Positions 1 to 64,000 of a stretch of DNA of 64,000 nt are shown piece by piece. The notes under the pieces were generated by a model. That model saw only the letters and a list, made by a program, of their open reading frames with translations, had not been told where the DNA came from and did not search any database. Numbering within the stretch: the first letter of the stretch is position 1; every line of letters starts with the position of its first letter. Location of the stretch: assembly GCF_021730395.1 (NCBI RefSeq), contig NC_069369.1, positions 15,475,210 through 15,539,209 on the forward strand, read 5' to 3'. The translations under genes were made by a program, and so were the position numbers. The DNA is from Mercenaria mercenaria. Its lineage: Eukaryota.

Positions 1-1020
1 AAGTCACTGTGTATGCGACATATTAAGGAATTCAAGAAACACAGGGCTTCTGTTTACCTACATTCAAAGTTGGAAATTCAGGGTTACTTACTTTTATTAA
101 CAAATGGTTTGAAGCATTTGTTCCTTGTAAATCAAAGACTGCATGGTTAAATTCTGTATAAGCTAGAACAAATTTACACCCAGATTCACACAAAGTCTCC
201 ACAGACTTTGAGGGTGCCAAGCAATGTTACTTTTGGGTGAAACTATTTCCAGCTTAGAATGGTGATCAACTGAGTCCCCTGTGTCGTTCTATATGGGAAA
301 AAACACTGCTGAGGTAAACGTCACTAGAGACAGTTATCTCATTGTAAAGATCTTATGATTAGGATTCTGTTGCAAATCAAAACTAGGGTTTTCAGTCTCA
401 GGTTAGGCTTTTATATATAAAAAAAAAGTGGGTTTACGGTAAAACTGTCAAATTTAAGCAGTTGGTTACTAGTCTAGACTGTGGCTGACAAATTTAATCA
501 GTTCATTTCCAGTCTCAACTGTGCCTGTTAAATTTAATCAGTGGGTTTTAAGTCTTGGGAAGGGCAGTTAAATTTAATCAAATGGTTTTCAAGTCTTGTG
601 AAGGGATTTTCAACTGCCTTACTCCTTAGTCATGAGAGAGTTACGTCGCCCTCGGAAACTGGCTTCTGGCGGAGGATCAGCCCCAGCTGAACTACGGTCA
701 AGAGAACTTCCAGATCTTCTTTGTATAAATATAACATATCATTCATTGTGTAAATACATTCTGGTGCCAAATTTAAAATTCCTAAAATGACTACATGCAA
801 TTCCAATTTTCATAACACAATGTTATAAAACTGCAACATTATCTTTTAAAATCTAAAGACTCTAAACTGTTATTAAGTGCTATAAAATTACACAAACCTA
901 AACTATTTGCACAGAACTGTTTTCAGCTTACAAACACTAAAATACTGTGATATTTTTTTCTTTAGTTTATCACTCACATCAATGGATTGTCTCAAATTTT
1001 AAAATGCATTTGTTTATTGT

Positions 1021-1365
1021 AGACATACAAAAATAAAATGTTTGCAATCCAGTTCAAGTATAACTGAGTGTTTCGAGATGAAAATTTACCAGCTTTTATC
1101 AAATTAGATATTCAGCTAGAGCTATCACTAAAGGTAAATAATACCCTTAGTCACCATTTTGATACTGGTAAGGTAAAATCTGGTGATCATGACAAAATAA
1201 AATGTTTGTAATCCAGTTCAAGTAAAACTGAGTGTTTCGAGATGAAAATTTACCAGCTTTCATTAAATTAGATACTCAGCTAGAGCTATCACTAAAAGTA
1301 AATAATACCCTTTGACACCATTTCGATACTGGTAAGGTAAAATCTGGTGATCATGACCTTGACTT
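1021..1365. repeat. tandem duplication, 2 x about 172 bp
   Basis: 1021-1192 and 1193-1365 are nearly identical (AAAATAAAATGTTTG(C/T)AATCCAGTTCAAGTA...GGTGATCATGAC). Confidence 0.8.
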
Positions 1366-2111
1366 TGTACCAAGTGATCAGGTTTGTACACTTTGCATGT
1401 CTTCTTGATGAGGTCAACATTTGATAGCCATATGATCTTTGACCTTCATGTCTCACATTGACTTTTATCATAGCAAACTTTTTCACAGTTAAATGAAAAT
1501 CAATTAACCAGTCCAAAATAAAGCTATCTTGAACTTTGACCTTCCAGTGTGACCTTTATCATAGTGACTTGAGTTGTGCCCTCAGACATCAATGATGAGG
1601 CACACAACTAGTGCTAGTCTTGTGAAAATCCTTTCAGCGATTTATAAGATACGAAACAGGCATAAAGTTAAATTAATTAAACCTCCAAGTCTGACCTTGA
1701 CCTTGGACCCAGTAACCTGAGTAATATGTGATTTTCATGGTATTATCATGGTAAATAATTACATGAAAATATCTGAAAGTTCATCAAACTGTTTCATAGA
1801 TATGCCTTCGGAAAGGAGATATGGATACACAGACTGTCGACAATGCACAACTCCAGTAAAAGCCCCATATACTATGTATATATGGGTATAATAATTCTGA
1901 AAATACAGACATTGCAGCAGTGTCTATATCTTATGAGAATATATGCAAGTACATGTGTTAAGTTTTAGTTTGGCACATATTTAAACTATCTATGTGATAC
2001 CTACATCATATTTAGTATTATTTGTTTCAAATGCAATGCCTCAAAAGCAACCTTTTTCAAAAGTTGACAAACTAAGTAATATGGGAAACAAATGCTGTCT
2101 GATGACAGCGC

Positions 2112-3298
2112 GCTCGACTATTCGAAGAATTGATTGAAGAATGGGGTCAAAATATTTCCACAGATATTCAGACAAAAGAAATAAATAGATTAGACAAACA
2201 ATGTTCCTGTATTTCTTTGATTTCGATAAGTCTTGCACTAAATGGCAATGTATGAACCAATTTCAAAGTCCAAAAAGGGCCATAATTCAGTCAAAATAGT
2301 TATGTACACTTGCCTACAGATAGAAATCATAATGATAAACAAGTGTTCAAAGTTTAAAAGCCATATGTCAAATAGTTTTTACAAAACATGGACTTGTATG
2401 AAAACAGAACCAATTTCAAAGTCCAAAAAGGGCCATAATTCAGCCAAAATGGATGACAGAGTTATGTACTGTTTCCCACAGATAGAGACTATTACACTAA
2501 ACAAGTGATAAAAGTTTCAAAGCCATAAGTCAAACACTTTACAAAAAATATGAACTGGTACGGAAAACTTAACAAAGATTTCTAAGTCAAAAGGGGCCAT
2601 AATTCAGCCAAAATCCATGATGGAGTTATGTACTCTTGCCTATAACTGGATGTGGTGATGGTAAACAGGTGTTGAAAGTTTCAAAGCTTTATCTCAAAAG
2701 AATTTGTCAAAATATGAACTGGTACAAAATATTAACCCAGATTTCTAAGTCAAAAAGGGCCATAATTCAGCCAAAATTCTAGATGGAGTTATGTGCTTTT
2801 GCCTATAACTGGACTTAATGATGGTAAACAAGTGTTGAAAGTTTCAAAGCTTTATCTCAAAAGACTTTGTCAAAATACGAACTGGTACGAAAAACTTAAC
2901 CAAGATTTCTAAGTCGAAAGGGGCCATAATTCAGCCAAAATCCTTCATGGAGTTATGTACTCTTGCCTATAACTGGCCATGGTGATGGTAAACAAGTGTT
3001 GAAAGTTTCAAAGCTTTATCTTAAAAGACTTTGTCAAAATATGAACTGGTACGAAAAACTTAACCATGATTTCTAAGTCAAAAGGGGCCATAATTCAGCC
3101 AAAATCCTTGATGGAGTTATGTGCTCTTGCCTATAACTGGCCATGCTGGTGGTAAACAAGTATTGAAAGTTTCAAAGCTTTATCTCAAAAGACTTTGTCA
3201 AAATGTAGACTGGTACGAAAAACTTAACCAAGGTGTGACGCCGACGCCGACGCCGTGGTGAGTAGGATAGCTCTACTTATTCTTCGAATAGTCGAGCT
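2112..3298. mobile_element. non-autonomous TIR element, family A (TIR GCTCGACTATTCGAAGAAT...ATTCTTCGAATAGTCGAGC) with a subterminal (GACGCC)3 module and an internal tandem array of about 150 bp x 6.5
   Basis: The terminal inverted repeats are visible at 2112-2130 and 3280-3298. The tandem array spans 2240-3230. The module GGTGTGACGCCGACGCCGACGCC sits at 3234-3256. Confidence 0.7.
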
Positions 3299-4021
3299 AA
3301 AAATGACAAAAATTTGATTTCATGTTGATATCTAGCTCAACTTTACACAACAACAACAACTAAAAGTTAGCAAACAACCTGTCTACAGATAAGAAACAAT
3401 GATACTATATGACTGAGGCTGAGATTTCAATGTGTTGCACTGAATACAAATAAATTGCCTATTAATGATAATAAATGTCTAAATTTGTCTCAGAATAATT
3501 TAAACTTGATAATGGTTTATTTAACAAAATGCAGGAATTCTAAATATTTTCATAAATACTTTATACCTCAGTCTCTAATTCAAATTCTTTTAAATGAAAC
3601 TTCGCAGTAAATAATAAAGTTCTAAGTAACAATTTTGGGGGCTGAATCAATACACAGCTGTTAGTTCCATATTAATCAATTCACATGGAGATACAACAGT
3701 GTATTGTAAAATTGTAACACTGTATTGAGTATTTAAACATCTCAAAATCCTTTACTTAAGCTTTGGTTTTATAGAAGGAACATACTTAATATATAAAATC
3801 TTGGACCATTACAAATGTAGGTGGATTTTCCAAATACAAATTCACAGTTTATTCATAAATTGAAAAGGATTTGATTATTTCAACACAGCTTATAATATTC
3901 CTATGTATGCAACTCCTAGAGACTTTAGGCATGTAATTAAAATTTCTTTTTTGTAAAATTAGGGCAAATTTTATAAACAAGTTGTCACAGAAGAAGTGTA
4001 TAATACTGTAGAAACTTGAAT

Positions 4022-4169
4022 TCACCTGTCAGGATCTGTAACTGAGGATGGAGACTGTGTCCGACCTTTCTTCTTCTTGGTGTGACTCTCACTGTGTGGA
4101 ACACCCATCTGGTTCAATATACGCTGGATTTCTGCATAGTACTCCTTCGGCTCATTGTTCTCTAATGAT
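4022..4169 (-). CDS. upstream gene terminal exon (V)SLENNEPKEYYAEIQRILNQMGVPHSESHTKKKKGRTQSPSSVTDPDR*
   Basis: Minus-strand acceptor cctaaacag. Only one frame is open, ending in TGA at 4022-4024. Confidence 0.6.
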
Positions 4170-4693
4170 CTGTTTAGGTAAGAAACAAATCTGAATCAAT
4201 GCGAAGTTAGTAATATAAATAGTTTTAACTGCTTTATAAAGTAATGAAACCAAAGATTTTCATACGCATGTGTGCTGTAACAGTATTTCAATACAGCAAT
4301 TGTGATTATGTAACCAGACTGAGTTCTCCAAAAGTAAATGAACCATGCTTGTGCAACAAATTAAAAATATTATCTAACATGTATATTTGGTATGGTGTAT
4401 TTAAAGGATGCTGAGCATATTTAAATCAAGTTGGCAGTTTACTGAAGTAATTATCAGAAAGCTGTATAAAACCGATACTGAAAACCTGCTTACTGCTCAA
4501 AGTTGCAGTAAATTTGAACAACACCAGTAAAACACCCCACTTACTGTACAAAACTTTTAGGCTCTCAGTTTACATTCCCACAGTAAAACAAAACAATATC
4601 CAGTATCTATAAACAAGTAATTAAGAAATACAGAATACAGCAACACTGAATCACTCTCTTGATAATTTTGGAAGTAAAACAGAAGAATCTTAC

Positions 4694-4788
4694 ACTTTGA
4701 GTTTACAAATCATGTAGAAAATTCCCAACTCTGGTGAAGCTTTAATGTCCTTGTGGAACTTTGAAGAATCTATCAGCTGATTTCTTAT
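4694..4788 (-). CDS. upstream gene exon 6 (IRNQLIDSSKFHKDIKASPELGIFYMICKLK)
   Basis: Minus-strand acceptor cattacag and donor GTAAGA. Needed to restore phase between exons 5 and 7. Confidence 0.45.
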
Positions 4789-5335
4789 CTGTAATGTACA
4801 AGATTTTTCTATATCTCAGATCTGTCCTCATGTAAAATGTTTGTGAGTAAGGTTTAGGGCTACTCTTCATTAACTCAATCATGAAAAGTCAATAAACATT
4901 TATATGTTTCCACAGGGTTTTGATTCTTGTCTGCATATACAGGGGAAATGGAAAGTGTCTGCTAAAGATTCTGTGATAAATTAATCATGTGTCCTGCTGC
5001 AAATGAAAGGGTTAAAACTTCAAAAATAAGATTCACAAGTATTTTGTTTGGGCAATACAATCTTTACAACCTTTAGAACATGTGAAAGATACAATTCCCT
5101 AAAAAAAATAGGGTAAATTAAATTTGCATATAGATGCCTGACTAGATTTGACTTGGACCTAACTGATTCAGGAGTGATTTTATAAATTTGCAGACTCAGC
5201 TTTAAAATCATGCAATACAAAACACCAATAATTTCAAGATATAGAACTGTTTTGCTTACAACTAATATATCAACAATACAAGAAATAAGATCAAAGCTTA
5301 TACTATCAAAACTGTGTGGATCATTCAATACATAC

Positions 5336-5459
5336 TATAAGTCCAAACACTTGTTTATAGAGATGTGGCACATTCTGTTTTATAAAGGCAGCTGCAGCAC
5401 TTGCAATCTGGGCAGCATCGTTCTTCTTCCCTGCATCCAGATTACACTCAATCAATGCA
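5336..5459 (-). CDS. upstream gene exon 5 (I)ALIECNLDAGKKNDAAQIASAAAAFIKQNVPHLYKQVFGLI
   Basis: Minus-strand acceptor gttttcag and donor GTATGT. The donor choice is uncertain; alternative GT sites exist 20-40 nt upstream. Confidence 0.45.
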
Positions 5460-6139
5460 CTGAAAACACAATAGATATATCCCATTTCAAAAAACATTTC
5501 AATCTCCTCAGGTCTTTCTCTTTATTTTCTGAGGTAAAAGTTGCCTCATGGTAACCCTCTACCTTAATGGTTAGAGTAAGATTTGCAGTGCAAATCAGGC
5601 CCTTGGGGCAAAGGCTCAAACATGGATTGGACTTTCCATCAAGTAACTGGAAAACACCAACCACAAGTGAACAAATATAATTCATATCATTTACTAACAG
5701 CACAAATTTATATTGATTACCAACTAAAAGTTAATATCCAGCTAACTGTTACACTTAGTGAAAGAATAACTTTAAAAAACGTTCTTAAAACATTGCTCAT
5801 GTAAACATTTAAAGCTATATGTGTCCAAAATTTCATATTTGGAAAAATGAACAATTAGTACACACAATCTATGTAAACACAAAATAAATAAAGTAGTATT
5901 TTGTGTAAGGTTTAAAAAAAATAGAAACATAATAAAAGTATATATAGCCTTAGAATGACTTTGTAATACCACTACAATGTTGTTTTCCAACCGCTGACAG
6001 CTATTTCACAACATACTGTAAATGAAGCTCTAAATATACAGTTGTGTTATTTATTCAACCATGTTATAGTGAGTGATGCAGATAGTATATCTTTAATACA
6101 AGTCAGCAAAAATGGAAGAAAAAACAATAGATAACTTAC

Positions 6140-6304
6140 ATCATAAGCTGAGCTCTCCATTCATAATCTTTATCATCTATATCATCTAAAGCTTTCACCA
6201 CAGAATGCAGGCTACGTGCCAGGAACTGTCGAAAATTCTGCTTCAAGAACGGACGGCAAAACTGCCAGTATATCACTGAGGCATTGTACACCAGGAAATG
6301 GTAT
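6140..6304 (-). CDS. upstream gene exon 4 (R)YHFLVYNASVIYWQFCRPFLKQNFRQFLARSLHSVVKALDDIDDKDYEWRAQLM
   Basis: Minus-strand acceptor tttctag and donor GTAAGT. Phase-consistent with exons 3 and 5. Confidence 0.6.
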
Positions 6305-7007
6305 CTAGAAATAATACATTGTGTAGAAAAATAATGTCATATTTAATTCTAATAAACAATTTTAACAAAGCCGGTTAACTTTGTTTACACTATATATACA
6401 AAGGTAGTAGAAAAGTGACCCTTATATCTAAGATTCACAATACTGACTTAGCTTGTCTGAAAAGGAAGATCTTGACTTACAGTTGTGGCCTTTGCAAAAT
6501 GTTCTGCAAGTTTTTGTTTACTTCAAATTATTATATAATTCAATCCAGAAAGATTTTTAAATCATTTACAATTATGTTTATTTGATAATGACTTGGACTA
6601 AAAAAAAGTCACCACTTTTTCATTGACAATACCAATAATTAAACGTTGGCGCAGTATTAACTGCCTGGATTTTCTCACCTAGGAAAACCCAGAATTTCCC
6701 AGGCTGGGTAATATCCCTCAAGTGGGCAATACTGGGCAATATGACTTTTTTTGTTTAGATTTACTGCTCAATTTAACCTTTGGTTACTTATTTTACATTG
6801 TTGATCATTCACATTAGAGTATGAACATGTTTATGACATCCTAGTTGCACACAGTGTCTAGAAACAAATGTTGAAATTTCTTGGTTTATTAAATATCATA
6901 AAGAAGTATAATGTTATTACAGAACAACAGTTTATTGCTATATCATAGCAATATCTGAAGCATCTAACTCCATAAGTATTTGGTAACAGAATATTAAAAT
7001 TTATTAC

Positions 7008-7201
7008 CTTGGATTGCCTTTAGCGAATGATATAGCCTTGAGCAAGTAAACAACTGCCTTCTCTAGCTGTTCTGGTATGGTGGCTTTGGGAGCCAACAGC
7101 TGGGACTGACACAGGTAAGCTCGGCATAAGAACTGGTTCCCAGGTGGTGGCTTCATAAAGTACATCTTTAAACATTCTTTTGAGATGTCAAATAACCCAT
7201 T
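7008..7201 (-). CDS. upstream gene exon 3 (NGLFDISKECLKMYFMKPPPGNQFLCRAYLCQSQLLAPKATIPEQLEKAVVYLLKAISFAKGNP)
   Basis: Minus-strand acceptor cttttacag and donor GTAATA. Corresponds to the 73-aa ORF 7004..7225. Confidence 0.6.
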
Positions 7202-7592
7202 CTGTAAAAGTATGTCAAAGGTCATTTACATATTTCTGTACTATATCATTTAACTAAGTCATAGTTTTTCTTAACTTATGTCCTGGCTCACCATAGGGTT
7301 TAAAATTTCAATCATAATTTCCTACAAACAAACTGAAATGAATAAAATATTTATCATTAATTTGCTCTTTAAAAAATATGTCAATTCTTTAATTGAATAT
7401 ATACACTTTACAGTCTCCCTTAATAAAGTTTAATAAAAAGCCATTTCATATACATATCATGATAAAATGCCTGCATTGTTTTTCATCTTACATTAAAAGT
7501 TAGCAATCCTATTTTCTTTAATATGCAATATTCTACATGTATGACTGAGAAAAGGAAAATGTGGGAGGTAAAAGTAAATCTGAAATAGTAAC

Positions 7593-7726
7593 CTGGAAGG
7601 CAATCTCTGCACATTGGACATAGAGGTCTGGGCTGAATGCCTCTGGATTATCCACTGTAGGTTTATTTTCTGCAACATTTCTCAGCAAACTATAGGCTTG
7701 CAGCAGTGCTGGGTTCTTTTCCTGGC
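7593..7726 (-). CDS. upstream gene exon 2 (G)QEKNPALLQAYSLLRNVAENKPTVDNPEAFSPDLYVQCAEIAFQ
   Basis: Minus-strand acceptor tcttttcag and donor GTTACT. Open frame. Confidence 0.55.
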
Positions 7727-8789
7727 CTGAAAAGACATATCTAAATTGTCAGGCACACAGCTTGATGAAAAGCATATCTTAATGACATCTTTTGGAAGTA
7801 TCCTATCAAATGCACAAACCCATGTCTACCTATTACGGTAGCTAATACAATCAAAATGCAGTACTGTAATGTAGTTGGATGAATTTTTAAGTTGCGTACA
7901 ACAAATTAACTTTAATTTGTTTTAGATCTTTTAGCTATATACCACTTCTTCATTCCATTTTAATTAGATTTATTGTATTTGTAGTCCAAAAATGCTCTCG
8001 TCCTGCAGGGCAAGTACTACAGCATAGTTATGAGCATTGAGCAATTAATATTTTAATACAATAGAAAATTTTGTGATCAAGGAAACGTAACTCTCCCTGA
8101 TCAGAAACATCAAAGTATAAATAATATACTTAATATTTTCATTTTTATTTAATTTCAATTTACATTCAACAGTGATCTGAATTACTAAACAATGATCTAT
8201 TATACTTTCGCTAAAAATATAGAACATCTGGTACAGTCTGATAACCGTCAAATTTATGCTGTACCAGAATGCAAATATTTAAGGTCTGGCCAGGACTCGA
8301 ACTTGTGACCTCTCACACATAAGGGAGACACTCTTACTACTTCGCTATAACAGCAGACTCTATAGCTAGGTAGTGTAAGTTCACCTTTATTCACTACTGG
8401 ACTACATCACATGAACTGGAACAATTCTGTGACAATGACATGCTCTAAATTATTGGTGTAATTAATGACTTTGTTCGCTACTGGCAATATTTGTGTAAAG
8501 AAATAATAAAATGTAATTTTTTCAACATTTTAAATTAAACAAAAGTTCCAAAACTTCTCTGACATGTTTTCTAGAGTATGAACTTACTAACTTGCAGTGC
8601 CAGTGAAATATAACTTATACACCAATTTTTTTATATTTTCTCTTTTAGCAGCACTGGTAAACACTGCTGCAACGACAACCAGCTTTGTACAAAAATCAGC
8701 ATTTACACATTTTAAAAAGGATATCAATCAAAAAGAATTTACAGCTACAAACTTAATACCTCTCTGCATCACACAAAGTCAATAGCATT

Positions 8790-8895
8790 CGCTGTTGTCA
8801 CAGGGTGAGAAAAATGTGCAGCCAGACCGGGACTCGAACCCAGGGCCTCGGAATACCGTTCCGATGTGCTACTGACTGAGCTACTCGGCCGCCTA
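8790..8895 (-). tRNA. tRNA-Thr(GGT)-like unit, probable pseudogene or SINE head (intact anticodon arm TCGGA-ACGGTAT-TCCGA, acceptor stem not pairable)
   Basis: Minus-strand GGCGGCCGAGTAGCTCAGTCAGTAGCACATCGGAACGGTATTCCGAGGCCCTGGGTTCGAGTCCCGGTCTGGC. The 3' flank TGCACATTTTTCTCACCC is shared with the 9040-9135 copy. Confidence 0.4.
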
Positions 8896-9039
8896 CACAC
8901 TTTCTCCCCGTTTAAATATTCAAGTTCTATACCCACTGTTTTGAAATTTGTCCTCAATTTTCAGCGGGCACTTCATATACAAGCAATTTCAGGCATCAGA
9001 GACTAACCAGTGTAATGCCATCATGGCCCCATGTTGGGC

Positions 9040-9135
9040 GCCAAATGTCACTGGGTGAGAAAAATGTGCAGCCAGACCGGGTGTCGAACCTGGGGCCTCG
9101 GAATACCATTCCGATGCTCTACCGACTGAGCTTCC
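9040..9135 (-). tRNA. second tRNA-Thr(GGT)-like unit (D arm GCTCAGTCGGTAGAGC intact, acceptor stem mismatched), probable pseudogene or SINE
   Basis: Minus-strand GGCCGGGAAGCTCAGTCGGTAGAGCATCGGAATGGTATTCCGAGGCCCCAGGTTCGACACCCGGTCTGGC. Confidence 0.4.
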
Positions 9136-9362
9136 CGGCCACCTACACACTTAAGTTCTATACCGCAACCCTGTCAATCAGTATTATAGCTAAGGCTAAG
9201 ATCGACTATCACTGATTCATTCCAAATCAAATGATTCCTAGGCATAAAGTCCATTGGGTACATTTTAACTCGTTACCGGTGCATGTGTACATGTACATCC
9301 CATTATATTTATAAAAATCACAATATGAAAAGAACTATGGTAAGGTCTCTATACAGAGTCAA

Positions 9363-9893
9363 CAGGTCAGAGACTTCCCCTGGACTGAGAGATATTCTCT
9401 CGATCTAAACATTGTCTCTCGTTCGAAAGACAGAATGTCTTTCGATTGAAAGACTCAAATTAGCTTAAGCAATGAAAATCAATGAAAGAGTAATTAAAAC
9501 TCTCTATTTAAAATGCGCAAATTTATTTCATATATAGAAAATTATCTTTCTTTTATCAAATTTTCAAAAACAAAATTTTTTGGGAATTTTGCTTAAGCAT
9601 GATAATGCTTAAGCAAACTTCTATGACAGTGAGTTTCTTGTAAAGTTTACCTGAAATAACAAGTTGTTTTAATAAATAAATAATGCAACTGTAACGGAAT
9701 GTTTGTTTTAATAATGATTTCATGTTTTTTCAACACTTAAGGTAAATACAGTCTTTCGATCGAAAGACATTTTGTCTTTCAAATGAGAGACAGTGTTTAG
9801 ATCTAGAGACTGTATCTATCTTCCGCAGACGTCAAACCCCTTGAGGGAACGTAGACTGTCTCTCAATCCAGTGGAAGTCTCCGACCTGGTCAA
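9363..9893. mobile_element. MITE with TIRs about 90 bp long (CAGGTCAGAGACTTCCCCTGGACTGAGAGA...) inside intron 1 of the upstream gene, about 0.7 kb from the MVP start codon
   Basis: The 5' segment 9363-9460 and the reverse complement of 9750-9893 align over about 90 bp with a few mismatches. Confidence 0.65.
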
Positions 9894-10082
9894 TGTTTAC
9901 TTTTTACAGACGAGTACACTGAAGCAGTCTTGATACATGTACAGTACTTTGCCTCGAAATGTGAACTCTTATCTTATACCCCCACCCCAGGCACCGTGAT
10001 GACAATTCATGAAATGTGGGACAATATCGATACTGATGGCTGAGCAACATATAAAAACCAGAAACGTGTATTGTATACTTAC

Positions 10083-10131
10083 CACTAATTTTTTGGGCTG
10101 CTACTAATAATGAACGTATACTGGTATCCAT
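10083..10131 (-). CDS. upstream gene exon 1 (MDTSIRSLLVAAQKIS, donor GTAAGT)
   Basis: ATG followed by a perfect GGTAAGT donor. Phase 1 joins in frame to the next exon. The ORF-track GTG-start extension is probably 5' UTR. Confidence 0.4.
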
Positions 10132-10581
10132 AATTATTATGTGTGCTGCACTTTCTACTAAAGATTCCGGAAATTTGGACACGCACCTTGTTTACACCGC
10201 CATGTTGTTTGGGCGATTCACATAATTCTATTTAATCATGAACTTGAAAATATAGTTCTAGATTTGAGTTATGAAATTCTATTTCCTTAAATTTAAAGAA
10301 AGTTGCATTCTAGTTCAACTTATTTATGACATTTTATTTTGAAAGTTAGTCTCAATCATGATATATTTTTAAACTTCTAAAAAGAAGTCGTTCTCTTTGA
10401 TTTAACGCGGATTTGTCATAGAAACAGTGATGCGGTTTTAGGTGCAATGTAGAAATAACTGTCTGTGAAAATAACACTCAGTCTCTCTACAGGAAGTTAT
10501 ATCAAGTTATTACCTGTAGGTAAACATAACAAAACAGAACAAAACTAAGTCTTTATCTGAACCTCATATTGAACGACAGCC

Positions 10582-10635
10582 ATGAGTAACATCATAGGTA
10601 TATCACCATTGCAATATGTTCACGTTTTGGACATG
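10582..10635 (+). CDS. MVP: MVP exon 1 (MSNIIGISPLQYVHVLDM), donor GTAAGT
   Basis: ATG followed by an IIxIxPxxYxHVLD motif typical of the MVP N-terminus. A GTAAGT donor sits immediately after the exon. Phase 0. Confidence 0.75.
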
Positions 10636-10959
10636 GTAAGTTAGCTATTTATAATTTATTTTCATTGTATTTTGATCATTGAGCAGTAATTAACTGAAAA
10701 AAATTTCCTGGTGACTTGTATATGTATTGTCTTATACTTACAGAAACTGATACTTTTCAGATCAATGCTTTTAACAGCAAATACATGTTTAGGCGATAGT
10801 TACATTTCGGTACACTCAGTACAGTACTAATTGCTAAATTAGCCAATTGATTAGAGTTGTTTCGCATTTGTTTATATATAGACTGATATTTTGTTCTTAT
10901 CAAACTATCCATTTTGCTCTAAATTAATGTAGCTGATAAATATCCCCATTGTTTTCAAA

Positions 10960-11570
10960 AAAGAGGGAGATAGAAATGGGCTGCATCTTTCCATACGTCC
11001 GTCCGTCCATTTGTGTCTGGTCCATAACTTTGCCATCTGTGATTGGCATCAAGAAATTTTGCCTTGTTACAAATGTTTCCCTATGTGAAACTTTGTCATT
11101 CATCAAGGGATTTTGAAATTACTAAGCAGAAATTTGCCCCATAATGAGAGGACACATCATGTGTAAGACCCAGACCCATAGCTGCAAGGTTAAGGTCACA
11201 CTTAGAGATTAAAGGTTAACATGGTTGGTTTTTTTGTCCAATCCATAACTCTGCCATTTATCAAGGGATTTTGAAATTACCTGGCACAAATTTTCCCCGT
11301 AATGACAATGTGTCATGTGCAAGACCCAGATCCCTATCTTCAAGGTCAAGGTCACTCATGGAGGTCCCAGGTTTAGAGCATCAGTTTCATATACGGTCCA
11401 TATTTTTACCATTCATCAAAGGATTTCAAATTCACTTGGCACAAGTGTTCCCAATAATGAGATGTTGTGTTGTGTGCAAGACCCAGGCCCCTGTCTAAAT
11501 TTAGGTCAAGGTCACACTTAGAGGTAAAAATAATAGGGGATTTTGGTGTGGTCAGTAACTTAACTTTGCA
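10960..11570. repeat. tandem satellite, about 150 bp x 4, in MVP intron 1
   Basis: Recurring ATTCATCAAGGGATTTTGAAATTAC...GACCCAGACCCATAGCTGCAAGGTTAAGGTCACACTTAGAG. Confidence 0.75.
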
Positions 11571-11829
11571 TGGATGGATATTCAAGTAATTTGACACAAA
11601 CAGTCACCATAATAAATTTATTTGTTGAATGTACGACTCTGACTTTTAGCTCAATGTCAAGGTCACCTTTGAAGATTAAATATTTTTGGTATATTTTTGT
11701 CTGATCTGTAATTATTTTATGCATGGGTGTATATTTGAATAACTTTGCATAAATATTCACCATTACAAGACAATGTGTCATATTTAAAGGTCAAGATAGC
11801 AGGCACAAAATAACCTCTTTTTTTAAGCT

Positions 11830-13150
11830 CATCTGAACTTTGTTCCGGGTGAACTATTAGTATAGGTGGATGGTCCGGCGTCCATCATCCTGTGTCCTGC
11901 GTCAACATCTTCTCCTCTGAAACTACTGGTCAGAATTACACTAAACTTGGTCAGTAGCATCCTTGCATGGACCTCCATCAATTTTGTTCAAATGGTTCAC
12001 CTTTGCTTTTAGGGGCTGCCAGAGCTAAAAATAGAAAAACCTTTAAATAACTTCTTCTCATGAACCGCTTGATGGATCTTCATCAATCTTGGTCTGTAGC
12101 ATCATTATAAGGTCTTCTCCCAAATTTGTTCAAATGGGGGCACTTGGACCCTTTTAAGGGCCGCTACAGTTTAAATTATAAATGCCTTCAAATGACTTGT
12201 TCTCATGAACGTCTCGATGGATTTTCATCGAACTTGGTATATAGCATCGTTATAAGATCCACTCCGAATTTTGTACATATGGGGGCTAAAGTTAGAAATA
12301 CATTTAAATAACTTCTTTTTATACTGCTGTACGGATCTTCATCAAATATGGTTTGTAGCATCATTACAAGGTCCTCTCCCAATTTTGTTCAAATGGGGAC
12401 GATTGGCCCTTCTTAGGGGCTACCAGAGCTAAAATTAGAATTGCCTTTAAATCGCTCCTCATGAACCACTCGATGAATCTTCATTAAACTTGACTTGTAG
12501 CATCATTATAAAGTCCTTCACCGACATTGTTCAGTAGGGGGCAATTGTCCAATTTTAGGGGCTGCTAGAGTTAATAAAGATAGAAACACCTTTAAACAAT
12601 TTCTTCTCATGAACCGCTTTATGGATCTTCAGAGGATCATTATAAGGTCTATTCTCAAAAATGGTTCAGTTGGGGGCACTTTGCCCCATTTAGGGGCCAC
12701 TAGAGCTAAAAATAGAAATACCTTTAAAAGACTTCTTCTCATGAACCACTTGATGGATCCTCATCAAACTTTGTCTGTAGCATCATTAGAAGGTCCTTTC
12801 TGAATTTTATTCAAATGGGGACAGTTGGCCTCTTTTTAGGAGTAAAAAAATAGAAATAATTTTGAACTAACTTCTCATTAATTCCTGGGTCTTCATCAAA
12901 CCTTGTATGGAGCATCATAAGGTCCTTTTCCATGTTTGTTTGATTGGGGGCACTTGGCCCCTTTAAGTGGCCGCTAGAGCTTTAAATAGAAATACCTTTG
13001 AAGTACTTCTTCTTATGAATCACTTGATGGCTCTTCATCAAACTTGGTCTATAACATTATTATAAGGTATTAATGACTTATATCAAATTTGTTCAAATGG
13101 TGGCACTTGGGCCCTTTAAGGGGCCACTAGAGTTAAAACAGAAATACCTT
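11830..13150. repeat. tandem satellite, about 160 bp x 8, in MVP intron 1
   Basis: Recurring unit ...CATCAATTTTGTTCAAATGGGGGCACTTGGCCC...GGGGCTGCCAGAGCTAAAAATAGAAA.... Confidence 0.8.
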
Positions 13151-13386
13151 TAAATGATTTGTCTGATGGTGATGCGTTTTTGATGCGTGACAGAAAAATA
13201 TAGGAAAAAAACACTTTTAAAATTTTGTTTTAATGAACGGCTTAAAGGATTTTCACCAAACCTAGTTAGAAGCAATGTCTATGTCTACTTAAGCCCATTT
13301 GGGCCTCTTGTTTGTTTATACATGAAATTATTTCCCTTTTATAAAGTACAATACATTTGTATTTATGTCAGTTTTCCCACTAATTA

Positions 13387-14513
13387 GCTTGACTATTCGA
13401 AGAATAGTCTAGCTATTCTACTCACCCTGGCGTCGGCGTCGGCGTCACACCTTGGTTAAGTTTTTGCATGCAAGTACATACAGCTATCATTTAAAGGCAT
13501 ATAGCTTTGAAACTTATTTATTCTTTTTCTAGGTCAATTACTAACCTCACTGGGTCAAGTTCCATAACTCTAACATGTATTTTGAGCAAATTATGCCCCC
13601 TTTTGGACTTAGAAAATTCTGGTTAAAGTTTTACATGCAAGTTACTATCTCCAAAACTAATGTAGATATTGAATTGAAACTTCACATGTGCCTTCGGGGT
13701 TATAAAACTAGTTGATAGCACCAAGTCCCATAACTCTGACCTTCATTTTGGGCAAATTATGCCCCCTTTTGGACTTAGAAAATTCTGGTTAAAGTTTTGC
13801 ATGCAAGTACATACAGCTATTACTAAAAGGCATATAGATTTGAAACTTATTTTTTTTTTCTAGATCAATTACCTACCTCACTGGGTCAAGTCCCATAACT
13901 CTGACATGTATTTTGGGCAAATTATGCCCCCTTTTGGACTTAGAAAATCCTGGTTAAAGTTTTACATGCAAGTAACTATCTCCAAAACTACTACAGATAT
14001 TAAATTGAAACTTCACACGTGTCTTCGGGGTTATAAAACTAGTTGATAGCACCAAGTCCCATAACTCTGACATGTATTTTGGGCAAATTATGCCCCCTTT
14101 TGGACTTAGAAAATCCTGGTTAAAGTTTTGCGTGCAAGTACATACAGCTATTACCAAAAGGCATATAGCTTTGAAACTTATTTATTCTTTTTCTAGGTCA
14201 ATAACCAACCTCACTGGGTCAAGTTCCATAACTCTTAACATGTATTTTGAGCAAGTTATTCCACCTTTTGGACTTAGAAAATTCTGGTTAAAGTTTTACA
14301 TGCAAGTTACTATCCCCAAAACTAATGCAGATATTGAATTGAAACTTAACATGTTTCTTCGGGGTTATAAAACTAGTTGATAACATCAAGTCCCATAACT
14401 CTGATATGTATTTTGGTCAAATTATGTCCCCTTTCTAACTTAAAACTCTTTTGATATTTCACATTTTGGGTAATAATTTCCTGCTTCTGTGACAATATTT
14501 CGAATAGTCGAGC
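13387..14513. mobile_element. family A TIR element, second copy in opposite orientation, carrying a different internal satellite (about 190 bp x 5.5)
   Basis: GCTTGACTATTCGAAGAAT at 13387 and TTTCGAATAGTCGAGC at 14498-14513. GGCGTCGGCGTCGGCGTCACACCTTGGTTAAG at 13429-13460. Confidence 0.7.
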
Positions 14514-14989
14514 TTGGCCTCTTGTTTAAAAATGCAATCATGTTTAAAGTAACATGATTGGTATTGATTGACATAAAAAGCTATTATTAACAATTGTAGA
14601 CTGCCAGAATGCAAACCCAGGCACAGGTTATAACATTAGGTTTATATAGGTAAATACATTATTGTTATGATTAGGTTGATTTTAATATAAGTAGTGCAGC
14701 TCAGAATGGACCAACATTGGTATTAACTGTCTCTGGTGTGTAACTTAAAAACAAGTTTAATTAGTACCATATATATGTCATGCATTTCAGTTGTTTATTA
14801 ATTTAGATTACCTCCCTTTAGTATGATAAACTATTTCATTATAGTTTTGTTTAATTTTTTTACCAGTTTGAAAATAAAACCACAGTGAATCATTGAAATA
14901 CAGATGTTGATTTGGCATGCAAAATGTTATACATTATACCAGATTAATATAGTGCCCTTTTCATGATAAATGCGTTCGTAGGCGCTTTA

Positions 14990-15365
14990 CATATAGCAAA
15001 CGCAGTCACACAGGGTGCGAAATTCATTCTTTACTAGTACAGACACAGTGCGATCTGACCAGAGGGACAGAGTGAGATTAAGCCCGCAGAACAGATAGAA
15101 AGAAAAATCCTTTTTAGATACAGGCCTGTCCAGCTAACTTAGCTTAGCTCTTTGCAAATAGACAGTCTGGTTCTTTAATGTGCCCGGTGTATAGCACAGA
15201 TACACGCGAAGCCGTCTTCCCTGGGAAGAACCAGTACAGGCCTCTTAGTTAGGTGGGAGACACTTAAGAGCATCTCAGAAATTTCCAGTGCCTGGATCGG
15301 GATTCAAACCCCGGACCTCTAGACGGATAGTCAAGCGTGTTACCACTACACCACCAGCCCATATG
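14990..15365 (-). mobile_element. tRNA-derived SINE (head 15275-15360 on the minus strand)
   Basis: Minus-strand GGGCTGGTGGTGTAGTGGTAACACG...GGTTTGAATCCCGATCCAGGCAC is tRNA-like but has an imperfect acceptor. Confidence 0.5.
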
Positions 15366-15994
15366 AAAAATGTCCCTAGTCAGGAAATCATATTGGTAAC
15401 TGTGTTACAAGTTGTTGCTGGAATTGAAAGTAAGACATTGCGTATCACTTGAATATTTCTATGACACAACTTATTGGACTGTACTGTATAAGTGATGGAT
15501 AACTTTGGTGTGTTGTAAACATTGAGAACTGGATCACCCTTACAGAAATATTATAGTTTGTTGCGATCATGCAACAGGGGACCATGCCACAAACACTTTT
15601 GGTGAAATAGATACATGGACTTTTCACATGCAAATTAGATTTGCTGCAAACAGGTTGCTGCAAACTTCCTGCAAACAAGTTTCTGAGAACTTCCCACAAA
15701 CAAATTGCTTCAGACATTCTGTGAACTTGCTGTGAACAGGTCCCTATGAACATTCTGTGAACAAGCTAAGAACCATAATTATCAAGCAGAATTCAGCCAG
15801 AAACTGTTGTAAGTCTGGCTTACATTTTGGCAAAATTTTGCCCCTTTTACACATAGAAATTGTGATAATGTTTAACCATAAATCCAGCTTAAAATGAATT
15901 AATTTTAACAATTATAGCACTACCATAGTGCTTGTTATCACTTATTAGTTTAATTTTGGGGAGGGTTTCTAAGATGTAGTACCAAGAGTAGCCT

Positions 15995-16260
15995 GTCAGC
16001 TTAGCTCAATAGAGAGAGTGCAGATCTACGGATCACGGAGTCGTGAGTTCATTCCTCTGGCGTGGGGTATATTCTCTGACAATTTGATAGAAGACATTGT
16101 GTCTGAAATCATTGATCCTCCACCTCTGATTCATGTGGGGAAGTTGGTATATAACAACATATCAGATGTCAAAAGTGTTAAAGAAATATTTAGAAAGAGA
16201 TGTAACAAAAAGTTTCAAAAAAATGGAAACAGTATTAATGGCATGTGAATATGTGCTCAG
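15995..16260 (+). mobile_element. tRNA-derived SINE (head AGCTTAGCTCAATAGAGAGAGTGCAGATCTACGGATCACGGAGTCGTGAGTTCATTCCTC)
   Basis: A-box and B-box-like motifs. No intact cloverleaf. Confidence 0.45.
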
Positions 16261-17632
16261 GGCAAAAAGAAATAGCCTTAAGGCAATGATTGTAATAGAA
16301 ATTTATTGTTGTATTGTGCATACATATATTCATATATAGAAGTTATTAAATGTGTATAAAAATAGGTATGACTGTAAATAAATTTACTTTGACGTAGATA
16401 TAGACGTAGATTTGCAGTTAGTTTATCTGACTATACTAAACTGAAACATATTTCTGACATCGCTGATACTTAAGGTAGTAATCTGAGGTCAAATGTTTAG
16501 GTTCATAGGTTAGATAATATCACACATCTCTCCAGTCAGTTTTATATTAAGGTATAGGTTATCCATTATTAAAGCCTTTACCTTAACTGTAAAAAAGGTT
16601 TCCATACAGGCGGCCAGTCTCATTTAACTATATTTTATGATATTATCTAATTTCTGTATATTCTATTACATTTATTTAAGGAGAAAAAGACGATTTACAT
16701 AATGTTAGATCACTTTTAGAAATGTATATTTCTTTCATTTTTATAGAATTTTATAATTGTTCCCCTAAGTATTTTAAAAGCTGAGTATTTCTTTTGATTT
16801 CTGTATAATCACTAGTTGATAGATAATGGAATAACAGTATGAACAAAAAGGCAAATGCTAAAACTGCATGTAGCTTTAGACTTAATTTATTTTCAGTCTG
16901 TCCTTGGTTAACATTCAGGATAGGTAAGCAAAGGGAGCTAATAATAGTTTTAAATCTTGCATTTCTCATAAATTTTGGCTAAATATAACTGTCAATACTA
17001 GTTTTTGACAAATATAAAAAATAGTTCTTATTTACCGGTAAGTCACTTACAAGTGGAACACTGGAGAGGACTACAGGAATTCCCTCTGCATATAAGGTAC
17101 TTTTTGTGGCTTGATGGGTACTTCATAAATAACAAAAAAAAAAAACCTAATAAAGGTCTGTTCATGAGAACATCCATCCCTCTGTCCATCTGCAAATCTG
17201 GATCCTGCTTTACTCAAAAAGTATTCAAGCTAGGTTCATAAAACTTGGTGTGTGAATAGAGGGCAATACATGTATATAGATTATGCACATACATGACTTC
17301 ATGACTTATGCTTGTAGGTCAAAGGTCTAGGTCACTATTGAAGGTCAAGTAAATCATTGATTTTGCTCCATAACTTTTATATGCATTGATGGATTATCTT
17401 AGTGCTATGCAGAAATGTTCCCCATGATGAGATATTGTCAGCACATGACCTATGCTTGTCAGTCAAATGTCAAGGGCACTGTTGAAAGTTTTCCACCAGT
17501 AGGGGACTTCTGTCTTGCCACTGCAATACTTGGTCACTTGTATTCATGAAGTTCCCTAGGCTTTTGTTGATAAAATTAATACTTATGCTAAGATAATTCT
17601 TACTTAAACAAGAGCTGTCGGAGGACAGCAAC

Positions 17633-18566
17633 GCTCGACTATTCAACAGCCTTGTTGACTGAATGAATACGAAAGTCGAAAAAGGGGCATAATTTAAAAA
17701 AGCAAAATAGGGTTATGGAACCTGCATAGTGCTTATCAGCTCATGACAGTGGACAAGTGTGTGAAGTTTCAATCCATTCCCATTAGTGGGTACTGAGATA
17801 CCAGCTTACACATAAGAATTTAACCCAAAACTCCTAAGTTTAAAAAGGGGCATAATTTTGTAAAATGCAAAGTTGAGTTATTGACCTTTTGCACTGCATG
17901 TCATATCATGACAGTGAACAAGTGTGTGAAGTTTCAATCCTTTCCCATTAGTGGATACTGAGATACCAGCGTACATACAAAAACTTAACCAAACATTTCT
18001 ATGTTGAAAAAGGGGCATAATTTTGTCAAAAAGCAAAATAAAGTTATGGGACCTGCTTTGTGCAGTAAGATCATGACAGTGAACAAGAGTGTGAAGTTTC
18101 AATCCATTCCAATTAGTGAGTACTGAGATACCAGCTTACATACAAAACCTTAACCAAAAAATTCTAAGTCAAAAAAGGGGCATAATTTTGTAAAAAAGCA
18201 AAATAGAGTTATGGAACCTGTGCAGTGTAAGTCAGTTTATCACAGTGAATAAGTGTGTGAAGTTTCAATCCATTCCCACAAGTGGTTACTGAGATACCAG
18301 CTTACATACAAAACCTTAACCAAAAATTTCTTAGTCAAAAAAGGGGCATAATTTTGTGAAAAAGCAAACTAGAGTTATGGAACCTGTGCAGTATAAGTCA
18401 GTTTATCACAGTGAATAAGTGTGTGAAGTTTCAATCCATTCCCACAAGTGGTTGCTGAGATACCAGCTTACATACAAAAACTTAACCATATCGGGACGCG
18501 GACGCCGACGCGGACGCCGACACATGGGCGAGTCCAGTAGCTCTACTATTCTATGAATAGTCGAGC
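17633..18566. mobile_element. family A TIR element, third copy (internal array of about 150 bp x 5, related to the 2240-3230 array)
   Basis: GCTCGACTATTCAACAG at 17633 and CTATGAATAGTCGAGC at 18551-18566. GACGCGGACGCCGACGCGGACGCCGACAC at 18494-18523. Confidence 0.65.
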
Positions 18567-20204
18567 TAAAAATGTTATTTTAAATTACATGTTTGGATAA
18601 AAATATTTCAATTTTTTTAAATTCATTTACTAAATTTCACCACTAAAATTATTTATTGCATTAAAACATAACATAACATAACATAAAGTTGATTAACATA
18701 ATAATTTATAGAACTACATGTTATAGTTAATTTAAAAGTTAGATATTGTATATGTAAATATAACACAAGGAAAACTGGAAGTACCAGTAATATTCACATT
18801 AAAACATACATTAATATGAAAACATATTATTCGGCTGCAATAATATTTTAATTATTGCATTTCTGTACATGATAACCCCCAATCAAGCATCACTATCACA
18901 TAGTCATACAAGATTAAAGTCAAATGACATGTTTGGCAATAAGTTAACCCAATGCTGACATATTTCTGTATATTATGGTAACTAGTTAGATTAAATCTCT
19001 GTTTGTTTGACATGCCCCACCGCTAGTGACAAATACTATGCCCCAACGATAACTTGATATTTACAAACATGACTATAAATAGATTAAAATGGAACATAGG
19101 GAAATTACAATCTAAATATTTCTAAATTTTGTACCAATTGCAAATTAGCTCAGTGGTAAAGCATGCAGTCCATGTTAAACAGATCTTTTTCCGTGTGGGT
19201 TCGAAACTCAGCATCGACACTAAATTTTTATTTTTATTTCTCATAAACATTTAGATTCCTTCATGAACTATGTGACAACACAACAGAGAAGTATCTTAAG
19301 CCATTATGGCAGATCAGAAAAGTTTAGCATTATATCAAAGATGATATTGACTGAATGCATGCATATAAGCCATGCAAATAATAAACATATTGTTGTGTTA
19401 TATAAAGGCATACATACAAATACAAACCATCAAGGAAAGAAACAAAAATGAAAACGAAAAGAAAAAAAACGCCACAAAAATACAAAAAATGAAAAAAAAA
19501 TCCTCACGAAGATTCGAACCCACAAAATGATTTGCTTATGATATTCAGTTGTTATCTGCGTTTTACCCGACTGAGCTATGTTTCCATATAATCATAGTAT
19601 ATATTTAAGATGAAAGAAATACTAATATTTACTTAGAGGGTAACGTGTAAGCATTATGGATTGATATTTCATCGGTTATCATGAAATAGAATCGTCCTCG
19701 CGTTTCAGCGGGAATCTTGTTATCATTGGGGATTAGTATTAAGGTTCTTGTCTAAACACAGTCACAGCTATAGCCACAATAACAACTTTTAAGTTAAAAT
19801 CTAAATTATGGATATATATATTGTTATAAATTTTGATAATTTATATTACTGTTCAAAATCCAAATTTACATTGTTGTCAAGTAAAATGCCATTGCAATAC
19901 TTGGTCACTTGTATTCATTAAGTTCTCTAGGCTTTTGTTGATAATACTTATGCTAAGATCATTCTTACTTGGTTCGACATCCAGGATAGGAAAATCAAAT
20001 TTAACAATATTGACATTGAAAATCTAATATGCTATAGTTTCAGTGAGCAAAAATAAGGGAAAATAACCAGATGATAAAGTTTTCAACAATTCCTTTCCTT
20101 GACCAGAATCTGATAAAACACTTTTAAATGCATGTATTATTACTTACCCTTAAAAATACAAGAGTTAATGCCCGTGTAATTATTCATCAATAAAAGTATA
20201 TCGG

Positions 20205-20625
20205 TAGTATTATGTCTCCCACCACGCAGTAGTGTGGGAGACATATTGATTTACTCCTGTCTGTGTGTCTGTCTGTCACAAAGCTTGTCCGCACTCTAAG
20301 TCTAACATTCTCACCTGATCTTCACAAAACTTGAACAAAATGTGTCTGACCATAAGACTTCGGCCAAGTTTGATAACTAGCCAAATCGGCCTAGGCACTT
20401 CAGAATAATGGCCCTTGAATTACCGAAAAATCCTGAGAGCACATGCACTTTCATGCACCCAAAACATACCCTATAATAAAAATAGTATAGGGTACATTTT
20501 GGATGCAAGAAAGCGCATGCACAAGTAGTATAGGGTACATTTTAGGTCCAAGAAAGCGTAGACTGACTTACTATTTAGATGATTAGGCAGTTGTGGGAGA
20601 CATGCGCTTTTCTCAAAAGCATCTC
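20205..20625. mobile_element. MITE-like element with terminal hairpins (GTCTCCCACCACGCAGTAGTGTGGGAGAC ... TGTGGGAGACATGCGC)
   Basis: Inverted-repeat termini around 20210-20245 and 20590-20620. Confidence 0.4.
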
Positions 20626-21189
20626 TAGTTATCCATTTATTTTAATTGGTTATTAGTGAGACTTAGTAAATAAGACTGGTGTTCGTTTAGATCTTTACAA
20701 AGAGCTTAGAATTCAGGTACCACTATCTAGCAGCATGTCAGTACATGCGATCAGCTGTTTAGATGGAACGGAAGCTATGACTAGTGTTCATTTAGGTGAT
20801 ATTGACATACTATTATGCCAGTACTGGCCATTGCTCCCTATTCTTTACATGTTGACAATATTGCTAAACCACAAAAAGCTATTTGATATGTTTTTTATTA
20901 TATCAAAAATGAAAAAAAAAGCCTTTACCGGTAATGTGAAAATTTTCTTAAAAGTCATAGACGTACTTGTACTTCAAACTGTACAAGATCTAAATTTCAT
21001 GGTATACTTATAACTGTGTTGTTTTGCATACATTCCCACTCATTTGTTTCTCATTTTGTGTCAGTAATTAATGAGTAACTAGCATAATATACACTTGCTG
21101 TGATATTTTGTGTGGTTTATTCGTAAGTAATGTTTATATTTAGTATAAATAGGAAATTGAATTGAAGACAAGTTGAAGTATTTCACTGC

Positions 21190-22500
21190 ATAAACTCACA
21201 TTGCTGTGGACAGTTAGTTGATACAATATTCTTAGACTTGTCTAAAGCATTTGACCTAGTCAACCATTCGGTACTGCTGCAAAAACTAAAAACATATAAC
21301 TTTAGTCAAGAATCACTAGATTTGTTTAAATCATATTTAAGTAGTAGATTTCATAAAGTATGCATTTCTGGAAAAATATCTGAATCAAAGCCAATAATGT
21401 CTGGTGTCCCTTAAGGCTCTGTGCTTGGCCCTCTGCTTTTTATTTTATATATCAATGATCTGCCCCAACATCTGAAAGTCTGTTTCACTGATATTTTTGC
21501 AGATGATACAACCTTAACTGTCGTTGGAAACACCAAACAAGAAATCAGTTCTGAGTTGCAATCTGTACTCTCTAAAACTGAGGACTGGTGCAAGCATAAT
21601 TATATGACAGCTAATGTACAAAAAAAAAACCAAAGCAATGTTTATCTCATCAAGAGAAACTAATAAAGATACTTTGAACCCATCACCTCTTACATTCAAT
21701 AAAACTGTGGAATATACAGAATCAGAAAAGCTGTTAGGTGTACATGTCAGTAATAACTTAAGCTGGAAAGATCATATTGATAACACACTAAAGAAATGCA
21801 ATTCCTTACTTTATCTTTTACAATGAATTAAATGCTACCTAGATATTCTCCAGAGAAAACTTTTCTTTAATATTTATATTTTACCCCACTTGGATTATTG
21901 CTGCACGATTTGAGGTAATTGCAACAGAGATTCAATGGAAAAAATTACAAAATTTAAAAAAAGAGCAGCTCAAATCAGCCTTGATAAATGTTTTGATTTT
22001 CCATCTGAAGATTTGTTTAAATAGCAGAACTGGATGAAATTCTATGAACGACTGCATTATTAGAAAGCAGTTTTAGTCTTTAAATCAATTAACAATCTTA
22101 GTCCATCCTATCTTCAAAGTAAATTTAAATTTGTACATAATCCTTACATTACTCTAAGATCAGAATCAAATAAATGTCTTGAAGTACCTAAACCAAGCTT
22201 AGAACTGTACAGAAAATCCCTTGAATACTCAGGACCAAAAATCTGGAACTTATTTAACCTCTTGAAGTAAAAAATTCTAACAGTCTTGAGCAGTTCAAAA
22301 GATCCTATCTGACAGACTGGAAAATGAACAACATAACCCCTATGCTTAGATTTTCTTGTCATCATGCTATTGTCAAATTTGTGTTTGAAATGTATTTGTA
22401 AATATTGTATATAATTTTGAGGCTCACTTGGAAGATTGGGCATGCCTAATAGTGTTGCCTCAATGAATAAAATCATTATTATTATTATTATTATTATTAT
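21190..22500 (+). pseudogene. LINE (CR1/RTE-like) reverse-transcriptase fragment, decayed, with an (ATT)n tail
   Basis: Reads LDLSKAFDLVNHSVLLQKLK...GVP*GSVLGPLLFILYINDLP...FADDTTL...LLGVHVSNNLSWKDHI in one frame with a stop and frameshifts. (ATT)10 at 22470-22500. Sits in MVP intron 1. Confidence 0.75.
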
Positions 22501-22506
22501 CATTAG

Positions 22507-22900
22507 CCATTAGCTCATCTGATTTTTAAAAAAAAAATGATGAGTTATTGTCTTCACTTGATCGGCGTCGGCGTCGGCATTGCCTGGTTAAGTTTTATGT
22601 TTAGGTCAGCTTTTCTCCTAAACTATCAAAGCTATTGCTTTGAAACTTGCAACACTTGTTCACCATCATAAGCTGACCCTGGTCCGGATCCAGGGCCGGG
22701 CCGAGGGGGCCTGTGTCCCCCCCCCCACCCCTCCAGTTGGCTGAGAAGTGACCTATACTCATCAAAAGATGCACCCTACTATTTTGGCAAAGGAATATTT
22801 TTCTCTCAAAATTTAGACCCAGAAACGCACCAGAGGCCACCATTTCATATCTGTATTTTAAAATTTTCCAGGGGGAGAGCCCCTGTACATCAAGAAACAT
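22507..22900. mobile_element. truncated family B element (5' end only) interrupted by a GC-rich palindromic insertion (22690-22880)
   Basis: TAGCTCATCTGATTTTTAAAAAAAAAATGATGAGTTATTGTCTTCACTTGATCGGCGTCGGCGTCGGCATTGCCTGGTTAAG is nearly identical to the 24935 copy. Confidence 0.5.
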
Positions 22901-23870
22901 AACTCAGTGCTCTTGTTATTATTATGGAAACACAAGGCATTCCAAACTAAAAACAGTTGATTGGCTACGATAGTTTTGAAATTTTGTGTGTCTTGTCATA
23001 AAATGAGATATGTAGATTTTACCGTTCCTTAAACATGGAAAAAGTTGCATTTGATGCAACATTAATACATAAATTTTGCTTTTCTAACAGCCGCTGAAGA
23101 TTTTGTTGCTTCAGAGGTTTATAATTTTATAAGAATGTAACATCGGATCAGTTTAAATACTCTGTAAGGAGATATAAGCAAGAGTTTCGTTAATTTTTGA
23201 AGTAGAAAGTGGAAGTTGCAAAGTAGGGAGGGGTCCTCCTATTTAGAACATAATTTGATACAGGAAAAGTAGCCAGGGCTTCAGAACTCTTTAGCAGGGA
23301 GTATTCCTCGTCCCTATGACCCTTAATGAAACCCATAATGAGTGGAAACAAGCTCATGTAATGATAATTAATGTAATTTCATATCAGAATATATTGTAAT
23401 CTATTTCTCAACCCATGTATATGTGTAGTACTAAACAAATATTTGGCATGAATCTATTTACAAATATTACTCTTTTGTGAAACTAAGTGTCTTCTTTTTC
23501 ATATTTATTTGTGTGTCCTCTTTTGTAGACAAGCCACTAGACTGGTAATAAAACATTACAAAGTAAGGTATTTTCATGTTAGGAGCCAAAAACTTGTATT
23601 TTCTGGAGAATTTCTTGGAGAAAGTATAGAAGGATTATGGTATCGATCAGAAAAAGGATATAGAGTAGCTCCATTTACTAGAATTGAAATATAAAAGAAA
23701 ATATAACTAGGAGCTATTCTACCTTCTTCAGTATTGTAGTTCATTATATGGACAAAATTGTTCTTGGATGCCATGATGTTGATGCATTGCGCTAGCTTAA
23801 ATATTGACATGAATTGTGTGGGTAAGCTCTAGAACTGGTAATATGAAATAGATTATTTTGTCTCTTTCAG

Positions 23871-24004
23871 AATTCCAACATTACAAGAGTGGAGACTGGT
23901 CCACAAACTGTAGTCTTGGATGCCAATGAAAGACTGGTTGCCGGCCCACTTACTATGATTGTTATACCACCAGTCCATTTTTGTATGATTAAAAATCCTA
24001 TGTC
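23871..24004 (+). CDS. MVP: MVP exon 2 (NSNITRVETGPQTVVLDANERLVAGPLTMIVIPPVHFCMIKNPMS)
   Basis: Acceptor tctctttcag and donor GTAAGT. Matches the first MVP repeat (NSNVSRVEVGP...VPPRHYC..NPV). Ends in phase 2. Confidence 0.85.
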
Positions 24005-24293
24005 GTAAGTATATCTGTTGATGTTTTTAAAGACTACGGTAAAACTTGATTATATACAATTATATTCATTTAAATAATTTTTATGTGCTGTACAATTATA
24101 CTAGACCGTTCTTTCAGAAAAAAGGATTACAGTAACATACTTGGCATAAAATTCAAATACTTTTATTTTAATGTGTTAAAGACAGTTAACTATATCTAGT
24201 TGTCAGATTAACAGTTATTCTTAGCTAGTAATTGACAGCTTCCCCACATGGTACTTTCAATAAATGAACTGAAATATTTTTTTCTCTGTCCAG

Positions 24294-24357
24294 TAAATAT
24301 GTACCGGGAAAAGTGTGTGAGTTGAGACTGGGTCAGTTTGATGTCAGGTTCCATGCT
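24294..24357 (+). CDS. MVP: MVP exon 3 (S)KYVPGKVCELRLGQFDVRFHA
   Basis: Acceptor ctctgtccag and donor GTAAGT. Completes the tc- codon carried from exon 2. Similarity to vertebrate MVP is weak (V-R-x-R-H-A). Confidence 0.65.
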
Positions 24358-24670
24358 GTAAGTACACATCAACTTGGTGCTAGTTTAACTGTTTAGTATT
24401 TTAATAATTTAAAAAAAAAATGTCTGATATTGTACAGTGACAGAATTAAAAAATAAAATTTGAAAAAGAAACATGTATCTTGATTTAATCAGTGATGTTA
24501 GAACAAAATGGTATGCTATTCATGTTCTAGGAGATGGCATTACCGATATAATTTCATAATTATTGTTTTGCAGAATATCTATATAAATTATTACTATCGT
24601 AATAATGTTTTTTATTTGTTTTCAGATTTTCAAAATTTGATGATAATTATAGTTTTCTGTTTGCCTGCAG

Positions 24671-24898
24671 GAGCCATTTTGTTTATATCCCGGTGAGGAG
24701 TTGGTTGGGGCAGAGAGCTATGGTAAGGGCAGTTCAGATTACAAAGCAGCTATCAGAGCACAGCCGGTCATCCAAGCTGACCATGCCATACGACTTACTG
24801 CAGTCCTCGATCACACAGACACAGATGGTGTTAAGAGAAAGGCTGGTGATATCTGGCAGATAGAGGGACCATTGATGTACTTTCCTACACCGAATGCT
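24671..24898 (+). CDS. MVP: MVP exon 4 (EPFCLYPGEELV...IRLTAVLDHTDTDGVKRKAGDIWQIEGPLMYFPTPNA)
   Basis: Acceptor ttgcctgcag and donor GTAAGT. Matches DPFPLYPGE...LHLKALLDFEDKDG.K..AGDEW..EGP..YIP. Contains roughly 10 extra residues relative to vertebrate MVP. Confidence 0.85.
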
Positions 24899-24934
24899 GT
24901 AAGTTAGACAGACTGCTAGAACAGTCCTCATTTT

Positions 24935-25750
24935 TAGCTCATCTGATTTTTTGAAAAAAAATGATGAGTTATTGTCATCACTTGAGCGGTTGTCGGCGTC
25001 GGCGTCTGCGTCGGCGTTGCCTGGTTAAGTTTTATGTTTTGGTCAGCTTTTCTCCTAAACTATCAAAGCTATTGCTTTGAAACTTGGAATACTTGTTCAC
25101 CATCATAAGCTGACCCTGTATGGCAAGAAACATAACTCCATCTTGCTTTTTGCAAGATTTATGGCCCCTTTTGTACTTAGAAAATATCAGATTTCTTGGT
25201 TAAGTTTTATGTTTAGGTCAGCTTTTCTCTTAAACTAGCAAAGCTATTGCTTTGAAACTTGGAATACTTATTCACCATCATAAGCAGACCCTGTACATCA
25301 AGAAACATAACTCCATCTTGCTTTTTGCAAGAATTATTGCCCCTTTTGGACTTAGAAAATCAGTTTTCTTGGTTAAGTTTTATGTTTAGGTCAGCTTTTA
25401 TCCTAAACTATCAAAGCTATTGCTTTAAAACTTACAACACTTGTTCACCATCATAAGCTGACCCTGTACAGCAAGCAACATAACTTCATCCTGCTTTTTG
25501 CAATAATTATTGCCCCTTTTGGACTTAGAAAAATCATTTTCTTGGTTGAATATTATGTTTGTCAACTTTTCTCATAAACTATCAAAGCTATTTCTTTAAA
25601 ACTTGCAACAGTTTTTCACCATCATAAGTGGACACTGTACATCAAGAAACATAACTCTATCCTGCTTTTTGCAAGAATGATGGCCCTTTTTAGACTTAGA
25701 AAATCATGGGTAGGACAATATTTCTATTATACAAAAAAAATCAGATGAGC
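24935..25750. mobile_element. TIR MITE, family B (TAGCTCATCTGATTTTTT...AAAAAATCAGATGAGC) with the same subterminal (GGCGTC)n-CCTGGTTAAGTTTTATG module and a 120-bp x 5 array. Sits in MVP intron 4
   Basis: Perfect TIRs at 24935-24950 and 25735-25750. A truncated copy of the same 5' end is at 22507-22690. Confidence 0.7.
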
Positions 25751-25751
25751 G

Positions 25752-26032
25752 TCAGCACTCGCAAGGCGGTGCTCTTGTTGTATACATGGTTCCTTATATG
25801 TAGTTCACTTGCCCCTCATCGTTGTGGGTTCGAGCCTCACTTGAGGCGTTGAATTCTTCATGTGAGGAAGCCATCCAGCTGGCTTACGGAAGGTCGGTGG
25901 TTCTACCCAGGTGCCGGCTCATGATGAAATAATGCACAGAGGGGCACCTGGGGCCACCATTAATGCTGGAAAATCACCATATGACCTATCATGTGTCGGT
26001 GCGACGTTAAATCCAACCAAAAAAAAAAAAAA
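25752..26032 (+). mobile_element. tRNA-derived SINE with a poly(A) tail (family also at 57961-58226)
   Basis: GTGGGTTCGAGCCTCAC box-B-like motif, a conserved body TGAATTCTTCATGTGAGGAAGCCATCCAGCTGGCTTA, and an A14 tail at 26019-26032. Confidence 0.7.
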
Positions 26033-26430
26033 CATTTTATCTAAGTTCAGACCTAGATGTAAAATTACTTACTACATGTACATATATTCAATTTGCCAAA
26101 ATTGTTCATATAATGCACCTATACCACAGGGATTTTGCAGTGGTGTAAGGTATTGTAGAAATATGTTTAATGTATATATTAACAAACAGTAAACAAAAAC
26201 TTTTTTTTTGACCACAAATACTATAGAGCTCTGAGTCTTATAATCAAGCCTTTGAATGTAGATATGACTAAAGAAGACAACCTTTCTTAATTGTAAGCAC
26301 ATGCAAAGACTTTTTAGGACATGATTTTAGTCAGATTGGTTGGAGTGTGAAACTTTAAACAGATATGTATATCTTGCATTTACACAGATTAAGACCAGAG
26401 TAGAATTTCCTTTCTTCACTTTGTTTGCAG

Positions 26431-26522
26431 GAAATAGTACGTATAGTTGCTCCAGACATTATCAGGGCTGATCAGGCAATGAGGCTGAAGGCTTTACAGG
26501 ATTTCACTGACAAAACTGGAAG
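26431..26522 (+). CDS. MVP: MVP exon 5 (EIVRIVAPDIIRADQAMRLKALQDFTDKTGR)
   Basis: Acceptor ttgtttgcag and donor GTAAAC. Matches VEIIQATIIRQNQALRLRA...D..GK.R. Confidence 0.85.
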
Positions 26523-26699
26523 GTAAACTACAACAAAAATACCCAATAATAAGGCTTTAAGATAGTTTTTTAAGCCATTGAACTTTCTTATTCTTAAATT
26601 TAGGTGGTGATTTATAAAAATACATAGTGGTGCAACGCTTAGCATGTATTTACTTTATGGTCAAGTTGCATTTGGTGTGAATTATTAGTAAAAATTTGA

Positions 26700-26960
26700 T
26701 GATTATTATTATGAAAGTTGTATTTGCTATTAACTAGTAACTAACAAGCTAACACAACTGATTATTAATATAAGTCTATTTGCTAGAAACTTTAGTAGTT
26801 TCCAAGTTCACTAGATCGATTACTAGAATGAAAGTTTTCTTTGTAAATATTTAGTAACTTCCCAGCTAACTAAGTGGATTATTAGTATGTAAGTTCTCTT
26901 TGCTAGTAAATAGTAACTTCCCAACTAGTTAGACTGAGTATTAGTATGGAAGCTCTATTT
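26700..26960. repeat. tandem repeat, about 55 bp x 5
   Basis: Recurring TTTGCTAGTAA(A/C)TAGTAACTTCCCA(G/A)CTA(A/G)TTAG-like units. Confidence 0.5.
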
Positions 26961-27169
26961 GCAAGTAACTGTATTCCTGTATTGCTGCTATTCATAATCC
27001 AGGAACACAGGGCAGGTTATGCTCACTGCCAATATCTGCGGGGAACAAGCTTGTTTTGGGACAAAATCCGTGCCATTTTAGGAACAGAATACTGGTTAAC
27101 TGATTATATTTGCTGGAAGCAACTTACAGTATTTACTGGGAACAAGTCAGTTATGATACAAAATCAAAG

Positions 27170-27770
27170 GTAACTGACCATATTTGCTGGGAACATGTCA
27201 GTTTTGGTACAAAATTCAGGTCATATTTGCTGGTAACATGTCAGTTTTGGTACAGAATCAAAGGTAACTGACCATATTTGCTGGGAACATGTCAGTTTTG
27301 GTACAAAATTCAGGTCATATTTGCTGGTAACATGTCAGTTTTGGTACAGAATTCAGGTTAACTGACCATATTTGCTGGGAACATGTCAGTTTTGGTACAG
27401 AATCAAAGGTAACTGACCATATTTGCTGGGAACATGTCAGTTTTGGTACAAAATTCAGGTTAACTGACTATATTTGCTGGGAACATGTCAGTTTTGGTAC
27501 AGAATCAAAGGTAACTGACCATATAAATTTTGCTGGGAACATGTCAGTTTTGGTACAGAATTCAGGTTAACTGACCATATTTGCTGCGAACATGTCAGTT
27601 TTGGTACAGTACCAAAGGTAACTGACCATATTTGCTGGGAACATGTCAGTTTTGGTACAGAATTCAGGTTAACTGACCATATTTGCTGCGAACATGTCAG
27701 TTTTGGTACAGAATTCAGGTTTACTGACTTATTTGTTGGGAACAATTTAGTACTGATACATTTCTTGACC
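27170..27770. repeat. tandem repeat, about 60 bp x 10, in MVP intron 5
   Basis: Unit AGGTAACTGACCATATTTGCTGGGAACATGTCAGTTTTGGTACA(A/G)AAT(T)CA. Produces the spurious 104-aa ORF 27488..27802. Confidence 0.85.
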
Positions 27771-27833
27771 ACTAGGTACTGTAAAAATTGTTTCAAAACC
27801 ATATAAAGCAGTAAGCCAAATCTACATTTCTAG

Positions 27834-27998
27834 GAAGCGTGTTACAGGTGAAGAGTGGTATGTGAATAAGCCAGGGGCATATCTCACTGGAGTTAATGAA
27901 GAAGTTGTCTCTTTGGAAGAAAGAAGAACTCTGACATTGGACACAGGTCTCAAGCTGAGAGCTTCACAAACTTTCACAGATGATAATGGAGTAAAAAG
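27834..27998 (+). CDS. MVP: MVP exon 6 (KRVTGEEWYVNKPGAYLTGVNEEVVSLEERRTLTLDTGLKLRASQTFTDDNGVKR)
   Basis: Acceptor catttctag and donor GTAACA. Matches ERVTGEEWLV...GAYLP.V.EEV. Confidence 0.9.
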
Positions 27999-28530
27999 GT
28001 AACATTGCAGAGACAGTTCAGCAAGGGTTGGTTTAGAGTGGGTTCATGATTTAAGGAGATGCTTGCAAAGTTTTAAACAGCATTTAATTTTGCCTCTTTG
28101 GGTTTTGGTTGAGAGTATTTTTGGAGCTAAAGATGGGCTTATAAAGACCTCTTGTAGTAAATATTGTCAGATTCTGTCTAATGACTCTAATCTATTTTCT
28201 GGCTACTTCAAGAGTAGCTTAACATCAACTGATGCTAGACAGCAAACAGGTAACCTGGTTTTACGTGTATTTCAAAATTACCCCAAATGAAAACAACACT
28301 GTCAGAATATGGGACTACTGGTACTGAGCAGTTACTGAGAGTAATTGATTTAAGTCGAGAGAAGTTACTCTGAAAGTAGTGTTAAATTGTACAAAATAAG
28401 CTGAATATGAAACTAGAGAGTACAATAAATACAGTAAAATCTGGTAACAGCTGAAATTGGAGCAAAACTTGGACTTCAGGTTACACAGAAGATAAGCATA
28501 GTGTTTAAACCATATATAAATATTTTACAG

Positions 28531-28597
28531 ACTGGCAGGAGAGCAGTGGTTATTGACAGGGGAGGAACAAGACGAATATTACCCACAGATTGGTGTA
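28531..28597 (+). CDS. MVP: MVP exon 7 (R)LAGEQWLLTGEEQDEYYPQIGV
   Basis: Acceptor tattttacag and donor GTAAGT. Matches RRTGEEWLVT. Confidence 0.85.
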
Positions 28598-29321
28598 GTA
28601 AGTTAATAAGCTCTTTTGTTTGATACAGAACTTTCTGGTTCATTCATTTTGACCTTGCATGTAGTTGCATAATTATTTTGTAGGTCCTGTCATTAAAAAT
28701 AAAATTGGTGGCTGGGACATATAATGTTACCCCTGTCCCTTCGTTTGGTCTTTAATTTTTTATATGAATGGACAGATATTCAAGGTACTTGGCACAGACA
28801 TTCACCATAACTTTTATGTAAAACCTACTCCCTTAAAGGTCAAGGTCACACTTATTGATCAAAGATTTTTCTCCGTTCTATCTTGTCCAGTCTGCTCAGA
28901 TCTATCTTGTCCGGTCTGTAACTTCTGTATTTCAGTCTGTAACTTCTATTTTTGTATACATAGATATATATTCAGATAAATTGGCACAGAATTTATCATA
29001 TTAAACAAGACATGTCTCAGGTATAAGAATTAGACTCTAAGCTCATAGATCGAGGTCACACTAAAGGTCAAAATTTTGTGTCATTTTTCTTTTCGGTCAA
29101 TAACTTCTATTATTATGCTTAGAAGGATGATGAAACAACTTTTTGCAAACTTTCACCATAACTAAACCATGTGTCCTATACAAGACCCAGACCCATAGTT
29201 TTGAGGTCAAGGTTACATTTAGAATTTTTTAAGGTCATTTTTCTTTTCTCGTCCATAACTACAAGTGTTCTATTGTCAGTTTGATGCTGTAGTAACACAG
29301 ACAAAATGATTGCATTTGATT

Positions 29322-30884
29322 TTTAGCTCACCTGTCACATAGTGACAAGGTGAGCTTTTGTGATCACCCTTCGTCCGTCGTTTGTGCGTCAACAATTTCG
29401 TGTCTGCACGATAGTGGTTTCGTTTATGATTTTATTTTAACCAAACTTGCACACAACTTGTATCACCATAAGATCTCGGTTCCTTTCTTGAACTGGCTAG
29501 ATCCCATTATGGGTTCCAGAGTTATGGTCCCTGAAAGGGCCAAAATTAGCTATTTTGATCTTGTCTGCACAATAGCAGCTTTATTTAGACTTGATTGGTA
29601 CCAAATTGGCACACAACTTGTATCACCATAAGATCTTGGTTCCTTTATTGAACTGGCCAGATTCCATTATAGGTTCCAGAGTTATGGCCCCTGAAAAGGC
29701 CAAAATTAGCTATTTTGACCTTGTCTGCACAATAGCAGCTTCATTTATGATTTTATTTTAACCAAACTTGCACACAACTTGTATCACCATAAGATCTTGG
29801 TTCCTTTCTTGAACTGGCGAGATTCCAGTATTGGTTCCAGAGTTATGACCCCTGAAAGGGTCAGAATTAGCTATTTTGACCTTGTCTGCACAATAGCAGA
29901 TTCATTTATGATTTGAATTTAATCAAACTTGCACAAAACTTGTGTCACCATAAGATCTTGGTTCTTTTGTTGAACTGGCCAGATCCCATAATGGGTTCCA
30001 GAGTTATGGCCCATGAAAGGGCCAAAATTAGCTATTTTGACCTTGTCTGCACAATAGCAGCTTCATTTATGACTTGATTTTAACCAAACTTGCACACAAC
30101 TTGTATCACCACAAGATCTTGCTTCCTTTGTTGAACTGACCAGATTCCACCATGGGTTCCAGAGTTATGGCCCCTGAAAGGTCCAGAATTGGCTATTTTG
30201 GCTTTTGCAGCCATATAGAGACTTCATTTATGGTTTTATTTGATACAAACTTCCAAAATATCTTCAACAACAATAAATCTTGGATTCCATGACAAATCAG
30301 ATCCAATCATAGGTTCCAGAGTTATTTTATATCTGATTACCTCCCCTGATTGTAATCAAAATAGATTTATATCAGTAAGTACTTATAGGACTTATTTGAA
30401 ATTTCATTATTGTCATTAGTTGGACTGAGCCAATCAGGGTAGATAACTATGGACTGATTTTATGTCAAATTACCACCCTTTATTTCAAATTAAAATGGGT
30501 ATATCTCCGTAACTAAAGAAGATACTGATCTGAAATTTCATTTATGTCAACAGATTTATTTGGCAGATCCTTCTTTTGTTCACTTACAATAAAAATTTTT
30601 TTTAATTACTTCCCTTTTACATTACTATAAATAGCTTATTTTTAGTAACTTTTTTATTATTGGCCATAGGGAAAAACCGAGACCACTTTTCTGTGGTACA
30701 ATATGGATGGTACCTCCAATTTTTAGGTGTATTTTGACATATCTGTATTTTTTTTTCTTTTTGGTTAAATTTCTTCCCTTTGTTGTTACTGTCCTTTGGA
30801 TTTAGATATTTTTTCTGAGGACCTTCTTGTCCTCAAGTGCAATGATAACAGGTGAGCGATATAGGGCCATCATGGCCCTCTTGT
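29322..30884 (+). mobile_element. hairpin-headed tandem-repeat element, family C (5' TTTTAGCTCACCTGTCACATAGTGACAAGGTGAGC then CGTCCGTCG; 3' GGTGAGCGATATAGGGCCATCATGGCCCTCTTGT). Internal array about 160 bp x 5. Sits in MVP intron 7
   Basis: A 32-bp perfect palindrome at the 5' terminus. The conserved 3' terminus is at 30850-30884. Confidence 0.7.
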
Positions 30885-31149
30885 TCCATTTTAACTTCTA
30901 TTGATGCCACTCAGTGGATTTTCTTTTTCTATATGAATAATCAGATTGTCAGGGAACACAAAACTTATTTCATAGTGAATTGTCTACTTTTGATAGCAAG
31001 GTGCTTTTGACTCAAAATTGATTGATTAGAGACATTAGCTTAGAAGCGTAAAACATTCAGGCACCTATACTTTTTCTCAAAGTAATCTTAGAATATATGT
31101 CAGGCCACAAGAACCTATAAATTACTTTATGGACATTTTAACAGCATAC

Positions 31150-31600
31150 ATAGAGGATAATTGTTGGTTTCGGTGTAATATCACGTTATAATTTCACCGA
31201 GTGGGCACCAGAAGTGATATTTTCACGAGTGGCGCAGCCACGAGTGAAAATAACAACTTTTGGTGTTCACGAGTGAAATTACCGTGATATTACATCGATA
31301 CCAACAATTTTTCTTTTTTATTTTATGTCTAAAATTCTACTTTTGTTGTGTTTATTTCAATAAAATGTCAAATTTGCGGGAAATTTTATCAGGAAGCATC
31401 GCAAAGATGACGTCATTTTAACGACGTCATCGTCATATTGTTTCCGGCTTTCAGTACGCTCGGTAAACTTTTTGACATTAATCCGGGTATCAGATTTGAT
31501 AATTTTCACTGAGTGGCCAGTGAGTTTATCAGGATATAATTCACCGTTATATTTCGATAAACCACCGAAAAACATAAAATAAAATGTCATATTTCATACT
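31150..31600. repeat. composite palindromic TE-like segment. TIRs GGTTTCGGTGTAATATCACG/CGTGATATTACATCGATACCAACA (31155-31310), followed by a perfect 26-bp palindrome GATGACGTCATTTTAACGACGTCATC containing two TGACGTCA (CRE) octamers
   Basis: Inverted repeats seen directly. CRE palindrome at about 31398-31432. Confidence 0.5.
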
Positions 31601-31784
31601 ACTGGGTAGTTGTGGTTATAATCTTGCATGTAGCAGGAACTGAAGTTACAAGTTGAGATGTGGTTCATACATGTCAGTAACTTCTAAGATATTTATGAAT
31701 AAAAAACTGAAATATTTGGGGAGAGGGGCAGTAGATACAGAAATGTGGTGTATTGTTTTTAACATTATACTACCTGTACTGTAG

Positions 31785-31926
31785 GAAGTTGTGTCAGTCG
31801 AGAAGCGGGTTGTCTTGGCACAGGGTCAGTATTGTGTTGTACTTGACCCAGTGGACACAGACTTCAAGCCCCAGCTGGGCAAGCGTGAACTCAGGAAGGG
31901 CTGTTGCTCCTTTTTTCTACATCCAG
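31785..31926 (+). CDS. MVP: MVP exon 8 (EVVSVEKRVVLAQGQYCVVLDPVDTDFKPQLGKRELRKGCCSFFLHPG)
   Basis: Acceptor ctgtactgtag and donor GTTTGT. Matches EVLGVVPI..LGP..YCVILDPV...G.[21 protein letters not shown]. Confidence 0.88.
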
Positions 31927-32480
31927 GTTTGTCAGAACTCATACTATGTTATTTTATCATGTAGCATTTAGAATTTATTTAAAAAGAATCCCCATTTAAA
32001 TGCATTGCAACAGCTTCAAACTTCAAGGTAAAAGTTTTGAGAGTATAATTATCAGCTCATGGATTTTTCAATTAAAAAAGACTCTCTGAACAAAAACTGT
32101 ATTTCCTTTGTTAGGTGTAAGACGAGTATAAAATGCAGCAGGATGATGTAAAAATTCAAAGCAGCTCATCATGCAGGACAACTTGCTTTCAAAGAATTTG
32201 TCAAGTCATTCTGACCATTAAATGCAGAAGATGCATTTGGGAATAAAAAACAGCGGCTACTGTTCGTATAAAGCAGGTGGCCTTTTAATGCAGTAACATT
32301 AAAAAGGAAATTTGTCAGTGGGAATTCAAAGTGACTGTCAATAGTAGGTGACTGCTTAAGAAAGATGCCAGTTCCACTGTACCAGTTCACAGGTACACTA
32401 TTTTAAAAATAGGACAAGACAAATCACCGTACCAGTTCAAAAGTATTCTGCTAAATGTAGATAAAATCACTATATTACAG

Positions 32481-32582
32481 GTGAGCGACTAGAACAGGGT
32501 ATACAGAACAGTTTTGTTCTCTCAGAAGATGAGGCTATTGTTTTGTTGGCCACAGAGGCATTTAAAGACACAACCCAGAAGG
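32481..32582 (+). CDS. MVP: MVP exon 9 (G)ERLEQGIQNSFVLSEDEAIVLLATEAFKDTTQK(G)
   Basis: Acceptor tatattacag and donor GTAAGC. Matches EQLEQGIQDVYVLSE..GLLLRAL. Ends in phase 1. Confidence 0.85.
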
Positions 32583-33262
32583 GTAAGCTTATTTCATACT
32601 AACTTACTAAGTGTTGTCTGGTACCTGCAGTTGAATTCTGACATTTCACTGCATCCATCTACCATTGGTTAAAGCCTTCATGTGAATATACTTTGACAAT
32701 TTGCAACAGGAACAATTGTCTAAGTTCTGCTGGCAGAAATTCTACAATCATTGGTTTTACTGCGAATATCAAGCAAATTAGTATCAAATCAGTCGCAATG
32801 TTCATTGCTAGCAGCAAACATCCCTGCATATAGATATGTTTGAGGCATGTTCTCATCTTTTGACCATTTCATAAGATGAACAAGATCTTTTCAGGAAATA
32901 TTTGTTTCCCCAGAGAGTTTTTACAATCTCACATTTATAGTCCAACTGCATATGCTATGATGAAACAATAAACTGGGATAGTATTCCAATTCCTCTGAAT
33001 TACAAGAACATTCCAGAATGCCTGGTTGACCATTCTTGTTTACATACATCACACATTTTGTAGTGTCATGCAAGCAGATTGTCTTACTACTTTTGTTAAT
33101 GCTTTTAAAAAGTTTCAGTAATTAAAAGTCCTGCCATTGCTGTCTTAACTGTATTTAGATATATATATATTGATAATGCACTTGCAAAAATTAATTTTAA
33201 ACTTGAAATGTTGTGTATGTGTTTAAGGGGAAAAAGAAAGAACAAGTTCTGGTTATTTGCAG

Positions 33263-33356
33263 GCAAGAAGGTTTTACGTAAATGTGGTGAAAAATGGATG
33301 ATCAATGGACCAGTTGAGTATATTCCCCCCATTGAAGTGAATGTTATAGACAAAAG
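33263..33356 (+). CDS. MVP: MVP exon 10 (G)KKVLRKCGEKWMINGPVEYIPPIEVNVIDKR
   Basis: Acceptor ttatttgcag and donor GTAATT. Matches [26 protein letters not shown]. Confidence 0.88.
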
Positions 33357-33479
33357 GTAATTGATTCATGCTCAAACTAACTTTCAAATGCTGATGAAGT
33401 AGTTGGAGTGTTGTTGGCAGAATGCTTCTTAGGTTAAGAGTGTGATTTCTATCTTGGGACTCTGGTTCTAAGATTCCTG

Positions 33480-33860
33480 CTCTAGGAGTCAAAGGTGTGT
33501 GGTTTGCAGATTCCTCAGACTCTTAGAGATGTGGTTAGTTAAATCTTTTTGGATTTTTGGGATGTGGTTAGTTAAATCTTTCTGGATTCTTTGGGATGTG
33601 GTCAGAAGAATCCTTTCATTTCTGCTCACATATGCTTATGTTATGTTGTTAGTAGAATCCTGCTCTTAGTGTTGTAGAATATGGAAAGTAAAAGCCATGG
33701 ACTTTTAGGAATGCAGTAAGTAAACCATGAGACTCAGTACTTTAGTATGTTATTAGTAGTATCTTTCTCTTGGATTCATATGAGTGTGGTTAGTAAAATC
33801 TACCTTAGATTCTTAGGGAGTATGGCTATTATAATCCAGCTTTGATTCTGAAGAAGCATG
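33480..33860. repeat. degenerate minisatellite of about 45 bp in MVP intron 10
   Basis: Recurring TTAGAGATGTGGTTAGTTAAATCTTTTTGGATT-like units. Confidence 0.5.
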
Positions 33861-34303
33861 ACCAGTAGCATTCAGCTTGGAATCTTAATTACAAGTATAT
33901 TTACATAGTTGTGCACATTATGGTCCATTTCTTAGAGTGCAGTGAAATACCTCTTACTTGAGCATCAATGGCTTGAGCACCCAGGCCCACCAAGCAGCTA
34001 ATATTGCACCAGCTATTTTCTTTGTAACTGTCTTTTATGCTTGGATTGCCTGAGACCCCTGGATAACTGGAGCATTCTGCTCATCATCTTGCAACCTCAG
34101 GCAGATAGTGTTTACCTTACATTAGTTTATAAATTAGCAATTGCTTGATAGTTGATTTAACAAGGCATGTGTAGAATCACAATTATAGCTTCAAAAATAT
34201 GGAAAAAATATGCAGTACGTACTGCTGTTATTTTAAATAATATTTTCTTTTGCATAATGTTTCTGGTATTAAAATTAAAACAGAATACATTTACTGTTTC
34301 TAG

Positions 34304-34364
34304 GAAGCAGATACCAATGAGCAAGAATGAAGGAATTTATGTACAGGATACACAGACTGGCAGG
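34304..34364 (+). CDS. MVP: MVP exon 11 (R)KQIPMSKNEGIYVQDTQTGR
   Basis: Acceptor ctgtttctag and donor GTAACA. Matches the highly conserved ENEGIYVQDVKTGKV. Confidence 0.9.
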
Positions 34365-34401
34365 GTAACATGTATTTTCTTATTACCATTTTAACTGACT
34401 T

Positions 34402-36580
34402 TTTAGCTCACCTGTCACAAAGTGACAAGGTGAGCTTTTGTGATCGTGCGGTGTCCGTCGTCCGTGCGTGCGCCCGTCCGTAAACTTTTGCTTGTGACCA
34501 CTCTAGAGGTCACATTTTTCATGGGATCTTTATGAAAGTTGGTCAGAATGTTCATCTTGATGATATCTAGGTCAAGTTTGAAACTGGGTCACGTGCCTTC
34601 AAAAACTAGGTCAGTAGGTCTAAAAATAGAAAAACCTTGTGACCTCTCTAGAGGCCATATATTTCACAAGATCTTCATGAAAATTGGTCAGAATGTTCAC
34701 CTTGATGATATCTAGGTCAAGTTCGAAACTTGGTCACATGCCATCAAAAACTAGGTCAGTAGGTCTAAAAAACCTTGTGACCTCTCTGGAGGCCATATAT
34801 TTCAAAGATCTTCATGAAAATTGGTCAGAACGTTCATCTTGATGATATCTAGGTCAAGTTCGAAACTGGATCACGTGCCTTCAAAAACTAGGTCAGTAGG
34901 TCAAATAATAGAAAACCCTTGTGACCTCTCTAGAGGCCACATTTTTCATGGGATCTGTATGAAAATTGGTCTGAATGTTCATCTTAATGATATCTAGGTC
35001 AGTTTTGAAAGTGGATCACGTGCCTTCAAAAACTAGGTCAGTAGGTCAAATAATAGAAAAACCTTGTGACCTCTCTAAAGGCCACATTTTTCATGGGATC
35101 TGTATGAAAGTTGGTCTGAATGTTCATCTTGTTGATATCTAGGTCAAGTTCGAAACTGAGTCACGTGTGGTCAAAAACTAGGTCAGTAGGTCTAAAAATA
35201 GAAAAACCTTGTGACCTCTCTAGAGGCCATATATTTCATGAGATCTTCATGAAGATTGGTCAGACTGTTCATCTTGATGATATCTAGGTCAAGTTTGAAA
35301 GTGGGTCACGTGCCTTCAAAAACTAGGTCAGTAGATCAAATAATAGAAAAACCTTGTGACCTCTCTAGAGGCCATATTTTTCATAGGAATTGTATGAAAG
35401 TTGGTCAGAATGTTCATCTTGATGATATCTAGGTCAGTTTCGAAAGTGGGTCACGTGCCTTCAGAAACTAGGTCAGTAGGTCAAATAATAGAAAAACCTT
35501 GTGACCTCTCTAGAGGCCATATTTTTCATGGGATCTGTATGAAAGTTGGTCTGAATGTTCATCTTAATGATATCTAGGTCAATTTTGAAAGTGGGTCACG
35601 TGCCATCAAAAACTAGGTCATTAGGTCAAATAATAGAAAAACCTTGAGACCTCTCTAAAGGCCATATTTTTCATGGGATCTGTATGAAAGTTGGTCTGAA
35701 TGTTCATCTTGATGATATCTAGGTCAAGTTCGAAACAGGGTGATGTGCGGTCAAAAACTAGGTCAGTAGATCTAAAAATAGAAAAACCTTGTGACCTCTC
35801 TAGAGGCCATACTTGTGAATGGATCTCCATAAAAATTGGTCAGAATGTTCACCTTGATGATATCTAGGTCAAGTTTGAAACTGGGTCACGTGCCTTAAAA
35901 AACTAGGTCAGTAGGTCAAATGATAAAAAAACCTTGTGACCTCTCTAGAGGCCATACCTTTCATGGGATCTGTATGAAAGTTGGTCTGAATGTTCATCTT
36001 GATGATATCTAGGTCAAGTTTGAAACTGGGTCAACTGCGGTCAAAAACTAGGTCAGTAGATCTAAAATTATTAAAATCTTTTGACCTCTCTAGAGGCCAT
36101 ATTTTTTAATGGATCTTCATGAAAATTGTTCTGAATGTTCACCTTGATGATATCTAGGTCAAGTTCGAAACTGGGTCACGTGTGGTCAAAAACTAGGCCA
36201 GTAGGTATAAAAATAGAAAAACCTTGTGACCTCTTTAGAGGCCATATTTTTCATGAGATCTTCATGAAAATTAGTGAGAATGTTCACCTTGATGATATCT
36301 AGGTCAAGTTTAAAACAGGGTCACGTACCCTCGAAAACTAGGTCAATAGGTCAAATAATAGAAAAACCTTGTGACCTCTCTAGAGACCATATTTTTCAAT
36401 GGATCTTCTTGAAAATTGGTCAGAATTTTTATCTTGATAATATCTAGATCAAGTTCAAAACTGGGTCACATGAGCTCAAAAACTAGGTCACTAAGTCAAT
36501 AATAGAAAAAACGAAGTCATACTCAAAACTGGGTCATGTGGGAAGAGGTGAGCGATTCAGGACCATCATGGTCCTCTTGT
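34402..36580 (+). mobile_element. family C hairpin-headed element carrying a 165-bp x 12 satellite. Sits in MVP intron 11
   Basis: 5' TTTTAGCTCACCTGTCACAAAGTGACAAGGTGAGCTTTTGTGATCGTGCGGTGTCCGTCGTCCG. 3' GAGGTGAGCGATTCAGGACCATCATGGTCCTCTTGT at 36545-36580. Confidence 0.75.
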
Positions 36581-37094
36581 TTGTTAAAACGACTTTTTTG
36601 TGTTTTGCCCTCAGAGTGGAAAATAGTGCTTGAATTGTCCATCTGTTGGCCAGTTTGTCTGTCAATCTTTCTTTGTACTCAACTCCTCCTACAGTTTTTA
36701 TCAAATTCAAATGAAAATTGGTATACATCATCAGCATTAAATGGATATATGCATATTACGGGGAATTTAATGTCCGAGTTTTATTCTTGAGAAATGGCCT
36801 GTTTATATACTTTGAAATATTGCAACTACAATTGTACTTCTCCTACAGTTTCTAAACTTGGTATACATCGTCAACATAACAAAAATTAGGCATTGTGTAT
36901 ACCATCAGGATTTTTGTGTCTATTTTTTTGAGTTAAGCCCCTTATTGTTCCTTTGATACATCCATTATATGCATAACTGCTCTAGTTTCCATCAACAATT
37001 CAAATGGAACTTGGTATGAAGATGGCCTATGAAAGTTCCAGTGGCAAGACAGAAGGCATTCAGCAACACTGTTGAGTATATATATTCAGAACAT

Positions 37095-37849
37095 GTATTT
37101 AACTGCAGGTTAGAGCTGTGATGTTGAGTAAATTAATTTTTTAACTGCAGGTTAGAGCTGTGATGTTGAGTATATATATTTTGTATAGTCTATTTTAACT
37201 GCAGGTTAGAGCTGTGATGTTGAGTATATATATTTTGTATAGTCTATTTTAACTGCAGGTTAGAGCTATGATGTTGAGTATATATATTTTGTGTAGTCTA
37301 TTTTGACTGCAGTTTAGAGCTGTGATGTTGAGTATATATTGTTTGTATAGTCTATTTGACTTCAGGTTAGAGCTGTGATGTTGAGTATATTTATTTTGTA
37401 TAGTCTATTTTAACTGCAGGTTAGAGCTGTGATGTTGAGTATATTTATTTTGTATAATATATTTTAACTGCAGGTTAGAGCTATGATGTTGAGTATATAT
37501 ATTTTGTGTAGTCTATTTTGACTGCAGTTTAGAGCTGTGATGTTGAGTATATATTGTTTGTATAGTCTATTTGACTTCAGGTTAGAGCTGTGATGTTGAG
37601 TATATATATTTTGTATAGTCTATTTTAACTGCAGGTTAGAGCTGTGATGTTGAGTATATATATTTTGTGTAGTCTATTTTGACTGCAGGTCAGAGCTGTG
37701 ATGTTGAGTATATATTGTTTGTATAGTCTATTTGACTTCAGGTTAGAGCTGTGATGTTGAGTATATTTATTTTGTATAATATATTTTAACTGCAGGTTAG
37801 AGCTGTGATGTTGAGTATATATATTTTGTGTAGTCTATTTTGACTGCAG
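37095..37849 (+). repeat. 55-bp satellite (about 14 units, 165-bp higher-order period) whose unit contains a copy of the 3' splice site and first 17 nt of MVP exon 12. The array abuts exon 12
   Basis: The unit TAACTGCAGGTTAGAGCTGTGATGTTGAGTATATATATTTTGTATAGTCTATTT compares with the exon 12 junction GACTGCAGGTCAGAGCTGTGATGGGACC. Confidence 0.85.
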
Positions 37850-37944
37850 GTCAGAGCTGTGATGGGACCAAAGTCATACATGTTGCAGTCTCATGAACTT
37901 CTCTGGAAGAAAGAACTGGACGCTATTGTAGAAGAAATGCTTAA
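37850..37944 (+). CDS. MVP: MVP exon 12 (VRAVMGPKSYMLQSHELLWKKELDAIVEEMLK)
   Basis: Acceptor gactgcag lies at the end of a 55-bp satellite array. Donor GTATGT. Matches [23 protein letters not shown]..VEELL. Confidence 0.78.
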
Positions 37945-38758
37945 GTATGTTTAAATTATTATGGCTATTAGGGCCCTGCCTTTTCGTGAAAGCCCTACAG
38001 TAATCACTCTGTCTGTCTATTTGTGTATCCATCCATTGGTTTCCAGACATTACCTTGACCAGGCCATAACTTGAAACTGTTCTAGATATTTTTTTTTTTT
38101 TTTCAGACAATGACAAAGGACATTGAGAGGATGTGCACTCTGTGAATCATTACGCTACATTGCATAATTTTTTAATTATCTCCATTTGCTAAAAATGCTG
38201 AAGGGGAATTTATTCAAACTACATACAAAGATGGAGAACATTAAGGGAAAATTCAGTGTACAAGAACCATAACTCTACCTTGCTTACTTTTAGCTCCGCT
38301 AGTAGATCTATCCTACTCACCATTGCATTGATATCTGCTTCTGCTTCCTTTTCTTGAGAGATTCTCTCTTTTTTTGACATGTGAAAGTTGAAATCTACAT
38401 ATTCACGTCCCAAGAAGTAGCCTTTTTAACCAAAACCATAAAATTTCAAGCTCACAGAATTGAATGATTTCACTGAATTGTCAAAACTGAACTGAGAAAA
38501 TGTGGTAAAGATATCTCTGATGTCATGTAATAAAAAAATTATTGAATGGCTTTCCTATGAATTTTAAAAATGCAAGTTTATGGAAGGATTCAGTGAAAGG
38601 TGATCCTGCCATGATCTTGAGAAAATAGTTTTAAGGCTTGACCAAATAATTGACTCAGTAAGTGTTTAAATGTTTAGTTATAGTTGTGTATTTATAATAG
38701 GTTTGAGCAGACTAGATTTTGCAAGTATTGTCATGAAATGGTTTGTTCTGTATTGCAG

Positions 38759-38837
38759 ACATGGTGGAGGTTCAGGGTCAGGAGATATCAGGAAGATTGC
38801 TTATTTTGAACAGTCAATAGACCCACAGTTTCTCAAG
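38759..38837 (+). CDS. MVP: MVP exon 13 (K)HGGGSGSGDIRKIAYFEQSIDPQFLK
   Basis: Acceptor ctgtattgcag and donor GTAAGC. The frame is fixed by the flanking exons. This is a lineage-variable linker region of MVP. Confidence 0.75.
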
Positions 38838-39114
38838 GTAAGCAAAAAATTTTATGTATTGAAGAATGATAAACATAGGGCTCCCCACTAGTAAACACAC
38901 CCAGCAAAACACTCATCTGTCTTAACATTCTTTTGTTTGTAAACATGAGCTCAAACAATAAAGTAACATTCATAAAAACTAATTTATGACCAGAGTTTAA
39001 ATTTTGGCATATTTTTGCATTTTAAATAAAACATGCGTTTAGACTAAATGAAAAAATGTACCATGCCAAAAAATAGCACTTTCACCAATTTTTGTATAAA
39101 AAATGAAATACTAA

Positions 39115-41000
39115 TTATTTTTATGCTCCCCAAAGGGAGAGTATATAGTTGCTGCTTTGTCTGTCCTGTCTGTCCATCTGTCTTTCAGTCTGTCACACTT
39201 TTGTTCAGAGTATAACTTGAAAAGTATTAATGGCATTTGATTGAAACTTCACTTAATCATAGAGGTCATTGAGACAAAGTGCAGTGTCAAAGAATCATAA
39301 CTCTACCTTACCTAATTTTTGAATTATCTCCCTTTATTATACAAAATAAGGCTTGTCCGGAGCATTACTTGAAAAATATTAATGGCATTTCATTGAAACT
39401 TCACAAAATGATAGAGGCCATTGAAAATGCAGTGTCAAAGAACCATAACTCTTCTTTACTTATTTTTTGAATTCTCTCCCTTCATTATACAAAATAAGGC
39501 TTGTCCGGAGTACAACTTGAAAAGTATTAAAGGCATTTGATGGAAACTTTGCATAATCATAGAGGCTATTGAGACAAAGTGCAGTGTCAACGAATTATAA
39601 CAAGCTTTATAATGAAATTTTGTTTTTTTTAGGGTCGGGATAAGACGAGGGTTGTACAGTATAGATGCCCAGGCAACACGGCCGTCCAGGTGAACAACTA
39701 TTTGGATAAAACAGCACGGGTTGTATTTGGTCCTGACCTGGTTATCCTCGGGCCACATGAGAACTTCAGTGTTCTTAGTCTCAGTGGTAAGTTATTTATT
39801 TACACAGTCCAACATAGATGATCATATGCTGACATTCTTTCTTCTTTATTCAAGAATAAATTACAAATGCATTATGTGATTAAATATTTAAACCAATGCA
39901 TAATTTTTTAATTGATTATTTGAAAAAGCTGAGGAATTTATCAAAAATAAAAGCATGAGAACATTAAATTCAGTGTACAAGACATAACGTATTTTACTTA
40001 GGCATAATGTTTTCAATTGCATTATTCTGTGTCTGCCCCGAGTCATTCTCTCTTTTTTTACATTATTGAAATCTACTATACGGCGGTGCCTTTTTCCCTA
40101 AAGTTTCAGAAATAAAATTTCAAATTGTCAACTGAATGAGACTGTGTAAAGATTTTATAAATAAAAAATTATTGAATGGCTCTCTCTAGATTTAATAGCT
40201 ATTTTGAAGATAGAAATCTGTGTTTGAAAATTTTAGCTGATTTCTCAAATAAATGTTTGTTATAGTTGTTATTTAAGATTTGACGATAGTTGGAGTCAAT
40301 TTCATAAATTTTTCTGAGCGAGTGGAGTCTGTCAGTATCGAAATTGTTTATTTAACATGTATAGACACAGTTCCAAGGAAGAAAATTATGTATGAGATCT
40401 AACTAGGCTCCATAGTAAAAACCACAAAACTATTCTTACTTCTTTGTTGAAACATGAGCCAACATAGACATCATACTAATTTATGCCGGTTTAATTCATA
40501 TTTGCATTTTTAAAAAACATGTTTAATAAAACCAAATTACCTGCCAAATATAGTTCACTAATTCTGTAAAAAATGAAATACTATATTTTTATGCTCCCCA
40601 AAGGGAGAGTATAAGTGCTCTTGTCTGCCATCGTGTCATTTACCATTGTTACACTTTTGTTCAGAGTATAACTTGAAAATATTAAGGCATTGTTGAAACT
40701 TATTAATCTTTAGGTCAATTAACCAACGTGCATGGTCAAGTATCATAACTCTACCATAATTTTTGCAAATTATGCTCCCTTTTATTAAAAATTAGTGTTT
40801 TCCGGAAGATTACTATCTAAATACTAAGGGCATATTCAATTGAAACTTCACATATCTGATAAAACATTGATCAGTCAAAGACCATAACTCTTGACTTATT
40901 TGATTAATGCCCCCTTTATAGGACTGTCGAAATCATGGTTTAAAGTTTATAGCTGCATAATCATAGAGCTATTAACAAAGGCATTAAAGATTTAAAACTT
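39115..41000. repeat. two related TE copies (starting TTTTTATGCTCCCCAAAGGGAGAGTATA at 39115 and 40585) with internal 130-bp repeats, in MVP introns 13 and 14
   Basis: Shared 5' ends and a shared GTTCAGAGTATAACTTGAAAA(G)TATTAA(T)GGCAT body. Confidence 0.5.
39633..39786 (+). CDS. MVP: MVP exon 14 ([51 protein letters not shown])
   Basis: Acceptor ttttttttag and donor GTAAGT. Matches [49 protein letters not shown]. Confidence 0.92.
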
Positions 41001-42068
41001 TATATAATTTTTTTTTTTAGGTCGATAAGCAAGTTACTATCATGTCCCAGCCATAACCGGCATGAACATATTTGGATCCAAATTGTTTTTGCCGACCTGT
41101 TATTGGACCAAGAAAATTCTGTTCTAGTTTTGCGTCAAGTATATTACACGTAACATAAGACATATGCTTTGAACATTTTTTTCTTTTTCAAGATCAATTA
41201 CCAAATAAGCCCATATGTGATTAATTTTAACCGAAAATTTAGTGCGCCTTTTTGACAGGATTTCAAAATTAATGGTTATTTGAGTCATTCAGTCTACAGA
41301 GCATAATTAAAAGGCATATGTATTTGGACTTTGATTTTCTCATTTTTCTCAGATCATTAGCCTACCTCACTGGTTCAAGTTCCATACTTCTTACTGTAAC
41401 TGATGGGAGAAAATTAAAATGCCCTTTGGCTTAGCAATTTTGAATAAATGTTTTAATAATTACTATCCCAAAACTAATGTCATTATGTTGATTGAAACAA
41501 GTAACATGTTTTCTTCGGTGTTTCTACGAAATTGAGTTTGATAGAACATGGCCCATAAAGAATTATGGCACCTATGAACTTAAAATCTTTTGATATGTTA
41601 ACATTTTGGGTTTTCAAAAATACCGTCTGGGAAATATTGTACACCCTTACCTGCTAGACATTTGTTAAAATGAATTTGTCCATCTTTCAATTTTGACAGT
41701 ACCATTAACTGTTAAAAGGGTGCTTACCAAAAAGATACTGACTGATGGATGTGCAGGCTGATCTTTGTCTGCACTGGTCGCAAAGGCAGAATCCCTTGCC
41801 GCCAGCAGGCTAAGGTTAAGATGTCAGAAAATGCGATTTCGAGTCACTGTATTTTATATTGAAACTTCATCTGTACTGCAGCTAACGTTTACCAGTGCAT
41901 TCAGTCAGCATGATAGATTTATATTTTTCACTTAACTTTTCCCTGTAAGTATGTAGCTGATACTTTCAAAAATGAAACTTTTACATTTATAATGTTAGAT
42001 TGTATTTTACAGTTATAAAGAAATATCTTCTTAAGATCTTTACCTTTGAATGTGATGTTATATTTCAG

Positions 42069-42148
42069 CTGGAAAACCCAAAGTTTCCAATGCAATGAAA
42101 TCATTATGTCTGATGTTGGGTCCTGACTTCATTACAGATATAATAGAG
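42069..42148 (+). CDS. MVP: MVP exon 15 (A)GKPKVSNAMKSLCLMLGPDFITDIIE
   Basis: Acceptor tatttcag and donor GTATGT. Matches [28 protein letters not shown]. Confidence 0.9.
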
Positions 42149-42489
42149 GTATGTCTTTGACATACTAGCTCCAAAACTATATATAAGACTTAAGTTTGGA
42201 GGTCATTCTTAGCATACAGACTTGCCATTGGTTGAGAGTTTTGAAACTGGTCCAAAATTTAATTTTATGACCTTGAACTTATCAACAGCATGGGAGGACT
42301 GTTCTGTGCTAAATGGTGTTCGTATGCAAGAAATGTGTAGAACAAAATTTCAGGATTTTTAATCAAAGAAGGAAAATGTTATTTAAAATGTTATTTATTG
42401 ACGATGTGAAAATATGAGCATAGAGTAAGTATCACCAATCTGATTAGGCCGTTCAGACTGAAGATTATCTCTTACAAACTTTTTTTCAG

Positions 42490-42549
42490 GTTGAGACATC
42501 TGACCATGCCAGGCTGAAGTTGAAGGTTGCTTTTAACAACCATTTTGAG
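42490..42549 (+). CDS. MVP: MVP exon 16 (VETSDHARLKLKVAFNNHFE)
   Basis: Acceptor cttttttcag and donor GTAACT. Matches TADHARLQLQLAYNWHFEV. Confidence 0.9.
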
Positions 42550-42804
42550 GTAACTCTTTGACCTTTATACTGAGTACAAAGTGAATGTGAAGCTGCTTTT
42601 ATGTAGTAATAAACCAAGCAGAGCTTGAATTTGACATGCACTCACAAACTTAGTGGAAAATGATAAATGCAAGTAGTCATTCCATATGCTCACAAAATTT
42701 TGGGAGTGCAAAAAATGAACCATAACTAAGTAAAGTAGAGTTATGGTTCTCTCCAACTTTCAGTTTCTGTCTGCTGTAAATACACAGTAGACTTATTTTC
42801 CAAT

Positions 42805-44207
42805 TTTTAGCTCACCTGTCACATAGTGACAAGGTGAGCTTTTTGATCGTCAGTCCGTCCGTCGTCCATCCACAATTTCTTATGAACACGATAGAGACCA
42901 CATTTTGTAATCAATTTTAATCAAACTTGCACACAACTTGTATTGGCTTAATATCTTAGTTCCTTTCGAAAACTGGCCAGACCCCATCATGGGTTCCAGA
43001 GTAATGGCCCCTTAAAGGGCCAAAATTTGCTATTTTGGCTTTTGCAGCCATATAGAGACTTCAATTTTGGCCTGTGAACACGATAGAGACCACATTTTGC
43101 AGTTGATTTTAATAAAACTTACACACAACTTGTACTGGCATAATATCTCGGTTCCTTTTAAAAACTGGCCAGATCCCGTCATGGGTTCAAGAGTTGTGGC
43201 CCCTTAAAACGCCAAAATTTGCTATTTTGGCTTTTGCAGCCATATAGAGACTTCATTTATGGTTTGATTTGATACAAACTTGCAAAATATCTTTAACAAC
43301 AATAGATCTTGGATTCCATGATGAATCCGTCAGATCCAATCATAGGTGCCGGAGTTACGGCCCCTGATTGACCCCTGAAAGAGCAAAAAAAAAAAATTTT
43401 TACCTTGTAAACACGATAGAAGTGACATTTTACATTTGAGTTTAACCACACTTACACACAACTTAAGTCACAATAAGATCTTGGTTCCTTTTGAAAACTG
43501 GCTTGATTCCTTCATGGGTTCCTGAGTTACTGCCCCTGATAAATTTTCTATATTGGCCCTTTCAGTCATATAGAGGTTTTATTTATGCTTTGATTTGATA
43601 CAAACTTGCACAGAATGTTTATCTTGATGATCTAAACATTCTATGCAAGTTTGTATCAAATCAAAGCATAAATAAAACCTCTATATGGCTGAAAGGGCCA
43701 ATATAGAAAATTCTTGATGATCTCTAAACCATGTTTCAAACTGGGTCATGTGGGGTCAAAAACTAGGTCACCAGGTCAAATCAAAGGAAAAGCTTTAACA
43801 CCCTAGAGGCCACATATATGACCCTATCCTCATGAAACTTGGTCAGAATGTTTATCTTGATGATTCCTATGCCAGGTTCAAAACTGGGTCATATGGGGTT
43901 TAAAACTAGGTCACCTAGTAAAATGAAAGGAAAAAGCCTGTTAACTCTCTTGAGGCCACATTTGTGACCCTATCTTCATGAAACTTGGTCAGAATGTTCA
44001 TCTTGATCATTCCTAGGCCAAGTTTGAAAATGGGCCATGTGGAGTCAAAAACTAGGTCACCACTCAAATCAAAGGAAAAGCTTGTTAACACTTTAGAGAC
44101 CATATTTATGACCCTAACTTCATGAAACTTGGTCAGAATGTTTATCTTGATGATTCCAGTGCCAAGTTTAACAGATGAGCAATATAGGGTCATCATGGCC
44201 CTCTTGT
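42805..44207 (+). mobile_element. family C hairpin-headed element in MVP intron 16 (contains a 140-bp x 3 array and an internal 150-bp palindrome at 43560-43710)
   Basis: 5' TTTTTAGCTCACCTGTCACATAGTGACAAGGTGAGC. 3' CAGATGAGCAATATAGGGTCATCATGGCCCTCTTGT. Confidence 0.7.
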
Positions 44208-44226
44208 AATGACATTTTTTCTACTT

Positions 44227-45173
44227 TTTTTAGCTCACCTGAGCATGAAGTGCTCTGGGTGAGCTATTATGATCACTCACCTTTTCTTGTATATCTGCTT
44301 GGAAACCATTTTGTTGAAGTTGATGAAACTTAAACTGTGTGTATCTTTGATGTCCCTCTACCAGATTTTCAAAGCGTTCCATTCCATGTAGAATTCTGGT
44401 TGAAATGACAGGCAAAAAGAAGATAAAAATCATCATCTCTCAGACCTCAAGGCTCAGAGCTTAGATATTTGGCATGTAGCACAGTGTAGTGGTCGTCTAC
44501 CAAGTTTGATCAAGTCATGCCCCTCGTGTCAAAGTTGGCTCCACCTTGGGGTTCACTTGTTTTAAATGGATTTATATAGGAAAAACTTTAAAACTCTTCT
44601 TGTCAAAAACAATAATGTCCAGAGCTTAAATATTTTGTATGTAGCATTGTGCAGTGGTCCTCTACCAAGTTTGTTCAAATCATTCCCCTGGGGGTCAAAA
44701 TTGGCGCTGTCCTTAGGTTCGCTTGTTTTACATAAACTAATACAGGAAAAAATTAAGAACTCTTCATATCTAAAACCTCAAGCCCTTAAGGTTAGATATT
44801 TGGCATGTACCTTTATGTAGTGGCCTTTTACCAAGTTAGTTCACATCATGCCTCTGGGGTTGATATTGGCCCCACTCAGGGGTAACTTGTTTTAGGTAGA
44901 CTTGTGTAAGAAAAACTGTTGAAATCTTCTTGTCTGAAGCTGCAAGACCCAGAGCTTAGATTTTTAATATGTAGAATCGTCTAGTGGTCCTCTACCAGAT
45001 TTGTTCAAATCATGCCTCTTGCGTGAAAATTGACCCCTTCCTAGGGTTCACTTGCATTATATAGACTTATATATGTCTAAAACCTTGAGCATTAAATAGA
45101 GATCCTCTACCAAGAAATCATGTGTACCCTTTCTAGTCCGTTGAGCGATATAAAACTATCATGGCTCTCTTGT
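44227..45173 (+). mobile_element. family C variant immediately adjacent to the previous copy (5' TTTTAGCTCACCTGAGCATGAAGTGCTCTGGGTGAGC; 3' GTTGAGCGATATAAAACTATCATGGCTCTCTTGT). Internal 165 bp x 4
   Basis: A terminal hairpin of a different sequence but with the same architecture. The array spans 44440-45110. Confidence 0.6.
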
Positions 45174-45665
45174 TTGATATACAGTCTAATTTATTTTGAC
45201 TCATCAAAATGTTTATTGAAATACGTTTTTCACCTTGACTTGCAAACTTCCAAGAAATTTCCTCTATCTTGCACAAGTGTATACTTTTCTTTACAAACTT
45301 ACATAATAACGTGTATTTGCATGAAGAAAGTTTATATTTTGTTAGTCAAAATTTCTTGCAATAGCGAACATTTGCAGGCACAATAAAAGTCACATTCTAG
45401 TCCTGCTCAGCAACAAATTCTTGCTCACTGAGAAACAACAGTGAGGTAAGTCTTTGAAAAAAATGTGAATTATTCATGCCTAAAAAATATAAATAGGTAT
45501 GAATAGCTTTAAATTGAGGCACTGACTTTGAAAGTTTTGTGTAGTGTTCTTAACATTTTTTTTACTAACATGGTCAGTAGTCTTGGCTATAAAATTGTAT
45601 TTTTGTTATCCTTAGATTATTTCATAGTTTTCTGTTTAATTAATTACTTACTTTATTTTATACAG

Positions 45666-45744
45666 TATGAGAGAGGTAACAAAGAAAGTGAATCAAAAGT
45701 TTTTGCTGTACCAGATTTTATTGGGTTTGCATGTCGACAGATAG
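45666..45744 (+). CDS. MVP: MVP exon 17 (YERGNKESESKVFAVPDFIGFACRQI)
   Basis: Acceptor ttttatacag and donor GTAAGT. Matches KLFSVPDFVGDACKAIAS. Confidence 0.9.
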
Positions 45745-46033
45745 GTAAGTTCTGTGGTCTTCATTTAAAAAATTATATGAATTTATTGTTCTGGCTCTGT
45801 GTTCATGAAACAGTTTCAGTCTCGACTGAGTTTGGTAATGAAACTTCATTTGTCCCTTATGTCTAAATTGCATGTTTGAAATTAAATGTTTATGACTGTT
45901 TTCAAGTGACTATTCAGTGCTAATGGTCAGCTCAACTGGAATTTACTATTGAAGTTCTAGTACAATTTGCTACTAAATTTTCAATCTCAGACTCATGCAG
46001 CTGTGAACATGGGGCCAGAGCACTTTAATTTTT

Positions 46034-46784
46034 TATGCCCCCACTTTGGTTGGGGTGCATATAGATTTGCCCTTGTCCTTCCGTCCATCCGAGAATGTTG
46101 TGTCGCGCCTAGCTCCAAAAGTATTTGACGTAGTCACAAAACTTTACAGGAATGTTGGTCAGCATGTGTAGTTGTGCACCTGGGCTTTCGTGTCCGGATT
46201 CATTCAGTCGTGTAGGAGTTATGGCCCCTGACTTTGTAAAAATTGGTCATTTTAGTGTTGTGTCGCGCCTAGCTCCAAAAGTATTTGGCGTAGAGTCACA
46301 AAACTTTACAAGAATGTTGGTCAGCATGTGTAGTTGTGCACCTGGGGTTTCACATCCGGATTCATTCAGTTTTGTAGGAGTTATGGCCCCTGACTTAGTT
46401 AAAAATTGGTCATTTTAATAGTTAAAAATTGGTCATTTTAATGTTGTGTCGCGCGTAGCTCCAAAAGTATTTGACCTAGAGTCACCAAAGTTTACAGGAA
46501 TGTTGGTCAGCATGTGCAGTTATGCACTTGGGGTTTCGCGTCCAGATTCATTCAGTCATGTAGGGATTATGGCCCCTGACTTAGTTAAAAATTGGTAATT
46601 TTAATGTTGTGTCGCGCTTAGCTCCAAAAGTATTTGACCTAAAGTTACCAAAGTTTACAGGAATGTTGGTCAGCATGTGCAGTTGTGCACCTGGGGTTTC
46701 GCGTCCGGATTCATTCAGTATTGTAGGAGTTATGGCCCCTGACCTAGGAAAAAATTTGTGTCCTTTGTCATGTAGTGGGGGCAT
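46034..46784. mobile_element. TIR MITE (TATGCCCCCACT...AGTGGGGGCAT) carrying a 165-bp x 4 array. Sits in MVP intron 17
   Basis: 11-bp TIRs at both ends. The internal repeats generate ORF-track artefacts such as 46152..46418. Confidence 0.6.
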
Positions 46785-47340
46785 CTGTGTCCCATGGACA
46801 CATTTCTAGTTTTATATACATCAAAATTTACTATAACATTAGCGTTAGTCTGGCTACCAACTAGATAATCTCTTTTTTTAAATTCTCTTATATATTCTGA
46901 CTTCATCAGTCTTGGCTCTGTGAGAAGAAAAGGGACATGATCATACAAAATTTGAATAGCCTCAGGAGTTATTTCCTGTGAACAAAACACAGGGTCTGAA
47001 CACAGACTAAACAAATTGATTCACATACACAATGTAAACAAAGGTTAAGTTTATGAAGAAGTGATATTACAGTCAGCATTTTGTAGCCCCAATTTATTTT
47101 AATTACTGCTTAAAAATTGCCATCATTGCCAAATCTCATACTTTTTAATGTTTCTGATAGAGGTTTTCATCAATGTATTTATTTTTACAAGTACATGTAC
47201 AGTATTTTTGTTTCCTCTAGGAGCTGAAAAATGTGAATTCCAGTGCAGTCTTCACATTTTATGATGACTTATTTAAGATATCAGTATTATGCTACACTTA
47301 AGATTCCTGGACCTAATCTCTGCTGTTTCAATCCTTTCAG

Positions 47341-47483
47341 GAAGTAGGATTCGAGCAGCAGTAGCGTTGATACCATTCGATGAATTCCATCGTCATTCTG
47401 CACAAGTCATACAACAAGCTGTGTTCAGAGATCCAATAACTGGTGCAACCAACACGTCTCTCAAATTTGATGCAAACAATCTG
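47341..47483 (+). CDS. MVP: MVP exon 18 (G)SRIRAAVALIPFDEFHRHSAQVIQQAVFRDPITGATNTSLKFDANNL
   Basis: Acceptor atcctttcag and donor GTATTT. Matches [29 protein letters not shown]. Confidence 0.9.
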
Positions 47484-48425
47484 GTATTTAAATTGATTCA
47501 TATTAAGTCAGCCTACTTAATAAGTCAGACTTGCACATAAGTCATCTTTCCTTGTAAGATGTACTTGCTCATAGGTCAGACATACTCACAAGTCAGGGAG
47601 ACATACACATAAATCTGACTCACTCATAAGCCAGCCTATCTTGTTAGTCAGACTTTCTTATAAGTCAGACTCGTTACTCGTTCATAAGTCTAATTCATAT
47701 AGATCATACTCAAGTCAGGCTCGGTCATTTTCAGTAATATGCTATGAAGTGTCCCAGTTACATCTGATAATGGAAGCAAAATTAATGGTGACTAGTAAAT
47801 AACATAACAGAAAACAATTAAGGGTCAAGAAATAATAAGGAAAATAAGGGTGACAGTCTATTTTTGGTTTTCATCTTTTATGAAAGTTACATTAGTTTTA
47901 GACATTTCTAACATGTTTGATTGAAAATAAACATTAGAACAACAAGAAACCTCTCATTTATCAAAAGCATTAATTATTTTGAAAAGGAGGACGTTTCCCG
48001 GAAATTATCTCTTAGCACACAAAACTAGGTTACTGTCCTCAGACTTAATTAAGTCAGGGTCACTCAAAAATGCAAAATGAAAATTTTTGAAAGACCCTGA
48101 TTAAGTTTAATGGTTTTGGAGCTTCAAAAAAAGTCAGGTCAGCCTAACTGCTGGAAATGTACGATTATATAGACATGATCTTTAAACTGTTGAGTGTAGA
48201 TTTTTCCCATTCTTAGGATAATATATTGCATTAACATGAATATTGATGGATTAAAAACAGTAACAGCTTTATTGGTGTATGCTGAGGATAGTTAAAATCC
48301 ATACTGAGAACAAAATGCATTTTTGGTACAACTATCATTTCACTAAGCAAATTATTTTCTCGACTAAATGCTGTCCGTGTTTATTTTGCTGTTCAGATTT
48401 CTCCAAATCTCTGCTTCCTTTACAG

Positions 48426-48526
48426 GTAATCTCGTCCATTGATATACAAAGTATAGAGCCAGTGGACAGAAAGATGAGCGACAGTTTAACCAAGTCTATA
48501 CAGCTAGCCATTGAGATTTCAACAAA
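48426..48526 (+). CDS. MVP: MVP exon 19 ([34 protein letters not shown])
   Basis: Acceptor cctttacag and donor GTATGT. Matches [34 protein letters not shown]. Confidence 0.92.
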
Positions 48527-48914
48527 GTATGTGCACATATTACAATATATTATAACCAGTTACATTTTACTTTATTTCACTGAGATTTTTCTTTTACAAC
48601 AGTATTTTTTATCTCTAAGAAAGGATAAATACAAGGAACTAATTCATTGAAATTGTTGAAAAGTGTTGGCATAAAATTTCTTATTTCTTCATTAGAATGG
48701 CTTTCTTGCAGAGACACAAATTTATGGGTTTCAAATTTTGAAAATAAAGTAATTGGGAATCTTACTTGTTTCTGTGGATTTGATTTTGTGGATTGATGCA
48801 ACGAGGATATCTGTGATAATTAGTCCTCCCCAAATAAGTTTCAGAGTTTACTCTTTTGTTTATCATTTTGAAAATTTGGACAGAATGTAGTACATGAATG
48901 CTATATACAAACAG

Positions 48915-49141
48915 CTCCCTCGAAGCTGCAGCTCTGCATGAGGCATTGAGAACAGAACAGGAGGCTAAAGGTCATCTTGAGAGGCAGAAACTGACCAATG
49001 AGAAAGAGTCGGAGAGGGAAAGATGTAAACTGCTTGAACTTCGGTCTGTCACTGCTGCTGTGGAATCAACTGGACAAGCTACGGCAGAGGCGCAGGCCCA
49101 GGCCGAGAGGGTACTCATTGAATGTGAAAGTGAAATAGAAG
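48915..49141 (+). CDS. MVP: MVP exon 20 (N)SLEAAALHEALRTEQEAKGHLERQKLTNEKESERERCKLLELRSVTAAVESTGQATAEAQAQAERVLIECESEIE
   Basis: Acceptor atacaaacag and donor GTAAGA. Matches the MVP cap-helix region ([69 protein letters not shown]). Confidence 0.92.
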
Positions 49142-49876
49142 GTAAGATTTTAAATGTTGAATGTATGGCTAAAGTGTAGAAGTCTGAATATTTTAATGTA
49201 GTTGATACCTGAAATCAAAAGACTTGAAACTAAACAAAGTTTTAACGTAAAATGTACATATTATAGCTTAATCTAACCTAAACTGCTTTGTAATATAACC
49301 AACAGGTTGATGTTAAACCTTTTAGAAAGGTTTTTAACTGCTGATCTTACTGATATATTGGTAGCATTTTGATCTGAAGTTAGTTTAATAGAGCAAAGCT
49401 CTCCTTACCAGTTCCATGCAAGGTAGTTGCCTGCCACTACCAGAGAACACTTACCAGTAGAAATCCAGAGATATGTCCAGTTTCTGGAATGCATTTACAT
49501 AGTGTTAAATGTAACAAAGACATGTGCTTTCCCAGTTAGTTCAGTAAGTATCTAACATGCCAGACTGTGGACAGGTTGTTCCCAGGTGTGGAGAATGTCT
49601 CCAGGAGAAAGTGTCTGTCTTATGTTGTTTTCATATAATCCATGTTGGAAATATGTTATATACTTGCAAAGAACAAGTTGGTACTGGTAAGACACATACA
49701 ACAAACCTGTGAAAAAACTTCCCTCACACAAGTTAGAGATTAAAGGTTTACAGCCCAGAAATACTACAAGTTCATAATTACTTTACACTATTTATGTATG
49801 TTTATAAATTGCACTCTTATGTCACTATTTTGGCCATACTAAATACAAAAAAATAAATGTGTTATTTTATCTACAG

Positions 49877-49941
49877 CTGCAAGATTGAAAGCAAAGGCCT
49901 TGGCAATAGAGCACTATGCTAAACTGGAAGCACAAAATATG
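49877..49941 (+). CDS. MVP: MVP exon 21 (A)ARLKAKALAIEHYAKLEAQNM
   Basis: Acceptor tttatctacag and donor GTAACA. Matches LKAQALAIETEAELQRVQKV. Confidence 0.85.
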
Positions 49942-50030
49942 GTAACATAAAATTTACAAGATTTCAGACTTTGGGTGATACATTATGTTTTAACTGAGTT
50001 CACTGAATAGTTAATGTTTAGCCTTGAAAT

Positions 50031-50270
50031 ATGAGCCGTGCCATGAGAAAACCAACATAGTGGGTTTGCGACCAGCATGGATCCAGACCAGCCTGTGCAT
50101 CCGCGCAGTCTGGTCAGGCTCCATGCTGTTCGTTTTTAAAGCCTATTGGAATTGGAGAAACTGTTAGCGAACAGCATGGATCCTGACCAGACTGCGCGGA
50201 TGCGCAGGCTGGTCTGGATCCATGCTGGTTGCAAAGCCACTATGTTGGTTTTCCCATGGCACGGCTCATA
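50031..50270. mobile_element. foldback (fully palindromic) MITE of about 240 bp in MVP intron 21
   Basis: A 110-bp left arm and its exact reverse complement are separated by a short loop of about 20 bp (ATGAGCCGTGCCATGAGAAAACCAACATAG...CTATGTTGGTTTTCCCATGGCACGGCTCAT). Confidence 0.8.
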
Positions 50271-50691
50271 TGTTTCTTTTCTCATAAAATGACATCTTGC
50301 TTTCTTTGAGCAAGTATAGAAGAAGACATAAATTGCTGTTATCTTGTGGTCGGTTTTCGTTATAGCAAAATCGCCAACTAAAAGCTAGAATTTTAAATGC
50401 TGTCCCAAAATCCTCCATCTCAACAACCATTGTCTGGTTTGTACCAGTAGGAAAGACTTACTAAATATGTAGCAAGTAAAATGTGTAGAAAAGGCTCAAA
50501 AGCCATTTCACCTACAGGCAAATATAAGGTCTTGATGTAAAATAACAGAGTCTGTTTAAATATTTTAATTCATATTCACTAGGAGGAATGCTATTTCAGA
50601 AAAACAAAAGACGTTACATACATCATGGCTGTAATCCATGTTGCTTGTTTGTAATACACTGATGACCATGTATATGCTTTAATTTGAACAG

Positions 50692-50853
50692 GCAAAGAAA
50701 GGTGAGCTGACTTTTGTGAAGAATCAGATAGCTTTGGAGCTACAAAAAGAGAAAGCCTTGGCAAATATTGAAGTGAATAGATTTTCTGATATGGTCAGTG
50801 CCCTTGGAGCAGACACCCTTGCTGCTATAGCAACTGCTGGACCAGATACACAG
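50692..50853 (+). CDS. MVP: MVP exon 22 (AKKGELTFVKNQIALELQKEKALANIEVNRFSDMVSALGADTLAAIATAGPDTQ)
   Basis: Acceptor aatttgaacag and donor GTATAT. Matches [53 protein letters not shown]. Confidence 0.9.
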
Positions 50854-51974
50854 GTATATGTTATTATAATGAATGAAATTTCAAAAACAACTTTACAGGG
50901 TAGTGTAGACTGATTTGATTTTGATATAAGGAAATCTTGACACAACTTCTTGTCCCACTTTCAATGGATCCATTGTTGCCCGTCTGCCATTTCATCTTTC
51001 AGGTCAACTGTCAGTATGTTATTACTTGTGTAGAGTATTTCTCTAGTCATTCAGCAATGTATTGGTAAATACTTAGCATAAATATTCACACTAAAAACCA
51101 TTGTCCTTAGTTCTATGGTCATTGCAGCTGCAGTTTATAGAATATACAGTTACAAAAATTTGACAATTTGGGGATCACCAAATCAAGGTCAAAAGTCCAA
51201 ACTTAGAAAGTAATTTCCTGTTTTGTCTTTTGTTAAGGGATTTAAAAACATACTTGGCATAAATGCTCATTGTAACACCTATGTGTAACCCTGGTCCACA
51301 TCGCTAAGGATAATATGGTATGATTGGCCATTAATTGAGATTATACAGGTTTGGTATCAAATCTCATGGCTGTCTCTACATTTTGCTAAATCCTTCATTG
51401 TGTAGCAGTCAAGGTGAAGGTTAGAGTGAAGTCTTTCAAACATCCAGCTTAATATCTGTATGCATAGAATCACTACTATTCATTAGCTGATTTTGTTACT
51501 ATGGAGACATATGACACTTCACAGGTTACAGTCTTGTTGTGCTGTATTTATAATATTTAATACTGTCCTAAACACCATTTTCCAGATTCTTTATATATCA
51601 AAATCATTCTGAATTTCTTCCAGTTTACAGGATAACTTGTAAAAAAACTGCAAGCATATTTATGTTCTGTTTCTTCTCAGCATTAAGACAGGTACTGGAG
51701 CAAAATTTTAGAAGCCCAAAGTTACCTGCTAATTCCTGTATTTCTAAGGTCTTTGCCAAATTTAATGAACAAAACACAACGTGCTTCTGATGTGACTGGA
51801 ATGTCAGCATTAGAAGGAAATTAAAAAGAAACGTATTCCATTCTAGAATTTAATACCTTAAAATTCTCTGCCAACAAGGTACATCTTTTGTTTCTACATT
51901 ATTTCTGGCTTATTTTGTGAAATGTGTACAGTTCTGGCCTAGTTAGACATTTAAGGCTGTATTATCTATTTCAG

Positions 51975-52082
51975 GTGAAACTGTTATCCAGTCTGGGACT
52001 GGAGTCCACGTTGATTACAGATGGGAACAGTCCTATCAACTTATTCATGACAGCACAGGGACTCGTACAAACACAACAGTGA
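51975..52082 (+). CDS. MVP: MVP exon 23, terminal ([35 protein letters not shown], stop TGA at 52080-52082)
   Basis: Acceptor ctatttcag. Matches [31 protein letters not shown]. In-frame TGA. AT-rich 3' UTR follows, with AATAAA-like signals near 52205 and 52573. Confidence 0.9.
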
Positions 52083-55000
52083 AATTCATGAGACTATGCA
52101 ACACATTCCTGATGTAACAGATAATACAAGTAATGACATTTACTATGAAAATGGTTACATGGACCGATTAGAGTAGAAAGTCATAACATACTACTTCTGC
52201 CGAATAATTAAACTTCATGTACATTAGTTTGTCATGTTTCTTTGTTTATATTACACCTGTTTACCTGATAAGCACAGAACTTTACTTGTTACAAATTTAT
52301 ATTGCTGAAAAAGATAAACTCATGACCTTGATGAATATGCCATTATTCATAAACGTAAATTCATCATTGAATGATTTCATTCTGTTTTAAACAAATTGAA
52401 TTAAGCTTATACATTAACAAGTATCTTTGAAATTCAGCATCATAGATTCACAAACATGTACGTTATTGTGCAATTTAAACCTTATAATAACTCATTATCA
52501 CATGCTGATCCTTTATACTAGGAGTAATTAAATTAGTCTTTTATTTTCCACTATACTTAATTTGAATGAAGAAATAAACCACTTAAAACTCTGAATTCTG
52601 TACCAGGGTACATATTTGTCAACATTTTAAGTTTTTACTGTTGACTTGGGGACTTTTTACATGAAAAATTTTCCTTTTTCTTTGTAATTGATGTTACTGC
52701 AGATTGTATTGAAACTTTGCATGAATGTACATTATACAGCTACAGCTTTAAGCAAAATTTCATCATGTTTAATTCTCTATAAACTAAGTTGGTACTTGCA
52801 TATTTGCTGTTCTTAAGTATCAAATTTCAGACTTTAAACATGGACGAATACAGGCTCAGAAGTTTAATATGTAAAATGTTACAGTGATGGAGTGATCTGT
52901 ATTATCTTGAAAAGTAAATTTATTTTGTTCTCGAATTTCAGTGCATTATACATATCTGTCTACGAATATAAATCTATACATACAAATGCAGTTAATTGTT
53001 ATTTAGTTATGTACATTTTGTGTTAATTGTTACATGTACATGTATATTTTAAGTTACTTGTTCCACACAAAATGTACATTTTTGTTGCTTTGATTGAATC
53101 ATTGATCAAATTCATGTGATAGTGTTGTTTTCTCATAGTAGAATGTTGATATTATTTATTAATGTTATTTTATATTCACTTTATCACTTTTTTTTTTTTT
53201 TTTCTATATTGTTTTCTACTTTTACATATCTGGTCAATTATACTATGTATTGATAAAATACAAAAAAAAAAAACAATATTGTCTGTTTAGCATATTGTGT
53301 TATAGAAATTTTTCCATGACTAAATTTAAAAATTAAATGCCATGTAAAGATCCTCTGCAAGTATTAGTAAGTTTTCTGAATGAGAGACTGTTTAGACTGT
53401 TCCCGTTTTTATCGTCAAACAATGGAAAAAAAATGTTAATTTTTTTTTACCTTATGTTCTAGATTTATTTTACTAAATTATGATTTTTCAGACAGTCATA
53501 GGACGTCAGGGGACAGGGTACGGACATAATTTTTTGTAAAATTTTATTTCCGACAGTGGCATTAATCAAAATATTTTGTTAATGATTTGAAATAAAACAC
53601 TTTATATATTTCAGAATAAAAATAGAAAAAAAAAGCTTTGTCCAAAAATAGATTCTTGCGCTACAGTTTGTATGTTACATTATACCCAATGTTAAATGAA
53701 TACCCTCTGTATCGTATACTAGGCATAGGAAATAAAGATCAATATAATTGCACCTTTACTAATCCTACCAGGTGTTCTGTATTACAAAAGTGGATCTATT
53801 GTGACATTTTGATACAAGCAAAACTGTATTATCTGCACTATTATTTACCTACTGGTACTTCGTTTTATTATTGGCTTGTTAAAAGTTAATTTTTTACCAT
53901 ATGTAAGTTGACAGAATCATAGGAACCATGTCTTGAGGGGTAAATCAAACACAAATGAATAAATCCTTAATGATTTCGTTGTGCAAAAAAGTATGATATT
54001 GTGTCTTAAACAGTTTTCATTTTCCACTCAATTGTGTAATTGCAAGGGAAGTAAACTAATAGATCTCAACTTATAAGTACTAGCCCAAGGCAAGAGTTGT
54101 CATTCTTTGTGGATCACAACTTTAAATTAAAAATTAAAACTTCTGTTATTGATATTAACAAAACTATCATAAACTTCACATTTGTGAAATCATTTTTGGT
54201 TATTTCAAGGACTTGGAAATTAATTTCTAGACTTTATTTAATGTAATTCTATCATTGAAAATTTTAGGGCCTATCTCTACGTATACTGTGTAGACTGAGC
54301 TTCTTTCAGGGTATTTTATAGAAAGAAAAACAAGATGTTTGTTAGTGTATACGAGTCAGAAAATGTGAGTCAGATATAAGAATGTTAATAATTTAGTGTT
54401 TCTACTTCCGTGATAGCTTCTCTCTGAATTACCTCTATCCATGAACTATAATGTTTACTATTATAAACTGCATGTATTGTAATTAAACACTATGTAATAA
54501 ATCATTGATTATATTTTTGTAAAAATTTTGGTATCAAATTTTTATTAAAATGACCAACTATTTGTTTATGTGGCAACTTACAAGAGCATATGCATTCTAT
54601 TTACTTTGGCGGTAAATTCTTTCTTGTACAATACTTTTTGCACATGATTCCCATGTATAATGCTTGACAATGCCTCGGGCTTGCAACATTATGGTGTAAG
54701 TGTTTGTAATCTATATTTACCATGTGTGAAGGTTTTGGCTAAATTAATTCAGAGACCTTAATAGATGAACAGTTCTAGATTTGGTGATTCCAAGTGATGC
54801 AACTCAGCTAGAGATATCCTGCATGTGCTAACAGTTTTTATGTAAACAAAGGTCAGCATTTGTAAAGCAAATGTTGTTGGAATTTACCATATCTTTTCTA
54901 TTACCAGTATTTTCATGTCAAAACCACTTTATCACCATTTTTGAGTATGACACAGTTACGTATGAGGTCAGCTGAAAAGTATGTTTTGGAGCAGGAAAAT

Positions 55001-56088
55001 TAAGAACTGCTGTTAAATAATCAAGTGTGAGTTGCCTGCACTTGTAGATGTGTATTGGTGATTGACAATAAACCTGATAGAGACAAAATCAGACATTTTG
55101 TTTTTCTATTTTTGAGTCGGCTAAACGCTGAAAGCGTTTGACGAGTCCTTGCTATCGCCCGTTTTCTCATTCACATTAAATGGCCTCACAACACAGCGAA
55201 TTGATGTAGTTCCATTAGATTGTCTTTAATTTCAAGGAGTTCATTGATCGGATGAAGTTCAGTTATGTCAATCCCATTTGCTATGACCAATATACGATGT
55301 ATTCTGTCAAATTTATAAAGTGTAATTGTGCAATACTCGAATAAAGCCACGCATTTCTTCCGCGGTAACTCATTAAGCATAAACACGCGTAACGATTCTG
55401 CGGGATTTCGTAATACATTTGTGCATATGATAATGGTAACTAATGTTATGCCCTTTTGTCACAAAATAGCAAATATGATGTTCACAAATTCAAATAAAAA
55501 CTGCATATTAACTTATTAGCCAAATTATCCATTTGTTACCCTGTCCGTTTCAAAAAAATAATCTTTTAAATCATTGCACAAATAACAAATTTATTGCGCT
55601 GTGCATTTCATGAATTGCGCAGGCTCACCAAGCTTGCGTAACATCCAGCAAGAGACAAAATATAGTTCCAGAACATACTGCTACTATTTCATTGAGTCGG
55701 GTACCTCTGAAAGCATTTGACTGTCTCTTATCAAAGAGTTTACCAAATCGATGAAATTAAATTATGACAGCTTCATTTTAAATGACCCGAATAAGATATG
55801 TGCAGTACGTTAATTCTTCTGTGAGACTTTGCGGATGAATCCTAACTACACTCTGGGCACTTGTCGGCGAACACACGTGACCTGTTTACAACAACGCTTC
55901 TACGACTTTGCGTTTGAAAATACGGACTTCGGTTTACCAAAAAAAAATACTACGAAGATCGGCCAGATAAAAATGATGCAAAATTGCGAGTTGCGAAAAT
56001 GCAAAAGTCTATAATTTTGTTCTAAATCGTAACCTTTCTGGAATTTCGACTGGTTCGGAGAATTTGCTTACGATTCAGGTCGCAAAAA

Positions 56089-56176
56089 ATGAAACTGTCA
56101 CCCATTCTTGATGACACATGGGTTGAATTTTGCAGTCAGTTAGCGGATAAATTTTCGGGAGAAGAAGCTTGTACTG
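56089..56176 (+). CDS. candidate first coding exon (MKLSPILDDTWVEFCSQLADKFSGEEACT, donor GTTTGT) of an unidentified gene
   Basis: ATG in an aaaaaATGa context, a 29-codon open frame and then a GT donor. It lies at the 3' edge of a CpG-retaining block (55100-56180). No downstream exons were found in the window. Confidence 0.15.
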
Positions 56177-57960
56177 GTTTGTTTAATTACTACTGATTTT
56201 AAAAATGATTTTATTTCTTATTTTCGAGAAATAAACAATCCGCGACACATTAAATTGTATTTTCTTGTAGTTTTCGAAATCGAAAGTAGATCGTCTATGT
56301 AAGAATGCTTTGACAAAACGAAACATTGTTTTTATGAAATTATTTAAATAAGAGGTAATTTCACCGTAAACTTCAATGTCAGATACTGCCAACTGCTGCT
56401 AAACTGTCTTCACATCATCACAATTTGTAAAACATATTGTTGAAACTGGAGATTTTGGCGGTATTAAGAAAAGTGTACGTATCCAGATTTTTATTTTGGG
56501 TAAATATCGAGCTGTGTTATAAAATTTTAACATTCAAGTCACAGACATGATAGATATTATTGTAACAGAAATGATTCTAGAATTTATTTATAGATAACAC
56601 ATACATAGAATCTATATCAGACATTTATTCTAGTCCTGAGGCATGACCTGAAAGTAAAAATATGAAGTGACAGTCATTCATACTTTGGATATTGTAATAC
56701 TAAAAAGAATCTAGGTAATATTTAGAAATAGAAACATAAAATTTTCAGTTAGAAATCGCACCAAAAGCTGTATCAAAGGTGTACATTTTTAAAAATTTTC
56801 TTGTGGTGATACCCCAAATCCTTCTTGCAGGAGGGGGGTATCCTCCCACACCTTCCTCTCATATTGCCACTTACAGTTTGATACATTTGCCCTTTTACCA
56901 CCTGCCACAATGCCCATTTCAAAATCTCACTGCAATTCAAAGGAACACCCTTCCCCACACCCACCCTGCTATCGACCACGTAAAAATGGCTCAAACATTT
57001 TTCAGCCCAGCCTGAGCCTGTCTGTCTACATGAATCAAAATGGATAATTAAAAGTGCATGGATTTGGGGACTACTGACATGGTTTTGAAGGGGTTAACAG
57101 GTCTGAAATAGAATAAATGATGGTTTTAACTAAAAATGAACTGCATTTATTAATATTGGTTTTCTTTTCGAAATTGGTAGCTAGTCCGAGTGCTTCCCTT
57201 AGTTTCGAATGTGCAATTTTCCTGTCAGTGTAAACAATCATGACATTGACACTCAGCAACATTTACATATCTTTAAACGCAAAAGTAAGTATACTTTAAA
57301 TTCACATCACTTATAATATGATTGAACAATACCTAATGTATGACACGGTTATCGCCAGGCCCGTTATCTGTAAAATATCTGAACAGTTCTTTCGTCCATC
57401 CATTACAAATTGTATGTGGCAATCAGCGCTATAAAAATTCAATATTGTCATATTCAAATTTTATCATGTATGAATATATACCAGCCGATAATTGCCTGTT
57501 TTTGGTAATGCCAGAGGCAAATGTTTACTGGAAAAATATATATAGTCATGGGCAGTATCTTAGTGTCAGCGGTCAAATTGTAGTTTGTACTTTCAACATT
57601 TTTATTTTTGCGAACCACTCTTCAATTTTAGAGAAATATATTGGGTTTAGATACATGTATAATGTCAATCAAAGTTTTTCTAGGCATCGATTGAATGTCC
57701 ATTTCATCTATTGTAACAAAATCTCTGTTCTGTTGTAAAAAAACACTAAAAACAAACTGAAACTGGTAGACTATACTACCAGTACATCAATCATTAGCCG
57801 ACTCTCAGGCCCTTCTGGCCTTTGATTATTTCATCTATTCAAATGGAAATTATGATTTGTATTACATAAACTTTCTTTAAACAAGAAGAACAGTCAACTC
57901 ACAGTGCATTGCTAAGGGACATCGCATTTACATCCGCAAATTACCATTTTTGGAACTTGG

Positions 57961-58226
57961 GCGTCTGTGGCAGAGTGGATAAGGCTGCTGACTTCAAGTC
58001 ACTTGCCCCTTATCGATGTGGGTCCGAGCCTTACTCGGGGCGTTGAATTCTTCATGTGAGGAAGCCATCCAGCTGGCTTATGGTGATTCTACCCAGGTGC
58101 CTGCTCGTGATGAAATAATGCACGGAGGGGCACCTGGGGTCTTCCTCCACCATCAAAGCTGGAAAGTCGCCATATGACCTAAAATGTGTTGGTGCGACGT
58201 TAAACCCAACCAAAAAAAAAAAAAAA
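57961..58226 (+). mobile_element. second copy of the A-tailed SINE
   Basis: About 85% identical to 25752-26032 over the body. A15 tail at 58212-58226. Confidence 0.7.
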
Positions 58227-59206
58227 CTTAATTGGACTAGACTACCCGATACACCTAAATTATGGAGTAAATTTGTACAAGAAGCTAATAGATAGATAGA
58301 CAGTTTATTAACAAAAGGTTACAAACCCAGGAGTTAACATATAGTATACAATCATGTAATATTTGAATAATACTGTCATAATACTGTGGTAGCAAAGGAG
58401 TTTGTCTGACTGGATGAAAATGTTCCCACTTGTATGCCAAAAAATGAAAATGCAGACTAGGGCTAAACAAATTACAGGAAATTAGACTACTGTCCGTAAA
58501 TGAAGTAAAATTGGTCTAAACTACTCACAGGTAAAGGCCTTCACCTTCTGGTCTTGAATGACAAGGCTACTAAAAGCAAGGTTTGGTGAGGATCTATCTT
58601 TTGCATCTTGTACTATTCTCTTACTAAAATTGCTAATGGTCTTTTGAAGGTGTCACCTGTATGGGATCCTGGTGGTGACCATAAAGTACGCAAGTTGCTT
58701 TAAATATACCAAGATATCTTCTTTTTAAATGTTACTTTGTTGAGATTATATGTTGGTGTGGAACAACATTTTGGCATGTTACGAAAAGACTTGTGCAGTT
58801 TTGTTGATGAAACCACAGATTTGATCTTGGTTAATTATACTTGTAACATTTGTCAAATCTGACATTTTTCAAGATGAGCAGCAAGAAATCCTTCAGTCTA
58901 GCTACAGTCTTGCATAACAGAGGAATATCTGCAGGATATTCACTAACATGTCTTTTCTTGATCGTTAATTTGCCAGCACATTTATAAGTATACTAAAGAG
59001 AAGTACTGTCAGACCTGCTGTAAGCAGCCAGACAAGGGAGTGGCACAATCTGGAAGCTTAAGCAGGTAGCTGCTTAAAATAAATTGAAATTAGATAAAAA
59101 AAGTCAGTTTGGGAAGATACCTTGTAGCTGACTGGCTGCTTCAGGCAAGTGAGTGTTTAATACAGCTGGTTGCTAAGGCAGGTTCAACTGTATGTCCAAA
59201 ATAATT

Positions 59207-59399
59207 TGAGCCGTGCCATGGGAAAACCAACATAGCAGTCTGGTCAGGATCCATGCTGTTCACTTTCAAAGCCTATTGCAATTAGGGAAACTGTTTGAGA
59301 ACAGCATGGATCCTGACCAGACTGCGCGGATGCGCAGGCTGGTCTGGATCCATGCTGGTCGCAATGCCACTATGTTGGTTTTCTCATGGCACGGCTCAT
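59207..59399. mobile_element. second copy of the foldback MITE (left arm partly deleted), ending 2 nt from the stop codon of the downstream gene
   Basis: TGAGCCGTGCCATGGGAAAACCAACATAG...CTATGTTGGTTTTCTCATGGCACGGCTCAT. The right arm is nearly identical to the 50031 copy. Confidence 0.75.
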
Positions 59400-59400
59400 T

Positions 59401-59612
59401 TCATCTTTTAACTTCTTTTAAATAACTATGAAACTTTGCATCTAGAAACTGATATAATGCACTATTTGTGTCCTTTGATGAATCTGTTGCCATGGTAACA
59501 AGGTCTCTAGGTATTTCAACTGTTCCAGATTTAAGACTGTCTAAAAGCTGTTTCCGTACTGTCTGTAATAATCCAGCAAGAGACTTCATTTCTACTTTAC
59601 CCATCGAATTTT
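59401..59612 (-). CDS. downstream convergent gene, terminal exon (E)NSMGKVEMKSLAGLLQTVRKQLLDSLKSGTVEIPRDLVTMATDSSKDTNSALYQFLDAKFHSYLKEVKR*
   Basis: Minus-strand acceptor tttattacag. A 67-aa ORF ends in TGA at 59401-59403. Joins in frame (phase 1) to the exon at 61798..61970. Confidence 0.55.
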
Positions 59613-60060
59613 CTGTAATAAATAGAGAAAATTAACGTTCATACAGAACGTAAATAATTTCTTCTGAAAATAAATGTCAAACTCCTTTCAACATATATAA
59701 CTCATATGGCCTGCCCAGGCCCAGTAATGATTACCCTGTTAAAGGTAAATGGTAAAGTGAACTACTGACCAAGCAATTGCTAGAGCTTTTTCACCATATT
59801 TACCCAAAAGCAATAACACATTAGGGTTCATCCACTTAGGTTATTTAGTGGAAAAGAAATGGTTTACAGAGCAACCTTAGCAAAACAATAACATCCACCC
59901 TTCTCTGAGAATACAAATATGAAATAAAGCTTGCAAAATGACATGGTTTAATTAGAAAAAACAATCAAATCAGCTCATTAAATTTGTAATAAAATTATGG
60001 ACCAGACAAAAAGTCCTGTATCCAAGACATATTTGTGAAAAAAAAAAAGACTTTATAAAA

Positions 60061-61105
60061 CAAGAGGGTCATGATGACCCTGAATCGCTCAACTGAGTAA
60101 TAGGAGTCACATGTTTCAAATGGCATACTGATGCTAAAGTATTAGAAAGTAGGTCAGTAGGTCAAATTCATGGTCACTGAAAGTCAGTTTTAAGATCGTA
60201 TGCAAAACTACATGTCATCCAAATTTCAAGGCTGTATCTTAAAAAACAAGAAAGTAGGCCAGTAGGTCAACGTCACAGTAAGGTGACAAGTAATCACTTG
60301 GGTACATCAGGTAAACATGATTAAACAGTCCAGGAAATATGATCTGATAATTTTTGAAGTATTTTTTCCTACATAACTCGTATAACAAGTGACCCCCCAG
60401 GGCGGGGCCTTTCTTTACCCCAGGGGCATAATTTGAACAATTCTGTTAGAGGTCCACTAGGCAATGCTACATACCAAATATCAAAAGCCTAGGCCTTTTA
60501 GTTTCAGACAAGAAGATTTTTAAAGTTTTATCCTATATAAGTCTATGTAAAACTTGGGACCCCCGGGGTGGGGCCTCTTTTCACCCCAGGGGCACAATTT
60601 GAACAATCTTCATAGAGGACCAAAAGGCAAAGCTACATACAAAATATCAAAGGCCTAGGTCTTGTAGTTTCAGACAAGAAGATTTTTAAATTTTTTTCCT
60701 ATATAAGTCTATGTAAAACTTGGGACCCCCAAGGTGGGGCCTCTTTTCATCCCAGGGGCACAATTTGAACAATCTTCATAGAGGACCATTAGATGATGTC
60801 ACTTGCCAAATAGCAAGGCTCTTTGCCTTGCAGTTTTGGACAAGAAGATTTTTAAAGTTTTTCCTTTCGGTTGCAGTTCTGCATGGAATGAAATTCTTTT
60901 AACAATTTTGAAAGGGGACCACTCAAGGATCATTCCTGTGAAGTTTGGTGTAATTCTACCCTGTGGTTTTCAAGAAGAAGATTTTTTTAGAAAATGTTGA
61001 CGGACACACGACGGACGACTGACACCGCACGATGCACGACAGACAACAGACATTGACCGGTCACAAAAGCTCACCATGAGCCTTTGGCTCAGGTGAGGTA
61101 AAAAC
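60061..61105 (-). mobile_element. family C hairpin-headed element in reverse orientation (internal 170 bp x 3 array, 60370-60880). Sits in an intron of the downstream gene
   Basis: ACAAGAGGGTCATGATGACCCTGAATCGCTCAAC at 60061. GTCACAAAAGCTCACCATGAGCCTTTGGCTCAGGTGAGG at 61060-61098, preceded by the CGACGGACG-type GC motif. Confidence 0.65.
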
Positions 61106-61797
61106 AACAGTATTTTTGGATATGGTTTACCTGCAAAATAGAACTTGGAACCTGTTCACTGCATGTCATTTCATCACATTGTACAACAATGTGAAAATTC
61201 AATCCCTTGCCAAAAGTGAATCCAAACTGAAGTGATTTTTTTTCTATTTTTAGTTGTAGTGACCTTGACCTTCATCCTAGCAGCCTAAATACTATCAGAG
61301 GCTAGGTCTTCATTTTTAAGCTTGCTAACAACTAACTTTGGTGACAAAATGTAAATCTGATTCAAAGTTATTGAACAGAAACCCTGTGTGATGCCCATCT
61401 ACCATCTGACTGAATGCCATATCCCAATCCAATAATCAGTATTTTCAAGAAAACTAAACCAGTAATTGCTAAGTCCAAAAAAAAGGCATAACTCCGTTAA
61501 CATGCAAAATACAGCTAAGGAACCCGTACTCTGCATGTCAGATTATCTCAGTGACCATGTGTGAGGTTTCAATCCATTCCCAAGCGTGGTTACTGGAAAC
61601 CAACTTAATTACAAGAACTTAATCCGGATGTTAGTACAGATACAGAGATAAATGAACAAATAAGTGCAATAGCTCTACCTACCCTTAGCAAAGTTGATAT
61701 AAGAAAACACGATTTGTTCTTGAATTGTAACTTCAAGTATCTGTGGTTTTTAATTTGACATAACTCGAAACAATAAATTCAGTCTTACTTGTCTTAC

Positions 61798-61970
61798 CTT
61801 TTGCTAATGACATTTGCTGTGAAACCAGTCTACGCAAAATCAGATCAGACTGGTACACAAAACTTTCACTACAGATGACTCTAGACTGCTCTTGCTGTTC
61901 TACATCTACTTCTTCCACTGTTTGAACTGGATTGTTCACTGCTTTTCTGAACAACTCAAACACTGATTTT
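61798..61970 (-). CDS. downstream convergent gene, internal exon (K)SVFELFRKAVNNPVQTVEEVDVEQQEQSRVICSESFVYQSDLILRRLVSQQMSLAK
   Basis: Minus-strand acceptor ttttaaag and a strong GTAAGA donor. Open frame. Phase-compatible with the terminal exon. Confidence 0.55.
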
Positions 61971-62024
61971 CTTTAAAAAAAATTATTTGATATAAGACAT
62001 AATCAGGCAATCATGCTATGAAGT

Positions 62025-62210
62025 TTGTCAGTGGACGCATTGGTCGAGAGGGCTAAGATGCTTTCCTAAGGAGGTGAAGGCCCCGGGTTCGATTCCTGGA
62101 TACTCCTGCTGCGATGTGTCCTTGGGCAAGGCACTTTATCACGATTGCCTCAGTCGACCCAGCTGTAAATGGTTTCTAGCAAATTGCTGGGGGTAAGGTA
62201 TAATTGGTTT
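62025..62210 (+). mobile_element. tRNA-derived SINE head (GGCCCCGGGTTCGATTCCTGG)
   Basis: tRNA-like A and B boxes. No poly(A) tail seen. Confidence 0.4.
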
Positions 62211-62929
62211 TATCTGTTCTTAAAAAATAGGGTTGTTCAAAAGCTCTACAGAGCTTATGTTCATTGTTTCACAAAGAGACCGTAAACAAAATTTACCTTA
62301 ACCTTTACCTTTACTTGACTAATGTGTGACGAAGCATTCTCTAGTTATTGATCAGAAACCAGATGGTCAACTGAACCAACACCATCAATGAGCAAAACAA
62401 CAGAAAGAGATATATGATGGAGTAAAATTATTCATTATCCTAATAATTGTACAGTTTTTACAGTCTTATATTGCCATGCAGAGTGCTGTATGGGTGACTG
62501 TGTTCTTTGAATATGGGTTTTCTAATTGAACTTTTCTCCTTTATCATTACATATACTAAAACCTTAGTACCGCTAAGAATATAAACTAAACAAGAATGAT
62601 CTCAACATGGTATACCAAGTTTCATTAAAATTAAATAAAAACTGTAGGAGTTAAATATGCAGGGTACAGATTACCGTACATCCTTGTAATGTCGTTAAGT
62701 CCAAAACAGGGGGCATTAGTGAAGTGATAATATCTTGGCATGCACATGTTCAATTCCAGATAATGATGCAAAATGAATTTTATTTAAAGTGGATGAAAAC
62801 TGCAGGAGTTAAAGGTACAAATTTTATACTTGTAATTTTGTTAAGTCACAAAAGGGGCATATATAAAGAGAAATTATCTTGATATGTAAGTCCCAACAAA
62901 ATGCACATGTCCAATTCATGTTGATGATG

Positions 62930-63670
62930 TATACCAATTTCATTTTTAGCTCCACTTTTCGAAGAAAAAGTAGAGCTATTGCACTCGCCCCGGTGTCGAT
63001 GTCACTGTTGGTTAAAGTTTTTGATAAAGACAAATATCTCTGTTACTATCAAAGATATTGACTTGAAACTTAAAATAGCTATTTACTATCAAAGTCTACA
63101 CCAGGAGAAACAATCCCCATAACTTTGATTTGAATTTTGATGGAATTATGCCCCTTTTTAACTTAGAATTTTTGGTTGAAGTTTTTGATTAAGTCAGTAT
63201 CTCTGTTACTATCAAAGATATTGACTTGAAACCTAAAATAGTTATTTACTGTCAAAGTGTACACCAGGAGAAACAATCCCCATAACTCGGATTTGAATTT
63301 TGATGGAGTTATGCCCCTTTTTAACACAGAATTTTCGGTTAAAGTTTTTGATAAAGTCAAATATCTCTGTTACTATCAAAGCTATTGACTTGAAACTTGA
63401 AATAGTTATTTATTATCAAAGTCTACATCAGGAGAAACAACACACATAACTCTCATTTGAATTTTGATGGAGTTATGCCCCTTTTTGACTTAGATTGTTT
63501 TGTTTAAGTTTCTGATAAAGTCAAATATCTCTGTTACTATCAAAGCTATTGACTCGAAACTTAAAATTGTTATTAACTATCAAAGTGTACACTTGGTGAA
63601 ACAATCCCCACAACTTTGGTTTGAAGGTTGTCAAAGTTATGCCCCTTTTTAACTTAGAATGTTTGTTTAA
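62930..63670. mobile_element. tandem-repeat-carrying element (5' TTTAGCTCCACTTTTCGAAGAAAAAGTAGAGCTATTGCACTCGCCCCGGTGTCGATGTCACTGTTGGTTAAAGTTTTTGAT) with a 170-bp x 4 array
   Basis: Same terminal-module logic as families A and B: TAGCTC..., then a GC-rich GTCG/GGCGTC motif, then TGGTTAAAGTTTT. Confidence 0.5.
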
Positions 63671-64000
63671 GGTTTTATAAAGTTTTTACTGGCAAAGCTC
63701 TAATTTTGAGTCTAGCACTGAGAAAAGTCAAGCGTGCTGTCTTAAGGACAGCTCTTGTAAACAGATGGAAACTGTAGAAGTTAAGTACAAAAGGTACAGA
63801 GGTGGTTGTAATGCTGGCAAGTCCAAAAATGGGCATAACTCCAGCAAAAATGAATGGACACAAAAATGCCTATGATATGTGCATGTCCACTTCTTAGAGA
63901 TAAAGTTTAACAAATATTATTTTAATTAGATGGAAACTGAACGAGGTGCCAAGTACAGATGTACTTGTAATACTGTTAAAGGCGGTCAAACAAATTGAGG

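What the first reader, a model, noticed from the sequence alone, without database searches (positions are those of the whole stretch)
2112..18566. One TIR family (GCTCGACTATTCGAAGAAT) carrying three different internal satellites: transposon-mediated satellite dissemination
The copies at 2112-3298, 13387-14513 (inverted) and 17633-18566 share 19-bp TIRs and a subterminal (GGCGTC)3 + CACACCTTGGTTAAG module. Their interiors are different tandem arrays: 150 bp x 6.5, 190 bp x 5.5 and 150 bp x 5. The module always sits at the end where the array starts. This suggests the module primes, recombines or templates array expansion. The GGCGTC trimer is one of the few CpG-rich motifs retained in a CpG-depleted genome.
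Basis: seen in the sequence. Interest (0 to 1): 0.65.

Follow-up and report, generated by a model that had tools for sequence, protein, structure and literature searches.

The report
Helentron-type transposons carrying satellite arrays

Summary
The three copies are real and far beyond chance, and relatives occur in unrelated metagenome contigs, so this is a dispersed mobile family and not a local duplication. It is not a Tc1/mariner or PIF element. The "TIR" is a subterminal inverted repeat. Each copy has the full anatomy of a non-autonomous Helentron (HINE): T-run, 5' subTIR that forms a hairpin with an adjacent inverted repeat, a (GGCGTC)n microsatellite, a ~165-bp tandem array, a 3' subTIR, a 3' palindrome and a conserved CTCTTGTT end. 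I found no target-site duplication and no coding capacity. The stated periods are wrong: they are 164, 166 (a 331-bp dimer) and 165 bp, not 150/190/150. The three arrays are not different satellites. They are 63-71% identical variants of one monomer, joined to the microsatellite in the same phase. Array and terminus phylogenies disagree, which suggests module exchange between HINE families. At least 12 such elements of four terminus families cover about a fifth of the window, several of them inside introns of a major vault protein gene. All of this matches published bivalve HINEs. One loose end is a monomer identity gradient that falls away from the microsatellite.

The parts
2086..3303 (-). 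E1: complete HINE copy 1.
   Evidence: Contains a T-run, 5' hairpin, microsatellite, six monomers, a unique stretch, 3' subTIR, palindrome and terminus.
3269..3303 (-). E1 5' end: T-run 3299-3303, A 3298, 5' subTIR GCTCGACTATTC 3286-3297 (19-nt version 3279-3297), inverted repeat (IR) GAATAAGTAGAGCT 3269-3282.
   Evidence: DNA fold -6.8 kcal/mol, z -3.7, 0 of 200 shuffles as good.
3237..3254 (-). E1 microsatellite (GGCGTC)3, followed by the linker ACACC.
   Evidence: exact match.
2249..3231 (-). E1 array: six ~164-bp monomers. m1 starts at TTGGTTAAG next to the microsatellite. m1-m4 are 90-93% alike; m5 and m6 are 68-77% alike to the rest.
2112..2130 (-). E1 3' subTIR (ATTCTTC)GAATAGTCGAGC. 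The 12-nt core is 12/12 complementary to the 5' subTIR; the extended repeat is 19/19.
2086..2111 (-). E1 3' palindrome GCTGTC-ATCA-GACAGC (2094-2109) and terminus ATTTGTTT (2086-2093).
   Evidence: (6-bp stem).
13384..14527 (+). E2: HINE copy 2 with a damaged 3' end.
   Evidence: L010 and L023 align at 92-93% and stop at 13384.
13386..13414 (+). E2 5' hairpin: A, subTIR GCTTGACTATTC, loop GAA, IR GAATAGTCTAGCT.
   Evidence: Fold -9.6 kcal/mol, z -4.4.
13429..13446 (+). E2 microsatellite (GGCGTC)3.
13452..14449 (+). E2 array: three copies of a 331-bp dimer (monomer types a-b-a-b-a-b, 165-168 bp). Same-type monomers are 88-93% identical; a against b is 68-76%.
14495..14527 (+). E2 3' subTIR (core GAATAGTCGAGC at 14502-14513), then TTGGCCTCTTGTTT. 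The palindrome is largely deleted, so this copy is probably immobile.
   Evidence: no stem; z -0.5.
17606..18572 (-). E3: complete HINE copy 3.
   Evidence: The 3' boundary at 17606 coincides with the end of a 90-bp paralogous flank.
18539..18572 (-). E3 5' end: T-run 18568-18572, A 18567, subTIR 18555-18566, IR GAATAGTAGAGCT 18539-18551.
   Evidence: Fold -9.6 kcal/mol, z -5.1. One search hits both strands here because the subTIR and IR together form a palindrome.
18495..18524 (-). E3 microsatellite, a GGCGTC/CGCGTC variant with a 12-bp period.
17665..18489 (-). E3 array: five ~165-bp monomers. m1-m2 are 95% identical, falling to 79% at the distal end.
17606..17644 (-). E3 3' end: subTIR GAATAGTCGAGC (17633-17644), GTT, palindrome GCTGTC-CTCC-GACAGC (17614-17629), terminus TCTTGTTT.
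10970..13312 (+). O: an older, degenerate HINE between E1 and E2. It has a CGTCCGTCCGTCC microsatellite near 10997, a diverged ~140-bp array at 11089-13162, and the 3' end GCCCATTTGGGC-CTCTTGTTT. Its 5' boundary is uncertain.
22512..22917 (+). E4t: a short deletion derivative of the AGCTCATCTG family. It has a 5' hairpin, (GGCGTC)n, and one monomer interrupted by a ~190-bp insertion, then runs directly into the GTGCTCTTGTT terminus.
24931..25779 (+). E4: a HINE of the AGCTCATCTGATTTTTT terminus family, with (GGCGTC)n and a 173-bp x3.9 array homologous to the E1-E3 monomers. It lies in an MVP intron.
29320..30885 (+). F: a HINE of the AGCTCACCTGTCAC family, with a (GTCC/GTCG)n microsatellite and a 161-bp array unrelated to the E arrays.
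34400..36583 (+). G: same terminus family as F but carrying an unrelated 145-bp x14 array. It starts about 25 bp after an MVP splice donor.
42804..44207 (+). IJ: same 5' end as F and G, carrying two consecutive arrays, F-type (192 bp) and then G-type (146 bp).
44225..45176 (+). K: a HINE of the AGCTCACCTGAGC subfamily with a 166-bp array. It is inserted 24 bp after the 3' end of IJ.
60058..61104 (-). M: a K-type HINE with a 166-bp array that shares a 58-bp stretch (79% identical) with a C. gigas CL1/Cg170 monomer.
62943..63759 (+). E5: a HINE of the AGCTCCACTTTTC terminus family, with a CpG-decayed microsatellite GGTGTCGATGTC and a 164-bp x4.1 array homologous to E1-E4.

Best explanation
E1, E2 and E3 are copies of one family of non-autonomous Helentrons. 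This class is known as HINE or DINE-1-like, and in bivalves as pearl, DTC84, MgE and Cg_HINE.

Read in element orientation, each copy is:
- a T-run;
- A plus the 12-nt 5' subTIR GCTCGACTATTC;
- a 3-nt loop and an inverted repeat that folds back on the subTIR;
- a 14-nt spacer;
- a (GGCGTC)n microsatellite;
- five to six ~165-bp monomers in a fixed orientation and phase;
- a short unique stretch;
- the 3' subTIR GAATAGTCGAGC;
- a 6-bp-stem palindrome;
- the terminus CTCTTGTT.

Shown here: this architecture, its recurrence with different flanks inside and outside the window, the absence of coding capacity, and the co-variation of the paired parts.

Inferred from what is established for Helitron/Helentron elements:
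- The copies are mobilised in trans by the Rep/helicase(-endonuclease) protein of an autonomous Helentron through a single-stranded rolling-circle intermediate.
- The 5' subTIR/IR hairpin and the 3' subTIR plus palindrome act as the start and stop signals.
- Insertion is into T-rich sites without a target-site duplication.

The array is cargo. It is copied with the element, then grows, shrinks and homogenises in place, and is occasionally re-assorted between HINE families that share monomer boxes. That is how short satellite-like arrays end up scattered through the genome.
For: ARCHITECTURE.
- Reads of the three copies.
- The 5' hairpins fold with z -3.7 to -5.1 in E1-E3. Other families in the window fold at up to z -5.3, except E4 at z -2.2. 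The 3' palindrome is a 6-bp stem in E1 and E3.
- The 3' subTIR is 12/12, 11/12 and 12/12 complementary to the 5' subTIR.

CO-VARIATION.
- Four terminus families in the window have different subTIR sequences: CGACTATTC, CATCTGATT, CCACTTTTC and CACCTG. In each family the IR matches the 5' subTIR, and in three of them the 3' subTIR does too. In the CACCTG family only the GCTCACCT core matches, and poorly in K and M.
- The 3' palindrome is 100% paired in 42 cells, with 2 pairs changed on both sides (GCTGTC/GACAGC against GCCATC/GATGGC). 6 of 500 shuffles do as well.
- In the second family it is 92% paired, with 3 pairs changed on both sides. Loop sequences vary freely.

DISPERSAL.
- Chance expectation for the TIR is 0.00 matches.
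- 15 low-GC metagenome contigs carry T-run|AGCTCGACTATTC..IR..(GNCGTC)n. In 12 of them a TGGTTAA-phase array (one with the start deleted) follows the microsatellite.
- L001, L005 and L006 are full length, with the 3' subTIR, palindrome and CTCTTGTTG.
- L010 and L023 are 92-93% identical to E2, and the match stops at the element boundary.
- L023 and L024 add further 3' ends.

OTHER.
- No ORF of 133 aa or more exists in the window.
- Every array is monophyletic in the monomer tree, with 83-100% bootstrap.

LITERATURE.
- Defining HINE features: 12-15-bp subTIRs, an IR next to the 5' subTIR, a microsatellite, central repeats, a 3' stem-loop, TT/T-rich targets with T-runs at the boundaries (PMC4067079).
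- The same features in C. gigas, with 140-180-bp monomers, GTCY/GTCK-type microsatellites, fixed array orientation and no TSD (PMC7492417).
Against: - No autonomous Helentron with these termini was found in the window or in the fetched loci. The link to a Rep/helicase is therefore by structural analogy only. The same gap exists in the C. gigas study.
- No empty site was found. Absence of a TSD is read from flanks alone, and the T-runs at both ends could hide a TT duplication; the older pearl/DTC84 papers proposed an 'AA' TSD.
- E2 lacks the palindrome.
- The paralog of E3's 3' flank ends exactly at the boundary but is not an empty site.
- The 3' subTIR sits 38 nt from the terminus, at the low edge of the 38-60 range given for mite HINEs.
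Confidence: 0.88

Rival explanations
1. A cut-and-paste MITE of the Tc1/mariner or PIF/Harbinger superfamily, with 19-bp terminal inverted repeats.
For: A perfect 19/19 inverted repeat in E1. Older literature called such elements MITEs with a dinucleotide TSD (PMC3879986).
Against: - The 2 bases outside the repeats are GC/TA, TA/TT and AC/TA, so there is no TA or TTA/TAA duplication.
- Conserved sequence extends 26 nt beyond one repeat, through the palindrome and CTCTTGTT, and through A plus a T-run beyond the other. This holds in window copies and metagenome copies alike.
- The two ends are asymmetric.
- In E3 the repeat is only 12 nt.
Confidence: 0.03
2. Local segmental duplications of one array-bearing segment, not a mobile family.
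For: All three copies lie within 16.5 kb.
Against: - The flanks of the three copies are unrelated, and similarity stops at the element ends.
- Orientations differ.
- Arrays are only 63-71% identical, whereas the 5' module is about 92% identical.
- The same ends occur in 15 metagenome contigs and one MAG contaminant contig, each with different flanks.
Confidence: 0.01
3. One terminal 'cassette' independently captured three pre-existing, unrelated genomic satellites (filler-DNA capture). This is the literal reading of the finding's title.
For: - The E1 and E2 5' modules are 91.6% identical over 83 bp, but their arrays are only ~67% identical.
- The monomer tree is incongruent with the termini.
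- In the neighbouring AGCTCACCTG family, the same ends do carry unrelated arrays (F/I, G/J; the K/M type in the AGCTCACCTGAGC subfamily).
- 'Group 2' Cg_HINEs show the same thing.
Against: - For E1-E3 the arrays are homologous (z 7-14), of equal length, in the same orientation, and joined to the microsatellite at the same monomer position (TGGTTAA) in 17 of 21 copies across subfamilies and samples.
- Three independent captures would not reproduce the same junction.
- Exchange between related HINEs, or divergence under weaker constraint on the array, explains the data more simply.
Confidence: 0.08
4. The microsatellite plus junction module actively seeds or templates array growth, so that arrays expand from that end.
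For: - Adjacent-monomer identity falls monotonically away from the microsatellite in E1, E3, E4 and E5, and nearly so in L001.
- m1-m2 is the most similar pair in 5 of 8 arrays (post hoc P about 0.035).
- The junction GTCACACCTTGGTTAAG is kept in copies that are otherwise only 75-80% identical (L011, L012).
- The DTC84 authors also raised a role for the microsatellite.
Against: - E2 and L006 are dimeric higher-order repeats, and L005 has a divergent first monomer.
- The sample is eight arrays, and the test was chosen after seeing the data.
- An inherited fixed order of monomer variants, as in DTC84, would give the same picture without any seeding activity.
- Conservation of the junction is also expected if the whole left flank is needed in cis for transposition.
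Confidence: 0.15

Closest known systems
[quoted passage not shown] 2020, PMC7492417)
   Same: - Left flank with an 11-12-bp subTIR, a complementary IR after 1-12 bp, and a GTCY/GTCK-type microsatellite.
- A central array of 140-180-bp monomers, mostly 5 or fewer copies, always in one orientation.
- Right flank with a subTIR and a palindrome.
- T-rich targets, no TSD, dense interspersion, copies in introns.
- Their groups with related flanks plus related arrays, related flanks plus unrelated arrays, and double arrays are all seen in this window.
   Different: - The terminus sequences here were not found in that paper's text or held supplements, although the table of subTIR sequences was illegible.
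- The microsatellite unit is a hexamer (GGCGTC) joined to the first monomer through only 3-6 nt. In Cg_HINEs a variable 10-500-bp segment separates them.
- The host species is unknown. It is probably another bivalve.
DINE-1 / HINE, non-autonomous Helentrons (Thomas et al. 2014, PMC4067079)
   Same: SubTIRs, an IR nested against the 5' subTIR, a microsatellite, central repeats, a 3' stem-loop, T-runs at the boundaries, a TT/T-rich target and no coding capacity.
   Different: There is no sequence similarity to the conserved Drosophila DINE-1 core. No autonomous partner is identified here, whereas for three Drosophila DINE-1 families partners at 98% identity are known.
pearl (CvA, CvE, CvG), DTC84 and MgE 'tandem-repeat-containing MITEs' of bivalves (PMC3879986 and references therein)
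   Same: Modular flank + microsatellite + up to ~6 core repeats of ~160 bp + flank. [quoted passage not shown] The number and order of repeat variants is structured. There are links to the BIV160/Cg170 satellite family.
   Different: - Those elements have tetranucleotide (ACGG/ACTG) microsatellites. MgE lacks one.
- They were first interpreted as MITEs with an AA TSD.
Canonical Helitron non-autonomous elements (Helitron-N)
   Same: Asymmetric ends, a 3' hairpin a few bases from the terminus, no TSD and cargo capture. Repbase files the oyster HINEs as Helitron-N.
   Different: There is no 5'-TC...CTRR-3' and no A^T target. Subterminal inverted repeats are present, and these are the Helentron hallmark.

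Membership tests
HINE / non-autonomous Helentron (DINE-1-like) | 11-15-bp subterminal inverted repeats, with the 5' one a few nt from the 5' terminus | tested here: met
   GCTCGACTATTC starts 1 nt after the A that follows the T-run. The 3' copy is 12/12, 11/12 and 12/12 complementary.
HINE / non-autonomous Helentron (DINE-1-like) | A short inverted repeat 1-22 bp downstream of the 5' subTIR that pairs with it | tested here: met
   3-nt loop. Hairpins of -6.8 to -9.6 kcal/mol, z -3.7 to -5.1, in E1-E3.
HINE / non-autonomous Helentron (DINE-1-like) | A short microsatellite in the left flank, followed by central tandem repeats in a fixed orientation | tested here: met
   (GGCGTC)3 or a variant, then 5-6 monomers of 164-166 bp in the same orientation and phase in all copies.
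HINE / non-autonomous Helentron (DINE-1-like) | A 5-10-bp-stem palindrome between the 3' subTIR and the 3' terminus, 8-35 bp from the end | tested here: met
   GCTGTC-N4-GACAGC ends 8 nt from the terminus in E1 and E3, and is also present in L001, L005, L006, L023 and L024. It is 100% paired, with compensatory changes in L006. It is deleted in E2.
HINE / non-autonomous Helentron (DINE-1-like) | Insertion into TT / T-rich sites without a target-site duplication | tested here: inconclusive
   TTTTT immediately precedes AGCT in 13 of 18 family copies (2 of 3 in the window, 11 of 15 in the loci), and no flanking direct repeat is seen. No empty site was available, so a TT duplication hidden in the T-runs cannot be excluded.
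HINE / non-autonomous Helentron (DINE-1-like) | No coding capacity | tested here: met
   No ORF of 133 aa or more anywhere in the window. ORFs inside the elements are array read-throughs.
HINE / non-autonomous Helentron (DINE-1-like) | Shares its termini with an autonomous Helentron encoding Rep/helicase (+ APE endonuclease) | not testable with these tools
   No such ORF in the window or in loci L004, L006 or L018. The host genome is not searchable here.
Canonical Helitron | 5'-TC ... CTRR-3' termini, insertion between A and T, no inverted repeats | tested here: not met
   Ends are T(n)AGCTC ... CTCTTGTT(T/G), and subTIRs are present.
Tc1/mariner or PIF/Harbinger MITE | Terminal inverted repeats flanked directly by a TA (Tc1/mariner) or TTA/TAA (PIF) duplication | tested here: not met
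   Bases outside the repeats are GC/TA, TA/TT and AC/TA. Conserved element sequence continues beyond the repeats.
BIV160 / Cg170 bivalve satellite family (for the cargo arrays) | ~160-170-bp monomers sharing two conserved sequence motifs with BIV160/Cg170 | tested here: inconclusive
   The E-type monomers have the right length and four conserved boxes of their own, but no BIV160 sequence was available for comparison. Only the K/M arrays showed a local match to a C. gigas CL1/Cg170 monomer (58 bp, 79%, E 5e-9).

The most novel reading that the evidence does not exclude
HINE arrays may grow directionally from the microsatellite junction. In that case the microsatellite plus the conserved first-monomer box (GTC-ACACC-TTGGTTAAG) would act as a slippage or re-initiation site during rolling-circle copying. 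New monomers would be added next to it, and the oldest would sit at the 3' side. This would give a mechanistic, testable link between transposition and the birth of satellite arrays. It is suggested only by the monotonic identity gradient in 4-5 of 8 arrays and by conservation of the junction across diverged copies.
Probability: 0.12. Interest if true: 0.5.

Novelty: already known. Interest (0 to 1): 0.18.

Why it matters
The finding itself adds little. Helentron-borne satellite-like arrays, including families with shared flanks and differing arrays, have been described in oysters, clams, mussels and Drosophila, and 'transposon-mediated satellite dissemination' is the stated conclusion of those papers.

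What the window does offer is a compact worked example.
- At least twelve elements of four terminus families lie in 64 kb, about a fifth of the sequence by my sum of the coordinates.
- The subTIR and IR co-vary in all four families, the 3' subTIR in three of them, and the 3' palindrome co-varies within the two families tested.
- Array and terminus phylogenies are incongruent.
- One element carries a double array.
- Several insertions lie in the sense orientation within tens of bases of splice donors of a conserved gene.

The polar identity gradient would be worth a genome-wide test, because it bears on how satellite arrays are born.

Tried and rejected
1. TSD search at the 19-bp repeats. None was found, so Tc1/mariner and PIF were rejected.
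2. Empty-site search inside the window. The 90-bp paralog of E3's 3' flank (17516-17605 against 19887-19970) ends exactly at the element boundary, but its other side does not match E3's 5' flank. It supports the boundary but is not an empty site.
3. Literature text search for the terminus 13-mer: 0 papers. Searches of the Cg_HINE supplements for the termini and monomer boxes found nothing useful. The subTIR table is illegible and the array file is cut after cluster CL1. The BIV160 paper prints no sequences.
4. Autonomous partner. No long ORFs in the window or in L004, L006 or L018.
5. Species identification. A protein search with the MVP exon gave only unnamed ORF fragments at 86% identity or less, so the species remains unknown.
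6. Pfam on two window ORFs: no hits.
7. Rfam and tRNA scan: only one tRNA-Thr-like hit at 9068-9140, unrelated to the elements.
8. Viral-contig scan for the 5' module: 0 hits.
9. Eight of the 23 metagenome hits are high-GC bacterial chance matches and were discarded.
10. One search failed because I gave the wrong reading frame.

Full report
OBSERVATION

The 19-mer GCTCGACTATTCGAAGAAT is present as an inverted pair in three places.
- 2112-2130 / 3279-3297: perfect.
- 13387-13405 / 14495-14513: 1 and 2 mismatches.
- 18548-18566: 2 mismatches.

There are 7 matches at up to 3 mismatches against 0.00 expected from shuffles. The partner of the third copy at 17633 shares only the first 12 nt.

(GGCGTC)3 is exact in copies 1 and 2 and is a GGCGTC/CGCGTC variant in copy 3. 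CACACCTTGGTTAAG occurs only in copies 1 and 2.

Tandem Repeats Finder gives periods of 164 bp (x5.7), 166 bp (x5.3, better described as a 331-bp dimer x3.0) and 165 bp (x4.9). It does not give 150, 190 and 150.

ANATOMY

Reading the copies in a common orientation (E1 and E3 on the minus strand, E2 on the plus strand) shows that the inverted repeats are not the ends.

The 5' side reads T-run | A-GCTCGACTATTC-GAA-GAATAGTAGAGCT. The first repeat folds back on an adjacent inverted repeat with a 3-nt loop (-6.8 to -9.6 kcal/mol, z -3.7 to -5.1). This is why one search reported hits on both strands at 18540-18566.

Next come a 14-nt spacer, the microsatellite, a 3-6-nt linker and the first monomer, which always starts at TTGGTTAAG.

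After five or six monomers and 19-118 nt of unique sequence comes the second repeat, GAATAGTCGAGC. It is followed by 2-3 nt, a palindrome GCTGTC-N4-GACAGC and the terminus (C/A)T(C/T)TTGTTT.

The true extents are about 2086-3303, 13384-14527 and 17606-18572. E2 has lost most of its palindrome. The window has no ORF of 133 aa or more.

MORE COPIES IN THE WINDOW

Scanning for the 3' motif and for 5' hairpins shows at least nine further elements built the same way. All start T-run|AGCTC (M has the mutated start ACCTC). All end GAGC(G)-palindrome-CTCTTGT. Their subTIRs differ:
- AGCTCATCTGATTTTTT: E4 at 24931-25779, and a deletion derivative at 22512-22917.
- AGCTCCACTTTTC: E5 at 62943-63759.
- AGCTCACCTG: F at 29320-30885, G at 34400-36583, IJ at 42804-44207, K at 44225-45176, M at 60058-61104.

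In each family the IR co-varies with the 5' subTIR, and in three of the four the 3' subTIR does too. In the AGCTCACCTG family only the 8-nt core GCTCACCT/AGGTGAGC is complementary, and K and M match poorly.

The 3' palindrome keeps pairing through changes on both sides:
- In the finding's family it is 100% paired in 42 cells, with 2 compensatory pairs; 6 of 500 shuffles do as well.
- In the AGCTCACCTG family it is 92% paired, with 3 such pairs; 13 of 500 shuffles do as well.

The loops are free to vary. This is what is expected if the paired structure, and not the sequence, is what matters.

COPIES OUTSIDE THE WINDOW

A pattern spanning the 5' subTIR and the microsatellite hit 23 metagenome contigs. 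Eight are high-GC bacterial chance matches. Fifteen are low-GC and show the whole left flank, usually preceded by TTTTT. In 12 of them the microsatellite is followed by an array that starts at TGGTTAA (in L001 the start is partly deleted).

- L001, L005 and L006 are full-length elements with 164-174-bp arrays and the 3' subTIR-palindrome-CTCTTGTTG end.
- L010 and L023 match E2 at 92-93%, and the match stops at 13384.
- L023 holds a second 3' end.
- A low-GC contig filed under a Pacebacteria MAG holds two more 3' ends.

This is a dispersed family.

THE ARRAYS

The consensus monomers of E1, E2 (two alternating types), E3, E4 and E5 are 63-71% identical (z 7-14). They have the same length and share these boxes: TGGTTAA.GTTTT, TTGAAACTT, CATAACT and ATTATG(G/C)CCC-TTTT-GACTTAGAAA. 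They are variants of one monomer, not three satellites.

The junction with the microsatellite is at the same monomer position in 17 of 21 copies inspected. This argues for one ancestral junction.

In a neighbour-joining tree of 38 monomers every array is monophyletic (83-100% bootstrap), so arrays are amplified or homogenised within element lineages. The tree also shows a 100%-supported split {E1, E4, E5, L005} | {E2, E3, L001, L006} that cuts across the terminus families. Together with the 91.6% identity of the E1 and E2 left flanks, this indicates re-assortment of arrays and termini between related HINEs.

Truly unrelated arrays on one terminus family do exist in the window, but in the AGCTCACCTG family. 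F/I, G/J and K/M (the last in the AGCTCACCTGAGC subfamily) show no similarity to each other, and IJ carries two array types in series.

Inside the arrays, adjacent-monomer identity falls away from the microsatellite in E1, E3, E4 and E5, and nearly so in L001. The m1-m2 pair is the best in 5 of 8 arrays (post hoc P about 0.035). E2 and L006 are dimeric higher-order repeats, and L005 is an exception.

MECHANISM

The anatomy matches, feature by feature, the definition of non-autonomous Helentrons (HINE, DINE-1-like) in PMC4067079:
- subTIRs;
- an IR against the 5' subTIR;
- a microsatellite;
- central repeats;
- a 3' stem-loop;
- T-runs at the boundaries and T-rich targets.

It equally matches the eleven Cg_HINE elements of Crassostrea gigas in PMC7492417. 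These have 140-180-bp monomers, GTCY/GTCK-type microsatellites, fixed array orientation and no TSD. They include groups with related flanks and related arrays, related flanks and unrelated arrays, and double arrays.

From established knowledge of Helitron-type elements I infer four steps:
1. A Rep/helicase supplied in trans nicks at the 5' end.
2. It peels off one strand.
3. It terminates at the 3' subTIR/palindrome.
4. It inserts the strand into a T-rich site.

None of these steps is shown here. The autonomous partner was not found, and no empty site was available.

The array is passive cargo that changes by unequal exchange or slippage.

There is no TA or TTA/TAA duplication next to the repeats (the flanking dinucleotides are GC/TA, TA/TT and AC/TA), so Tc1/mariner and PIF are rejected.

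The CpG remark is right as a description. CpG o/e is 0.36, and the HINE left flanks hold 68 of the 693 CpGs in 831 bp, 7.6 times the window's mean CpG density. They include the six densest 40-bp windows.

These CpGs are not protected, however. Older copies show CpG>TpG/CpA decay, for example E5 GGTGTCGATGTC and the truncated copy ...GGCATT. High CpG is more simply a sign of youth, or of renewal by slippage.

CONTEXT

The window contains a major vault protein (MVP) gene on the plus strand.
- One exon matches solved MVP structures at E 8e-15.
- tblastn with a human MVP sequence that I recalled from memory places residues 16-848 at 23853-52064. The recalled sequence is only a lead, but the alignments are computed.

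E1-E3 lie upstream of the first detected exon. E4, F, G, IJ and K are in MVP introns, all in the sense orientation. E4 and G start about 40 and 25 bp after splice donors.

The host is probably a bivalve. This is inferred from three points:
- the element type;
- the local match of the K/M arrays to a C. gigas Cg170-family monomer;
- the base composition.

The species could not be named.

VERDICT

This is a real, dispersed, non-autonomous Helentron family carrying homologous ~165-bp arrays. The general idea of transposon-borne satellite dissemination is right, but it is already published for bivalves and Drosophila. The superfamily guess, the periods, the 'three different satellites' and the element boundaries are wrong.

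I rate it as already known. At most this terminus family is an uncatalogued member, which I could not check against Repbase. Interest is low. The one open point is the polar identity gradient.

Noticed in passing
window 23853-52064 (+): A major vault protein gene. Exons matching MVP residues 16-848 are spread over about 28 kb. The exon at 48907-49150 matches solved MVP structures at E 8e-15.
   Followed up: partly
window 24931, 29320, 34400, 42804, 44225: All five HINEs inside MVP introns are in the sense orientation. Two of them begin only about 25-40 bp downstream of a splice donor (exons ending near 24889 and 34376). Five of five is not statistically significant on its own.
   Followed up: no
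window 42804-44207: One element carries two consecutive, unrelated arrays (192-bp F-type, then 146-bp G-type), like the double-array Cg_HINE_11_12 of C. gigas.
   Followed up: partly
window 44207-44232 and 13312-13384: Two HINEs are inserted 24 bp and about 70 bp downstream of the 3' end of another HINE. This could reflect a preference for insertion next to existing 3' ends, or tandem insertion.
   Followed up: no
window 22691-22885: A ~190-bp insertion with a G/C-rich start (GTCCGGATCCAGGGCCGGGCC...) interrupts the single monomer of the truncated HINE. It is bordered by CCCTG on both sides, which may be a 5-bp target duplication of another small transposon.
   Followed up: no
window 9068-9140 (-) and 8796-8902: A tRNA-Thr(GGT)-like sequence (Rfam 45.7 bits). 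A 107-bp stretch overlapping it (9046-9152) has an 89% identical copy about 250 bp away. It is probably the head of a tRNA-derived SINE and not a functional tRNA gene.
   Followed up: partly
window 17516-17605 and 19887-19970: A 90-bp repeat (89% identical), one copy of which ends exactly at the 3' boundary of E3. It is not an empty site, and its nature is unknown.
   Followed up: partly
window 60394-60865 and 44458-45016: The 166-bp arrays of elements M and K share a 58-bp stretch (79% identical, E 5e-9) with a Crassostrea gigas CL1 (Cg170-family) monomer copied from a paper supplement. This hints at an old bivalve-wide satellite family.
   Followed up: partly
L024 (CAJQIN010000006.1), 1-330: A 36.5% GC contig filed under a 'Candidatus Pacebacteria' MAG carries two HINE 3' ends (subTIR-palindrome-CTCTTGTTT). 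It looks like eukaryotic, probably bivalve, DNA mis-binned into a bacterial genome.
   Followed up: partly
window 1030-1357, 27130-27744, 37139-37864, 39201-39601, 46237-46756: Further tandem arrays (164 bp x2; 51 bp x12; 54/161 bp; 148 bp x2.7; 163-186 bp x2) that I did not assign to any element. The 39201 array is weakly similar to the E3/E2b monomers (z 6-8).
   Followed up: no
E1, E3, E4, E5 arrays; L001: Adjacent-monomer identity declines monotonically with distance from the microsatellite. The monomer pair nearest the microsatellite is the most similar pair in 5 of 8 arrays.
   Followed up: partly

Follow-up and report, generated by a model that had tools for sequence, protein, structure and literature searches.

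Head-to-head MVP and CFAP46 genes of the hard clam Mercenaria mercenaria: a CpG-retaining 450-bp spacer that probably holds two promoters back to back

When two genes face each other across a few hundred base pairs, is the interval between them one shared promoter or two promoters lying back to back? The question is raised by a locus of the clam Mercenaria mercenaria, where the gene of the major vault protein (MVP) on the plus strand stands head to head with a gene on the minus strand. A sequence-only reading of the window (the whole stretch of 64,000 nucleotides analysed, to which all clam positions refer) had proposed that the two genes share a bidirectional promoter of about 450 bp, which retains CpGs, and that co-regulation with the neighbour would be informative about the function of MVP. 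Our analysis of the two genes, of the spacer and of the corresponding loci of other molluscs points to a real but ordinary divergent gene pair, whose shared regulation is unproven and unlikely.

Identity and geometry of the two genes

The minus-strand neighbour, which had been left without a name in the sequence-only reading, is on homology CFAP46 (TTC40/FAP46), a motile-cilia gene with orthologues of roughly 2,700 aa. The joined minus-strand exons have CFAP46 of Bulinus truncatus and Esox lucius as their best named matches, show 78% identity to a transcript-derived sequence (P0001) across the full query and carry the Pfam domain PF25439 (TPR_CFAP46_N; 82.1 bits, cut-off 27, E 4.4e-23). The gene extends beyond the left edge of the window, and about 280 aa of it were mapped (Table 1). 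In an alignment of eight CFAP46 N-termini, from fish, tunicate and molluscs, residues M1, D2, I5, R6 and A12 are invariant, the N-terminal MDxxIR being conserved from fish to molluscs, and the join of exons 1 and 2 is uninterrupted in every sequence. The splice from the proposed exon 1 (10083-10131) to 7726 had been named beforehand as the point on which the gene model hangs, and the join turned out to be continuous and backed by homology. The exon structure is common to a related bivalve locus (L003), where the equivalent exon 1 (MDSSIRSLLVAAQKIVG, at 6269-6322) is 83% identical and intron 1 spans 2.7 kb.

The plus-strand gene encodes the major vault protein. Using tblastn with human MVP and with the Mercenaria mercenaria protein XP_053406855.1 (P0030, "major vault protein-like"), 24 MVP exons were mapped on the plus strand at 10582-52082, the last coding exon ending at about 52082. 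Identity of the exon bodies to XP_053406855.1, a protein with the vault repeat and shoulder domains (PF01505, PF17794-6 and PF11978), is about 100%, and exon 1 is identical to its N-terminus. The junction of clam exons 1 and 2 parallels the human IPPYHYIHVLDQ/NSNVSRVEVGPK.

Direct reading of the sequence gave exactly the start codons that had been proposed, at 10131 for CFAP46 (10131-10129, minus strand) and at 10582 for MVP, and six-frame translation of the 64-kb window found each of the two N-terminal peptide motifs once, MD..IR.[LC][LI] of CFAP46 among them. The head-to-head arrangement, with the 5' ends facing each other on opposite strands, is taken from the sequence read and from homology, and it is borne out by the eight CFAP46 N-termini together with the RefSeq model of MVP. 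The start codons are separated by exactly 450 bp, which is an upper bound on the distance between the transcription start sites provided that the first coding exons are also the first exons; under the same proviso the pair falls within the operational definition of a bidirectional promoter (spacer below 1 kb). For vertebrates, a bidirectional promoter was reportedly defined by Trinklein in 2004 through start sites less than 1 kb apart.

Neither a gene nor an RNA gene was found within the spacer, where open frames are very short and Rfam gave no match at E<=1 (searched over 9900-10800); on this empty result a non-coding RNA such as vault RNA inside the spacer was rejected. A transposable-element origin of the spacer was rejected as well, since it has no copy elsewhere in the window.

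Table 1. Features of the CFAP46-MVP locus, in positions of the 64-kb window
Feature	Position	Strand	Description
KTI12	59404-61972	-	tail-to-tail neighbour downstream of MVP; also in Mactra
MVP exon 2	23871..24005	+	NSNITRVETGPQ...; preceded by tttcag
MVP intron 1	10636-23870	+	13.2 kb
MVP coding exon 1	10582..10635	+	MSNIIGISPLQYVHVLDM; ATG 10582-10584; donor gtaagt at 10636
Putative MVP 5' UTR	10448..10581	+	134 ATG-free nt before the MVP ATG
Acceptor-like ctctctacag/G	10493/10494	+	88 nt upstream of the MVP ATG
CAGGAAGT	10490-10497	+	within the putative MVP 5' UTR
Spacer, 450 bp	10132..10581		G+C 31.6%; 9 CpGs; o/e 0.80
CpG block B	10389..10435		4 CpGs; G+C 43%; segment highlighted in the sequence-only reading
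X-box-like palindrome TTTGTCATAGAAAC	10412-10425		in block B; 1 mismatch; 281-294 bp from the CFAP46 ATG
Central AT-rich stretch	10215..10388		174 bp; G+C 21.8%; CpG-free; divides blocks A and B
CpG block A	10165..10215		beside CFAP46; 4 CpGs (10168, 10182, 10198, 10214); about 50% G+C
YY1-type CGCCATGTT	10198-10206		in block A; reads AACATGGCGGTG in CFAP46 sense
Forkhead-type TGTTTAC	10189-10195		in block A; 58-64 bp from the CFAP46 ATG
ETS-like palindrome TTCCGGAA	10165-10172		in block A; two sites in 64 kb
CFAP46 coding exon 1	10131..10083	-	49 nt; MDTSIRSLLVAAQKIS + G (first base of Gly codon)
CFAP46 exon 1 GT donor	10082-10081	-	sequence read
CFAP46 intron 1	7727-10082	-	2.36 kb; AG acceptor 7728-7727
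CFAP46 exon 2	7726..7593	-	GQEKNPALLQAY...AEIAFQ; continuous match to transcript-derived P0001 and L003
CFAP46 further exons (approximate)	7201-7008, 6306-6142, 5458-5333, 4788-4693, 4177-4085	-	tblastn of P0001

One promoter or two

Within the spacer the CpGs are concentrated in two blocks, one per gene (Table 1). Block A, 34-84 bp from the CFAP46 ATG, is a likely candidate for the core promoter or 5' UTR of this gene; 10132-10214 as a whole has 42% G+C and 4 CpGs, counting the one that straddles 10214/10215. Block B, at a distance of about 150-190 bp from the start codon of MVP, is a likely candidate for the upstream part of the MVP core promoter, and is followed by a segment of 34% G+C with 1 CpG (10436-10581). 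On the plus strand the last ATG upstream of the MVP start is at 10447, and on the minus strand 69 ATG-free nucleotides precede the CFAP46 ATG, beyond which lies an upstream ORF of 3 codons (ATG GCG GTG TAA). The ATG-free stretches suggest short, separate 5' UTRs, with start sites roughly 250-320 bp apart.

The claim that the spacer is devoid of a TATA box held, TATAWAWR having 0 matches in 10083-10635 with 0.87 expected. The motif scan of the spacer also gave no CCAAT, GGGCGG (GC box), NRF1 site, CRE, E-box or GAS site. The motifs of block A resemble sites of ETS, forkhead and YY1 factors. Chance expectation within the interval is 0.03 for the ETS-like palindrome and 0.01-0.1 for the YY1-like motif, whose CGCCATNTT occurs once in 64 kb; both are single consensus matches only, one of each in the spacer, and not evidence of binding. 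L003 carries AAGATGGC in matching orientation, 102 bp ahead of its CFAP46 ATG, a parallel that is no more than suggestive, about 19 motifs having been tried.

Two further lines were abandoned. An RFX X-box as a control element of CFAP46 was rejected, the 1-mismatch match in block B being at chance level (19 X-box-like matches in the window, 17.6 expected) and no X-box being found near the CFAP46 ATG in L003 or in Bulinus (L002); the sole perfect palindromic X-box of the window, at 59486-59499, lies within the last coding exon of KTI12. Phylogenetic footprinting of the spacer revealed no shared nucleotide signal: blastn against L003 matched the coding exon alone, with no spacer conservation, and the 7- and 8-mers that upstream regions have in common (six of MVP, three of CFAP46) were not above shuffled controls.

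The sequence-only reading had suggested checking whether the neighbour is syntenic in other molluscs, and the adjacency of CFAP46 and MVP was not found in six mollusc comparisons, which in most species cover flanks of 6-10 kb. Mactra antiquata, of the same order, has MVP exon 1 at L007:10001 and the downstream neighbour KTI12 in common with the clam window, and no CFAP46 exon was found in the 10 kb upstream of its MVP exon 1. No CFAP46 exon or gene call lies within 10 kb upstream of MVP in Tegillarca, Sinanodonta and Ostrea, and in Bulinus the 10 kb upstream of CFAP46 are likewise without an MVP exon. In the bivalve assembly ERZ26273219, one contig of 3.8 Mb (L003) has the CFAP46 N-terminus at 2.17 Mb, and another of 2.6 Mb (L010) has MVP at 1.87 Mb, with the same lineage-specific insertion in its exon 4; neither locus holds the first exon of the partner. 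Being absent in the molluscs compared, the pairing is not ancestral, and the adjacency appears to be specific to the Mercenaria or venerid lineage. Within Veneridae the pair may nonetheless be conserved. Of the genomes available besides Mercenaria, Ruditapes is the closest; in that species (L011) MVP exons 1-2 lie more than 10 kb from exon 3, beyond the flank searched. In the transcript search, P0155 was a Ruditapes-like cluster mate.

Since this neighbourhood was not found in the other molluscs that could be checked, ordinary lineage-specific promoters lying back to back are the most likely reading. We regard it as probable that two independent core promoters, both TATA-less, were brought back to back in the Mercenaria or venerid lineage and share one unmethylated region. 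They would be juxtaposed rather than integrated into one regulatory unit, block A serving CFAP46 and block B serving MVP, with the AT-rich, CpG-free 174 bp between them. The seemingly lineage-specific adjacency also means that MVP and CFAP46 are probably regulated largely independently. The expected inputs are the motile-cilia programme for CFAP46 and broad or stress-related signals for MVP.

An alternative is one shared bidirectional promoter, in which a common nucleosome-free region and common factor sites would drive both directions and MVP and CFAP46 would be active together, perhaps in the ciliated epithelium of the gill. ETS and YY1 motif types are reported to be enriched in vertebrate bidirectional promoters, and the spacer offers an ETS-like and a YY1-like match, each rare in the window, which would suit shared regulation just as well as separate promoters. 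It also has start codons as little as 450 bp apart, no element between them and no TATA box. The expected programmes differ, CFAP46 being specific to motile cilia and MVP broadly active. The composition of the spacer, with 32% G+C and without CpG island, GC box, CCAAT box or NRF1 site, speaks against sharing as well, and so does the separation of the CpG blocks, one per gene, by 174 bp without CpG at 22% G+C. In published systems TATA depletion and GABPA-type sites are typical of bidirectional promoters (PMC11676430) and expression is correlated in most human head-to-head pairs (PMC1487180), which fits a shared promoter; functional pairs of vertebrates, however, also tend towards conservation (PMC1487180), and the clam arrangement is absent in six comparisons, one of them within the same order. 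In invertebrates, according to another source, head-to-head pairs show less conservation (PMC12672016). Taken together, we find a single shared promoter unlikely. Were experiments to show that the spacer drives transcription both ways, it would be a compact, native promoter from which two genes could be expressed in clams.

Somewhat less likely still, in our estimation, is that at least one of the two genes has its promoter outside the spacer, together with a non-coding first exon. MVP could, for instance, start upstream of 10131 and splice to 10493/10494, in which case the transcripts would overlap and part of the spacer would be intron or UTR. The acceptor-like sequence stands 88 nt ahead of the MVP ATG, CFAP46 intron 1 contains a plus-strand TATAAAA (10051-10057), and human MVP has its start codon in exon 2, behind a non-coding first exon. 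All the same, CpG o/e falls on both sides just past the two first coding exons, as would follow if transcription and gene-body methylation began in the spacer, both ATGs are directly preceded by ATG-free sequence, and the region just upstream of the MVP ATG is also CpG-retaining in Mactra, L010 and other species.

CpG retention and the methylation reading

The spacer had been described as retaining CpG, above all at 10380-10460, in an otherwise CpG-poor sequence, consistent with a germline-unmethylated promoter. The poverty of the surroundings was confirmed, the observed-to-expected ratio of CpG (o/e) being 0.36 in the whole window, 0.31-0.36 in the MVP body and 0.27 in that of CFAP46. Both gene bodies also have an excess of TpG and CpA (about 1.2-1.3), which is a deamination signature; in the spacer the values are 1.17 (TpG) and 1.09 (CpA). 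Against this background the spacer reaches 0.80, with 9 CpGs where about 4.05 would be expected at the window-wide o/e (Poisson P 0.023, uncorrected), at a G+C of 31.6% that is below the window mean of 34.6%. Among 450-bp windows it ranks at the 94.6th percentile by o/e and at the 83rd by raw CpG count. The enrichment is real but modest, and it is not the strongest of the window: higher-CpG patches occur at 55.1-56.6 kb (o/e to 1.66), 31.1-31.7 kb (1.49) and 18.4-19.9 kb. A Pfam scan of the open frames in the CpG-rich patch at 55-58 kb gave nothing above the curated cut-off.

Retention is upheld for the spacer (0.80 versus 0.36); the highlighted 10380-10460 is by itself unexceptional, its 4 CpGs being matched in 4.7% of all 81-bp windows. 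The raised CpG also reaches into CFAP46 intron 1 (8401-10082, o/e 0.69). Half of the CpGs of 8401-10581 (25 of 50) lie in repeats, namely two 107-nt tRNA-like repeats and a foldback element, and without these the o/e of that interval is 0.61.

We compared seven 450-bp 5' flanks, taken upstream of the ATG of MVP or CFAP46 in species in which the two genes are not adjacent. Upstream of MVP, the o/e (locus-wide value in brackets) is 0.84 (0.44) in Mactra, 1.31 (0.46) in L010, 1.14 (0.36) in Tegillarca and 1.19 (0.32) in Sinanodonta; upstream of CFAP46 it is 0.85 (0.53) in L003 and 0.80 (0.55) in Bulinus. Ostrea is the exception, with 0.57 and a locus-wide 0.59. CpG o/e is therefore raised, to 0.8-1.3, in six of the seven flanks from species with MVP and CFAP46 apart. 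Comparable flanks occurring where the genes are not neighbours, CpG retention is no mark of bidirectionality.

The same comparison bears on the possibility that the retention in the spacer arose by chance, the interval being short and AT-rich, and says nothing about methylation or promoter function, which we hold to be very improbable: it would suit the small number of CpGs (83rd percentile by count, 95th by o/e), the ease with which the highlighted core is equalled and the intronic patches of higher o/e, but the enrichment recurs at six of seven independent orthologous flanks, falls precisely where the two genes have their 5' ends and goes with a TpG/CpA excess smaller than that of the gene bodies.

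In the oyster Crassostrea gigas, methylation climbs sharply past the transcription start site and promoters are generally unmethylated (PMC4378273). In the clam, germline methylation would similarly cover the transcribed gene bodies, beginning just past the transcription start sites and leaving the promoters unmethylated, and CpGs would survive in the spacer because the promoter escapes gene-body methylation, as in other bivalves. The CpG retention is, on this account, the ordinary footprint of an unmethylated promoter beside methylated gene bodies, the unmethylated state being one that we infer from CpG decay. The proposed fit with a germline-unmethylated promoter, TATA-less and with CpG kept in a CpG-poor context, stands in that sense.

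As the pairing is not conserved, co-regulation with CFAP46 is a poor route to the function of MVP; with adjacency negative in six comparisons, the guidance once expected from the neighbour is unlikely to be informative. The main value of the results lies in annotation, namely in the naming of the neighbour as CFAP46 on homology and in the confirmation of both first coding exons and of the 13.2-kb intron 1 of MVP. That the venerid MVP and CFAP46 promoters were fused into a co-regulated unit, coupling vault production to the motile-cilia programme, for instance that of ciliated cells in gill or velum, seems to us very improbable; were it true, vaults might have a function connected with cilia.

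Comparison with known promoter systems

The clam locus shares with bivalve mosaic methylation (PMC4378273) gene bodies of o/e about 0.3 with an excess of TpG and CpA, and a relative CpG retention limited to the 5' flank, as is likewise seen in the mollusc orthologues. Unlike in the Crassostrea gigas methylome, methylation in the clam is deduced from CpG decay alone, and on the CFAP46 side the CpG-retaining zone departs from the model by extending 1.7 kb into intron 1, partly over repeats.

Promoters of motile-cilia genes controlled by RFX and FOXJ1 carry an X-box (GTNRCC N0-3 RGYAAC) and forkhead sites. The clam spacer resembles them in the motile-cilia gene CFAP46, in the forkhead-type TGTTTAC and in the X-box-like palindrome; it differs in that the X-box match has 1 mismatch and chance frequency, and that neither L003 nor Bulinus has one close to the CFAP46 ATG.

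The human MVP/LRP promoter is like the clam spacer TATA-less and without other classical core-promoter elements (Lange et al. 2000, summarised in PMC3216873). It does contain GC and inverted CCAAT boxes as well as p53 and GAS/STAT sites (PMC3216873). A scan of the clam spacer for CCAAT, GGGCGG and TTCNNNGAA gave no match. Human MVP (16p11.2) is presumably not adjacent to CFAP46 (10q26).

In vertebrates, head-to-head pairs are defined by a distance of under 1 kb between start sites (Li et al. 2006, PMC1487180), and vertebrate bidirectional promoters are marked by high G+C, a CpG island and GC or CCAAT boxes (PMC11676430). The clam pair is unlike the latter in its 32% G+C and in the lack of CpG island, GC box, CCAAT box and NRF1 site, and unlike the former in that the arrangement is not conserved in other molluscs and the partners, MVP and CFAP46, are functionally unrelated. 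It is like vertebrate head-to-head pairs in the facing 5' ends, the absence of an intervening gene, the TATA-less spacer and the ETS-like and YY1-like motifs. The CFAP46-MVP pair of the clam adds one more ordinary example of a familiar arrangement.

Repeated elements in CFAP46 intron 1

The first intron of CFAP46 carries, close to the promoter, two kinds of repeated element (see the table). The foldback element encloses 12 CpGs, by which the apparent CpG-rich zone beside the promoter is enlarged. About 1 kb away from the promoter lies a pair of tRNA-like units, spaced 250 bp apart and 89% identical to each other, both of which possess an A box and a B box followed by TTTTT. These copies may be the heads of tRNA-derived SINEs, or they may be Pol III genes. 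One of them was called as tRNA-Thr with a GGT anticodon, which is unusual in a eukaryote.

Features located in and around the CFAP46-MVP-KTI12 region (window coordinates)
Feature	Position	Strand	Remarks
tRNA-like unit, two copies	8796-8902, 9046-9152	minus	within CFAP46 intron 1
tRNA-Thr, anticodon GGT	9068-9140	minus	Rfam 45.7 bits; ARAGORN; one of the two copies
Foldback / MITE-like element	9352-9899		CFAP46 intron 1; inverted arms of ~113-150 nt, 80% complementary
MVP exon 4	24671-24898	plus	contains segment VGAESYGKGSSDYKAA
KTI12 homologue	59404-61972	minus	tail to tail with MVP

CpG-rich patches and the KTI12 neighbour

The highest CpG patch of the window was found at 55100-56600 (CpG observed/expected up to 1.66, G+C 33-39%), in the tail-to-tail gap between the 3' ends of MVP (~52.08 kb) and KTI12 (59.4 kb). 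The open frames of this patch gave no Pfam domain, and it might be a promoter missing from the annotation, a non-coding gene or else a young repeat. Two more CpG-retaining patches are held by MVP introns, at 31100-31700 (observed/expected 1.49) and 18400-19900 (~1.1). For these, promoters within the gene and young transposable elements are both possible explanations.

The tail-to-tail order of KTI12 and MVP is common to the window and Mactra antiquata. Within the last coding exon of the window's KTI12 homologue, at 59486-59499, there is a perfect palindromic RFX X-box, GTTGCCATGGTAAC, whose occurrence there is probably coincidental.

MVP loci and gene structure in other species

In the public annotation of Mactra antiquata MVP is divided between a 215-aa and a 658-aa gene (5071-9511 of locus record L001, equal to 16465-20905 of L007), and between these halves an intronic minus-strand gene of 615 aa, without a Pfam match, is located. 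This intronic gene probably represents a transposable element, and the division of MVP is probably an artefact of annotation. Transposon ORFs were noticed in MVP introns of two other bivalve assemblies, immediately 5' of exon 4 (L010, 8320-9384; L008, 8754-9374), one with HTH_48 and DDE_3 domains (Tc1/mariner-type) and the other with reverse-transcriptase and PHD domains. In Ostrea edulis, a single-exon amidohydrolase gene (L006, 4320-6218; 632 aa; PF07969, PF01979) precedes MVP by ~3.8 kb in the same orientation; a bacterial-type gene without introns is an unusual find on an oyster chromosome.

MVP intron 1 (10636-23870), which contains tandem repeats with a unit of ~160 bp at 11089-11529, extends over 13.2 kb; in Mactra (L007) the corresponding intron measures ~2 kb, and in the bivalve contig L010 it measures 2.5 kb. 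In the alignments, the exon 4 segment VGAESYGKGSSDYKAA is missing from human and Mactra MVP, and it is shared by Ruditapes and two ENA bivalve assemblies.

Follow-up and report, generated by a model that had tools for sequence, protein, structure and literature searches.

Family B elements and their relatives in the window

The stretch of DNA that was analysed (64 kb, to be referred to as the window) includes a major-vault-protein-like gene, the exons of which show 62–85% identity to ENA proteins. A full-length element of family B (B2, Table 1) is located in an intron of this gene. It starts 33 nt past the donor site of exon 3, and its insertion more than doubles the length of the intron. The family B inverted repeat TAGCTCATCTGATTTTTT has three matches in the window, with 0.24 expected: at 24935–24952 (no mismatches), at 22511–22528 (one mismatch) and, as an inverted copy, at 25735–25752 (two mismatches).

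Both family B copies of the original prediction are present, but the boundaries differ from those proposed. The 3′ end of B2 is at about 25779 rather than 25750, after a hairpin and CTCTTGTT, and the ends are corroborated by a copy at another locus that ends alike. The second copy (B1), thought to be simply truncated, is instead rearranged, with a foreign insertion of 196 bp between 0.6 of a monomer and a 28-bp remnant followed by the 3′ tip.

Families A and C and several further types are also found in the window, and the sample consists of about 10 elements in the window and four outside contigs. No open reading frame of at least 133 amino acids is present in the 64 kb, and the elements are thus non-coding. 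Scans for tRNA genes and Rfam families detected nothing between 22000 and 26500.

Table 1. Positions of the elements and of their parts in the window (subTIR, subterminal inverted repeat; IR, internal inverted repeat).
Feature	Position	Strand	Remarks
B2, full-length family B HINE-like element	24931–25779	+	Intron 3 of the major-vault-protein-like gene
B2 T-run	24931–24935	+	Directly before the 5′ subTIR
B2 5′ subTIR AGCTCATCTGATTTTTT	24936–24952	+	16-nt match to the reverse complement of 25733–25750
B2 IR AAAAAAAATGATGAGT	24954–24969	+	Pairs with the 5′ subTIR (left-flank hairpin)
B2 linker TATTGTCATCACTTGAGCGGTT	24970–24991	+	
B2 microsatellite GTC(GGCGTC)2TGCGTCGGCGT	24992–25017	+	GTC-based, HINE left-flank type
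B2 central array, 3.9 × 173 bp	25022–25703	+	TGGTTAAGTTTT at each monomer start
B2 3′ subTIR AAAAAAAATCAGATGAGC	25733–25750	+	29 nt between its end and the element 3′ end
B2 3′ palindrome AGCACtCGCaagGCGGTGCT	25754–25773	+	Predicted hairpin
B2 3′ terminal motif CTCTTGT(T)	25772–25779	+	Common to all HINE-like families in the window
B1, rearranged family B copy	22510–22917	+	
B1 left flank	22512–22562	+	
B1 microsatellite	22564–22578	+	
B1 partial monomer (0.6 monomer)	22585–22681	+	
B1 unrelated 196-bp insertion	22682–22877	+	CCCTG on both sides
B1 monomer remnant, 28 bp	22878–22905	+	
B1 3′ tip GTGCTCTTGTT	22907–22917	+	
A1, family A, AGCTCGACTATTCGAAGAATA..	2087–3303	−	(GGCGTC)3 at 3237–3254; 3′ subTIR and GCTGTC/GACAGC hairpin
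A1 array, 5.7 × 164 bp	2298–3232	−	
A2, family A	13384–14526	+	(GGCGTC)3 at 13429–13446; 3′ hairpin deleted
A2 array, 331-bp higher-order (2 × 166 bp)	13453–14434	+	
A3, family A	17607–18572	−	(GGCGTCCGCGTC)2 at 18495–18518
A3 array, 4.9 × 165 bp	17673–18488	−	
Variant C, AGCTCCACTTTTCGAAGAAAAAGTAGAGCT	62945–63759	+	3′ hairpin and CTCTTGTA
Variant C degenerate microsatellite GGTGTCGATGTC	62992–63003	+	
Variant C array, 4.1 × 164 bp	63008–63683	+	
D-type HINE, AGCTCACCTGTCACA..	29320–30885	+	(GTCC/GTCG)n microsatellite, 161-bp array
Other D/E/F/I copies	34400–36581, 42804–44207, 44225–45174, 60060–61104 (−), 11819–13312		
GGCGTCGGCGTC loci	3237–3254, 13429–13446, 18495–18518, 22564–22575, 24995–25012		

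The shared microsatellite and the monomer arrays

The sequence (GGCGTC)n followed by TGGTTAAGTTTT is found in both family B copies and in three family A copies, and in degenerate form in variant C, where the third version expected near 62930 is present as quoted (62988–63021). With at most one mismatch, GGCGTCGGCGTC occurs at only five loci in the window (0.00 expected), each of them 40–60 nt inward of a 5′ TTAGCT(C/T) end and no more than 9 nt upstream of GGTTAAGTTTT. The module is tied to element ends and is not scattered, so it is not the randomly placed simple repeat that would have deprived it of meaning.

The original prediction described this module as lying just inside the inverted repeat and being followed by an array, and in B2 an array of 3.9 × 173 bp does follow. 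On the other hand, TGGTTAAGTTTT is not a separate module. It is the first box of every monomer in five arrays (A1, A2, A3, B and C), and the monomers of B2 start at 25022, 25197 and 25370, with a degenerate start at 25543. In all five arrays TGGTTAAGTTTT is located 4–7 nt past the microsatellite, and the array ends in a ..GACTTAGAA block. The module is two things, the canonical left-flank microsatellite of HINEs and the first conserved box of a monomer of about 165–173 bp, and represents an ordinary, already described architecture.

The monomers of A, B and C can be aligned over their full length, with TTGAAACTT, CATAACTC and TTATG(G)CCCCTTTT.GACTTAGAA as the other common boxes. Box TGGTTAAGTTTT and block TTATGCCCCTTTTGGACTTAGAA are nearly invariant, while identity falls to about 55% in the remainder of the monomer. 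The start and end phases are identical across the arrays and are located within this conserved monomer-boundary block. Of 11 left flanks, 10 have a GTC-rich microsatellite at a distance of 40–60 nt from the 5′ AGCTC, and families with other arrays are among them; these tracts contain 3–5 GTC per 30 nt, compared to a background of 1.12 per 100 nt. Element E has no microsatellite. The constant orientation and junction, the microsatellite at one end of the array, and monomers of the 140–180-bp class are all as in the pearl/Cg_HINE subtype.

The CL1 (Cg170) monomer of C. gigas identifies arrays E and F as Cg170-family repeats (z = 14 and 34). The same monomer gives z scores of −0.1 to 1.4 against the consensus dimers of A1, A2, A3, B and C. 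A likeness of 11 nt to Cg170/BIV160, noted by eye (AAGTTTTACAT), is unsupported in local alignments against shuffles with the Cg170 monomer as the query.

Element ends and classification

All the families share a 5′ T-run directly followed by AGCTC, a co-varying triplet of 5′ subTIR, IR and 3′ subTIR, the GAGCG motif, a 3′ palindrome, and CTCTTGT(T). Family B has AGCTC, GAG(C/T)TATTGT..TCAC, GAGCG, the position of the palindrome and CTCTTGTT in common with A and C. Taken as one stretch, the last four bases of the B2 IR (GAGT, 24966–24969) and the linker are homologous to GAGCTATTG.ACTC.CC in A and C and to GAGCTATTATGATCAC in E. The subTIR core and palindrome differ by type, being AGCTCGACTAT and GCTGTC in A, AGCTCATCTGA and AGCAC in B, and AGCTCACCTG and GGCCAT in D–F. 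Against shuffled sequences, the left flank of B is similar to those of A1 (p~0.003) and C (p<0.001), and its right flank to that of A3 (p~0.002); overall, the flanks of B show significant similarity to those of A, C and E. Contrary to what had been supposed, the termini of family B are thus not unrelated to the others. The combination of a conserved internal segment with different inverted repeats is real, but the termini are co-varying variants of one design. What differs is the part of the triplet that varies in a mutually compensating way, and the ends proper are invariant.

Hairpins formed by the 5′ subTIR and the short complementary IR are predicted in all eight left-flank types (z of −2.7 to −6.2), as expected for HINEs. 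Their distal stems differ by type, while the AGCTC/GAGCT base is constant. The B2 hairpin has a predicted DNA folding energy of −7.6 kcal/mol, which is equalled by 2 of 200 shuffles. At the other end, hairpins of differing sequence are located 6–8 nt before the shared CTCTTGT in A1, A3, C, B2, the outside copy L002, D1, D2 and F. This short 3′ stem-loop is also a HINE feature and its position is constant, although the B hairpin taken alone is not better than shuffles (z of −1.0 to −1.3). Moreover, the 3′ inverted repeat is subterminal in B2, A1, A3, C and D–F, as in the subTIRs of HINEs.

Judged by their putative boundaries, all 12 listed elements have a T-run on the 5′ side and 10 have a T on the 3′ side, and no target-site duplication is seen around any of the 12. 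The closest contig with the orthologous intron (L008) has a short intron that cannot be aligned, and therefore provides no empty site. Given the T-rich surroundings, the lack of a visible target-site duplication and the subterminal 3′ inverted repeat, the elements are non-autonomous and of the Helentron type (DINE-1/pearl/Cg_HINE-like), not classical MITEs. As a result, one of the roles proposed for the module, that of a subterminal site bound by a DDE transposase, is not applicable.

A scan of metagenome contigs for the module found seven matches, of which three are chance occurrences in GC-rich or bacterial coding DNA and four are eukaryote-like (two B-type and two A2-type). All four have a complete left flank, with unrelated host DNA directly before the T-run/AGCTC end. 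L002 is a complete B copy with five monomers and the same terminal hairpin and CTCTTGTT. It is 100% identical to the other B copy, L006, over 406 nt, which indicates recent mobility. L007 has an A-type left flank and right flank with intact ends, and contains neither microsatellite nor array. A scan of viral contigs for the module gave no matches.

Origin of the shared module

Families A, B and C are most probably sister subfamilies of one non-autonomous Helentron (HINE) lineage, related by common descent with constrained cis-signals. They would share the module because their common ancestor already had the entire organization of left flank, microsatellite, array and right flank. The layout is the same in each element and comprises a T-run, 5′ subTIR, IR, linker, GTC microsatellite, about 4–6 monomers of 164–173 bp and a spacer, followed by the 3′ subTIR, a G, a short palindrome and CTCTTGT(T), with (GGCGTC)n as a hexamer variant of the class-typical (GTCN)n. 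Pieces with a cis-acting role or under some other constraint would have been kept recognizable while the remainder diverged to about 60% identity. Mobilization would occur in trans, through an autonomous Helentron (Rep/helicase and endonuclease); none with matching termini is present within the 64-kb window, which has no long open reading frames. Transposition would be of the rolling-circle type, starting at the 5′ end, terminating at the 3′ hairpin/CTCTTGT, and inserting into T-rich (TT) sites without target-site duplication. The copy number of the array may be altered by slippage or unequal exchange.

The 16–17-nt inverted repeats near both ends, together with the short, non-coding and AT-rich nature of the elements, could also suggest unrelated classical MITEs (DDE cut-and-paste, with TIR and target-site duplication) that have a simple repeat in common by chance. 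This is very improbable. The 3′ inverted repeat stops 29 nt short of the end and gives way to a hairpin and CTCTTGT, which all families share, an extra IR adjoins the 5′ repeat, no target-site duplication is seen, and the simple repeat occurs nowhere but at an element 5′ end. Elements of such design have been reassigned to HINEs (PMC4067079), and pearl has been placed among them (PMC7492417). A more substantial alternative, though an unlikely one, is a reticulate origin, in which distinct HINE families exchanged the cassette or the flanks through recombination, template switching, or end-bypass in rolling-circle transposition. Family B would then be a chimera, with D/E-type ends around an A/C-type array. 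The first 11 bases of its subTIR (core AGCTCATCTGA) differ at one position from the E type (AGCTCACCTGA) and at four from the A type, and its linker is identical to E at 14 of 17 positions, compared to 11 of 17 for A or C (by eye), while its array and its spacing from GAGC to the palindrome are A/C-like. In addition, A1, A2 and A3 have 74–86% identity in the flanks but only 59–62% in the arrays (monomer consensus), another left-flank type (ATGCTCCCCAAAGGGAGAG.., 40586) stands before degraded A2-like monomers, and L007 has A-type flanks without microsatellite or array. Published work describes arrays of one type in different Helitron elements, and also related flanks that enclose unrelated repeats (PMC12628747; PMC7492417). 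The latter applies to the group 2 families of Cg_HINE, which are related in their flanks only, while those of group 1 are related in all modules (PMC7492417). A neighbor-joining tree also groups the A1 and B monomers (77% bootstrap); this was not accepted as evidence for swapping, as the consensus quartet counts of 9:8:5 correspond essentially to a star tree. Against exchange, identity between families is at most about 65% outside the short boxes and the microsatellite, and no segment has the high identity expected of a recent event. The B flanks are 52–61% identical to A/C and the B monomers 60–65% by consensus, and are thus about equally diverged. The distance of the B flanks to the A/C clade is also about the same as that to the D/E/F clade, which suits an old independent lineage equally well, and slower evolution of cis-acting ends would account for the decoupling between flank and array. 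A formal recombination test would require longer segments than these. Judged from these comparisons, the modular MITE chimerism of the original prediction is not required. Strictly vertical, clock-like divergence is too simple, given the contrast between flanks and arrays in family A and a B subTIR core nearest to E. The same two observations leave room for ancient reshuffling, and flanks and arrays may have been swapped in the past, with an incongruence test that is not robust.

Common descent would also be compatible with a function for the module. The microsatellite and/or the monomer-boundary block could be a selected cis element, such as a binding site for Rep or a host protein, a point of replication pausing, or a site of slippage for seeding and resizing arrays. 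This is possible but doubtful. Almost all families here have a (GTCN)n-type tract in this position, as do Cg_HINEs and DTC84/pearl, (GTCY)n MITEs of Lepidoptera appear in the reference list of PMC4067079, and the near-invariance of TGGTTAAGTTTT and TTATGCCCCTTTTGGACTTAGAA and the fixed phase of the arrays point in the same direction. Against this, E has no microsatellite, L007 has intact ends without microsatellite and array, and the microsatellite is highly variable in length and sequence here and described as eroding in Cg_HINE (PMC7492417). No binding motif is known, the papers cited here assign no function to the (GTCN)n tract, of which this locus is a further example, and the conservation could reflect shared ancestry and concerted evolution. 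It is quite unlikely that B is a recombinant of D/E-type 5′ ends with an A/C-type cassette and, at the same time, that the microsatellite and boundary block form a hotspot of recombination or re-initiation. The module would then be a functional joint for swapping and seeding satellite arrays, and not passive cargo; satellite seeding by this class of elements is itself a published view (PMC7492417, PMC12628747).

The value of these observations is in annotation rather than in new concepts. The elements should be labeled as Helentron-derived HINEs and not as MITEs, with the 3′ boundary about 29 nt past the inverted repeat. One HINE lineage, which carries satellite-like arrays of 165–173 bp into gene introns of its bivalve host, can conveniently be recognized by the (GGCGTC)n-TGGTTAAGTTTT junction.

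Comparison with known systems

Elements of this kind are already known, and no described family matches A, B or C in the accessible portions of the literature and of the Cg_HINE supplements (PMC7492417), in which the subTIR, box and monomer strings gave nothing relevant. DINE-1-like elements, including those of molluscs, have been moved from the MITEs to the Helentron-derived HINEs (PMC4067079). The DINE-1/HINEs of arthropods (Thomas et al. 2014, PMC4067079) have subTIRs of 12–15 bp that begin only a few nt into the element on the 5′ side and stop tens of nt short of its 3′ end, T strings at the boundaries, and an optional microsatellite and central repeats, as in the present elements. They prefer TT targets, which would also suit the T-rich surroundings seen here. 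Their autonomous partner has been demonstrated, with more than 95% identity at the ends, whereas none is found in the 64-kb window; the likeness is structural, and similarity in sequence is not expected.

The Cg_HINEs of C. gigas (Vojvoda Zeljko et al. 2020, PMC7492417) have the same order of substructures as the elements described here. These are a 5′ subTIR, an IR 1–12 nt from it, a GTCY/GTCC/GTCK left-flank microsatellite common to the families, repeats of 140–180 bp (mostly up to five copies, in fixed orientation), and a 3′ subTIR followed by a palindrome. Cg_HINEs insert into oligo-T/TT targets without target-site duplication, and the T-rich surroundings here, with no duplicated flank seen, would agree with this. 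Two other arrays of the window, E and F, are Cg170 repeats. There are also differences. The microsatellite unit is a hexamer here, while tetranucleotides predominate in Cg_HINE (units of 3–8 nt are reported). The 4–7 nt between microsatellite and first monomer correspond to a variable segment of 10–500 bp in Cg_HINE, and the A, B and C monomers show no detectable relation to Cg170 (z≤1.4).

The pearl elements (CvA/CvE/CvG) of C. virginica and DTC84 of Donax trunculus are built, as here, of a left flank, a microsatellite, 1–6 repeats of about 160 bp and a right flank (Gaffney et al. 2003; PMC3879986). One inverted repeat is terminal and the other subterminal, the number of monomers is an integer, the microsatellite junction is constant, and the monomer boundary forms a block of low variability (PMC3879986), all of which are found here. 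The conserved monomer-boundary palindrome of DTC84 is absent from the present elements, in a comparison by description only. The elements have been termed a ‘cassette’ for repeats, the ‘AA’ at the ends corresponds to the T-run here on the other strand, and the (ACGG)n microsatellite of DTC84 is the GTCC motif on the other strand (PMC3879986).

Shared architecture of the module-carrying elements

The module, a (GGCGTC)n microsatellite and the conserved box that follows it, is carried by six elements (families A and B and variant C), and a single layout is common to all of them as read from the sequence. The 5' part consists of a T-run, an inverted repeat led by AGCTC, a nearby short complementary repeat (IR), the linker GAG(C/T)TAT..TC.C, and a GTC-based microsatellite. 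An array of 164-173 bp monomers comes next, separated from the 3' part by a spacer whose sequence is unrelated. In the 3' part, an inverted repeat that ends in GAGC is followed by G and 1-2 further nt, then by a short palindrome and CTCTTGT(T). As the palindrome and CTCTTGT(T) lie beyond the inverted repeat in this layout, the 3' end of B2 is located near 25779, rather than at 25750 as in the original prediction. A complete B copy in an unrelated metagenome contig, L002, stops at exactly that ...GGTGCTCTTGTT, with different host sequence beyond. The 5' TTTAGCTC and the 3' palindrome with CTCTTGT likewise bound D1-D3, E, F and I, the other tandem-repeat carriers of the window, which are non-autonomous Helentron-derived elements (HINEs).

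Features of the window
Feature	Position	Strand	Remarks
A1	3303-2087	-	carries module
A2	13384-14526	+	carries module
A3	18572-17607	-	carries module
B1	22510-22917	+	carries module
B2	24931-25779	+	carries module
C	62945-63759	+	carries module
Major-vault-protein-like gene, exons	23871-24004, 24294-24357, 24671-24898, 26431-26523	+	PF01505 homologues (Pfam)
Array E	44458-45016		carried by element E; Cg170-related, z = 14
Array F	60394-60865		carried by element F (60060-61104, -); Cg170-related, z = 34
Tandem array	27130-27744		51 bp x 12; no obvious HINE ends noted
Tandem array	37139-37864		54/161 bp x 13; no obvious HINE ends noted
Tandem array	1030-1357		164 bp x 2; no obvious HINE ends noted
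Tandem array	46237-46756		163-186 bp x 2; no obvious HINE ends noted

A hairpin formed by the 5' subterminal inverted repeat (subTIR) and the IR is predicted in all eight left-flank types (z -2.7 to -6.2). Its AGCTC/GAGCT base is kept, and the distal stems differ. The 3' hairpin is constant in position and has three sequences, GCTGTC/GACAGC, AGCAC../..GTGCT and GG(G/A)(C/T)CAT/ATGG(C/T)CC. No target-site duplication is visible at the elements of the window, and their flanks are T-rich. A left-flank type with TTTTTATGCTCCCCAAAGGGAGAGTATA.. and (GTCT/GTCC)n is found at two sites on the + strand, leading into a 148-bp array at ~39120 (array 39201-39601) and into degraded A2-related monomers at 40586 (40693-41522).

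The window is AT-rich (GC ~0.35) and dense in short tandem arrays with units of 145-190 bp, and no open reading frame of at least 133 amino acids was found in it. B2 starts 33 nt downstream of the exon-3 donor of the major-vault-protein-like gene. The third intron of this gene is 1532 nt here, compared to ~260 nt in the nearest relative identified (87% amino-acid identity). A SINE-like repeat with a poly(A) end and a B-box-like motif (GGTTCGAGCC) starts 24 nt 3' of B2 (25805-26035, +); it received no ARAGORN or Rfam call, and a second copy (57999-58225) is 85.5% identical. The unit at 46419 is weakly similar to the B monomer (z = 4.7). Isolated A3-like monomer relics (61133-61221 and 61450-61625, -) adjoin element F outside its 5' end, and may be remnants of an older element that received the F insertion.

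The module as a junction of two regular parts

The strings on which the original prediction was based do occur, well above chance. TAGCTCATCTGATTTTTT is located at 24935 and 22511, and inverted at 25735-25752 (three matches, 0.24 expected). GGCGTCGGCGTC, with at most one mismatch, is found at only five loci in the window (0.00 expected), and the variant quoted for C is present at 62988-63021. GGTTAAGTTTTATG recurs at 22586, 25023, 25198 and 25371; the B2 array (25022-25703) holds 3.9 units of 173 bp. TGGTTAAGTTTT is the opening box of every monomer in all five arrays, and (GGCGTC)n is the hexamer version of a GTC-type microsatellite. Of the 11 left flanks of the window, 10 have such a microsatellite at a distance of 40-60 nt from their 5' AGCTC; GTC occurs there 3-5 times per 30 nt, compared to a background of 1.12 per 100 nt. 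Among them are families whose arrays are quite different, namely D, F and I, in which it takes the form (GTCC/GTCG)n. The module is thus the place where two regular parts of elements of this class meet.

A module lacking element ends was looked for and is absent from the window, where all five GGCGTC tracts lie within left flanks. A metagenome scan with the pattern GCGTCNGCGTC-N(0-24)-GGTTAAGTTTT gave seven contigs, and a scan of a viral collection for the module gave no match. Three of the seven are chance matches in GC-rich or bacterial coding DNA, and the remaining four are AT-rich and carry B-type (L002, L006) or A2-type (L004, L007) elements, whose left flank is complete in every case and lies next to a new host sequence. 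The converse does exist: element E has ends and no microsatellite, and a minimal A-type element of ~105 bp (L007, 1040-936, -) has neither microsatellite nor array, its left flank (subTIR, IR and linker) being joined to the right flank (3' subTIR, GCTGTC/GACAGC hairpin and CTCTTGTT).

The B copies of L002 and L006 (JGI contigs Ga0182086_1164442 and Ga0182091_1439633) are 100% identical over 406 nt, with different upstream DNA, and B2 is 94-97% identical to them. The L002 copy has 5 monomers, compared to 3.9 in the window. Because the two contig copies are identical yet differently sited, family B has been mobile recently; the pattern indicates recent transposition with a change in array length.

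B1, previously described as truncated, is more than a simple truncation. Its left flank and microsatellite are followed by 0.6 monomer, a 196-bp sequence (22682-22877), 28 bp more of monomer, and the fused 3' tip GTGCTCTTGTT. The 196-bp sequence is unique within the window, has a G/C-rich head and CCCTG on both sides, and may be another element that inserted with duplication of 5 bp.

Relationships among termini and arrays

The termini of family B are not unrelated to those of A and C, as had been proposed. All three have AGCTC at the terminus, the IR/linker motif, GAGCG, a palindrome in the same position and a CTCTTGTT tail. In global alignments against 1000 shuffles, the B left flank matches those of A1 (p ~0.003), C (p <0.001) and E (p ~0.002), and its right flank that of A3 (p ~0.002). 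What varies is the core of the subTIR (AGCTCGACTAT for A, AGCTCCACTTT for C, AGCTCATCTGA for B and AGCTCACCTG(T/A) for D/E), and the IR and 3' subTIR change with it. This co-variation is compensatory variation inside one design. The B-type core AGCTCATCTGA is also found in element I, a degenerate HINE (11819-13312, +) with an E-type linker and IR (GGGTGAACT), an uncompensated T at position 7, GTCC mixed with GGCGTC in the microsatellite, degenerate internal repeats, and GCCCATTTGGGC plus CTCTTGTT at the 3' end.

The A1, A2, A3, B and C monomers align over their full length, sharing the boxes TTGAAACTT, CATAACTC and TTATG(G)CCCCTTTT.GACTTAGAA. Identity is 77-86% within arrays, and 51-59% monomer by monomer or 56-65% by consensus between them. 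All five arrays are in phase at their start, where the box lies 4-7 nt 3' of the microsatellite, and they end with the ..GACTTAGAA block.

The chimerism suggested for these families is not visible as recent exchange between B and A/C: divergence is similar in flanks (52-61%) and monomers (60-65% by consensus), and no part is conspicuously closer than the short boxes. An ancient reshuffling of HINE parts might be read from the A copies, the flanks of which are 74-86% identical while their arrays (59-62% by consensus) are no closer to one another than to those of B and C, and from B itself, with core and linker nearest the E type but right-flank spacing and array like A/C. Tighter constraint on the cis-acting ends than on the interior of the arrays accounts for this decoupling with no exchange. 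We consider such reshuffling unlikely. Incongruence between flanks and arrays was also considered as a sign of swapping. The monomer tree joins A1 and B at 77% bootstrap, but the consensus quartet counts are 9:8:5; the array phylogeny is taken to be a star, and the incongruence is regarded as unproven.

Comparison with known repeat carriers

The sequences establish a set of structural signals, the absence of coding capacity, insertion at multiple loci with the same ends each time, and copies at separate loci that are identical. By analogy with Helitron/Helentron biology (PMC4067079, PMC12628747), a Helentron Rep/helicase-endonuclease would mobilize the elements in trans, with rolling-circle-type transfer that begins at the 5' end and stops at the 3' hairpin terminator, and with insertion at TT, and array size would be altered by slippage or unequal exchange.

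The HINEs of Crassostrea gigas have a 5' subTIR, an IR, a left-flank microsatellite (GTCY/GTCC/GTCK in several families), and a 3' subTIR with palindrome; they have an oligo-T/TT target, no target-site duplication, and repeats of 140-180 bp in constant orientation, and their families show kinship in all modules or in the flanks alone (PMC7492417). DINE-1/HINE elements and Helentrons have characteristic subTIR positions, a 3' stem-loop and T strings at the boundaries (PMC4067079). The pearl/DTC84 elements of bivalves carry a flank-microsatellite-core repeat 'cassette' in which the junction is constant and the monomer boundary has a block of low variability (PMC3879986), and according to a 2025 review one array type occurs across different Helitron elements (PMC12628747). 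The substructures of the window elements match those of C. gigas HINEs, DINE-1/HINE and pearl/DTC84. Arrays E and F, in HINEs with AGCTCACCTGA-type ends, have ~75% identity over 115 nt to the C. gigas satellite Cg170, a clear relationship which indicates that the window comes from a bivalve mollusc.

Compared to the published descriptions, the module-carrying elements differ in having a hexamer microsatellite that abuts the array directly, and the A/B/C monomers have no detectable relationship to Cg170. The subTIR sequences have no match in the legible part of the supplementary Cg_HINE text (PMC7492417). These differences are modest. The observation behind the original prediction is real, but its interpretation went too far: what was seen is how Helentron-derived repeat carriers of bivalves are normally built. 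This kind of element is already known, and the families described here are new members of it at the family level.

What the first reader, a model, noticed from the sequence alone, without database searches (positions are those of the whole stretch)
29322..45173. Family of hairpin-headed, satellite-carrying non-autonomous elements: four copies inside MVP introns (intronic copies at 29322-30884, 34402-36580, 42805-44207, 44227-45173), a fifth inverted copy downstream at 60061-61105
All copies begin with T-rich + AGCTCACCTGTCACA(T/A)AGTGACAAGGTGAGCT (a 32-bp perfect hairpin) + GC-rich CGTCCGTCG motifs. They end with ...GGTGAGCGAT(A/T)NAGGNCCATCATGGNCCTCTTGT. Each carries a different internal tandem array (160-170 bp units, 3-12 copies). 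The defined asymmetric ends and terminal hairpin are Helitron/Helentron-like. They are reminiscent of the pearl/Helentron-associated satellites described in oysters. The locus shows the same vehicle delivering different satellites into successive introns of one gene. Two copies sit back to back at 42805-45173.
Basis: partly seen in the sequence, partly recalled or inferred. Interest (0 to 1): 0.7.

Follow-up and report, generated by a model that had tools for sequence, protein, structure and literature searches.

The report
Satellite-carrying Helentron hitchhikers in clam introns
The five repeats are real copies of a well-known kind of bivalve parasite DNA, non-autonomous rolling-circle "Helentron" elements (HINE/pearl type) that carry short satellite arrays, here sitting in the introns of the hard clam major vault protein gene; this is ordinary for a bivalve genome.

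Summary
Observation confirmed, with corrections. All five copies are at the stated coordinates, and heads and tails are far above chance.

- **Host:** Mercenaria mercenaria. The MVP gene lies on the + strand at about 10582-52079.
- **Architecture:** T-run (modal T5), then a 5' subterminal repeat folded against a nearby inverted repeat, a (GTCC/GTCG)n microsatellite, a 145-192 bp tandem array, a 3' subterminal repeat, a covarying palindrome and the terminus CTCTTGT.
- **Classification:** there are no target-site duplications. This is the published HINE architecture (DINE-1, Cg_HINE, pearl, DTC84), not a canonical Helitron and not a TIR MITE.

Corrections:
- The head is a 14-bp stem with a bulge, not a perfect hairpin, and only three copies carry the exact 32-mer.
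- There are three array families (A, B, C), not five. Copy 3 is an A+B chimera.
- The window holds at least 13 such elements, not five.

The same termini occur in Ruditapes, Tegillarca, Saccostrea and Ostrea MVP genes. The 145-bp array is shared with Ruditapes and Tegillarca. The C array is homologous to oyster Cg170/HindIII.

No Rep/helicase partner was found, so mobilisation is inferred. Verdict: a new member of a known kind, of low interest.

One unexplained aside: 18-21 of 19-22 such elements in MVP genes of six bivalves lie in the sense orientation.

The parts
29320..30884 (+). R1: complete HINE in an MVP intron. T5 29320-29324; head hairpin 29325-29356; (CGTC/CGTCG) microsatellite about 29367-29390; A-type array 29401-30252 (161 bp x 5.3); about 590 bp of degenerate sequence; 3' subTIR 30846-30857; palindrome 30863-30879; terminus CTCTTGT 30878-30884.
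34400..36580 (+). R2: complete HINE starting 38 nt after the splice donor of the exon that ends at 34366. Head 34405-34436; microsatellite about 34446-34482; B-type array 34491-36510 (145 bp x 14.0); palindrome 36559-36575 with compensatory G>A / C>T changes.
42804..44207 (+). R3: chimeric HINE. Head 42809-42840; microsatellite about 42853-42867; A-type array 42883-43262 (192 bp x 2) plus further A monomers to about 43612; A-to-B junction at a shared AAACTTG motif; 80-nt inverted duplication 43542-43621 / 43633-43712 (98% complementary); B-type array 43712-44171 (146 bp x 3.2); tail with one G.T mismatch in the palindrome.
44225..45173 (+). R4: older, decayed HINE 24 nt downstream of R3. T7; head AGCTCACCTGAGCATGAAGTGCTCTGGGTGAGCT at 44232-44265; no microsatellite; C-type array 44458-45016 (166 bp x 3.4, 71% matches); 3' palindrome degraded.
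60060..61104 (-). R5: inverted HINE downstream of MVP. Head ACCTCACCTGAGCCAAAGGCTCATGGTGAGCT at 61099-61068; long degenerate GTC-rich microsatellite; C-type array 60394-60865 (166 bp x 2.8), homologous to the oyster Cg170/HindIII family; palindrome AGGGTCAT/ATGACCCT with compensatory changes.
24931..25778 (+). Starts 32 nt after the exon that ends at about 24898. Head AGCTCATCTGATTTTTTGAAAAAAAATGATGAGTT; (CGGCGT)n microsatellite; D-type array 25022-25703 (173 bp x 3.9); 17-nt subTIR; tail ...GTGCTCTTGT.
22510..22916 (+). X0: short X1-type copy with one interrupted monomer, inserted in an (ATT)n microsatellite. It carries a nested foreign insertion of about 195 bp at 22687-22880.
17608..18572 (-). 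X2: HINE in MVP intron 1, the only antisense one inside the gene. Head AGCTCGACTATTCATAGAATAGTAGAGCT; (CGGCGTCCG)n microsatellite; D-type array 17673-18488 (165 bp x 4.9); 14-nt subTIR; palindrome GCTGTC/GACAGC; terminus CTCTTGT.
13384..14525 (+). Xb: HINE in MVP intron 1. Head AGCTTGACTATTCGAAGAATAGTCTAGCT; (GGCGTC)n microsatellite; D-type array 13453-14434 (166/331 bp); shortened tail. An orphan tail (GCCCATTTGGGCCTCTTGT) ends at 13311.
2088..3303 (-). Xa: HINE upstream of MVP. 20-nt subTIR AGCTCGACTATTCGAAGAAT; (CGGCGT)n microsatellite; D-type array 2298-3232 (164 bp x 5.7); palindrome GCTGTC/GACAGC; terminus ATTTGT.
62943..63758 (+). Xc: HINE downstream of MVP. Head AGCTCCACTTTTCGAAGAAAAAGTAGAGCT; D-type array 63008-63683 (164 bp x 4.1); palindrome GCTGTC/GACAGC; terminus CTCTTGT.
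46029..46810 (+). Y1: third HINE family. T-run; head ATGCCCCCACTTTGGTTGGGGTGCAT; GTCC-type microsatellite; array of 163-186 bp units spanning about 46100-46756; 3' subTIR GGGGGCAT; palindrome TGTGTCC/GGACACA; terminus TTTCTAGT.
39118..39612 (+). Y2: Y-type head (TTTTT ATGCTCCCCAAAGGGAGAGTAT), (GTCT/GTCC)n microsatellite and 148-bp array 39201-39601. No recognisable tail. It ends about 20 nt before the acceptor of the exon at 39633.

Best explanation
The five repeats are non-autonomous Helentron-type rolling-circle transposons (HINEs, the class that includes Drosophila DINE-1, oyster Cg_HINE/pearl, Donax DTC84 and Mytilus MgE). At least eight further elements in the window belong to the same class. 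The host is the hard clam Mercenaria mercenaria.

**Anatomy (shown).** Each element has, in order:
- a short T-run, modal length T5;
- a 10-20 nt 5' subterminal repeat (AGCTCACCTG...) that folds against an adjacent inverted repeat into a 14-bp hairpin;
- a degenerate (GTCC/GTCG/CGGCGT)n microsatellite;
- 2-14 tandem monomers of 145-192 bp, always in the same orientation relative to the ends;
- an inverted copy of the 5' repeat ending 27 nt from the 3' end (...CAGGTGAGCG);
- a 7-8 bp palindrome;
- the terminus CTCTTGT, usually followed by T.

**Transposition (inferred from the Helitron/Helentron literature).** A Rep/helicase(/APE) protein from an autonomous Helentron elsewhere in the genome nicks one strand at the 5' end and unwinds it 5'-to-3'. 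It stops at the 3' subTIR-plus-palindrome signal. The single strand is then inserted into T-rich (TT) DNA without duplicating the target.

**Arrays (partly shown, partly inferred).** Arrays grow and shrink by slippage or unequal exchange. They are swapped between elements that share ends by template switching or microhomology recombination. R3 shows this directly: its A-to-B junction sits on a shared AAACTTG motif next to an 80-nt foldback. Terminator bypass between adjacent head-to-tail copies such as R3-R4 is another possible route.
For: **Ends.**
- Head and tail motifs are far above chance.
- The 5' end and the 3' subterminal region are inverted repeats of 10-20 nt with at most 1 mismatch. 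The 3' copy ends 27-28 nt from the terminus in R1-R5 and X1.
- Head hairpins fold at -11 to -13 kcal/mol, z -5 to -7. Inner stems differ between subfamilies (GTCAC/GTGAC, GAGCA/TGCTC, TGAGCC/GGCTCA, and TGAGCT/AGCTCA in Ruditapes) but stay complementary.
- The 3' palindrome is 96% paired in 8 copies, with compensatory double changes at 4 of 7 pairs. Only 1 of 500 shuffles reaches this, and slid registers give 18-57% paired.

**Insertion.**
- There is no TSD. The longest boundary repeat averages 2.86 nt, against 2.72 +/- 0.32 for mismatched flank pairs.
- Independent copies on metagenome contigs share the exact head. Their similarity to the window starts at the T-run, and their upstream flanks are unrelated.

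**Same ends, different arrays.** The identical 32-nt head is joined to A arrays (R1, R3), B arrays (R2, L001, L005, L002, L007) and C-like arrays (L004, L006).

**Relatives in other bivalves.**
- Ruditapes carries head AGCTCACCTGAGC..., a 145-bp B array and tail ...GGGCCATCTTGGCCCTCTTGT.
- Tegillarca carries the same ends; one of its three elements carries a B array 66-70% identical over 1.5 kb.
- Saccostrea and Ostrea carry TTTTTAGGTCACCTGAG..., and Saccostrea also a ...GGCCCTTGGGCCTCTTGT tail.
- C monomers align with C. gigas Cg170/HindIII-type CL1 monomers.

**Match to the literature.** The architecture matches the published HINE definition point by point. In Helraiser the 3' hairpin acts as terminator, can be bypassed, and only one strand is used.
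Against: - No autonomous partner was seen. There is no ORF of 133 aa or more in the window. No Helitron-like domain occurs in ORFs of the fetched loci.
- No empty site, allelic or paralogous, could be examined. The exact boundaries within the T-run and at the final T are therefore not fixed, and the absence of a TSD rests on flank statistics only.
- Copies differ by 6-35% in their ends, and monomers by 12-29%. Nothing shows current activity.
- Two of 14 copies are followed by A rather than T.
Confidence: 0.85

Rival explanations
1. They are classical cut-and-paste MITEs with inverted repeats and a 2-bp TT (AA) target-site duplication, mobilised by a DDE transposase. This is how pearl and DTC84 were first described.
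For: Inverted repeats are present, and T or TT lies on both sides in most copies. The DTC84 paper read the flanking AA as a TSD.
Against: The inverted repeat is asymmetric. It is terminal at the 5' end but sits 27 nt inside the 3' end, and the true 3' terminus (CTCTTGT) has no inverted partner at the 5' end. Boundary repeats are no longer than in mismatched flank pairs. The 3' flank is TT in only 8 of 14 copies, and AA in two. The T-run varies from 2 to 7 nt and its modal length T5 is conserved from clams to oysters, so it behaves as part of the element. The covarying 3' palindrome fits a rolling-circle terminator.
Confidence: 0.06
2. They are non-autonomous canonical Helitrons (Helitron1 type) rather than Helentron/Helitron2 type.
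For: They have asymmetric ends, a 3' hairpin and no TSD. RepeatMasker-style annotation of M. mercenaria lumps 4-5% of the genome as 'rolling circles'.
Against: The canonical hallmarks are listed: 5'-TC, 3'-CTRR, insertion between A and T, and no subterminal inverted repeats. All are absent. The ends are (T)nAGCTC... and ...CTCTTGT, the flanks are T/T, and a 5'/3' subterminal inverted repeat is present.
Confidence: 0.04
3. They are not mobile. They are satellite arrays spread by segmental duplication or reintegration of extrachromosomal circles, and the shared 'ends' are just conserved junction sequence.
For: The arrays are satellite-like. M. mercenaria is reported to be about 10% satellite DNA.
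Against: In all 14 copies examined, similarity starts at the T-run and stops at CTCTTGT, and the flanks are unrelated. The same ends accompany three unrelated arrays. The hairpins covary. Array orientation relative to the ends never varies.
Confidence: 0.03
4. They are SINE-like retroelements or other RNA-derived repeats.
For: They are short, non-coding and abundant. A tRNA-related SINE-like sequence does abut X1 at about 25790-26045.
Against: No Rfam family or tRNA is detected inside any element. They have no poly(A) or simple-repeat 3' tail, no TSD, and structured DNA termini.
Confidence: 0.01

Closest known systems
Cg_HINE elements of Crassostrea gigas (Vojvoda Zeljko et al. 2020, PMC7492417); annotated in Repbase as Helitron-N*_CGi
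   Same: The modular plan is identical: 5' subTIR plus IR, a GTCY/GTCC/GTCK microsatellite, 140-180 bp tandem repeats in fixed orientation, a 3' subTIR plus palindrome, oligo-T target and no TSD. Related flanks with unrelated arrays ('group 2') and double-array elements are both described there. The elements are dispersed in and near genes. The window's C-type monomers are homologous to the CL1/Cg170 family. Oyster MVP genes carry TTTTTAGGTCACCTGAG... heads, and Saccostrea a ...GGCCCTTGGGCCTCTTGT tail, very close to the clam termini.
   Different: The host is different (Mercenaria, Veneridae). The subTIR sequence differs (AGCTCACC versus AGGTCACC in the oyster copies I could read). The A and D arrays have no detected oyster counterpart. 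I could not compare with the published LF/RF consensus sequences because they are only in figures and an illegible table.
pearl family (Gaffney et al. 2003; C. virginica, Anadara trapezia) and DTC84 of Donax trunculus (PMC3879986)
   Same: The plan is L flank + 1-5 core repeats of about 160 bp + (ACGG)n microsatellite + R flank with short inverted repeats and AA flanks. Read on the other strand, this is exactly the layout found here ((CCGT)n = CGTCCGTCG, and TT flanks). pearl core repeats are related to Cg170, as the C arrays are here.
   Different: These were originally interpreted as MITEs with an AA TSD and were later re-classified as Helentron derivatives. I could not test sequence-level relatedness of the flanks, because the pearl paper is not in the library.
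DINE-1 / HINE of Drosophila, mite and mosquito (Thomas et al. 2014, PMC4067079)
   Same: It has 12-15 bp subTIRs, an IR 3-22 bp from the 5' subTIR, a microsatellite, central repeats and a 3' stem-loop. It prefers TT targets. Strings of 2-5 T at the boundaries belong to the element and vary in number. There is no target-site modification.
   Different: There is no sequence similarity. DINE-1 has a conserved core block that is not evident here. In Drosophila the autonomous Helentron partners are known (98% identical ends); here none is identified.
Helraiser / canonical Helitrons (PMC4778049, PMC5876387)
   Same: It works alike, by inference: one-strand rolling-circle transposition, a 3' hairpin as terminator, terminator bypass that creates chimeric elements, and no TSD.
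   Different: These elements are not members. They lack 5'-TC, 3'-CTRR and an A|T target, and they have subterminal inverted repeats that Helitron1 elements lack.

Membership tests
HINE (non-autonomous Helentron) | Subterminal inverted repeats of about 11-15 bp: at or near the 5' terminus, and tens of bp inside the 3' terminus | tested here: met
   The repeats are 10-20 nt with at most 1 mismatch in 9 of 11 window copies. They are weak in R4 (7 nt) and Xc (8 nt). X0 lacks the 3' copy (only a spurious AT-rich match was found). The 3' copy ends 23-29 nt from the terminus in 9 copies, and 27-28 nt in R1-R5 and X1.
HINE (non-autonomous Helentron) | Short IR complementary to the 5' subTIR (DINE-1 type), or a palindromic subTIR | tested here: met
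   The head folds into a 14-bp hairpin, dG -11 to -13.3 kcal/mol, z -5 to -7 for the R copies. The X copies give dG -7.6 and -9.6, z -2.5 and -5.7. Inner stems covary between subfamilies.
HINE (non-autonomous Helentron) | Palindrome (stem-loop) downstream of the 3' subTIR, near the 3' end | tested here: met
   The stem is 7-8 bp. It is 96% paired across 8 copies, with 4 of 7 pairs showing compensatory changes. It is decayed in R4.
HINE (non-autonomous Helentron) | Microsatellite after the left module, followed by central tandem repeats in a fixed orientation | tested here: met
   (GTCC/GTCG)n or (CGGCGT)n precedes the array in 10 of 11 R/X copies and in both Y-type copies (R4 lacks it). All related arrays match in the 'plus' sense when read in element orientation.
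HINE (non-autonomous Helentron) | Insertion in T-rich / TT sites with a variable T string at the boundary and no target-site duplication | tested here: inconclusive
   The T-run is 2-7 nt (T5 in 8 of 11 window copies). The 3' flank starts with T in 12 of 14 copies. Boundary repeats do not exceed the null. No empty site was available, so the exact cut points are unproven.
HINE (non-autonomous Helentron) | An autonomous partner encoding Rep/helicase (+ APE endonuclease) with the same termini | not testable with these tools
   None is present in the window or in about 400 kb of fetched loci. No eukaryotic genome collection could be searched.
[quoted passage not shown] | Identical 5' subTIR of 11 bp or more among the five reported copies | tested here: inconclusive
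   R1-R3 share 15 or more identical 5' bases. R4 shares only 10, and R5 differs at base 2. Identity over the last 60 bp is 62-80%, and only the R1/R3 pair reaches 80%. So there is one family (R1-R3) and a sister lineage (R4, R5). R4 shares 13 nt with the Ruditapes copy.
Canonical Helitron (Helitron1) | 5'-TC and 3'-CTRR termini, insertion between A and T, and a hairpin about 11 bp from the 3' end | tested here: not met
   The ends are (T)nAGCTC... and ...CTCTTGT, and the flanks are T/T. The palindrome ends 5 nt from the terminus and overlaps the CTCTTGT motif.
TIR MITE (DDE-mobilised) | Terminal inverted repeats at both extreme ends and a fixed-length TSD | tested here: not met
   The 3' terminus has no inverted partner at the 5' terminus, and there is no TSD above chance.
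pearl / Cg170-HindIII related core repeats | Core repeats of about 160-170 bp homologous to the Cg170/HindIII satellite family | tested here: met
   This holds for R4 and R5 only. Similarity is 79-84% over 58-73 bp (E 5e-14), and conserved boxes run along the whole monomer in a pairwise alignment with C. gigas CL1. The A, B and D arrays show no such similarity.

The most novel reading that the evidence does not exclude
HINE integration, or survival, may be strand-specific with respect to the host gene. Inside the MVP genes of six bivalves, 18 confirmed (21 probable) elements lie in the sense orientation against one antisense (p about 8e-5 to 1e-5). T-runs are not enriched on the sense strand. 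One possible cause is that the Helentron Rep inserts its single strand into the transiently single-stranded sense strand, either as lagging-strand template of co-directional replication, as shown for bacterial IS608-type HUH transposons (recalled from memory, not checked here), or as the displaced non-template strand during transcription. The alternative is strong orientation-dependent selection. The resulting head-to-tail clustering would also favour terminator bypass, and hence the array swapping seen in R3.
Probability: 0.2. Interest if true: 0.6.

Novelty: new member of a known kind. Interest (0 to 1): 0.25.

Why it matters
For the finding itself, little changes. It adds hard-clam (and Ruditapes, Tegillarca) members to a class already described in oysters, Donax, Mytilus and insects. 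It repeats at one locus what was shown genome-wide in C. gigas: short satellite-like arrays in euchromatin ride on Helentron-derived vehicles, and the same ends can carry different arrays.

Three points are of practical use:
- M. mercenaria annotation currently splits these elements into 'rolling circles' (about 4-5% of the genome) and 'satellites' (about 10%). At least part of that satellite fraction may be HINE cargo (not tested genome-wide).
- The terminal consensus TTTTTAG[CG]TCACCTGA ... GGCC(C)TCTTGT is shared by Veneridae, Arcidae and Ostreidae. It gives simple anchors for finding the still unidentified autonomous partner.
- The 145-bp array travels with these ends in both heterodont and pteriomorph bivalves. 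That is another case of very long-lived, or horizontally moved, bivalve satellite DNA.

The sense-orientation bias, if general, would be the first hint that eukaryotic Helentrons choose a strand.

Tried and rejected
- **Viral contig scan for the head:** 0 hits.
- **Allelic or second-assembly copy of the Mercenaria MVP locus, for empty sites:** XP_053406855.1 is not on record. The Mya arenaria MVP is not on record either.
- **Cg_HINE LF/RF consensus sequences:** Table S2 is illegible and the array file is cut within CL1. I could not make a direct comparison with the published flanks or with CL6 (147 bp).
- **Autonomous partner:** no ORF of 133 aa or more in the window. ORFs in L003 and L006 are uninformative. 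Long ORFs in all loci are repeat translations or carry SET, zf-MYND or zf-RVT domains, none Helitron-like.
- **Generic strand-symmetric detector (T-run + hairpin of 6 bp or more + A-free GC-rich stretch):** too many false positives to use for the orientation count. I used array-anchored and motif-anchored calls instead.
- **Genes flanking MVP in the window, to orient Xa, R5 and Xc:** Pfam on candidate exon peptides and tblastx against the Saccostrea, Ostrea and Ruditapes flanks gave nothing usable.
- **T-run availability as an explanation for the orientation bias:** rejected. There are 94 T5+ runs against 116 A5+ runs on the sense strand.
- **R3 chimera formed by read-through from one element into the next:** not supported. 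There is no internal tail or head remnant at the A/B junction, which lies on a 7-nt microhomology beside a foldback.
- **Large arrays in the Argopecten MVP gene and the 51-, 54- and 59-bp arrays in the window:** these are not HINE cargo.

Full report
**1. What is in the sequence**

The 32-nt head AGCTCACCTGTCACAWAGTGACAAGGTGAGCT occurs exactly at 29325, 34405 and 42809 on the + strand, with none expected in shuffles. A relaxed 12-mer (TTAGCTCACCTG, up to 1 mismatch) also finds 44230 (+) and 61101 (-). It finds two further sites at 22510 and 24934 as well. The tail CATCATGGNCCTCTTGT ends at 30884, 36580, 44207 and 45173 (+) and at 60060 (-).

Tandem Repeats Finder gives these internal arrays:
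- 29401-30252: 161 bp x 5.3
- 34491-36510: 145 bp x 14.0
- 42883-43262: 192 bp x 2.0
- 43712-44171: 146 bp x 3.2
- 44458-45016: 166 bp x 3.4
- 60394-60865: 166 bp x 2.8

The host gene is a major vault protein gene on the + strand, from about 10582 to 52079. Its exon cores are 100% identical to Mercenaria mercenaria XP_053406855.1. The window is therefore hard-clam DNA. Four copies are intronic and the fifth lies downstream, inverted.

**2. Corrections to the description**

The head is not a perfect 32-bp hairpin. As single-stranded DNA it forms 9 + 5 bp with a one-base bulge and a 3-nt loop, at -13.2 kcal/mol and z about -6 to -7. Copies 4 and 5 have other inner stems (GAGCA/TGCTC and TGAGCC/GGCTCA) that are still complementary. 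Copy 4 has no GC-rich microsatellite, and its 3' hairpin has decayed.

The arrays fall into three families rather than five:
- A: copy 1 and the first array of copy 3, 74% identical.
- B: copy 2 and the second array of copy 3, 75% identical.
- C: copies 4 and 5, 73% identical.

A, B and C show no similarity to each other.

Copy 3 is a chimera. Its A part joins its B part at a shared AAACTTG motif. An 80-nt inverted duplication, 98% complementary, sits right there at 43542-43621 / 43633-43712.

**3. The family is larger than reported**

Reading the flanks of the other arrays of about 165 bp shows the same plan with other hairpin sequences. The elements are X0 (22510-22916), X1 (24931-25778), Xb (13384-14525) and Xc (62943-63758) on +, and X2 (17608-18572) and Xa (2088-3303) on -. 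A third type, Y, has TTTTT-ATGC-hairpin-GCAT heads. It occurs at 39118-39612 and 46029-46810. All X arrays are mutually 65-69% similar, apart from X0's single interrupted monomer (97% identical to X1), and all lie in the same orientation relative to their ends.

The common plan is:
1. a T-run, which is T5 in 8 of 11 copies;
2. AGCTC-stem-loop-stem-GAGCT;
3. a (GTCC/GTCG/CGGCGT)n microsatellite;
4. the tandem array;
5. an inverted copy of the 5' end that finishes ...GAGCG;
6. a 6-8 bp palindrome;
7. the terminus CTCTTGT.

The 5' end and the 3' subterminal segment are inverted repeats of 10-20 nt with at most one mismatch in 9 of 11 copies. The 3' copy ends 27-28 nt from the terminus in R1-R5 and X1.

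**4. Evidence that the structures matter**

I aligned eight tails: R1-R5, two metagenome copies and the Ruditapes copy. The 7-bp palindrome is 96% paired. Four of its seven pairs show compensatory double changes, for example GGGCC/GGCCC, GGACC/GGTCC and GGGTC/GACCC. Only 1 of 500 column shuffles reaches this, and slid registers give 18-57% paired. The head hairpins behave the same way across subfamilies. One asymmetry is constant: the head inverted repeat ends GAGCT, whereas the tail copy ends GAGCG in 7 of 11 copies.

**5. Evidence for transposition rather than duplication**

The exact head occurs on seven unrelated metagenome contigs, always after 2-7 T. Similarity to the window begins at the T-run (window 34399-34400), and nothing upstream aligns.

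Across 14 complete copies, the longest direct repeat at the boundaries averages 2.86 nt. Mismatched flank pairs give 2.72 +/- 0.32. So there is no target-site duplication. The 3' neighbour is T in 12 of 14 copies.

There is no ORF of 133 aa or more in the window. No Rfam family or tRNA lies inside the elements.

**6. Same ends, different cargo**

The identical 32-nt head is joined to A arrays (R1, R3), to B arrays (R2, and metagenome copies L001 and L005 at 92-95%, L002 and L007 at about 71-74%), and to C-like arrays (L004, L006).

By the family rule of Thomas et al. (at least 11 identical subTIR bases; subfamily at least 80% over the last 60 bp), R1-R3 are one family. R4 and R5 form a sister lineage.

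**7. Comparison with what is known**

Thomas et al. 2014 define HINEs by these features:
- 12-15 bp subTIRs;
- an IR near the 5' subTIR, or a palindromic subTIR;
- a 3' stem-loop;
- frequent microsatellite and tandem repeats;
- a TT target;
- boundary T strings of variable number that belong to the element;
- no target modification.

Vojvoda Zeljko et al. 2020 describe 11 Cg_HINE elements in C. gigas with exactly this plan. Those have GTCY/GTCC/GTCK microsatellites and 138-181 bp monomers in fixed orientation. Some have related flanks with unrelated arrays ('group 2'), and some carry two consecutive arrays. They also insert in or near genes.

DTC84 and pearl have L + core repeats + (ACGG)n + R with AA flanks. 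That is the same layout read on the other strand. The canonical Helitron hallmarks (5'-TC, 3'-CTRR, A|T target) are absent here.

The M. mercenaria genome paper reports only bulk classes: rolling circles at 4-5% and satellites at about 10%. I found no description of these families for this species.

**8. Direct sequence links to other bivalves**

- **Ruditapes philippinarum.** In its MVP gene (L008), the intron after the exon orthologous to window 24652-24906 carries an element at 11021-11949. It has head AGCTCACCTGAGC..., a GTCC microsatellite, a 145-bp x 5.6 array 68-72% identical to the B arrays, and tail ...AGCGATCTAGGGCCATCTTGGCCCTCTTGT.
- **Tegillarca granosa.** Its MVP gene has three elements with TTTTTAGCTCACCTGA... 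heads. Two have ...GGCC(C)TCTTGT tails; the third ends ...GGGCCTCTTCT. One carries a 145-bp x 11.5 array 66-70% identical to the B arrays over 1.5 kb.
- **Saccostrea and Ostrea.** Their MVP genes have TTTTTAGGTCACCTGAG... heads, and Saccostrea has a ...GGCCCTTGGGCCTCTTGT tail.
- **C. gigas.** The C monomers of R4 and R5 align along their length with CL1 (Cg170/HindIII family) monomers. The shared boxes include AAGTTTTACATAG and TTTAAAAATCTTCTT.

So the clam R elements belong to an old, bivalve-wide HINE lineage that includes the oyster elements.

**9. Mechanism**

Shown: the anatomy, the structural covariation, the dispersal to unrelated sites without a TSD, and the exchange of arrays between elements with the same ends.

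Inferred from Helraiser work and from the Helentron literature:
- mobilisation in trans by a Rep/helicase(/endonuclease);
- one-strand transfer that starts at the 5' end and stops at the 3' subTIR-plus-palindrome;
- integration in TT.

Array swapping in R3 looks like template switching or microhomology recombination, not read-through. The head-to-tail pair R3-R4, 24 nt apart, is the kind of arrangement from which terminator bypass could make compound elements.

Not shown: an autonomous partner, empty sites, or current activity.

**10. Aside: orientation**

Inside the Mercenaria MVP gene, 9 of 10 elements are sense-oriented. Strand-symmetric searches in the MVP loci of seven other bivalves returned 16 head or tail hits, all on the gene strand.

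With array-anchored calls and exon maps, the count of elements is 18 confirmed in-gene sense, plus 3 probable, against 1 antisense. The two-sided p-values are 7.6e-5 and 1.1e-5. T5 runs are not commoner on the sense strand (94 versus 116). I found no report of such a bias in the papers I could search.

Caveats: this is one gene family, a post-hoc test, and some copies may be local duplicates. It is worth a genome-wide test.

**11. Verdict**

The elements are Helentron-type HINEs, a class already well described in bivalves. That makes this a new member of a known kind, of low interest in itself.

Noticed in passing
window 10582-52079; L008, L010-L013 (MVP loci of Ruditapes, Ostrea, Tegillarca, Argopecten, Saccostrea): There is a strong sense-orientation bias of HINE-like elements inside MVP genes. 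Mercenaria has 9 sense and 1 antisense. Across six species there are 18 confirmed (21 probable) sense against 1 antisense, p about 8e-5 to 1e-5. This is not explained by T-run availability (94 T5+ versus 116 A5+ on the sense strand). No report was found in the searchable literature.
   Followed up: partly
window 37139-37864: A 54-bp unit is repeated about 13.5 times directly upstream of the exon that starts at 37850. Each unit copies the 3' splice acceptor and the first 15 nt of that exon (TTTTAACTGCAG|GTTAGAGCTGTGATG). That makes about 13 decoy acceptor and mini-exon copies in frame length (15 nt). Similar exon-edge tandem arrays flank exons in the Argopecten MVP gene (L012 16613-22743, 22880-28448, 43043-48238).
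   Followed up: no
window 24931 and 34400; L008 11021: HINEs sit 24-38 nt downstream of splice donors. X1 lies 32 nt after the exon ending at about 24898. R2 lies 38 nt after the exon ending at 34366. In Ruditapes a different subfamily sits 24 nt after the orthologous exon of the same intron as X1. These look like independent hits in the same small T-rich spot. Y2 (39118-39612) ends about 20 nt before an acceptor.
   Followed up: partly
L011 34522-36360 (Tegillarca) versus window 34491-36510 and L008 11097-11908: The 145-bp B satellite, together with the same element ends, is shared by an ark clam (Pteriomorphia) and venerid clams (Heterodonta) at 66-70% identity over 1.5 kb. This is either very old conservation or horizontal spread.
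   Followed up: partly
window 22687-22880 inside X0 (22510-22916); (ATT)n at 22475-22505: X0 is inserted in an (ATT)n microsatellite. Its single monomer is itself split by a GC-rich insertion of about 195 bp, flanked by CCCTG on both sides. This may be another small mobile element.
   Followed up: no
window about 25790-26045: A sequence with a tRNA-like B box (GGTTCGAGCC) and an A-rich 3' end directly abuts the 3' end of X1. It looks like a SINE. A tRNA-Thr(GGT)-like sequence is called at 9068-9140 (-).
   Followed up: no
window 43542-43712: An 80-nt inverted duplication, 98% complementary with an 11-nt spacer, lies at the junction between the two array types of R3. It is much younger than the arrays around it, which suggests a recent foldback or template-switch event.
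   Followed up: partly
L001 531-1559 (-): A metagenome contig with an R2-type element has an intact 343-aa ORF with a SET domain (E 1e-22). The ORF lies about 265 nt upstream of the element head, in the same orientation. It is probably a host gene, but SET-domain ORFs are reported in some proto-Helentrons.
   Followed up: no
window 26700-26968 and 27130-27744: Two further short-unit tandem arrays (59 bp x 4.6; 51 bp x 12.3) lie in the intron upstream of the exon at 27832. They are unrelated to the HINE arrays.
   Followed up: no

What the first reader, a model, noticed from the sequence alone, without database searches (positions are those of the whole stretch)
37095..37944. Satellite array built from a copy of the MVP exon-12 3' splice site, sitting directly on that splice site
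About 14 tandem units of 55 bp (165-bp higher-order period) each contain ...ACTGCAG|GTTAGAGCTGTGATG.... The real junction is ACTGCAG|GTCAGAGCTGTGATGGGACC. So the array is a ladder of about 14 near-perfect decoy acceptors. Each decoy carries the first 17 exonic nt and lies 55 nt apart, immediately upstream of the genuine acceptor of an essential, in-frame MVP exon. The decoy units read ...VRAVMLSI... and then hit stops, so use of any of them would truncate MVP. Either the cell suppresses them, or they generate alternative or NMD isoforms. Amplification of an exon boundary into a satellite is also an unusual origin for a satellite.
Basis: seen in the sequence. Interest (0 to 1): 0.75.

Follow-up and report, generated by a model that had tools for sequence, protein, structure and literature searches.

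The report
Splice-acceptor minisatellite in MVP intron
A 54-bp stretch straddling an intron/exon border of a mollusc major-vault-protein gene has been copied head-to-tail 14 times inside the intron, giving 14 look-alike splice acceptors ahead of the real one; the repeat is real and striking, but this kind of repeat is already described (amphioxus "mirages", human F7 intron 7).

Summary
CAGGTYAGAGCTRTGATG occurs 15 times between 37106 and 37864 (+ strand), against 0.03 expected by chance. That makes 14 intronic decoys plus the genuine acceptor.

The unit is 54 bp, not 55. It consists of 39 nt of intron tail and 15 nt of exon head, not 17. Higher-order periods are 161, 215 and 376 bp, not 165.

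The exon at 37850-37944 is real MVP coding sequence. VRAVMG aligns with VRAVIG of solved mammalian MVP structures, so the exon head is ancestral and the array copied it. Every decoy, read in the exon frame, stops within 11-21 codons. One decoy is 54/54 identical to the genuine boundary unit. The unit occurs nowhere else in the window.

The decoy ladder exists, but the origin is not unusual. Boundary-spanning minisatellites are known at donors in human F7, IFI6, CBS, LMNB2 and PDGF. In amphioxus they occur at both boundaries and are called "mirages", and RT-PCR there shows normal splicing. MVP is also not known to be essential.

The most likely reading is a near-neutral local tandem duplication. 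The decoys would be out-competed because only the last copy is followed by an exon body and a donor. I could obtain no RNA data and no orthologous locus. It is a new member of a known kind, of modest interest.

The parts
34304..34364 (+).
   Evidence: tblastn hit to MVP residues 376-401; spliced frame is open
34365..37849 (+). Intron of 3485 nt. It holds an unrelated 145-bp x14 array (34491-36510) and, at its 3' end, the 54-bp array
37072..37165 (+). Two divergent leading units (52 and 42 nt), each ending in ...TTTAACTGCAG|GTTAGAGCTGTGATG. The left edge of the array follows ...CACTG, sharing a 2-nt TG microhomology with the right edge ...GATG
   Evidence: no further degenerate copies upstream
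37166..37810 (+). Twelve full decoy units (54 or 53 nt), each made of 39 nt of intron tail and 15 nt of exon head. Identical sets are units 4=8, 5=9=12 and 2=10; units 7 and 13 differ at 1 position. Unit 11 (37650-37703) is identical to the genuine boundary unit
37811..37864 (+). Genuine boundary unit: the last 39 nt of the intron (…TTTTGACTGCAG) plus the first 15 nt of the exon (GTCAGAGCTGTGATG). The real acceptor AG ends at 37849
37850..37944 (+). Genuine MVP exon (95 nt, starts in phase 0): VRAVMGPKSYMLQSHELLWKKELDAIVEEMLK. The body after +15 carries two GAAGAA motifs that are absent from the array
37945..37950 (+). Donor of that exon, TAA|GTATGT. No other donor-like GT lies inside the array except the acceptor junctions themselves (CAG|GTYAGA)
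38759..38837 (+). Next MVP exon (HGGGSGSGDIRKIAYFEQSIDPQFLK). It confirms the frame and the donor of the exon above

Best explanation
This is an array confined, as far as the window shows, to this one intron: a boundary-spanning intronic minisatellite, the acceptor-side version of what amphioxus workers call a 'mirage'.

Origin. A 52-54-bp segment made of the last 37-39 nt of the intron and the first 15 nt of the downstream MVP exon was duplicated in tandem. The breakpoints share a TG microhomology (...CACTG|TTGAG and ...GATG|GGACC). The copies then expanded by slippage or unequal exchange, in blocks of 3, 4 and 7 units, to 14 copies. All extra copies lie upstream of the coding continuation, so they simply lengthen the intron by about 0.78 kb. 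The mature mRNA is unchanged as long as the last AG is used.

How the real acceptor is chosen (inferred). The decoys share every signal from -39 to +15 with the real site, so discrimination can only come from downstream sequence. Only the last copy is followed by an exon body with purine-rich GAAGAA enhancer-like motifs and by a donor 95 nt away. That is the exon-definition model. Decoys are followed by AT-rich intron sequence. Occasional decoy use would give a premature stop and probably nonsense-mediated decay. Alternatively it could be corrected by re-splicing, because every junction is AG|GT.

Net effect: near-neutral or mildly costly, and probably variable in copy number between individuals.

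Shown here: the array, its unit structure, the direction of copying (exon to array), and the stop codons. Inferred: the duplication mechanism, the silence of the decoys, and the polymorphism.
For: - Array and copy counts are far above chance.
- The unit contains 15 nt that encode V-R-A-V-M. These residues are conserved in solved mammalian MVP, where the sequence is VRAVIG. The coding part therefore predates the array.
- The unit is absent elsewhere in the window on either strand; the best ungapped match is 29-32 of 54.
- The leftmost units are divergent and the inner units form exact multi-unit duplicates. This is the usual minisatellite turnover pattern, also described for amphioxus mirages.
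- Variable columns number 9 of 39 in the intron part and 3 of 15 in the exon-derived part. The decoy exon heads are therefore under no extra constraint.
- The open MVP frame across exons 11-14 requires the last AG.
- All MVP exons found from about 23.8 to 52.1 kb are stop-free, so the gene looks functional despite the array.
- GAAGAA occurs twice in the exon body and not at all in the 778-nt array. No usable donor lies inside the array.
- No significant RNA structure could mask the decoys (z = -1.17).
- Precedents: the BflGb6 acceptor-side mirage is spliced normally by RT-PCR. [quoted passage not shown]
Against: - No transcript data, no second haplotype and no orthologous intron could be obtained. 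Silence of the decoys and polymorphism are therefore untested.
- Decoy unit 11 is identical to the real site over 54 nt, and decoys 54-215 nt upstream would still give exons of 149-310 nt, which is within the range of exon definition. Some decoy use is therefore plausible.
- In human IFI6 and CBS the two pseudo-donors nearest the exon are in fact used.
- Early duplicated-splice-site experiments gave conflicting results.
- Copy number in an assembly of a tandem array can be wrong.
Confidence: 0.78

Rival explanations
1. The decoys are used at an appreciable rate and the array acts as a rheostat. Splicing to decoy AGs, or non-productive engagement of decoy 3' splice sites leading to intron retention, would divert part of the pre-mRNA to PTC-containing, NMD-degraded forms. 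Copy number would then tune MVP output.
For: - 14 decoys carry signals equal to the real site from -39 to +15, and one is 54/54 identical.
- All give premature stops.
- Pseudo-sites near the exon are used in human IFI6 and CBS.
- The F7 pseudo-sites are intrinsically functional.
Against: - There are no RNA data.
- The decoy splice signals show no conservation beyond what recent common descent explains.
- The amphioxus acceptor-side and other mirages show normal splicing.
- Nothing indicates selection for the array.
Confidence: 0.12
2. The array is an assembly artefact. It does not exist at this locus, or its copy number is grossly wrong, because tandem repeats are easily mis-assembled.
For: - Tandem arrays are error-prone in assemblies.
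- The amphioxus authors found the draft-genome version of the BflGb6 mirage to be aberrantly assembled.
- About 19% of this window is tandem repeat.
Against: - The units are not identical copies. They fall into four variant types arranged in ordered 3-, 4- and 7-unit blocks, with divergent edge units. That pattern suggests real turnover rather than stutter.
- The array joins unique flanks cleanly on both sides and keeps the exon frame intact.
- A wrong copy number would not remove the phenomenon.
Confidence: 0.07
3. A pre-existing dispersed satellite or transposon-borne repeat happened to land next to the exon, and the resemblance to the exon head is coincidental or was captured from the repeat.
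For: The window is full of tandem arrays of 145-173 bp that recur at several places and look like dispersed families.
Against: - The 54-bp unit has no other copy in 64 kb on either strand.
- The shared 15 nt encode residues conserved from mammals to this animal, so the exon could not have taken them from a young repeat.
- The match is 22-24 nt across the exact junction at the array's own edge.
Confidence: 0.03

Closest known systems
[quoted passage not shown] Sources: PMC3087553, PMC3902484, and Canestro et al. 2002 NAR 30:2871 (cited there, not held in the library)
   Same: - The tandem units contain both intron and exon sequence and reiterate the splice signal.
- BflGb6 is on the acceptor side: the 3' end of the intron plus the 5' part of exon 2.
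- Edge units are divergent while inner units are homogenised.
- Units contain AG/GT.
- Adh3 unit lengths (10-72 bp) bracket ours.
   Different: - The animal is a bivalve-like mollusc, not a cephalochordate, and the gene (MVP) is different.
- There are 14 decoys, against 3-6 for BflGb6, and the unit is shorter (54 bp against 150-160 bp).
- The exon-proximal (genuine) unit is not excluded from homogenisation here: it is identical to an inner unit.
- Polymorphism and normal splicing were shown in amphioxus and are untested here.
Human F7 intron 7 37-bp VNTR and similar donor-side minisatellites (IFI6/6-16, CBS IVS13, LMNB2, PDGF intron 4). Source: PMC1557585
   Same: - The end monomer spans the exon/intron boundary, so the authentic splice site is accompanied by a ladder of identical pseudo-sites inside the intron.
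- Copy numbers are similar (5-25).
- It serves as a natural model for choosing among identical sites.
   Different: - Those are donor (5') sites downstream of the real one. Here they are acceptor (3') sites upstream of the real one.
- The F7 rule ('the most upstream site wins') would be lethal to the transcript if it applied to acceptors. Selection here must favour the most downstream copy.
Rogers model of intron gain by tandem duplication of an AG|GT-containing segment, tested by Hellsten et al. 2011 (PMC3265369; see also PMC2891723)
   Same: - A tandem duplication whose unit contains AG|GT.
- The redundant copy can be removed as GT...AG, leaving the protein unchanged.
- Every junction here is CAG|GTYAGA.
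   Different: No new intron is created. The duplication included an existing acceptor and merely extends an existing intron. The +3 pyrimidine makes the GT side a poor donor.
Recursive splice sites (ratchet points), known from my own recall of the Drosophila and vertebrate literature
   Same: A 3' splice site abutting a GT, so that splicing to it regenerates a 5' splice-site-like sequence (AGG|GTTAGA).
   Different: The intron is short (3.5 kb). The GT side is GTYAGA rather than GTAAGT. There is no lariat or junction evidence, and the sites are recent duplicates rather than conserved elements.

Membership tests
Boundary-spanning minisatellite ('mirage') | Head-to-tail tandem array of a 10-200-bp unit | tested here: met
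   TRF reports period 54, 13.5 copies, 90% matches. There are 15 junction motifs at 54- or 53-nt spacing.
Boundary-spanning minisatellite ('mirage') | One terminal unit spans a genuine exon/intron boundary, so the unit is part intron and part exon | tested here: met
   Unit 14 (37811-37864) is 39 nt of intron plus 15 nt of an MVP exon. The exon is verified against solved MVP structures and C. gigas MVP, and the spliced frame is open.
Boundary-spanning minisatellite ('mirage') | The splice signal is reiterated in the intronic copies | tested here: met
   14 of 14 decoys keep CAG and 12 of 14 keep CAG|GT. One is identical to the real site over 54 nt.
Boundary-spanning minisatellite ('mirage') | Locus-specific origin from the gene's own sequence, not a dispersed repeat | tested here: inconclusive
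   There is no other copy in the 64-kb window, and the exon-derived part encodes conserved residues. The rest of the genome could not be searched. The motif was absent from metagenome contigs, which is uninformative.
Boundary-spanning minisatellite ('mirage') | Copy-number instability or polymorphism between haplotypes | not testable with these tools
   Only one haplotype is available. Multi-unit exact duplicates show recent turnover but not polymorphism.
Boundary-spanning minisatellite ('mirage') | Normal mRNA still made from the authentic site | not testable with these tools
   No transcript data are available, and the protein database held no near-identical MVP from this species. The intact exons across the gene are only indirect support.
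Classical satellite DNA | Long arrays (many kb to Mb) present at many loci or in heterochromatin | tested here: not met
   The array is 0.79 kb and sits at a single site in the window. 'Minisatellite' is the correct term.
Recursive splice site | Juxtaposed strong 3'ss and 5'ss motif (Y-tract NCAG|GTAAGT) | tested here: inconclusive
   The junction is CAG|GTYAGA. The heuristic donor value is 0.86 at the site and 0.78 once reconstituted, but a pyrimidine at +3 is rare in donors (matrix from memory).
Recursive splice site | Located in a very long intron, with junction or lariat evidence | tested here: not met
   The intron is 3485 nt. No RNA evidence is available.
NAGNAG tandem acceptors | Two acceptor AGs 3 nt apart giving in-frame one-codon isoforms | tested here: not met
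   The acceptors are 53-54 nt apart and all decoys lead to stop codons.

The most novel reading that the evidence does not exclude
The ladder of 14 decoy acceptors is functionally engaged. It could act as a copy-number-dependent brake on MVP expression, through decoy splicing followed by NMD or through decoy-induced intron retention. Alternatively it could be a self-correcting system: a decoy is spliced first, and the regenerated AGG|GTYAGA is then re-spliced to the next AG until the real exon is reached. Either would make it a natural acceptor-side counterpart of the F7 model for how one site is chosen among identical 3' splice sites.
Probability: 0.1. Interest if true: 0.6.

Novelty: new member of a known kind. 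Interest (0 to 1): 0.3.

Why it matters
It is a clean natural example of 15 acceptors with identical local signals, of which only the last can give a functional mRNA. Local splice-site strength therefore cannot explain the choice. As the F7 intron 7 minisatellite did for donors, it could serve as a minigene or RNA-seq model to weigh three influences on 3' splice-site choice: exon definition, 5'-to-3' scanning, and first-come-first-served co-transcriptional commitment.

It also suggests that boundary-spanning minisatellites ('mirages') are not peculiar to amphioxus. Such arrays can be tolerated in a tandem-repeat-rich mollusc genome. The genuine exon head takes part in array homogenisation, since it is identical to an inner unit. 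That offers a route by which variants in decoys could be transferred into coding sequence.

For annotation it is a practical warning. Gene predictors and spliced aligners can place this junction on any of the 15 copies.

Tried and rejected
Attempts to find the same or an orthologous locus, all without result:
1. Exact search of metagenome contigs for the junction motif.
2. Search for a degenerate coding pattern of the exon head.
3. Look-up of the C. gigas fragment P0007.
4. Look-up of an 80-aa ORF next to the array. Neither this nor P0007 is on record.
5. The protein search returned no near-identical MVP, so no transcript-derived protein from this species is available. P0010's contig (L001, 713 bp) covers only a later exon.

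Explanations considered and rejected:
1. Masking RNA structure. Folding of 37650-37950 gave z = -1.17, which is not significant.
2. A non-coding RNA in the intron. There were no Rfam hits in 34000-39000.
3. A gene on the opposite strand. Only trivial ORFs of 31 and 80 aa are present.
4. A second 'mirage' at the 51-bp x12 array (27130-27744). A weak tblastn hit at 27063-27122 lay beside it. The array ends 88 nt before the next exon and overlaps no boundary, so it was rejected.
5. A dispersed-repeat origin of the 54-bp unit. No other copy is present in the window.

Its hits validate themselves and agree.

Full report
**1. What is there**

Reading 36800-38300 shows a head-to-tail repeat that runs straight into a coding exon. 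Tandem Repeats Finder reports 37139-37864, period 54, 13.5 copies, 90% matches, score 1200. It also reports higher-order periods of 161 and 215 bp at 93%.

The junction motif CAGGTYAGAGCTGTGATG, searched with up to 3 mismatches (none has more than 1), occurs 15 times. All copies are on the + strand between 37106 and 37864, against 0.03 expected from dinucleotide shuffles. The 39-nt intronic part of the unit occurs 10 times at up to 3 mismatches, against 0 expected.

Cutting the array at the novel joint (…GATG|TTGAG…) gives the following:
- two divergent leading units of 52 and 42 nt (37072-37165);
- twelve full units of 54 or 53 nt (37166-37810);
- the genuine boundary unit (37811-37864).

Each unit is 39 nt of intron tail (TTGAG…ACTGCAG) plus 15 nt of exon head (GTYAGAGCTGTGATG).

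The unit is 54 bp, not 55. It carries 15 exonic nt, not 17. The higher-order periods are 161, 215 and 376 bp, not 165. The array starts at 37072.

**2. The exon is real and ancestral**

A tblastn probe with human MVP locates stop-free MVP exons on the + strand from about 23.8 to 52.1 kb.

Concatenated exon translations match solved MVP structures at E = 2e-63. …TQTGR|VRAVMGPKSYML aligns without a gap to …[15 protein letters not shown].

Splicing 34304-34364, 37850-37944, 38759-38837 and 39633-39786 gives one open frame. Exons 12-14 are 78% identical, with no gaps, to a Crassostrea gigas MVP fragment. This points to a bivalve-like mollusc other than C. gigas.

V-R-A-V-(M/I)-G is conserved between this animal and mammals, so the 15 exonic nt predate the array. 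The array copied the exon boundary, not the reverse. 'Exon 12' is a plausible number from the HSP count, but I did not verify it.

**3. Anatomy and history**

Unit relationships:
- Units 4=8, 5=9=12 and 2=10 are identical. Units 7 and 13 differ at one position.
- Decoy unit 11 (37650-37703) is 54/54 identical to the genuine boundary unit, including the synonymous GTC where most decoys have GTT.
- Self-identity peaks at shifts of 161 (0.83), 215 (0.87) and 376 (0.88).

The array therefore grew by block duplications of 3, 4 and 7 units. The genuine boundary took part in the most recent one. The leftmost units are the most divergent, as is usual for minisatellite edges.

The array edges (…CACTG|TTGAG… and …GTGATG|GGACC…) share only TG. 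That fits a microhomology-mediated first duplication, which is an inference.

Variable columns number 9 of 39 in the intron part and 3 of 15 in the exon-derived part. The decoy 'exon heads' are thus not under extra constraint.

The unit has no other copy in the window on either strand; the best ungapped match is 29-32 of 54. No degenerate copies lie further upstream.

**4. Consequences for splicing**

All 14 decoys keep CAG. Twelve keep CAG|GT, two read CAG|TT, and three have TTCAG. Read in the exon frame, each decoy gives VRAVMLS… and stops after 11-21 codons. Any decoy use therefore yields a premature stop.

From -39 to +15 the decoys and the real site are the same, so local signals cannot discriminate. 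What differs lies downstream:
- The real site is followed by 80 nt of exon body. It is 57% purine with two GAAGAA motifs, and is followed by the donor TAA|GTATGT.
- The decoys are followed by AT-rich intron sequence: 45% T, 30% GC and no GAR-GAR motif in 778 nt.
- The only donor-like GTs inside the array are the acceptor junctions themselves.

An RNA fold of 37650-37950 is no more stable than shuffles (z = -1.17). I see no masking structure.

My best mechanistic reading is exon definition: only the last copy can be paired with enhancers and a donor. This is inferred, not shown.

Every junction is CAG|GTYAGA. A transcript spliced to a decoy therefore regenerates AGG|GTTAGA and could in principle be re-spliced to a later AG, restoring the normal mRNA. 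This is the Rogers/Hellsten logic. The +3 pyrimidine makes it a weak donor, so I treat this as a minor possibility.

**5. Comparison with what is known**

The literature search shows the kind is already described.

Borensztajn et al. 2006 (PMC1557585) list minisatellites whose first monomer spans an exon/intron boundary and reiterate the donor:
- F7 intron 7: 37 bp, 5-9 copies, only the authentic site used.
[quoted passage not shown] - LMNB2 and PDGF.

[quoted passage not shown] BflGb6 duplicates the 3' end of an intron plus the 5' part of exon 2. It differs in copy number between haplotypes (3 against 6) and is spliced normally by RT-PCR (PMC3087553). Adh, TnC and PGBD5 show the same (PMC3902484).

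The present array meets the testable defining features: it is a tandem array, its terminal unit spans a real boundary, and the splice signal is reiterated. Polymorphism and normal splicing could not be tested.

It differs from these precedents in host (mollusc), gene (MVP), number of acceptor decoys (14), and in the genuine unit being homogenised with an inner unit.

'Satellite' is a misnomer for a 0.8-kb array seen at one place in the window. 'Essential' is not supported, because MVP knockout mice are viable and healthy (PMC7916137).

**6. Rivals**

| Explanation | Confidence | Main point |
|---|---|---|
| Boundary-spanning minisatellite ('mirage'), decoys largely silent | 0.78 | Fits all sequence evidence and the precedents |
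| Appreciable decoy use acting as an NMD or intron-retention rheostat | 0.12 | Possible, but no RNA data and no sign of selection |
| Assembly artefact | 0.07 | Copy number may be wrong, but ordered variant units and clean unique flanks argue that the array exists |
| Dispersed repeat landing by chance | 0.03 | Contradicted |

**7. What could not be done**

No transcript data were available. No second haplotype or orthologous intron could be retrieved. No MaxEnt-type splice scoring could be run.

**8. Verdict**

The 'decoy ladder' description is correct. The claims of unusual origin and of essentiality are not supported. It is a new member of a known kind, with modest interest (0.3). Its main value is as a ready-made natural model for 3' splice-site choice and as a warning for annotation.

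Noticed in passing
window 34491-36510 (also 43712-44171): The same intron holds a 145-bp x14 tandem array (86% matches). A 146-bp array in a later MVP intron has a visibly related, circularly permuted consensus (…TCTTGATGAT…AAACTGGGTCA…TCAAAAACTAGG…). This looks like a dispersed, probably transposon-borne repeat family unrelated to the 54-bp array.
   Followed up: partly
window 445-63683 (about 20 arrays, e.g. 2298-3232, 13453-14434, 17673-18488, 25022-25703, 29401-30252, 60394-60865, 63008-63683): About 12 kb of the 64-kb window (roughly 19%) lies in tandem arrays with TRF score of at least 80. Most have periods of 161-173 bp, often with a doubled higher-order period of 327-331 bp. Only the 54-bp array overlaps an exon boundary.
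   Followed up: partly
window 27130-27744: A 51-bp x12 minisatellite (209-bp higher order) sits in another MVP intron, and each unit contains a donor-like AAAG|GTAACT. A weak tblastn hit at 27063-27122 lies beside it. The array ends 88 nt before the next exon (27832) and does not span a boundary, so it is not a second 'mirage'.
   Followed up: yes
P0007 (C. gigas XP_019917910.1) versus window 37862-37944: The only named oyster MVP fragment in the protein database starts exactly at the Met of VRAVM|G, 12 nt into the orthologous exon, and ends in intron read-through. It is a truncated gene model. Whether the oyster locus also has a problem or a repeat at this boundary could not be checked, because the locus is not on record.
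   Followed up: partly
window 37847-37855 and each decoy junction: The exon starts with a Val codon GTY, so the acceptor junction CAG|GTYAGA is also donor-like. Its heuristic consensus value is 0.86, higher than the exon's own donor TAA|GTATGT at 0.72. The real exon 12 donor and the exon 11 donor (AGG|GTAACA) are both weak by that measure.
   Followed up: partly
L001 (ENA ERZ927850 contig, 713 bp): Two short ENA metagenome-assembly proteins (P0009 and P0010; P0010's 713-bp contig was fetched as L001) match the later MVP exon (39633-39786) at 87% identity, and both gene calls read through into flanking non-MVP sequence. They appear to be host DNA from a related mollusc in a metagenome sample.
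   Followed up: no
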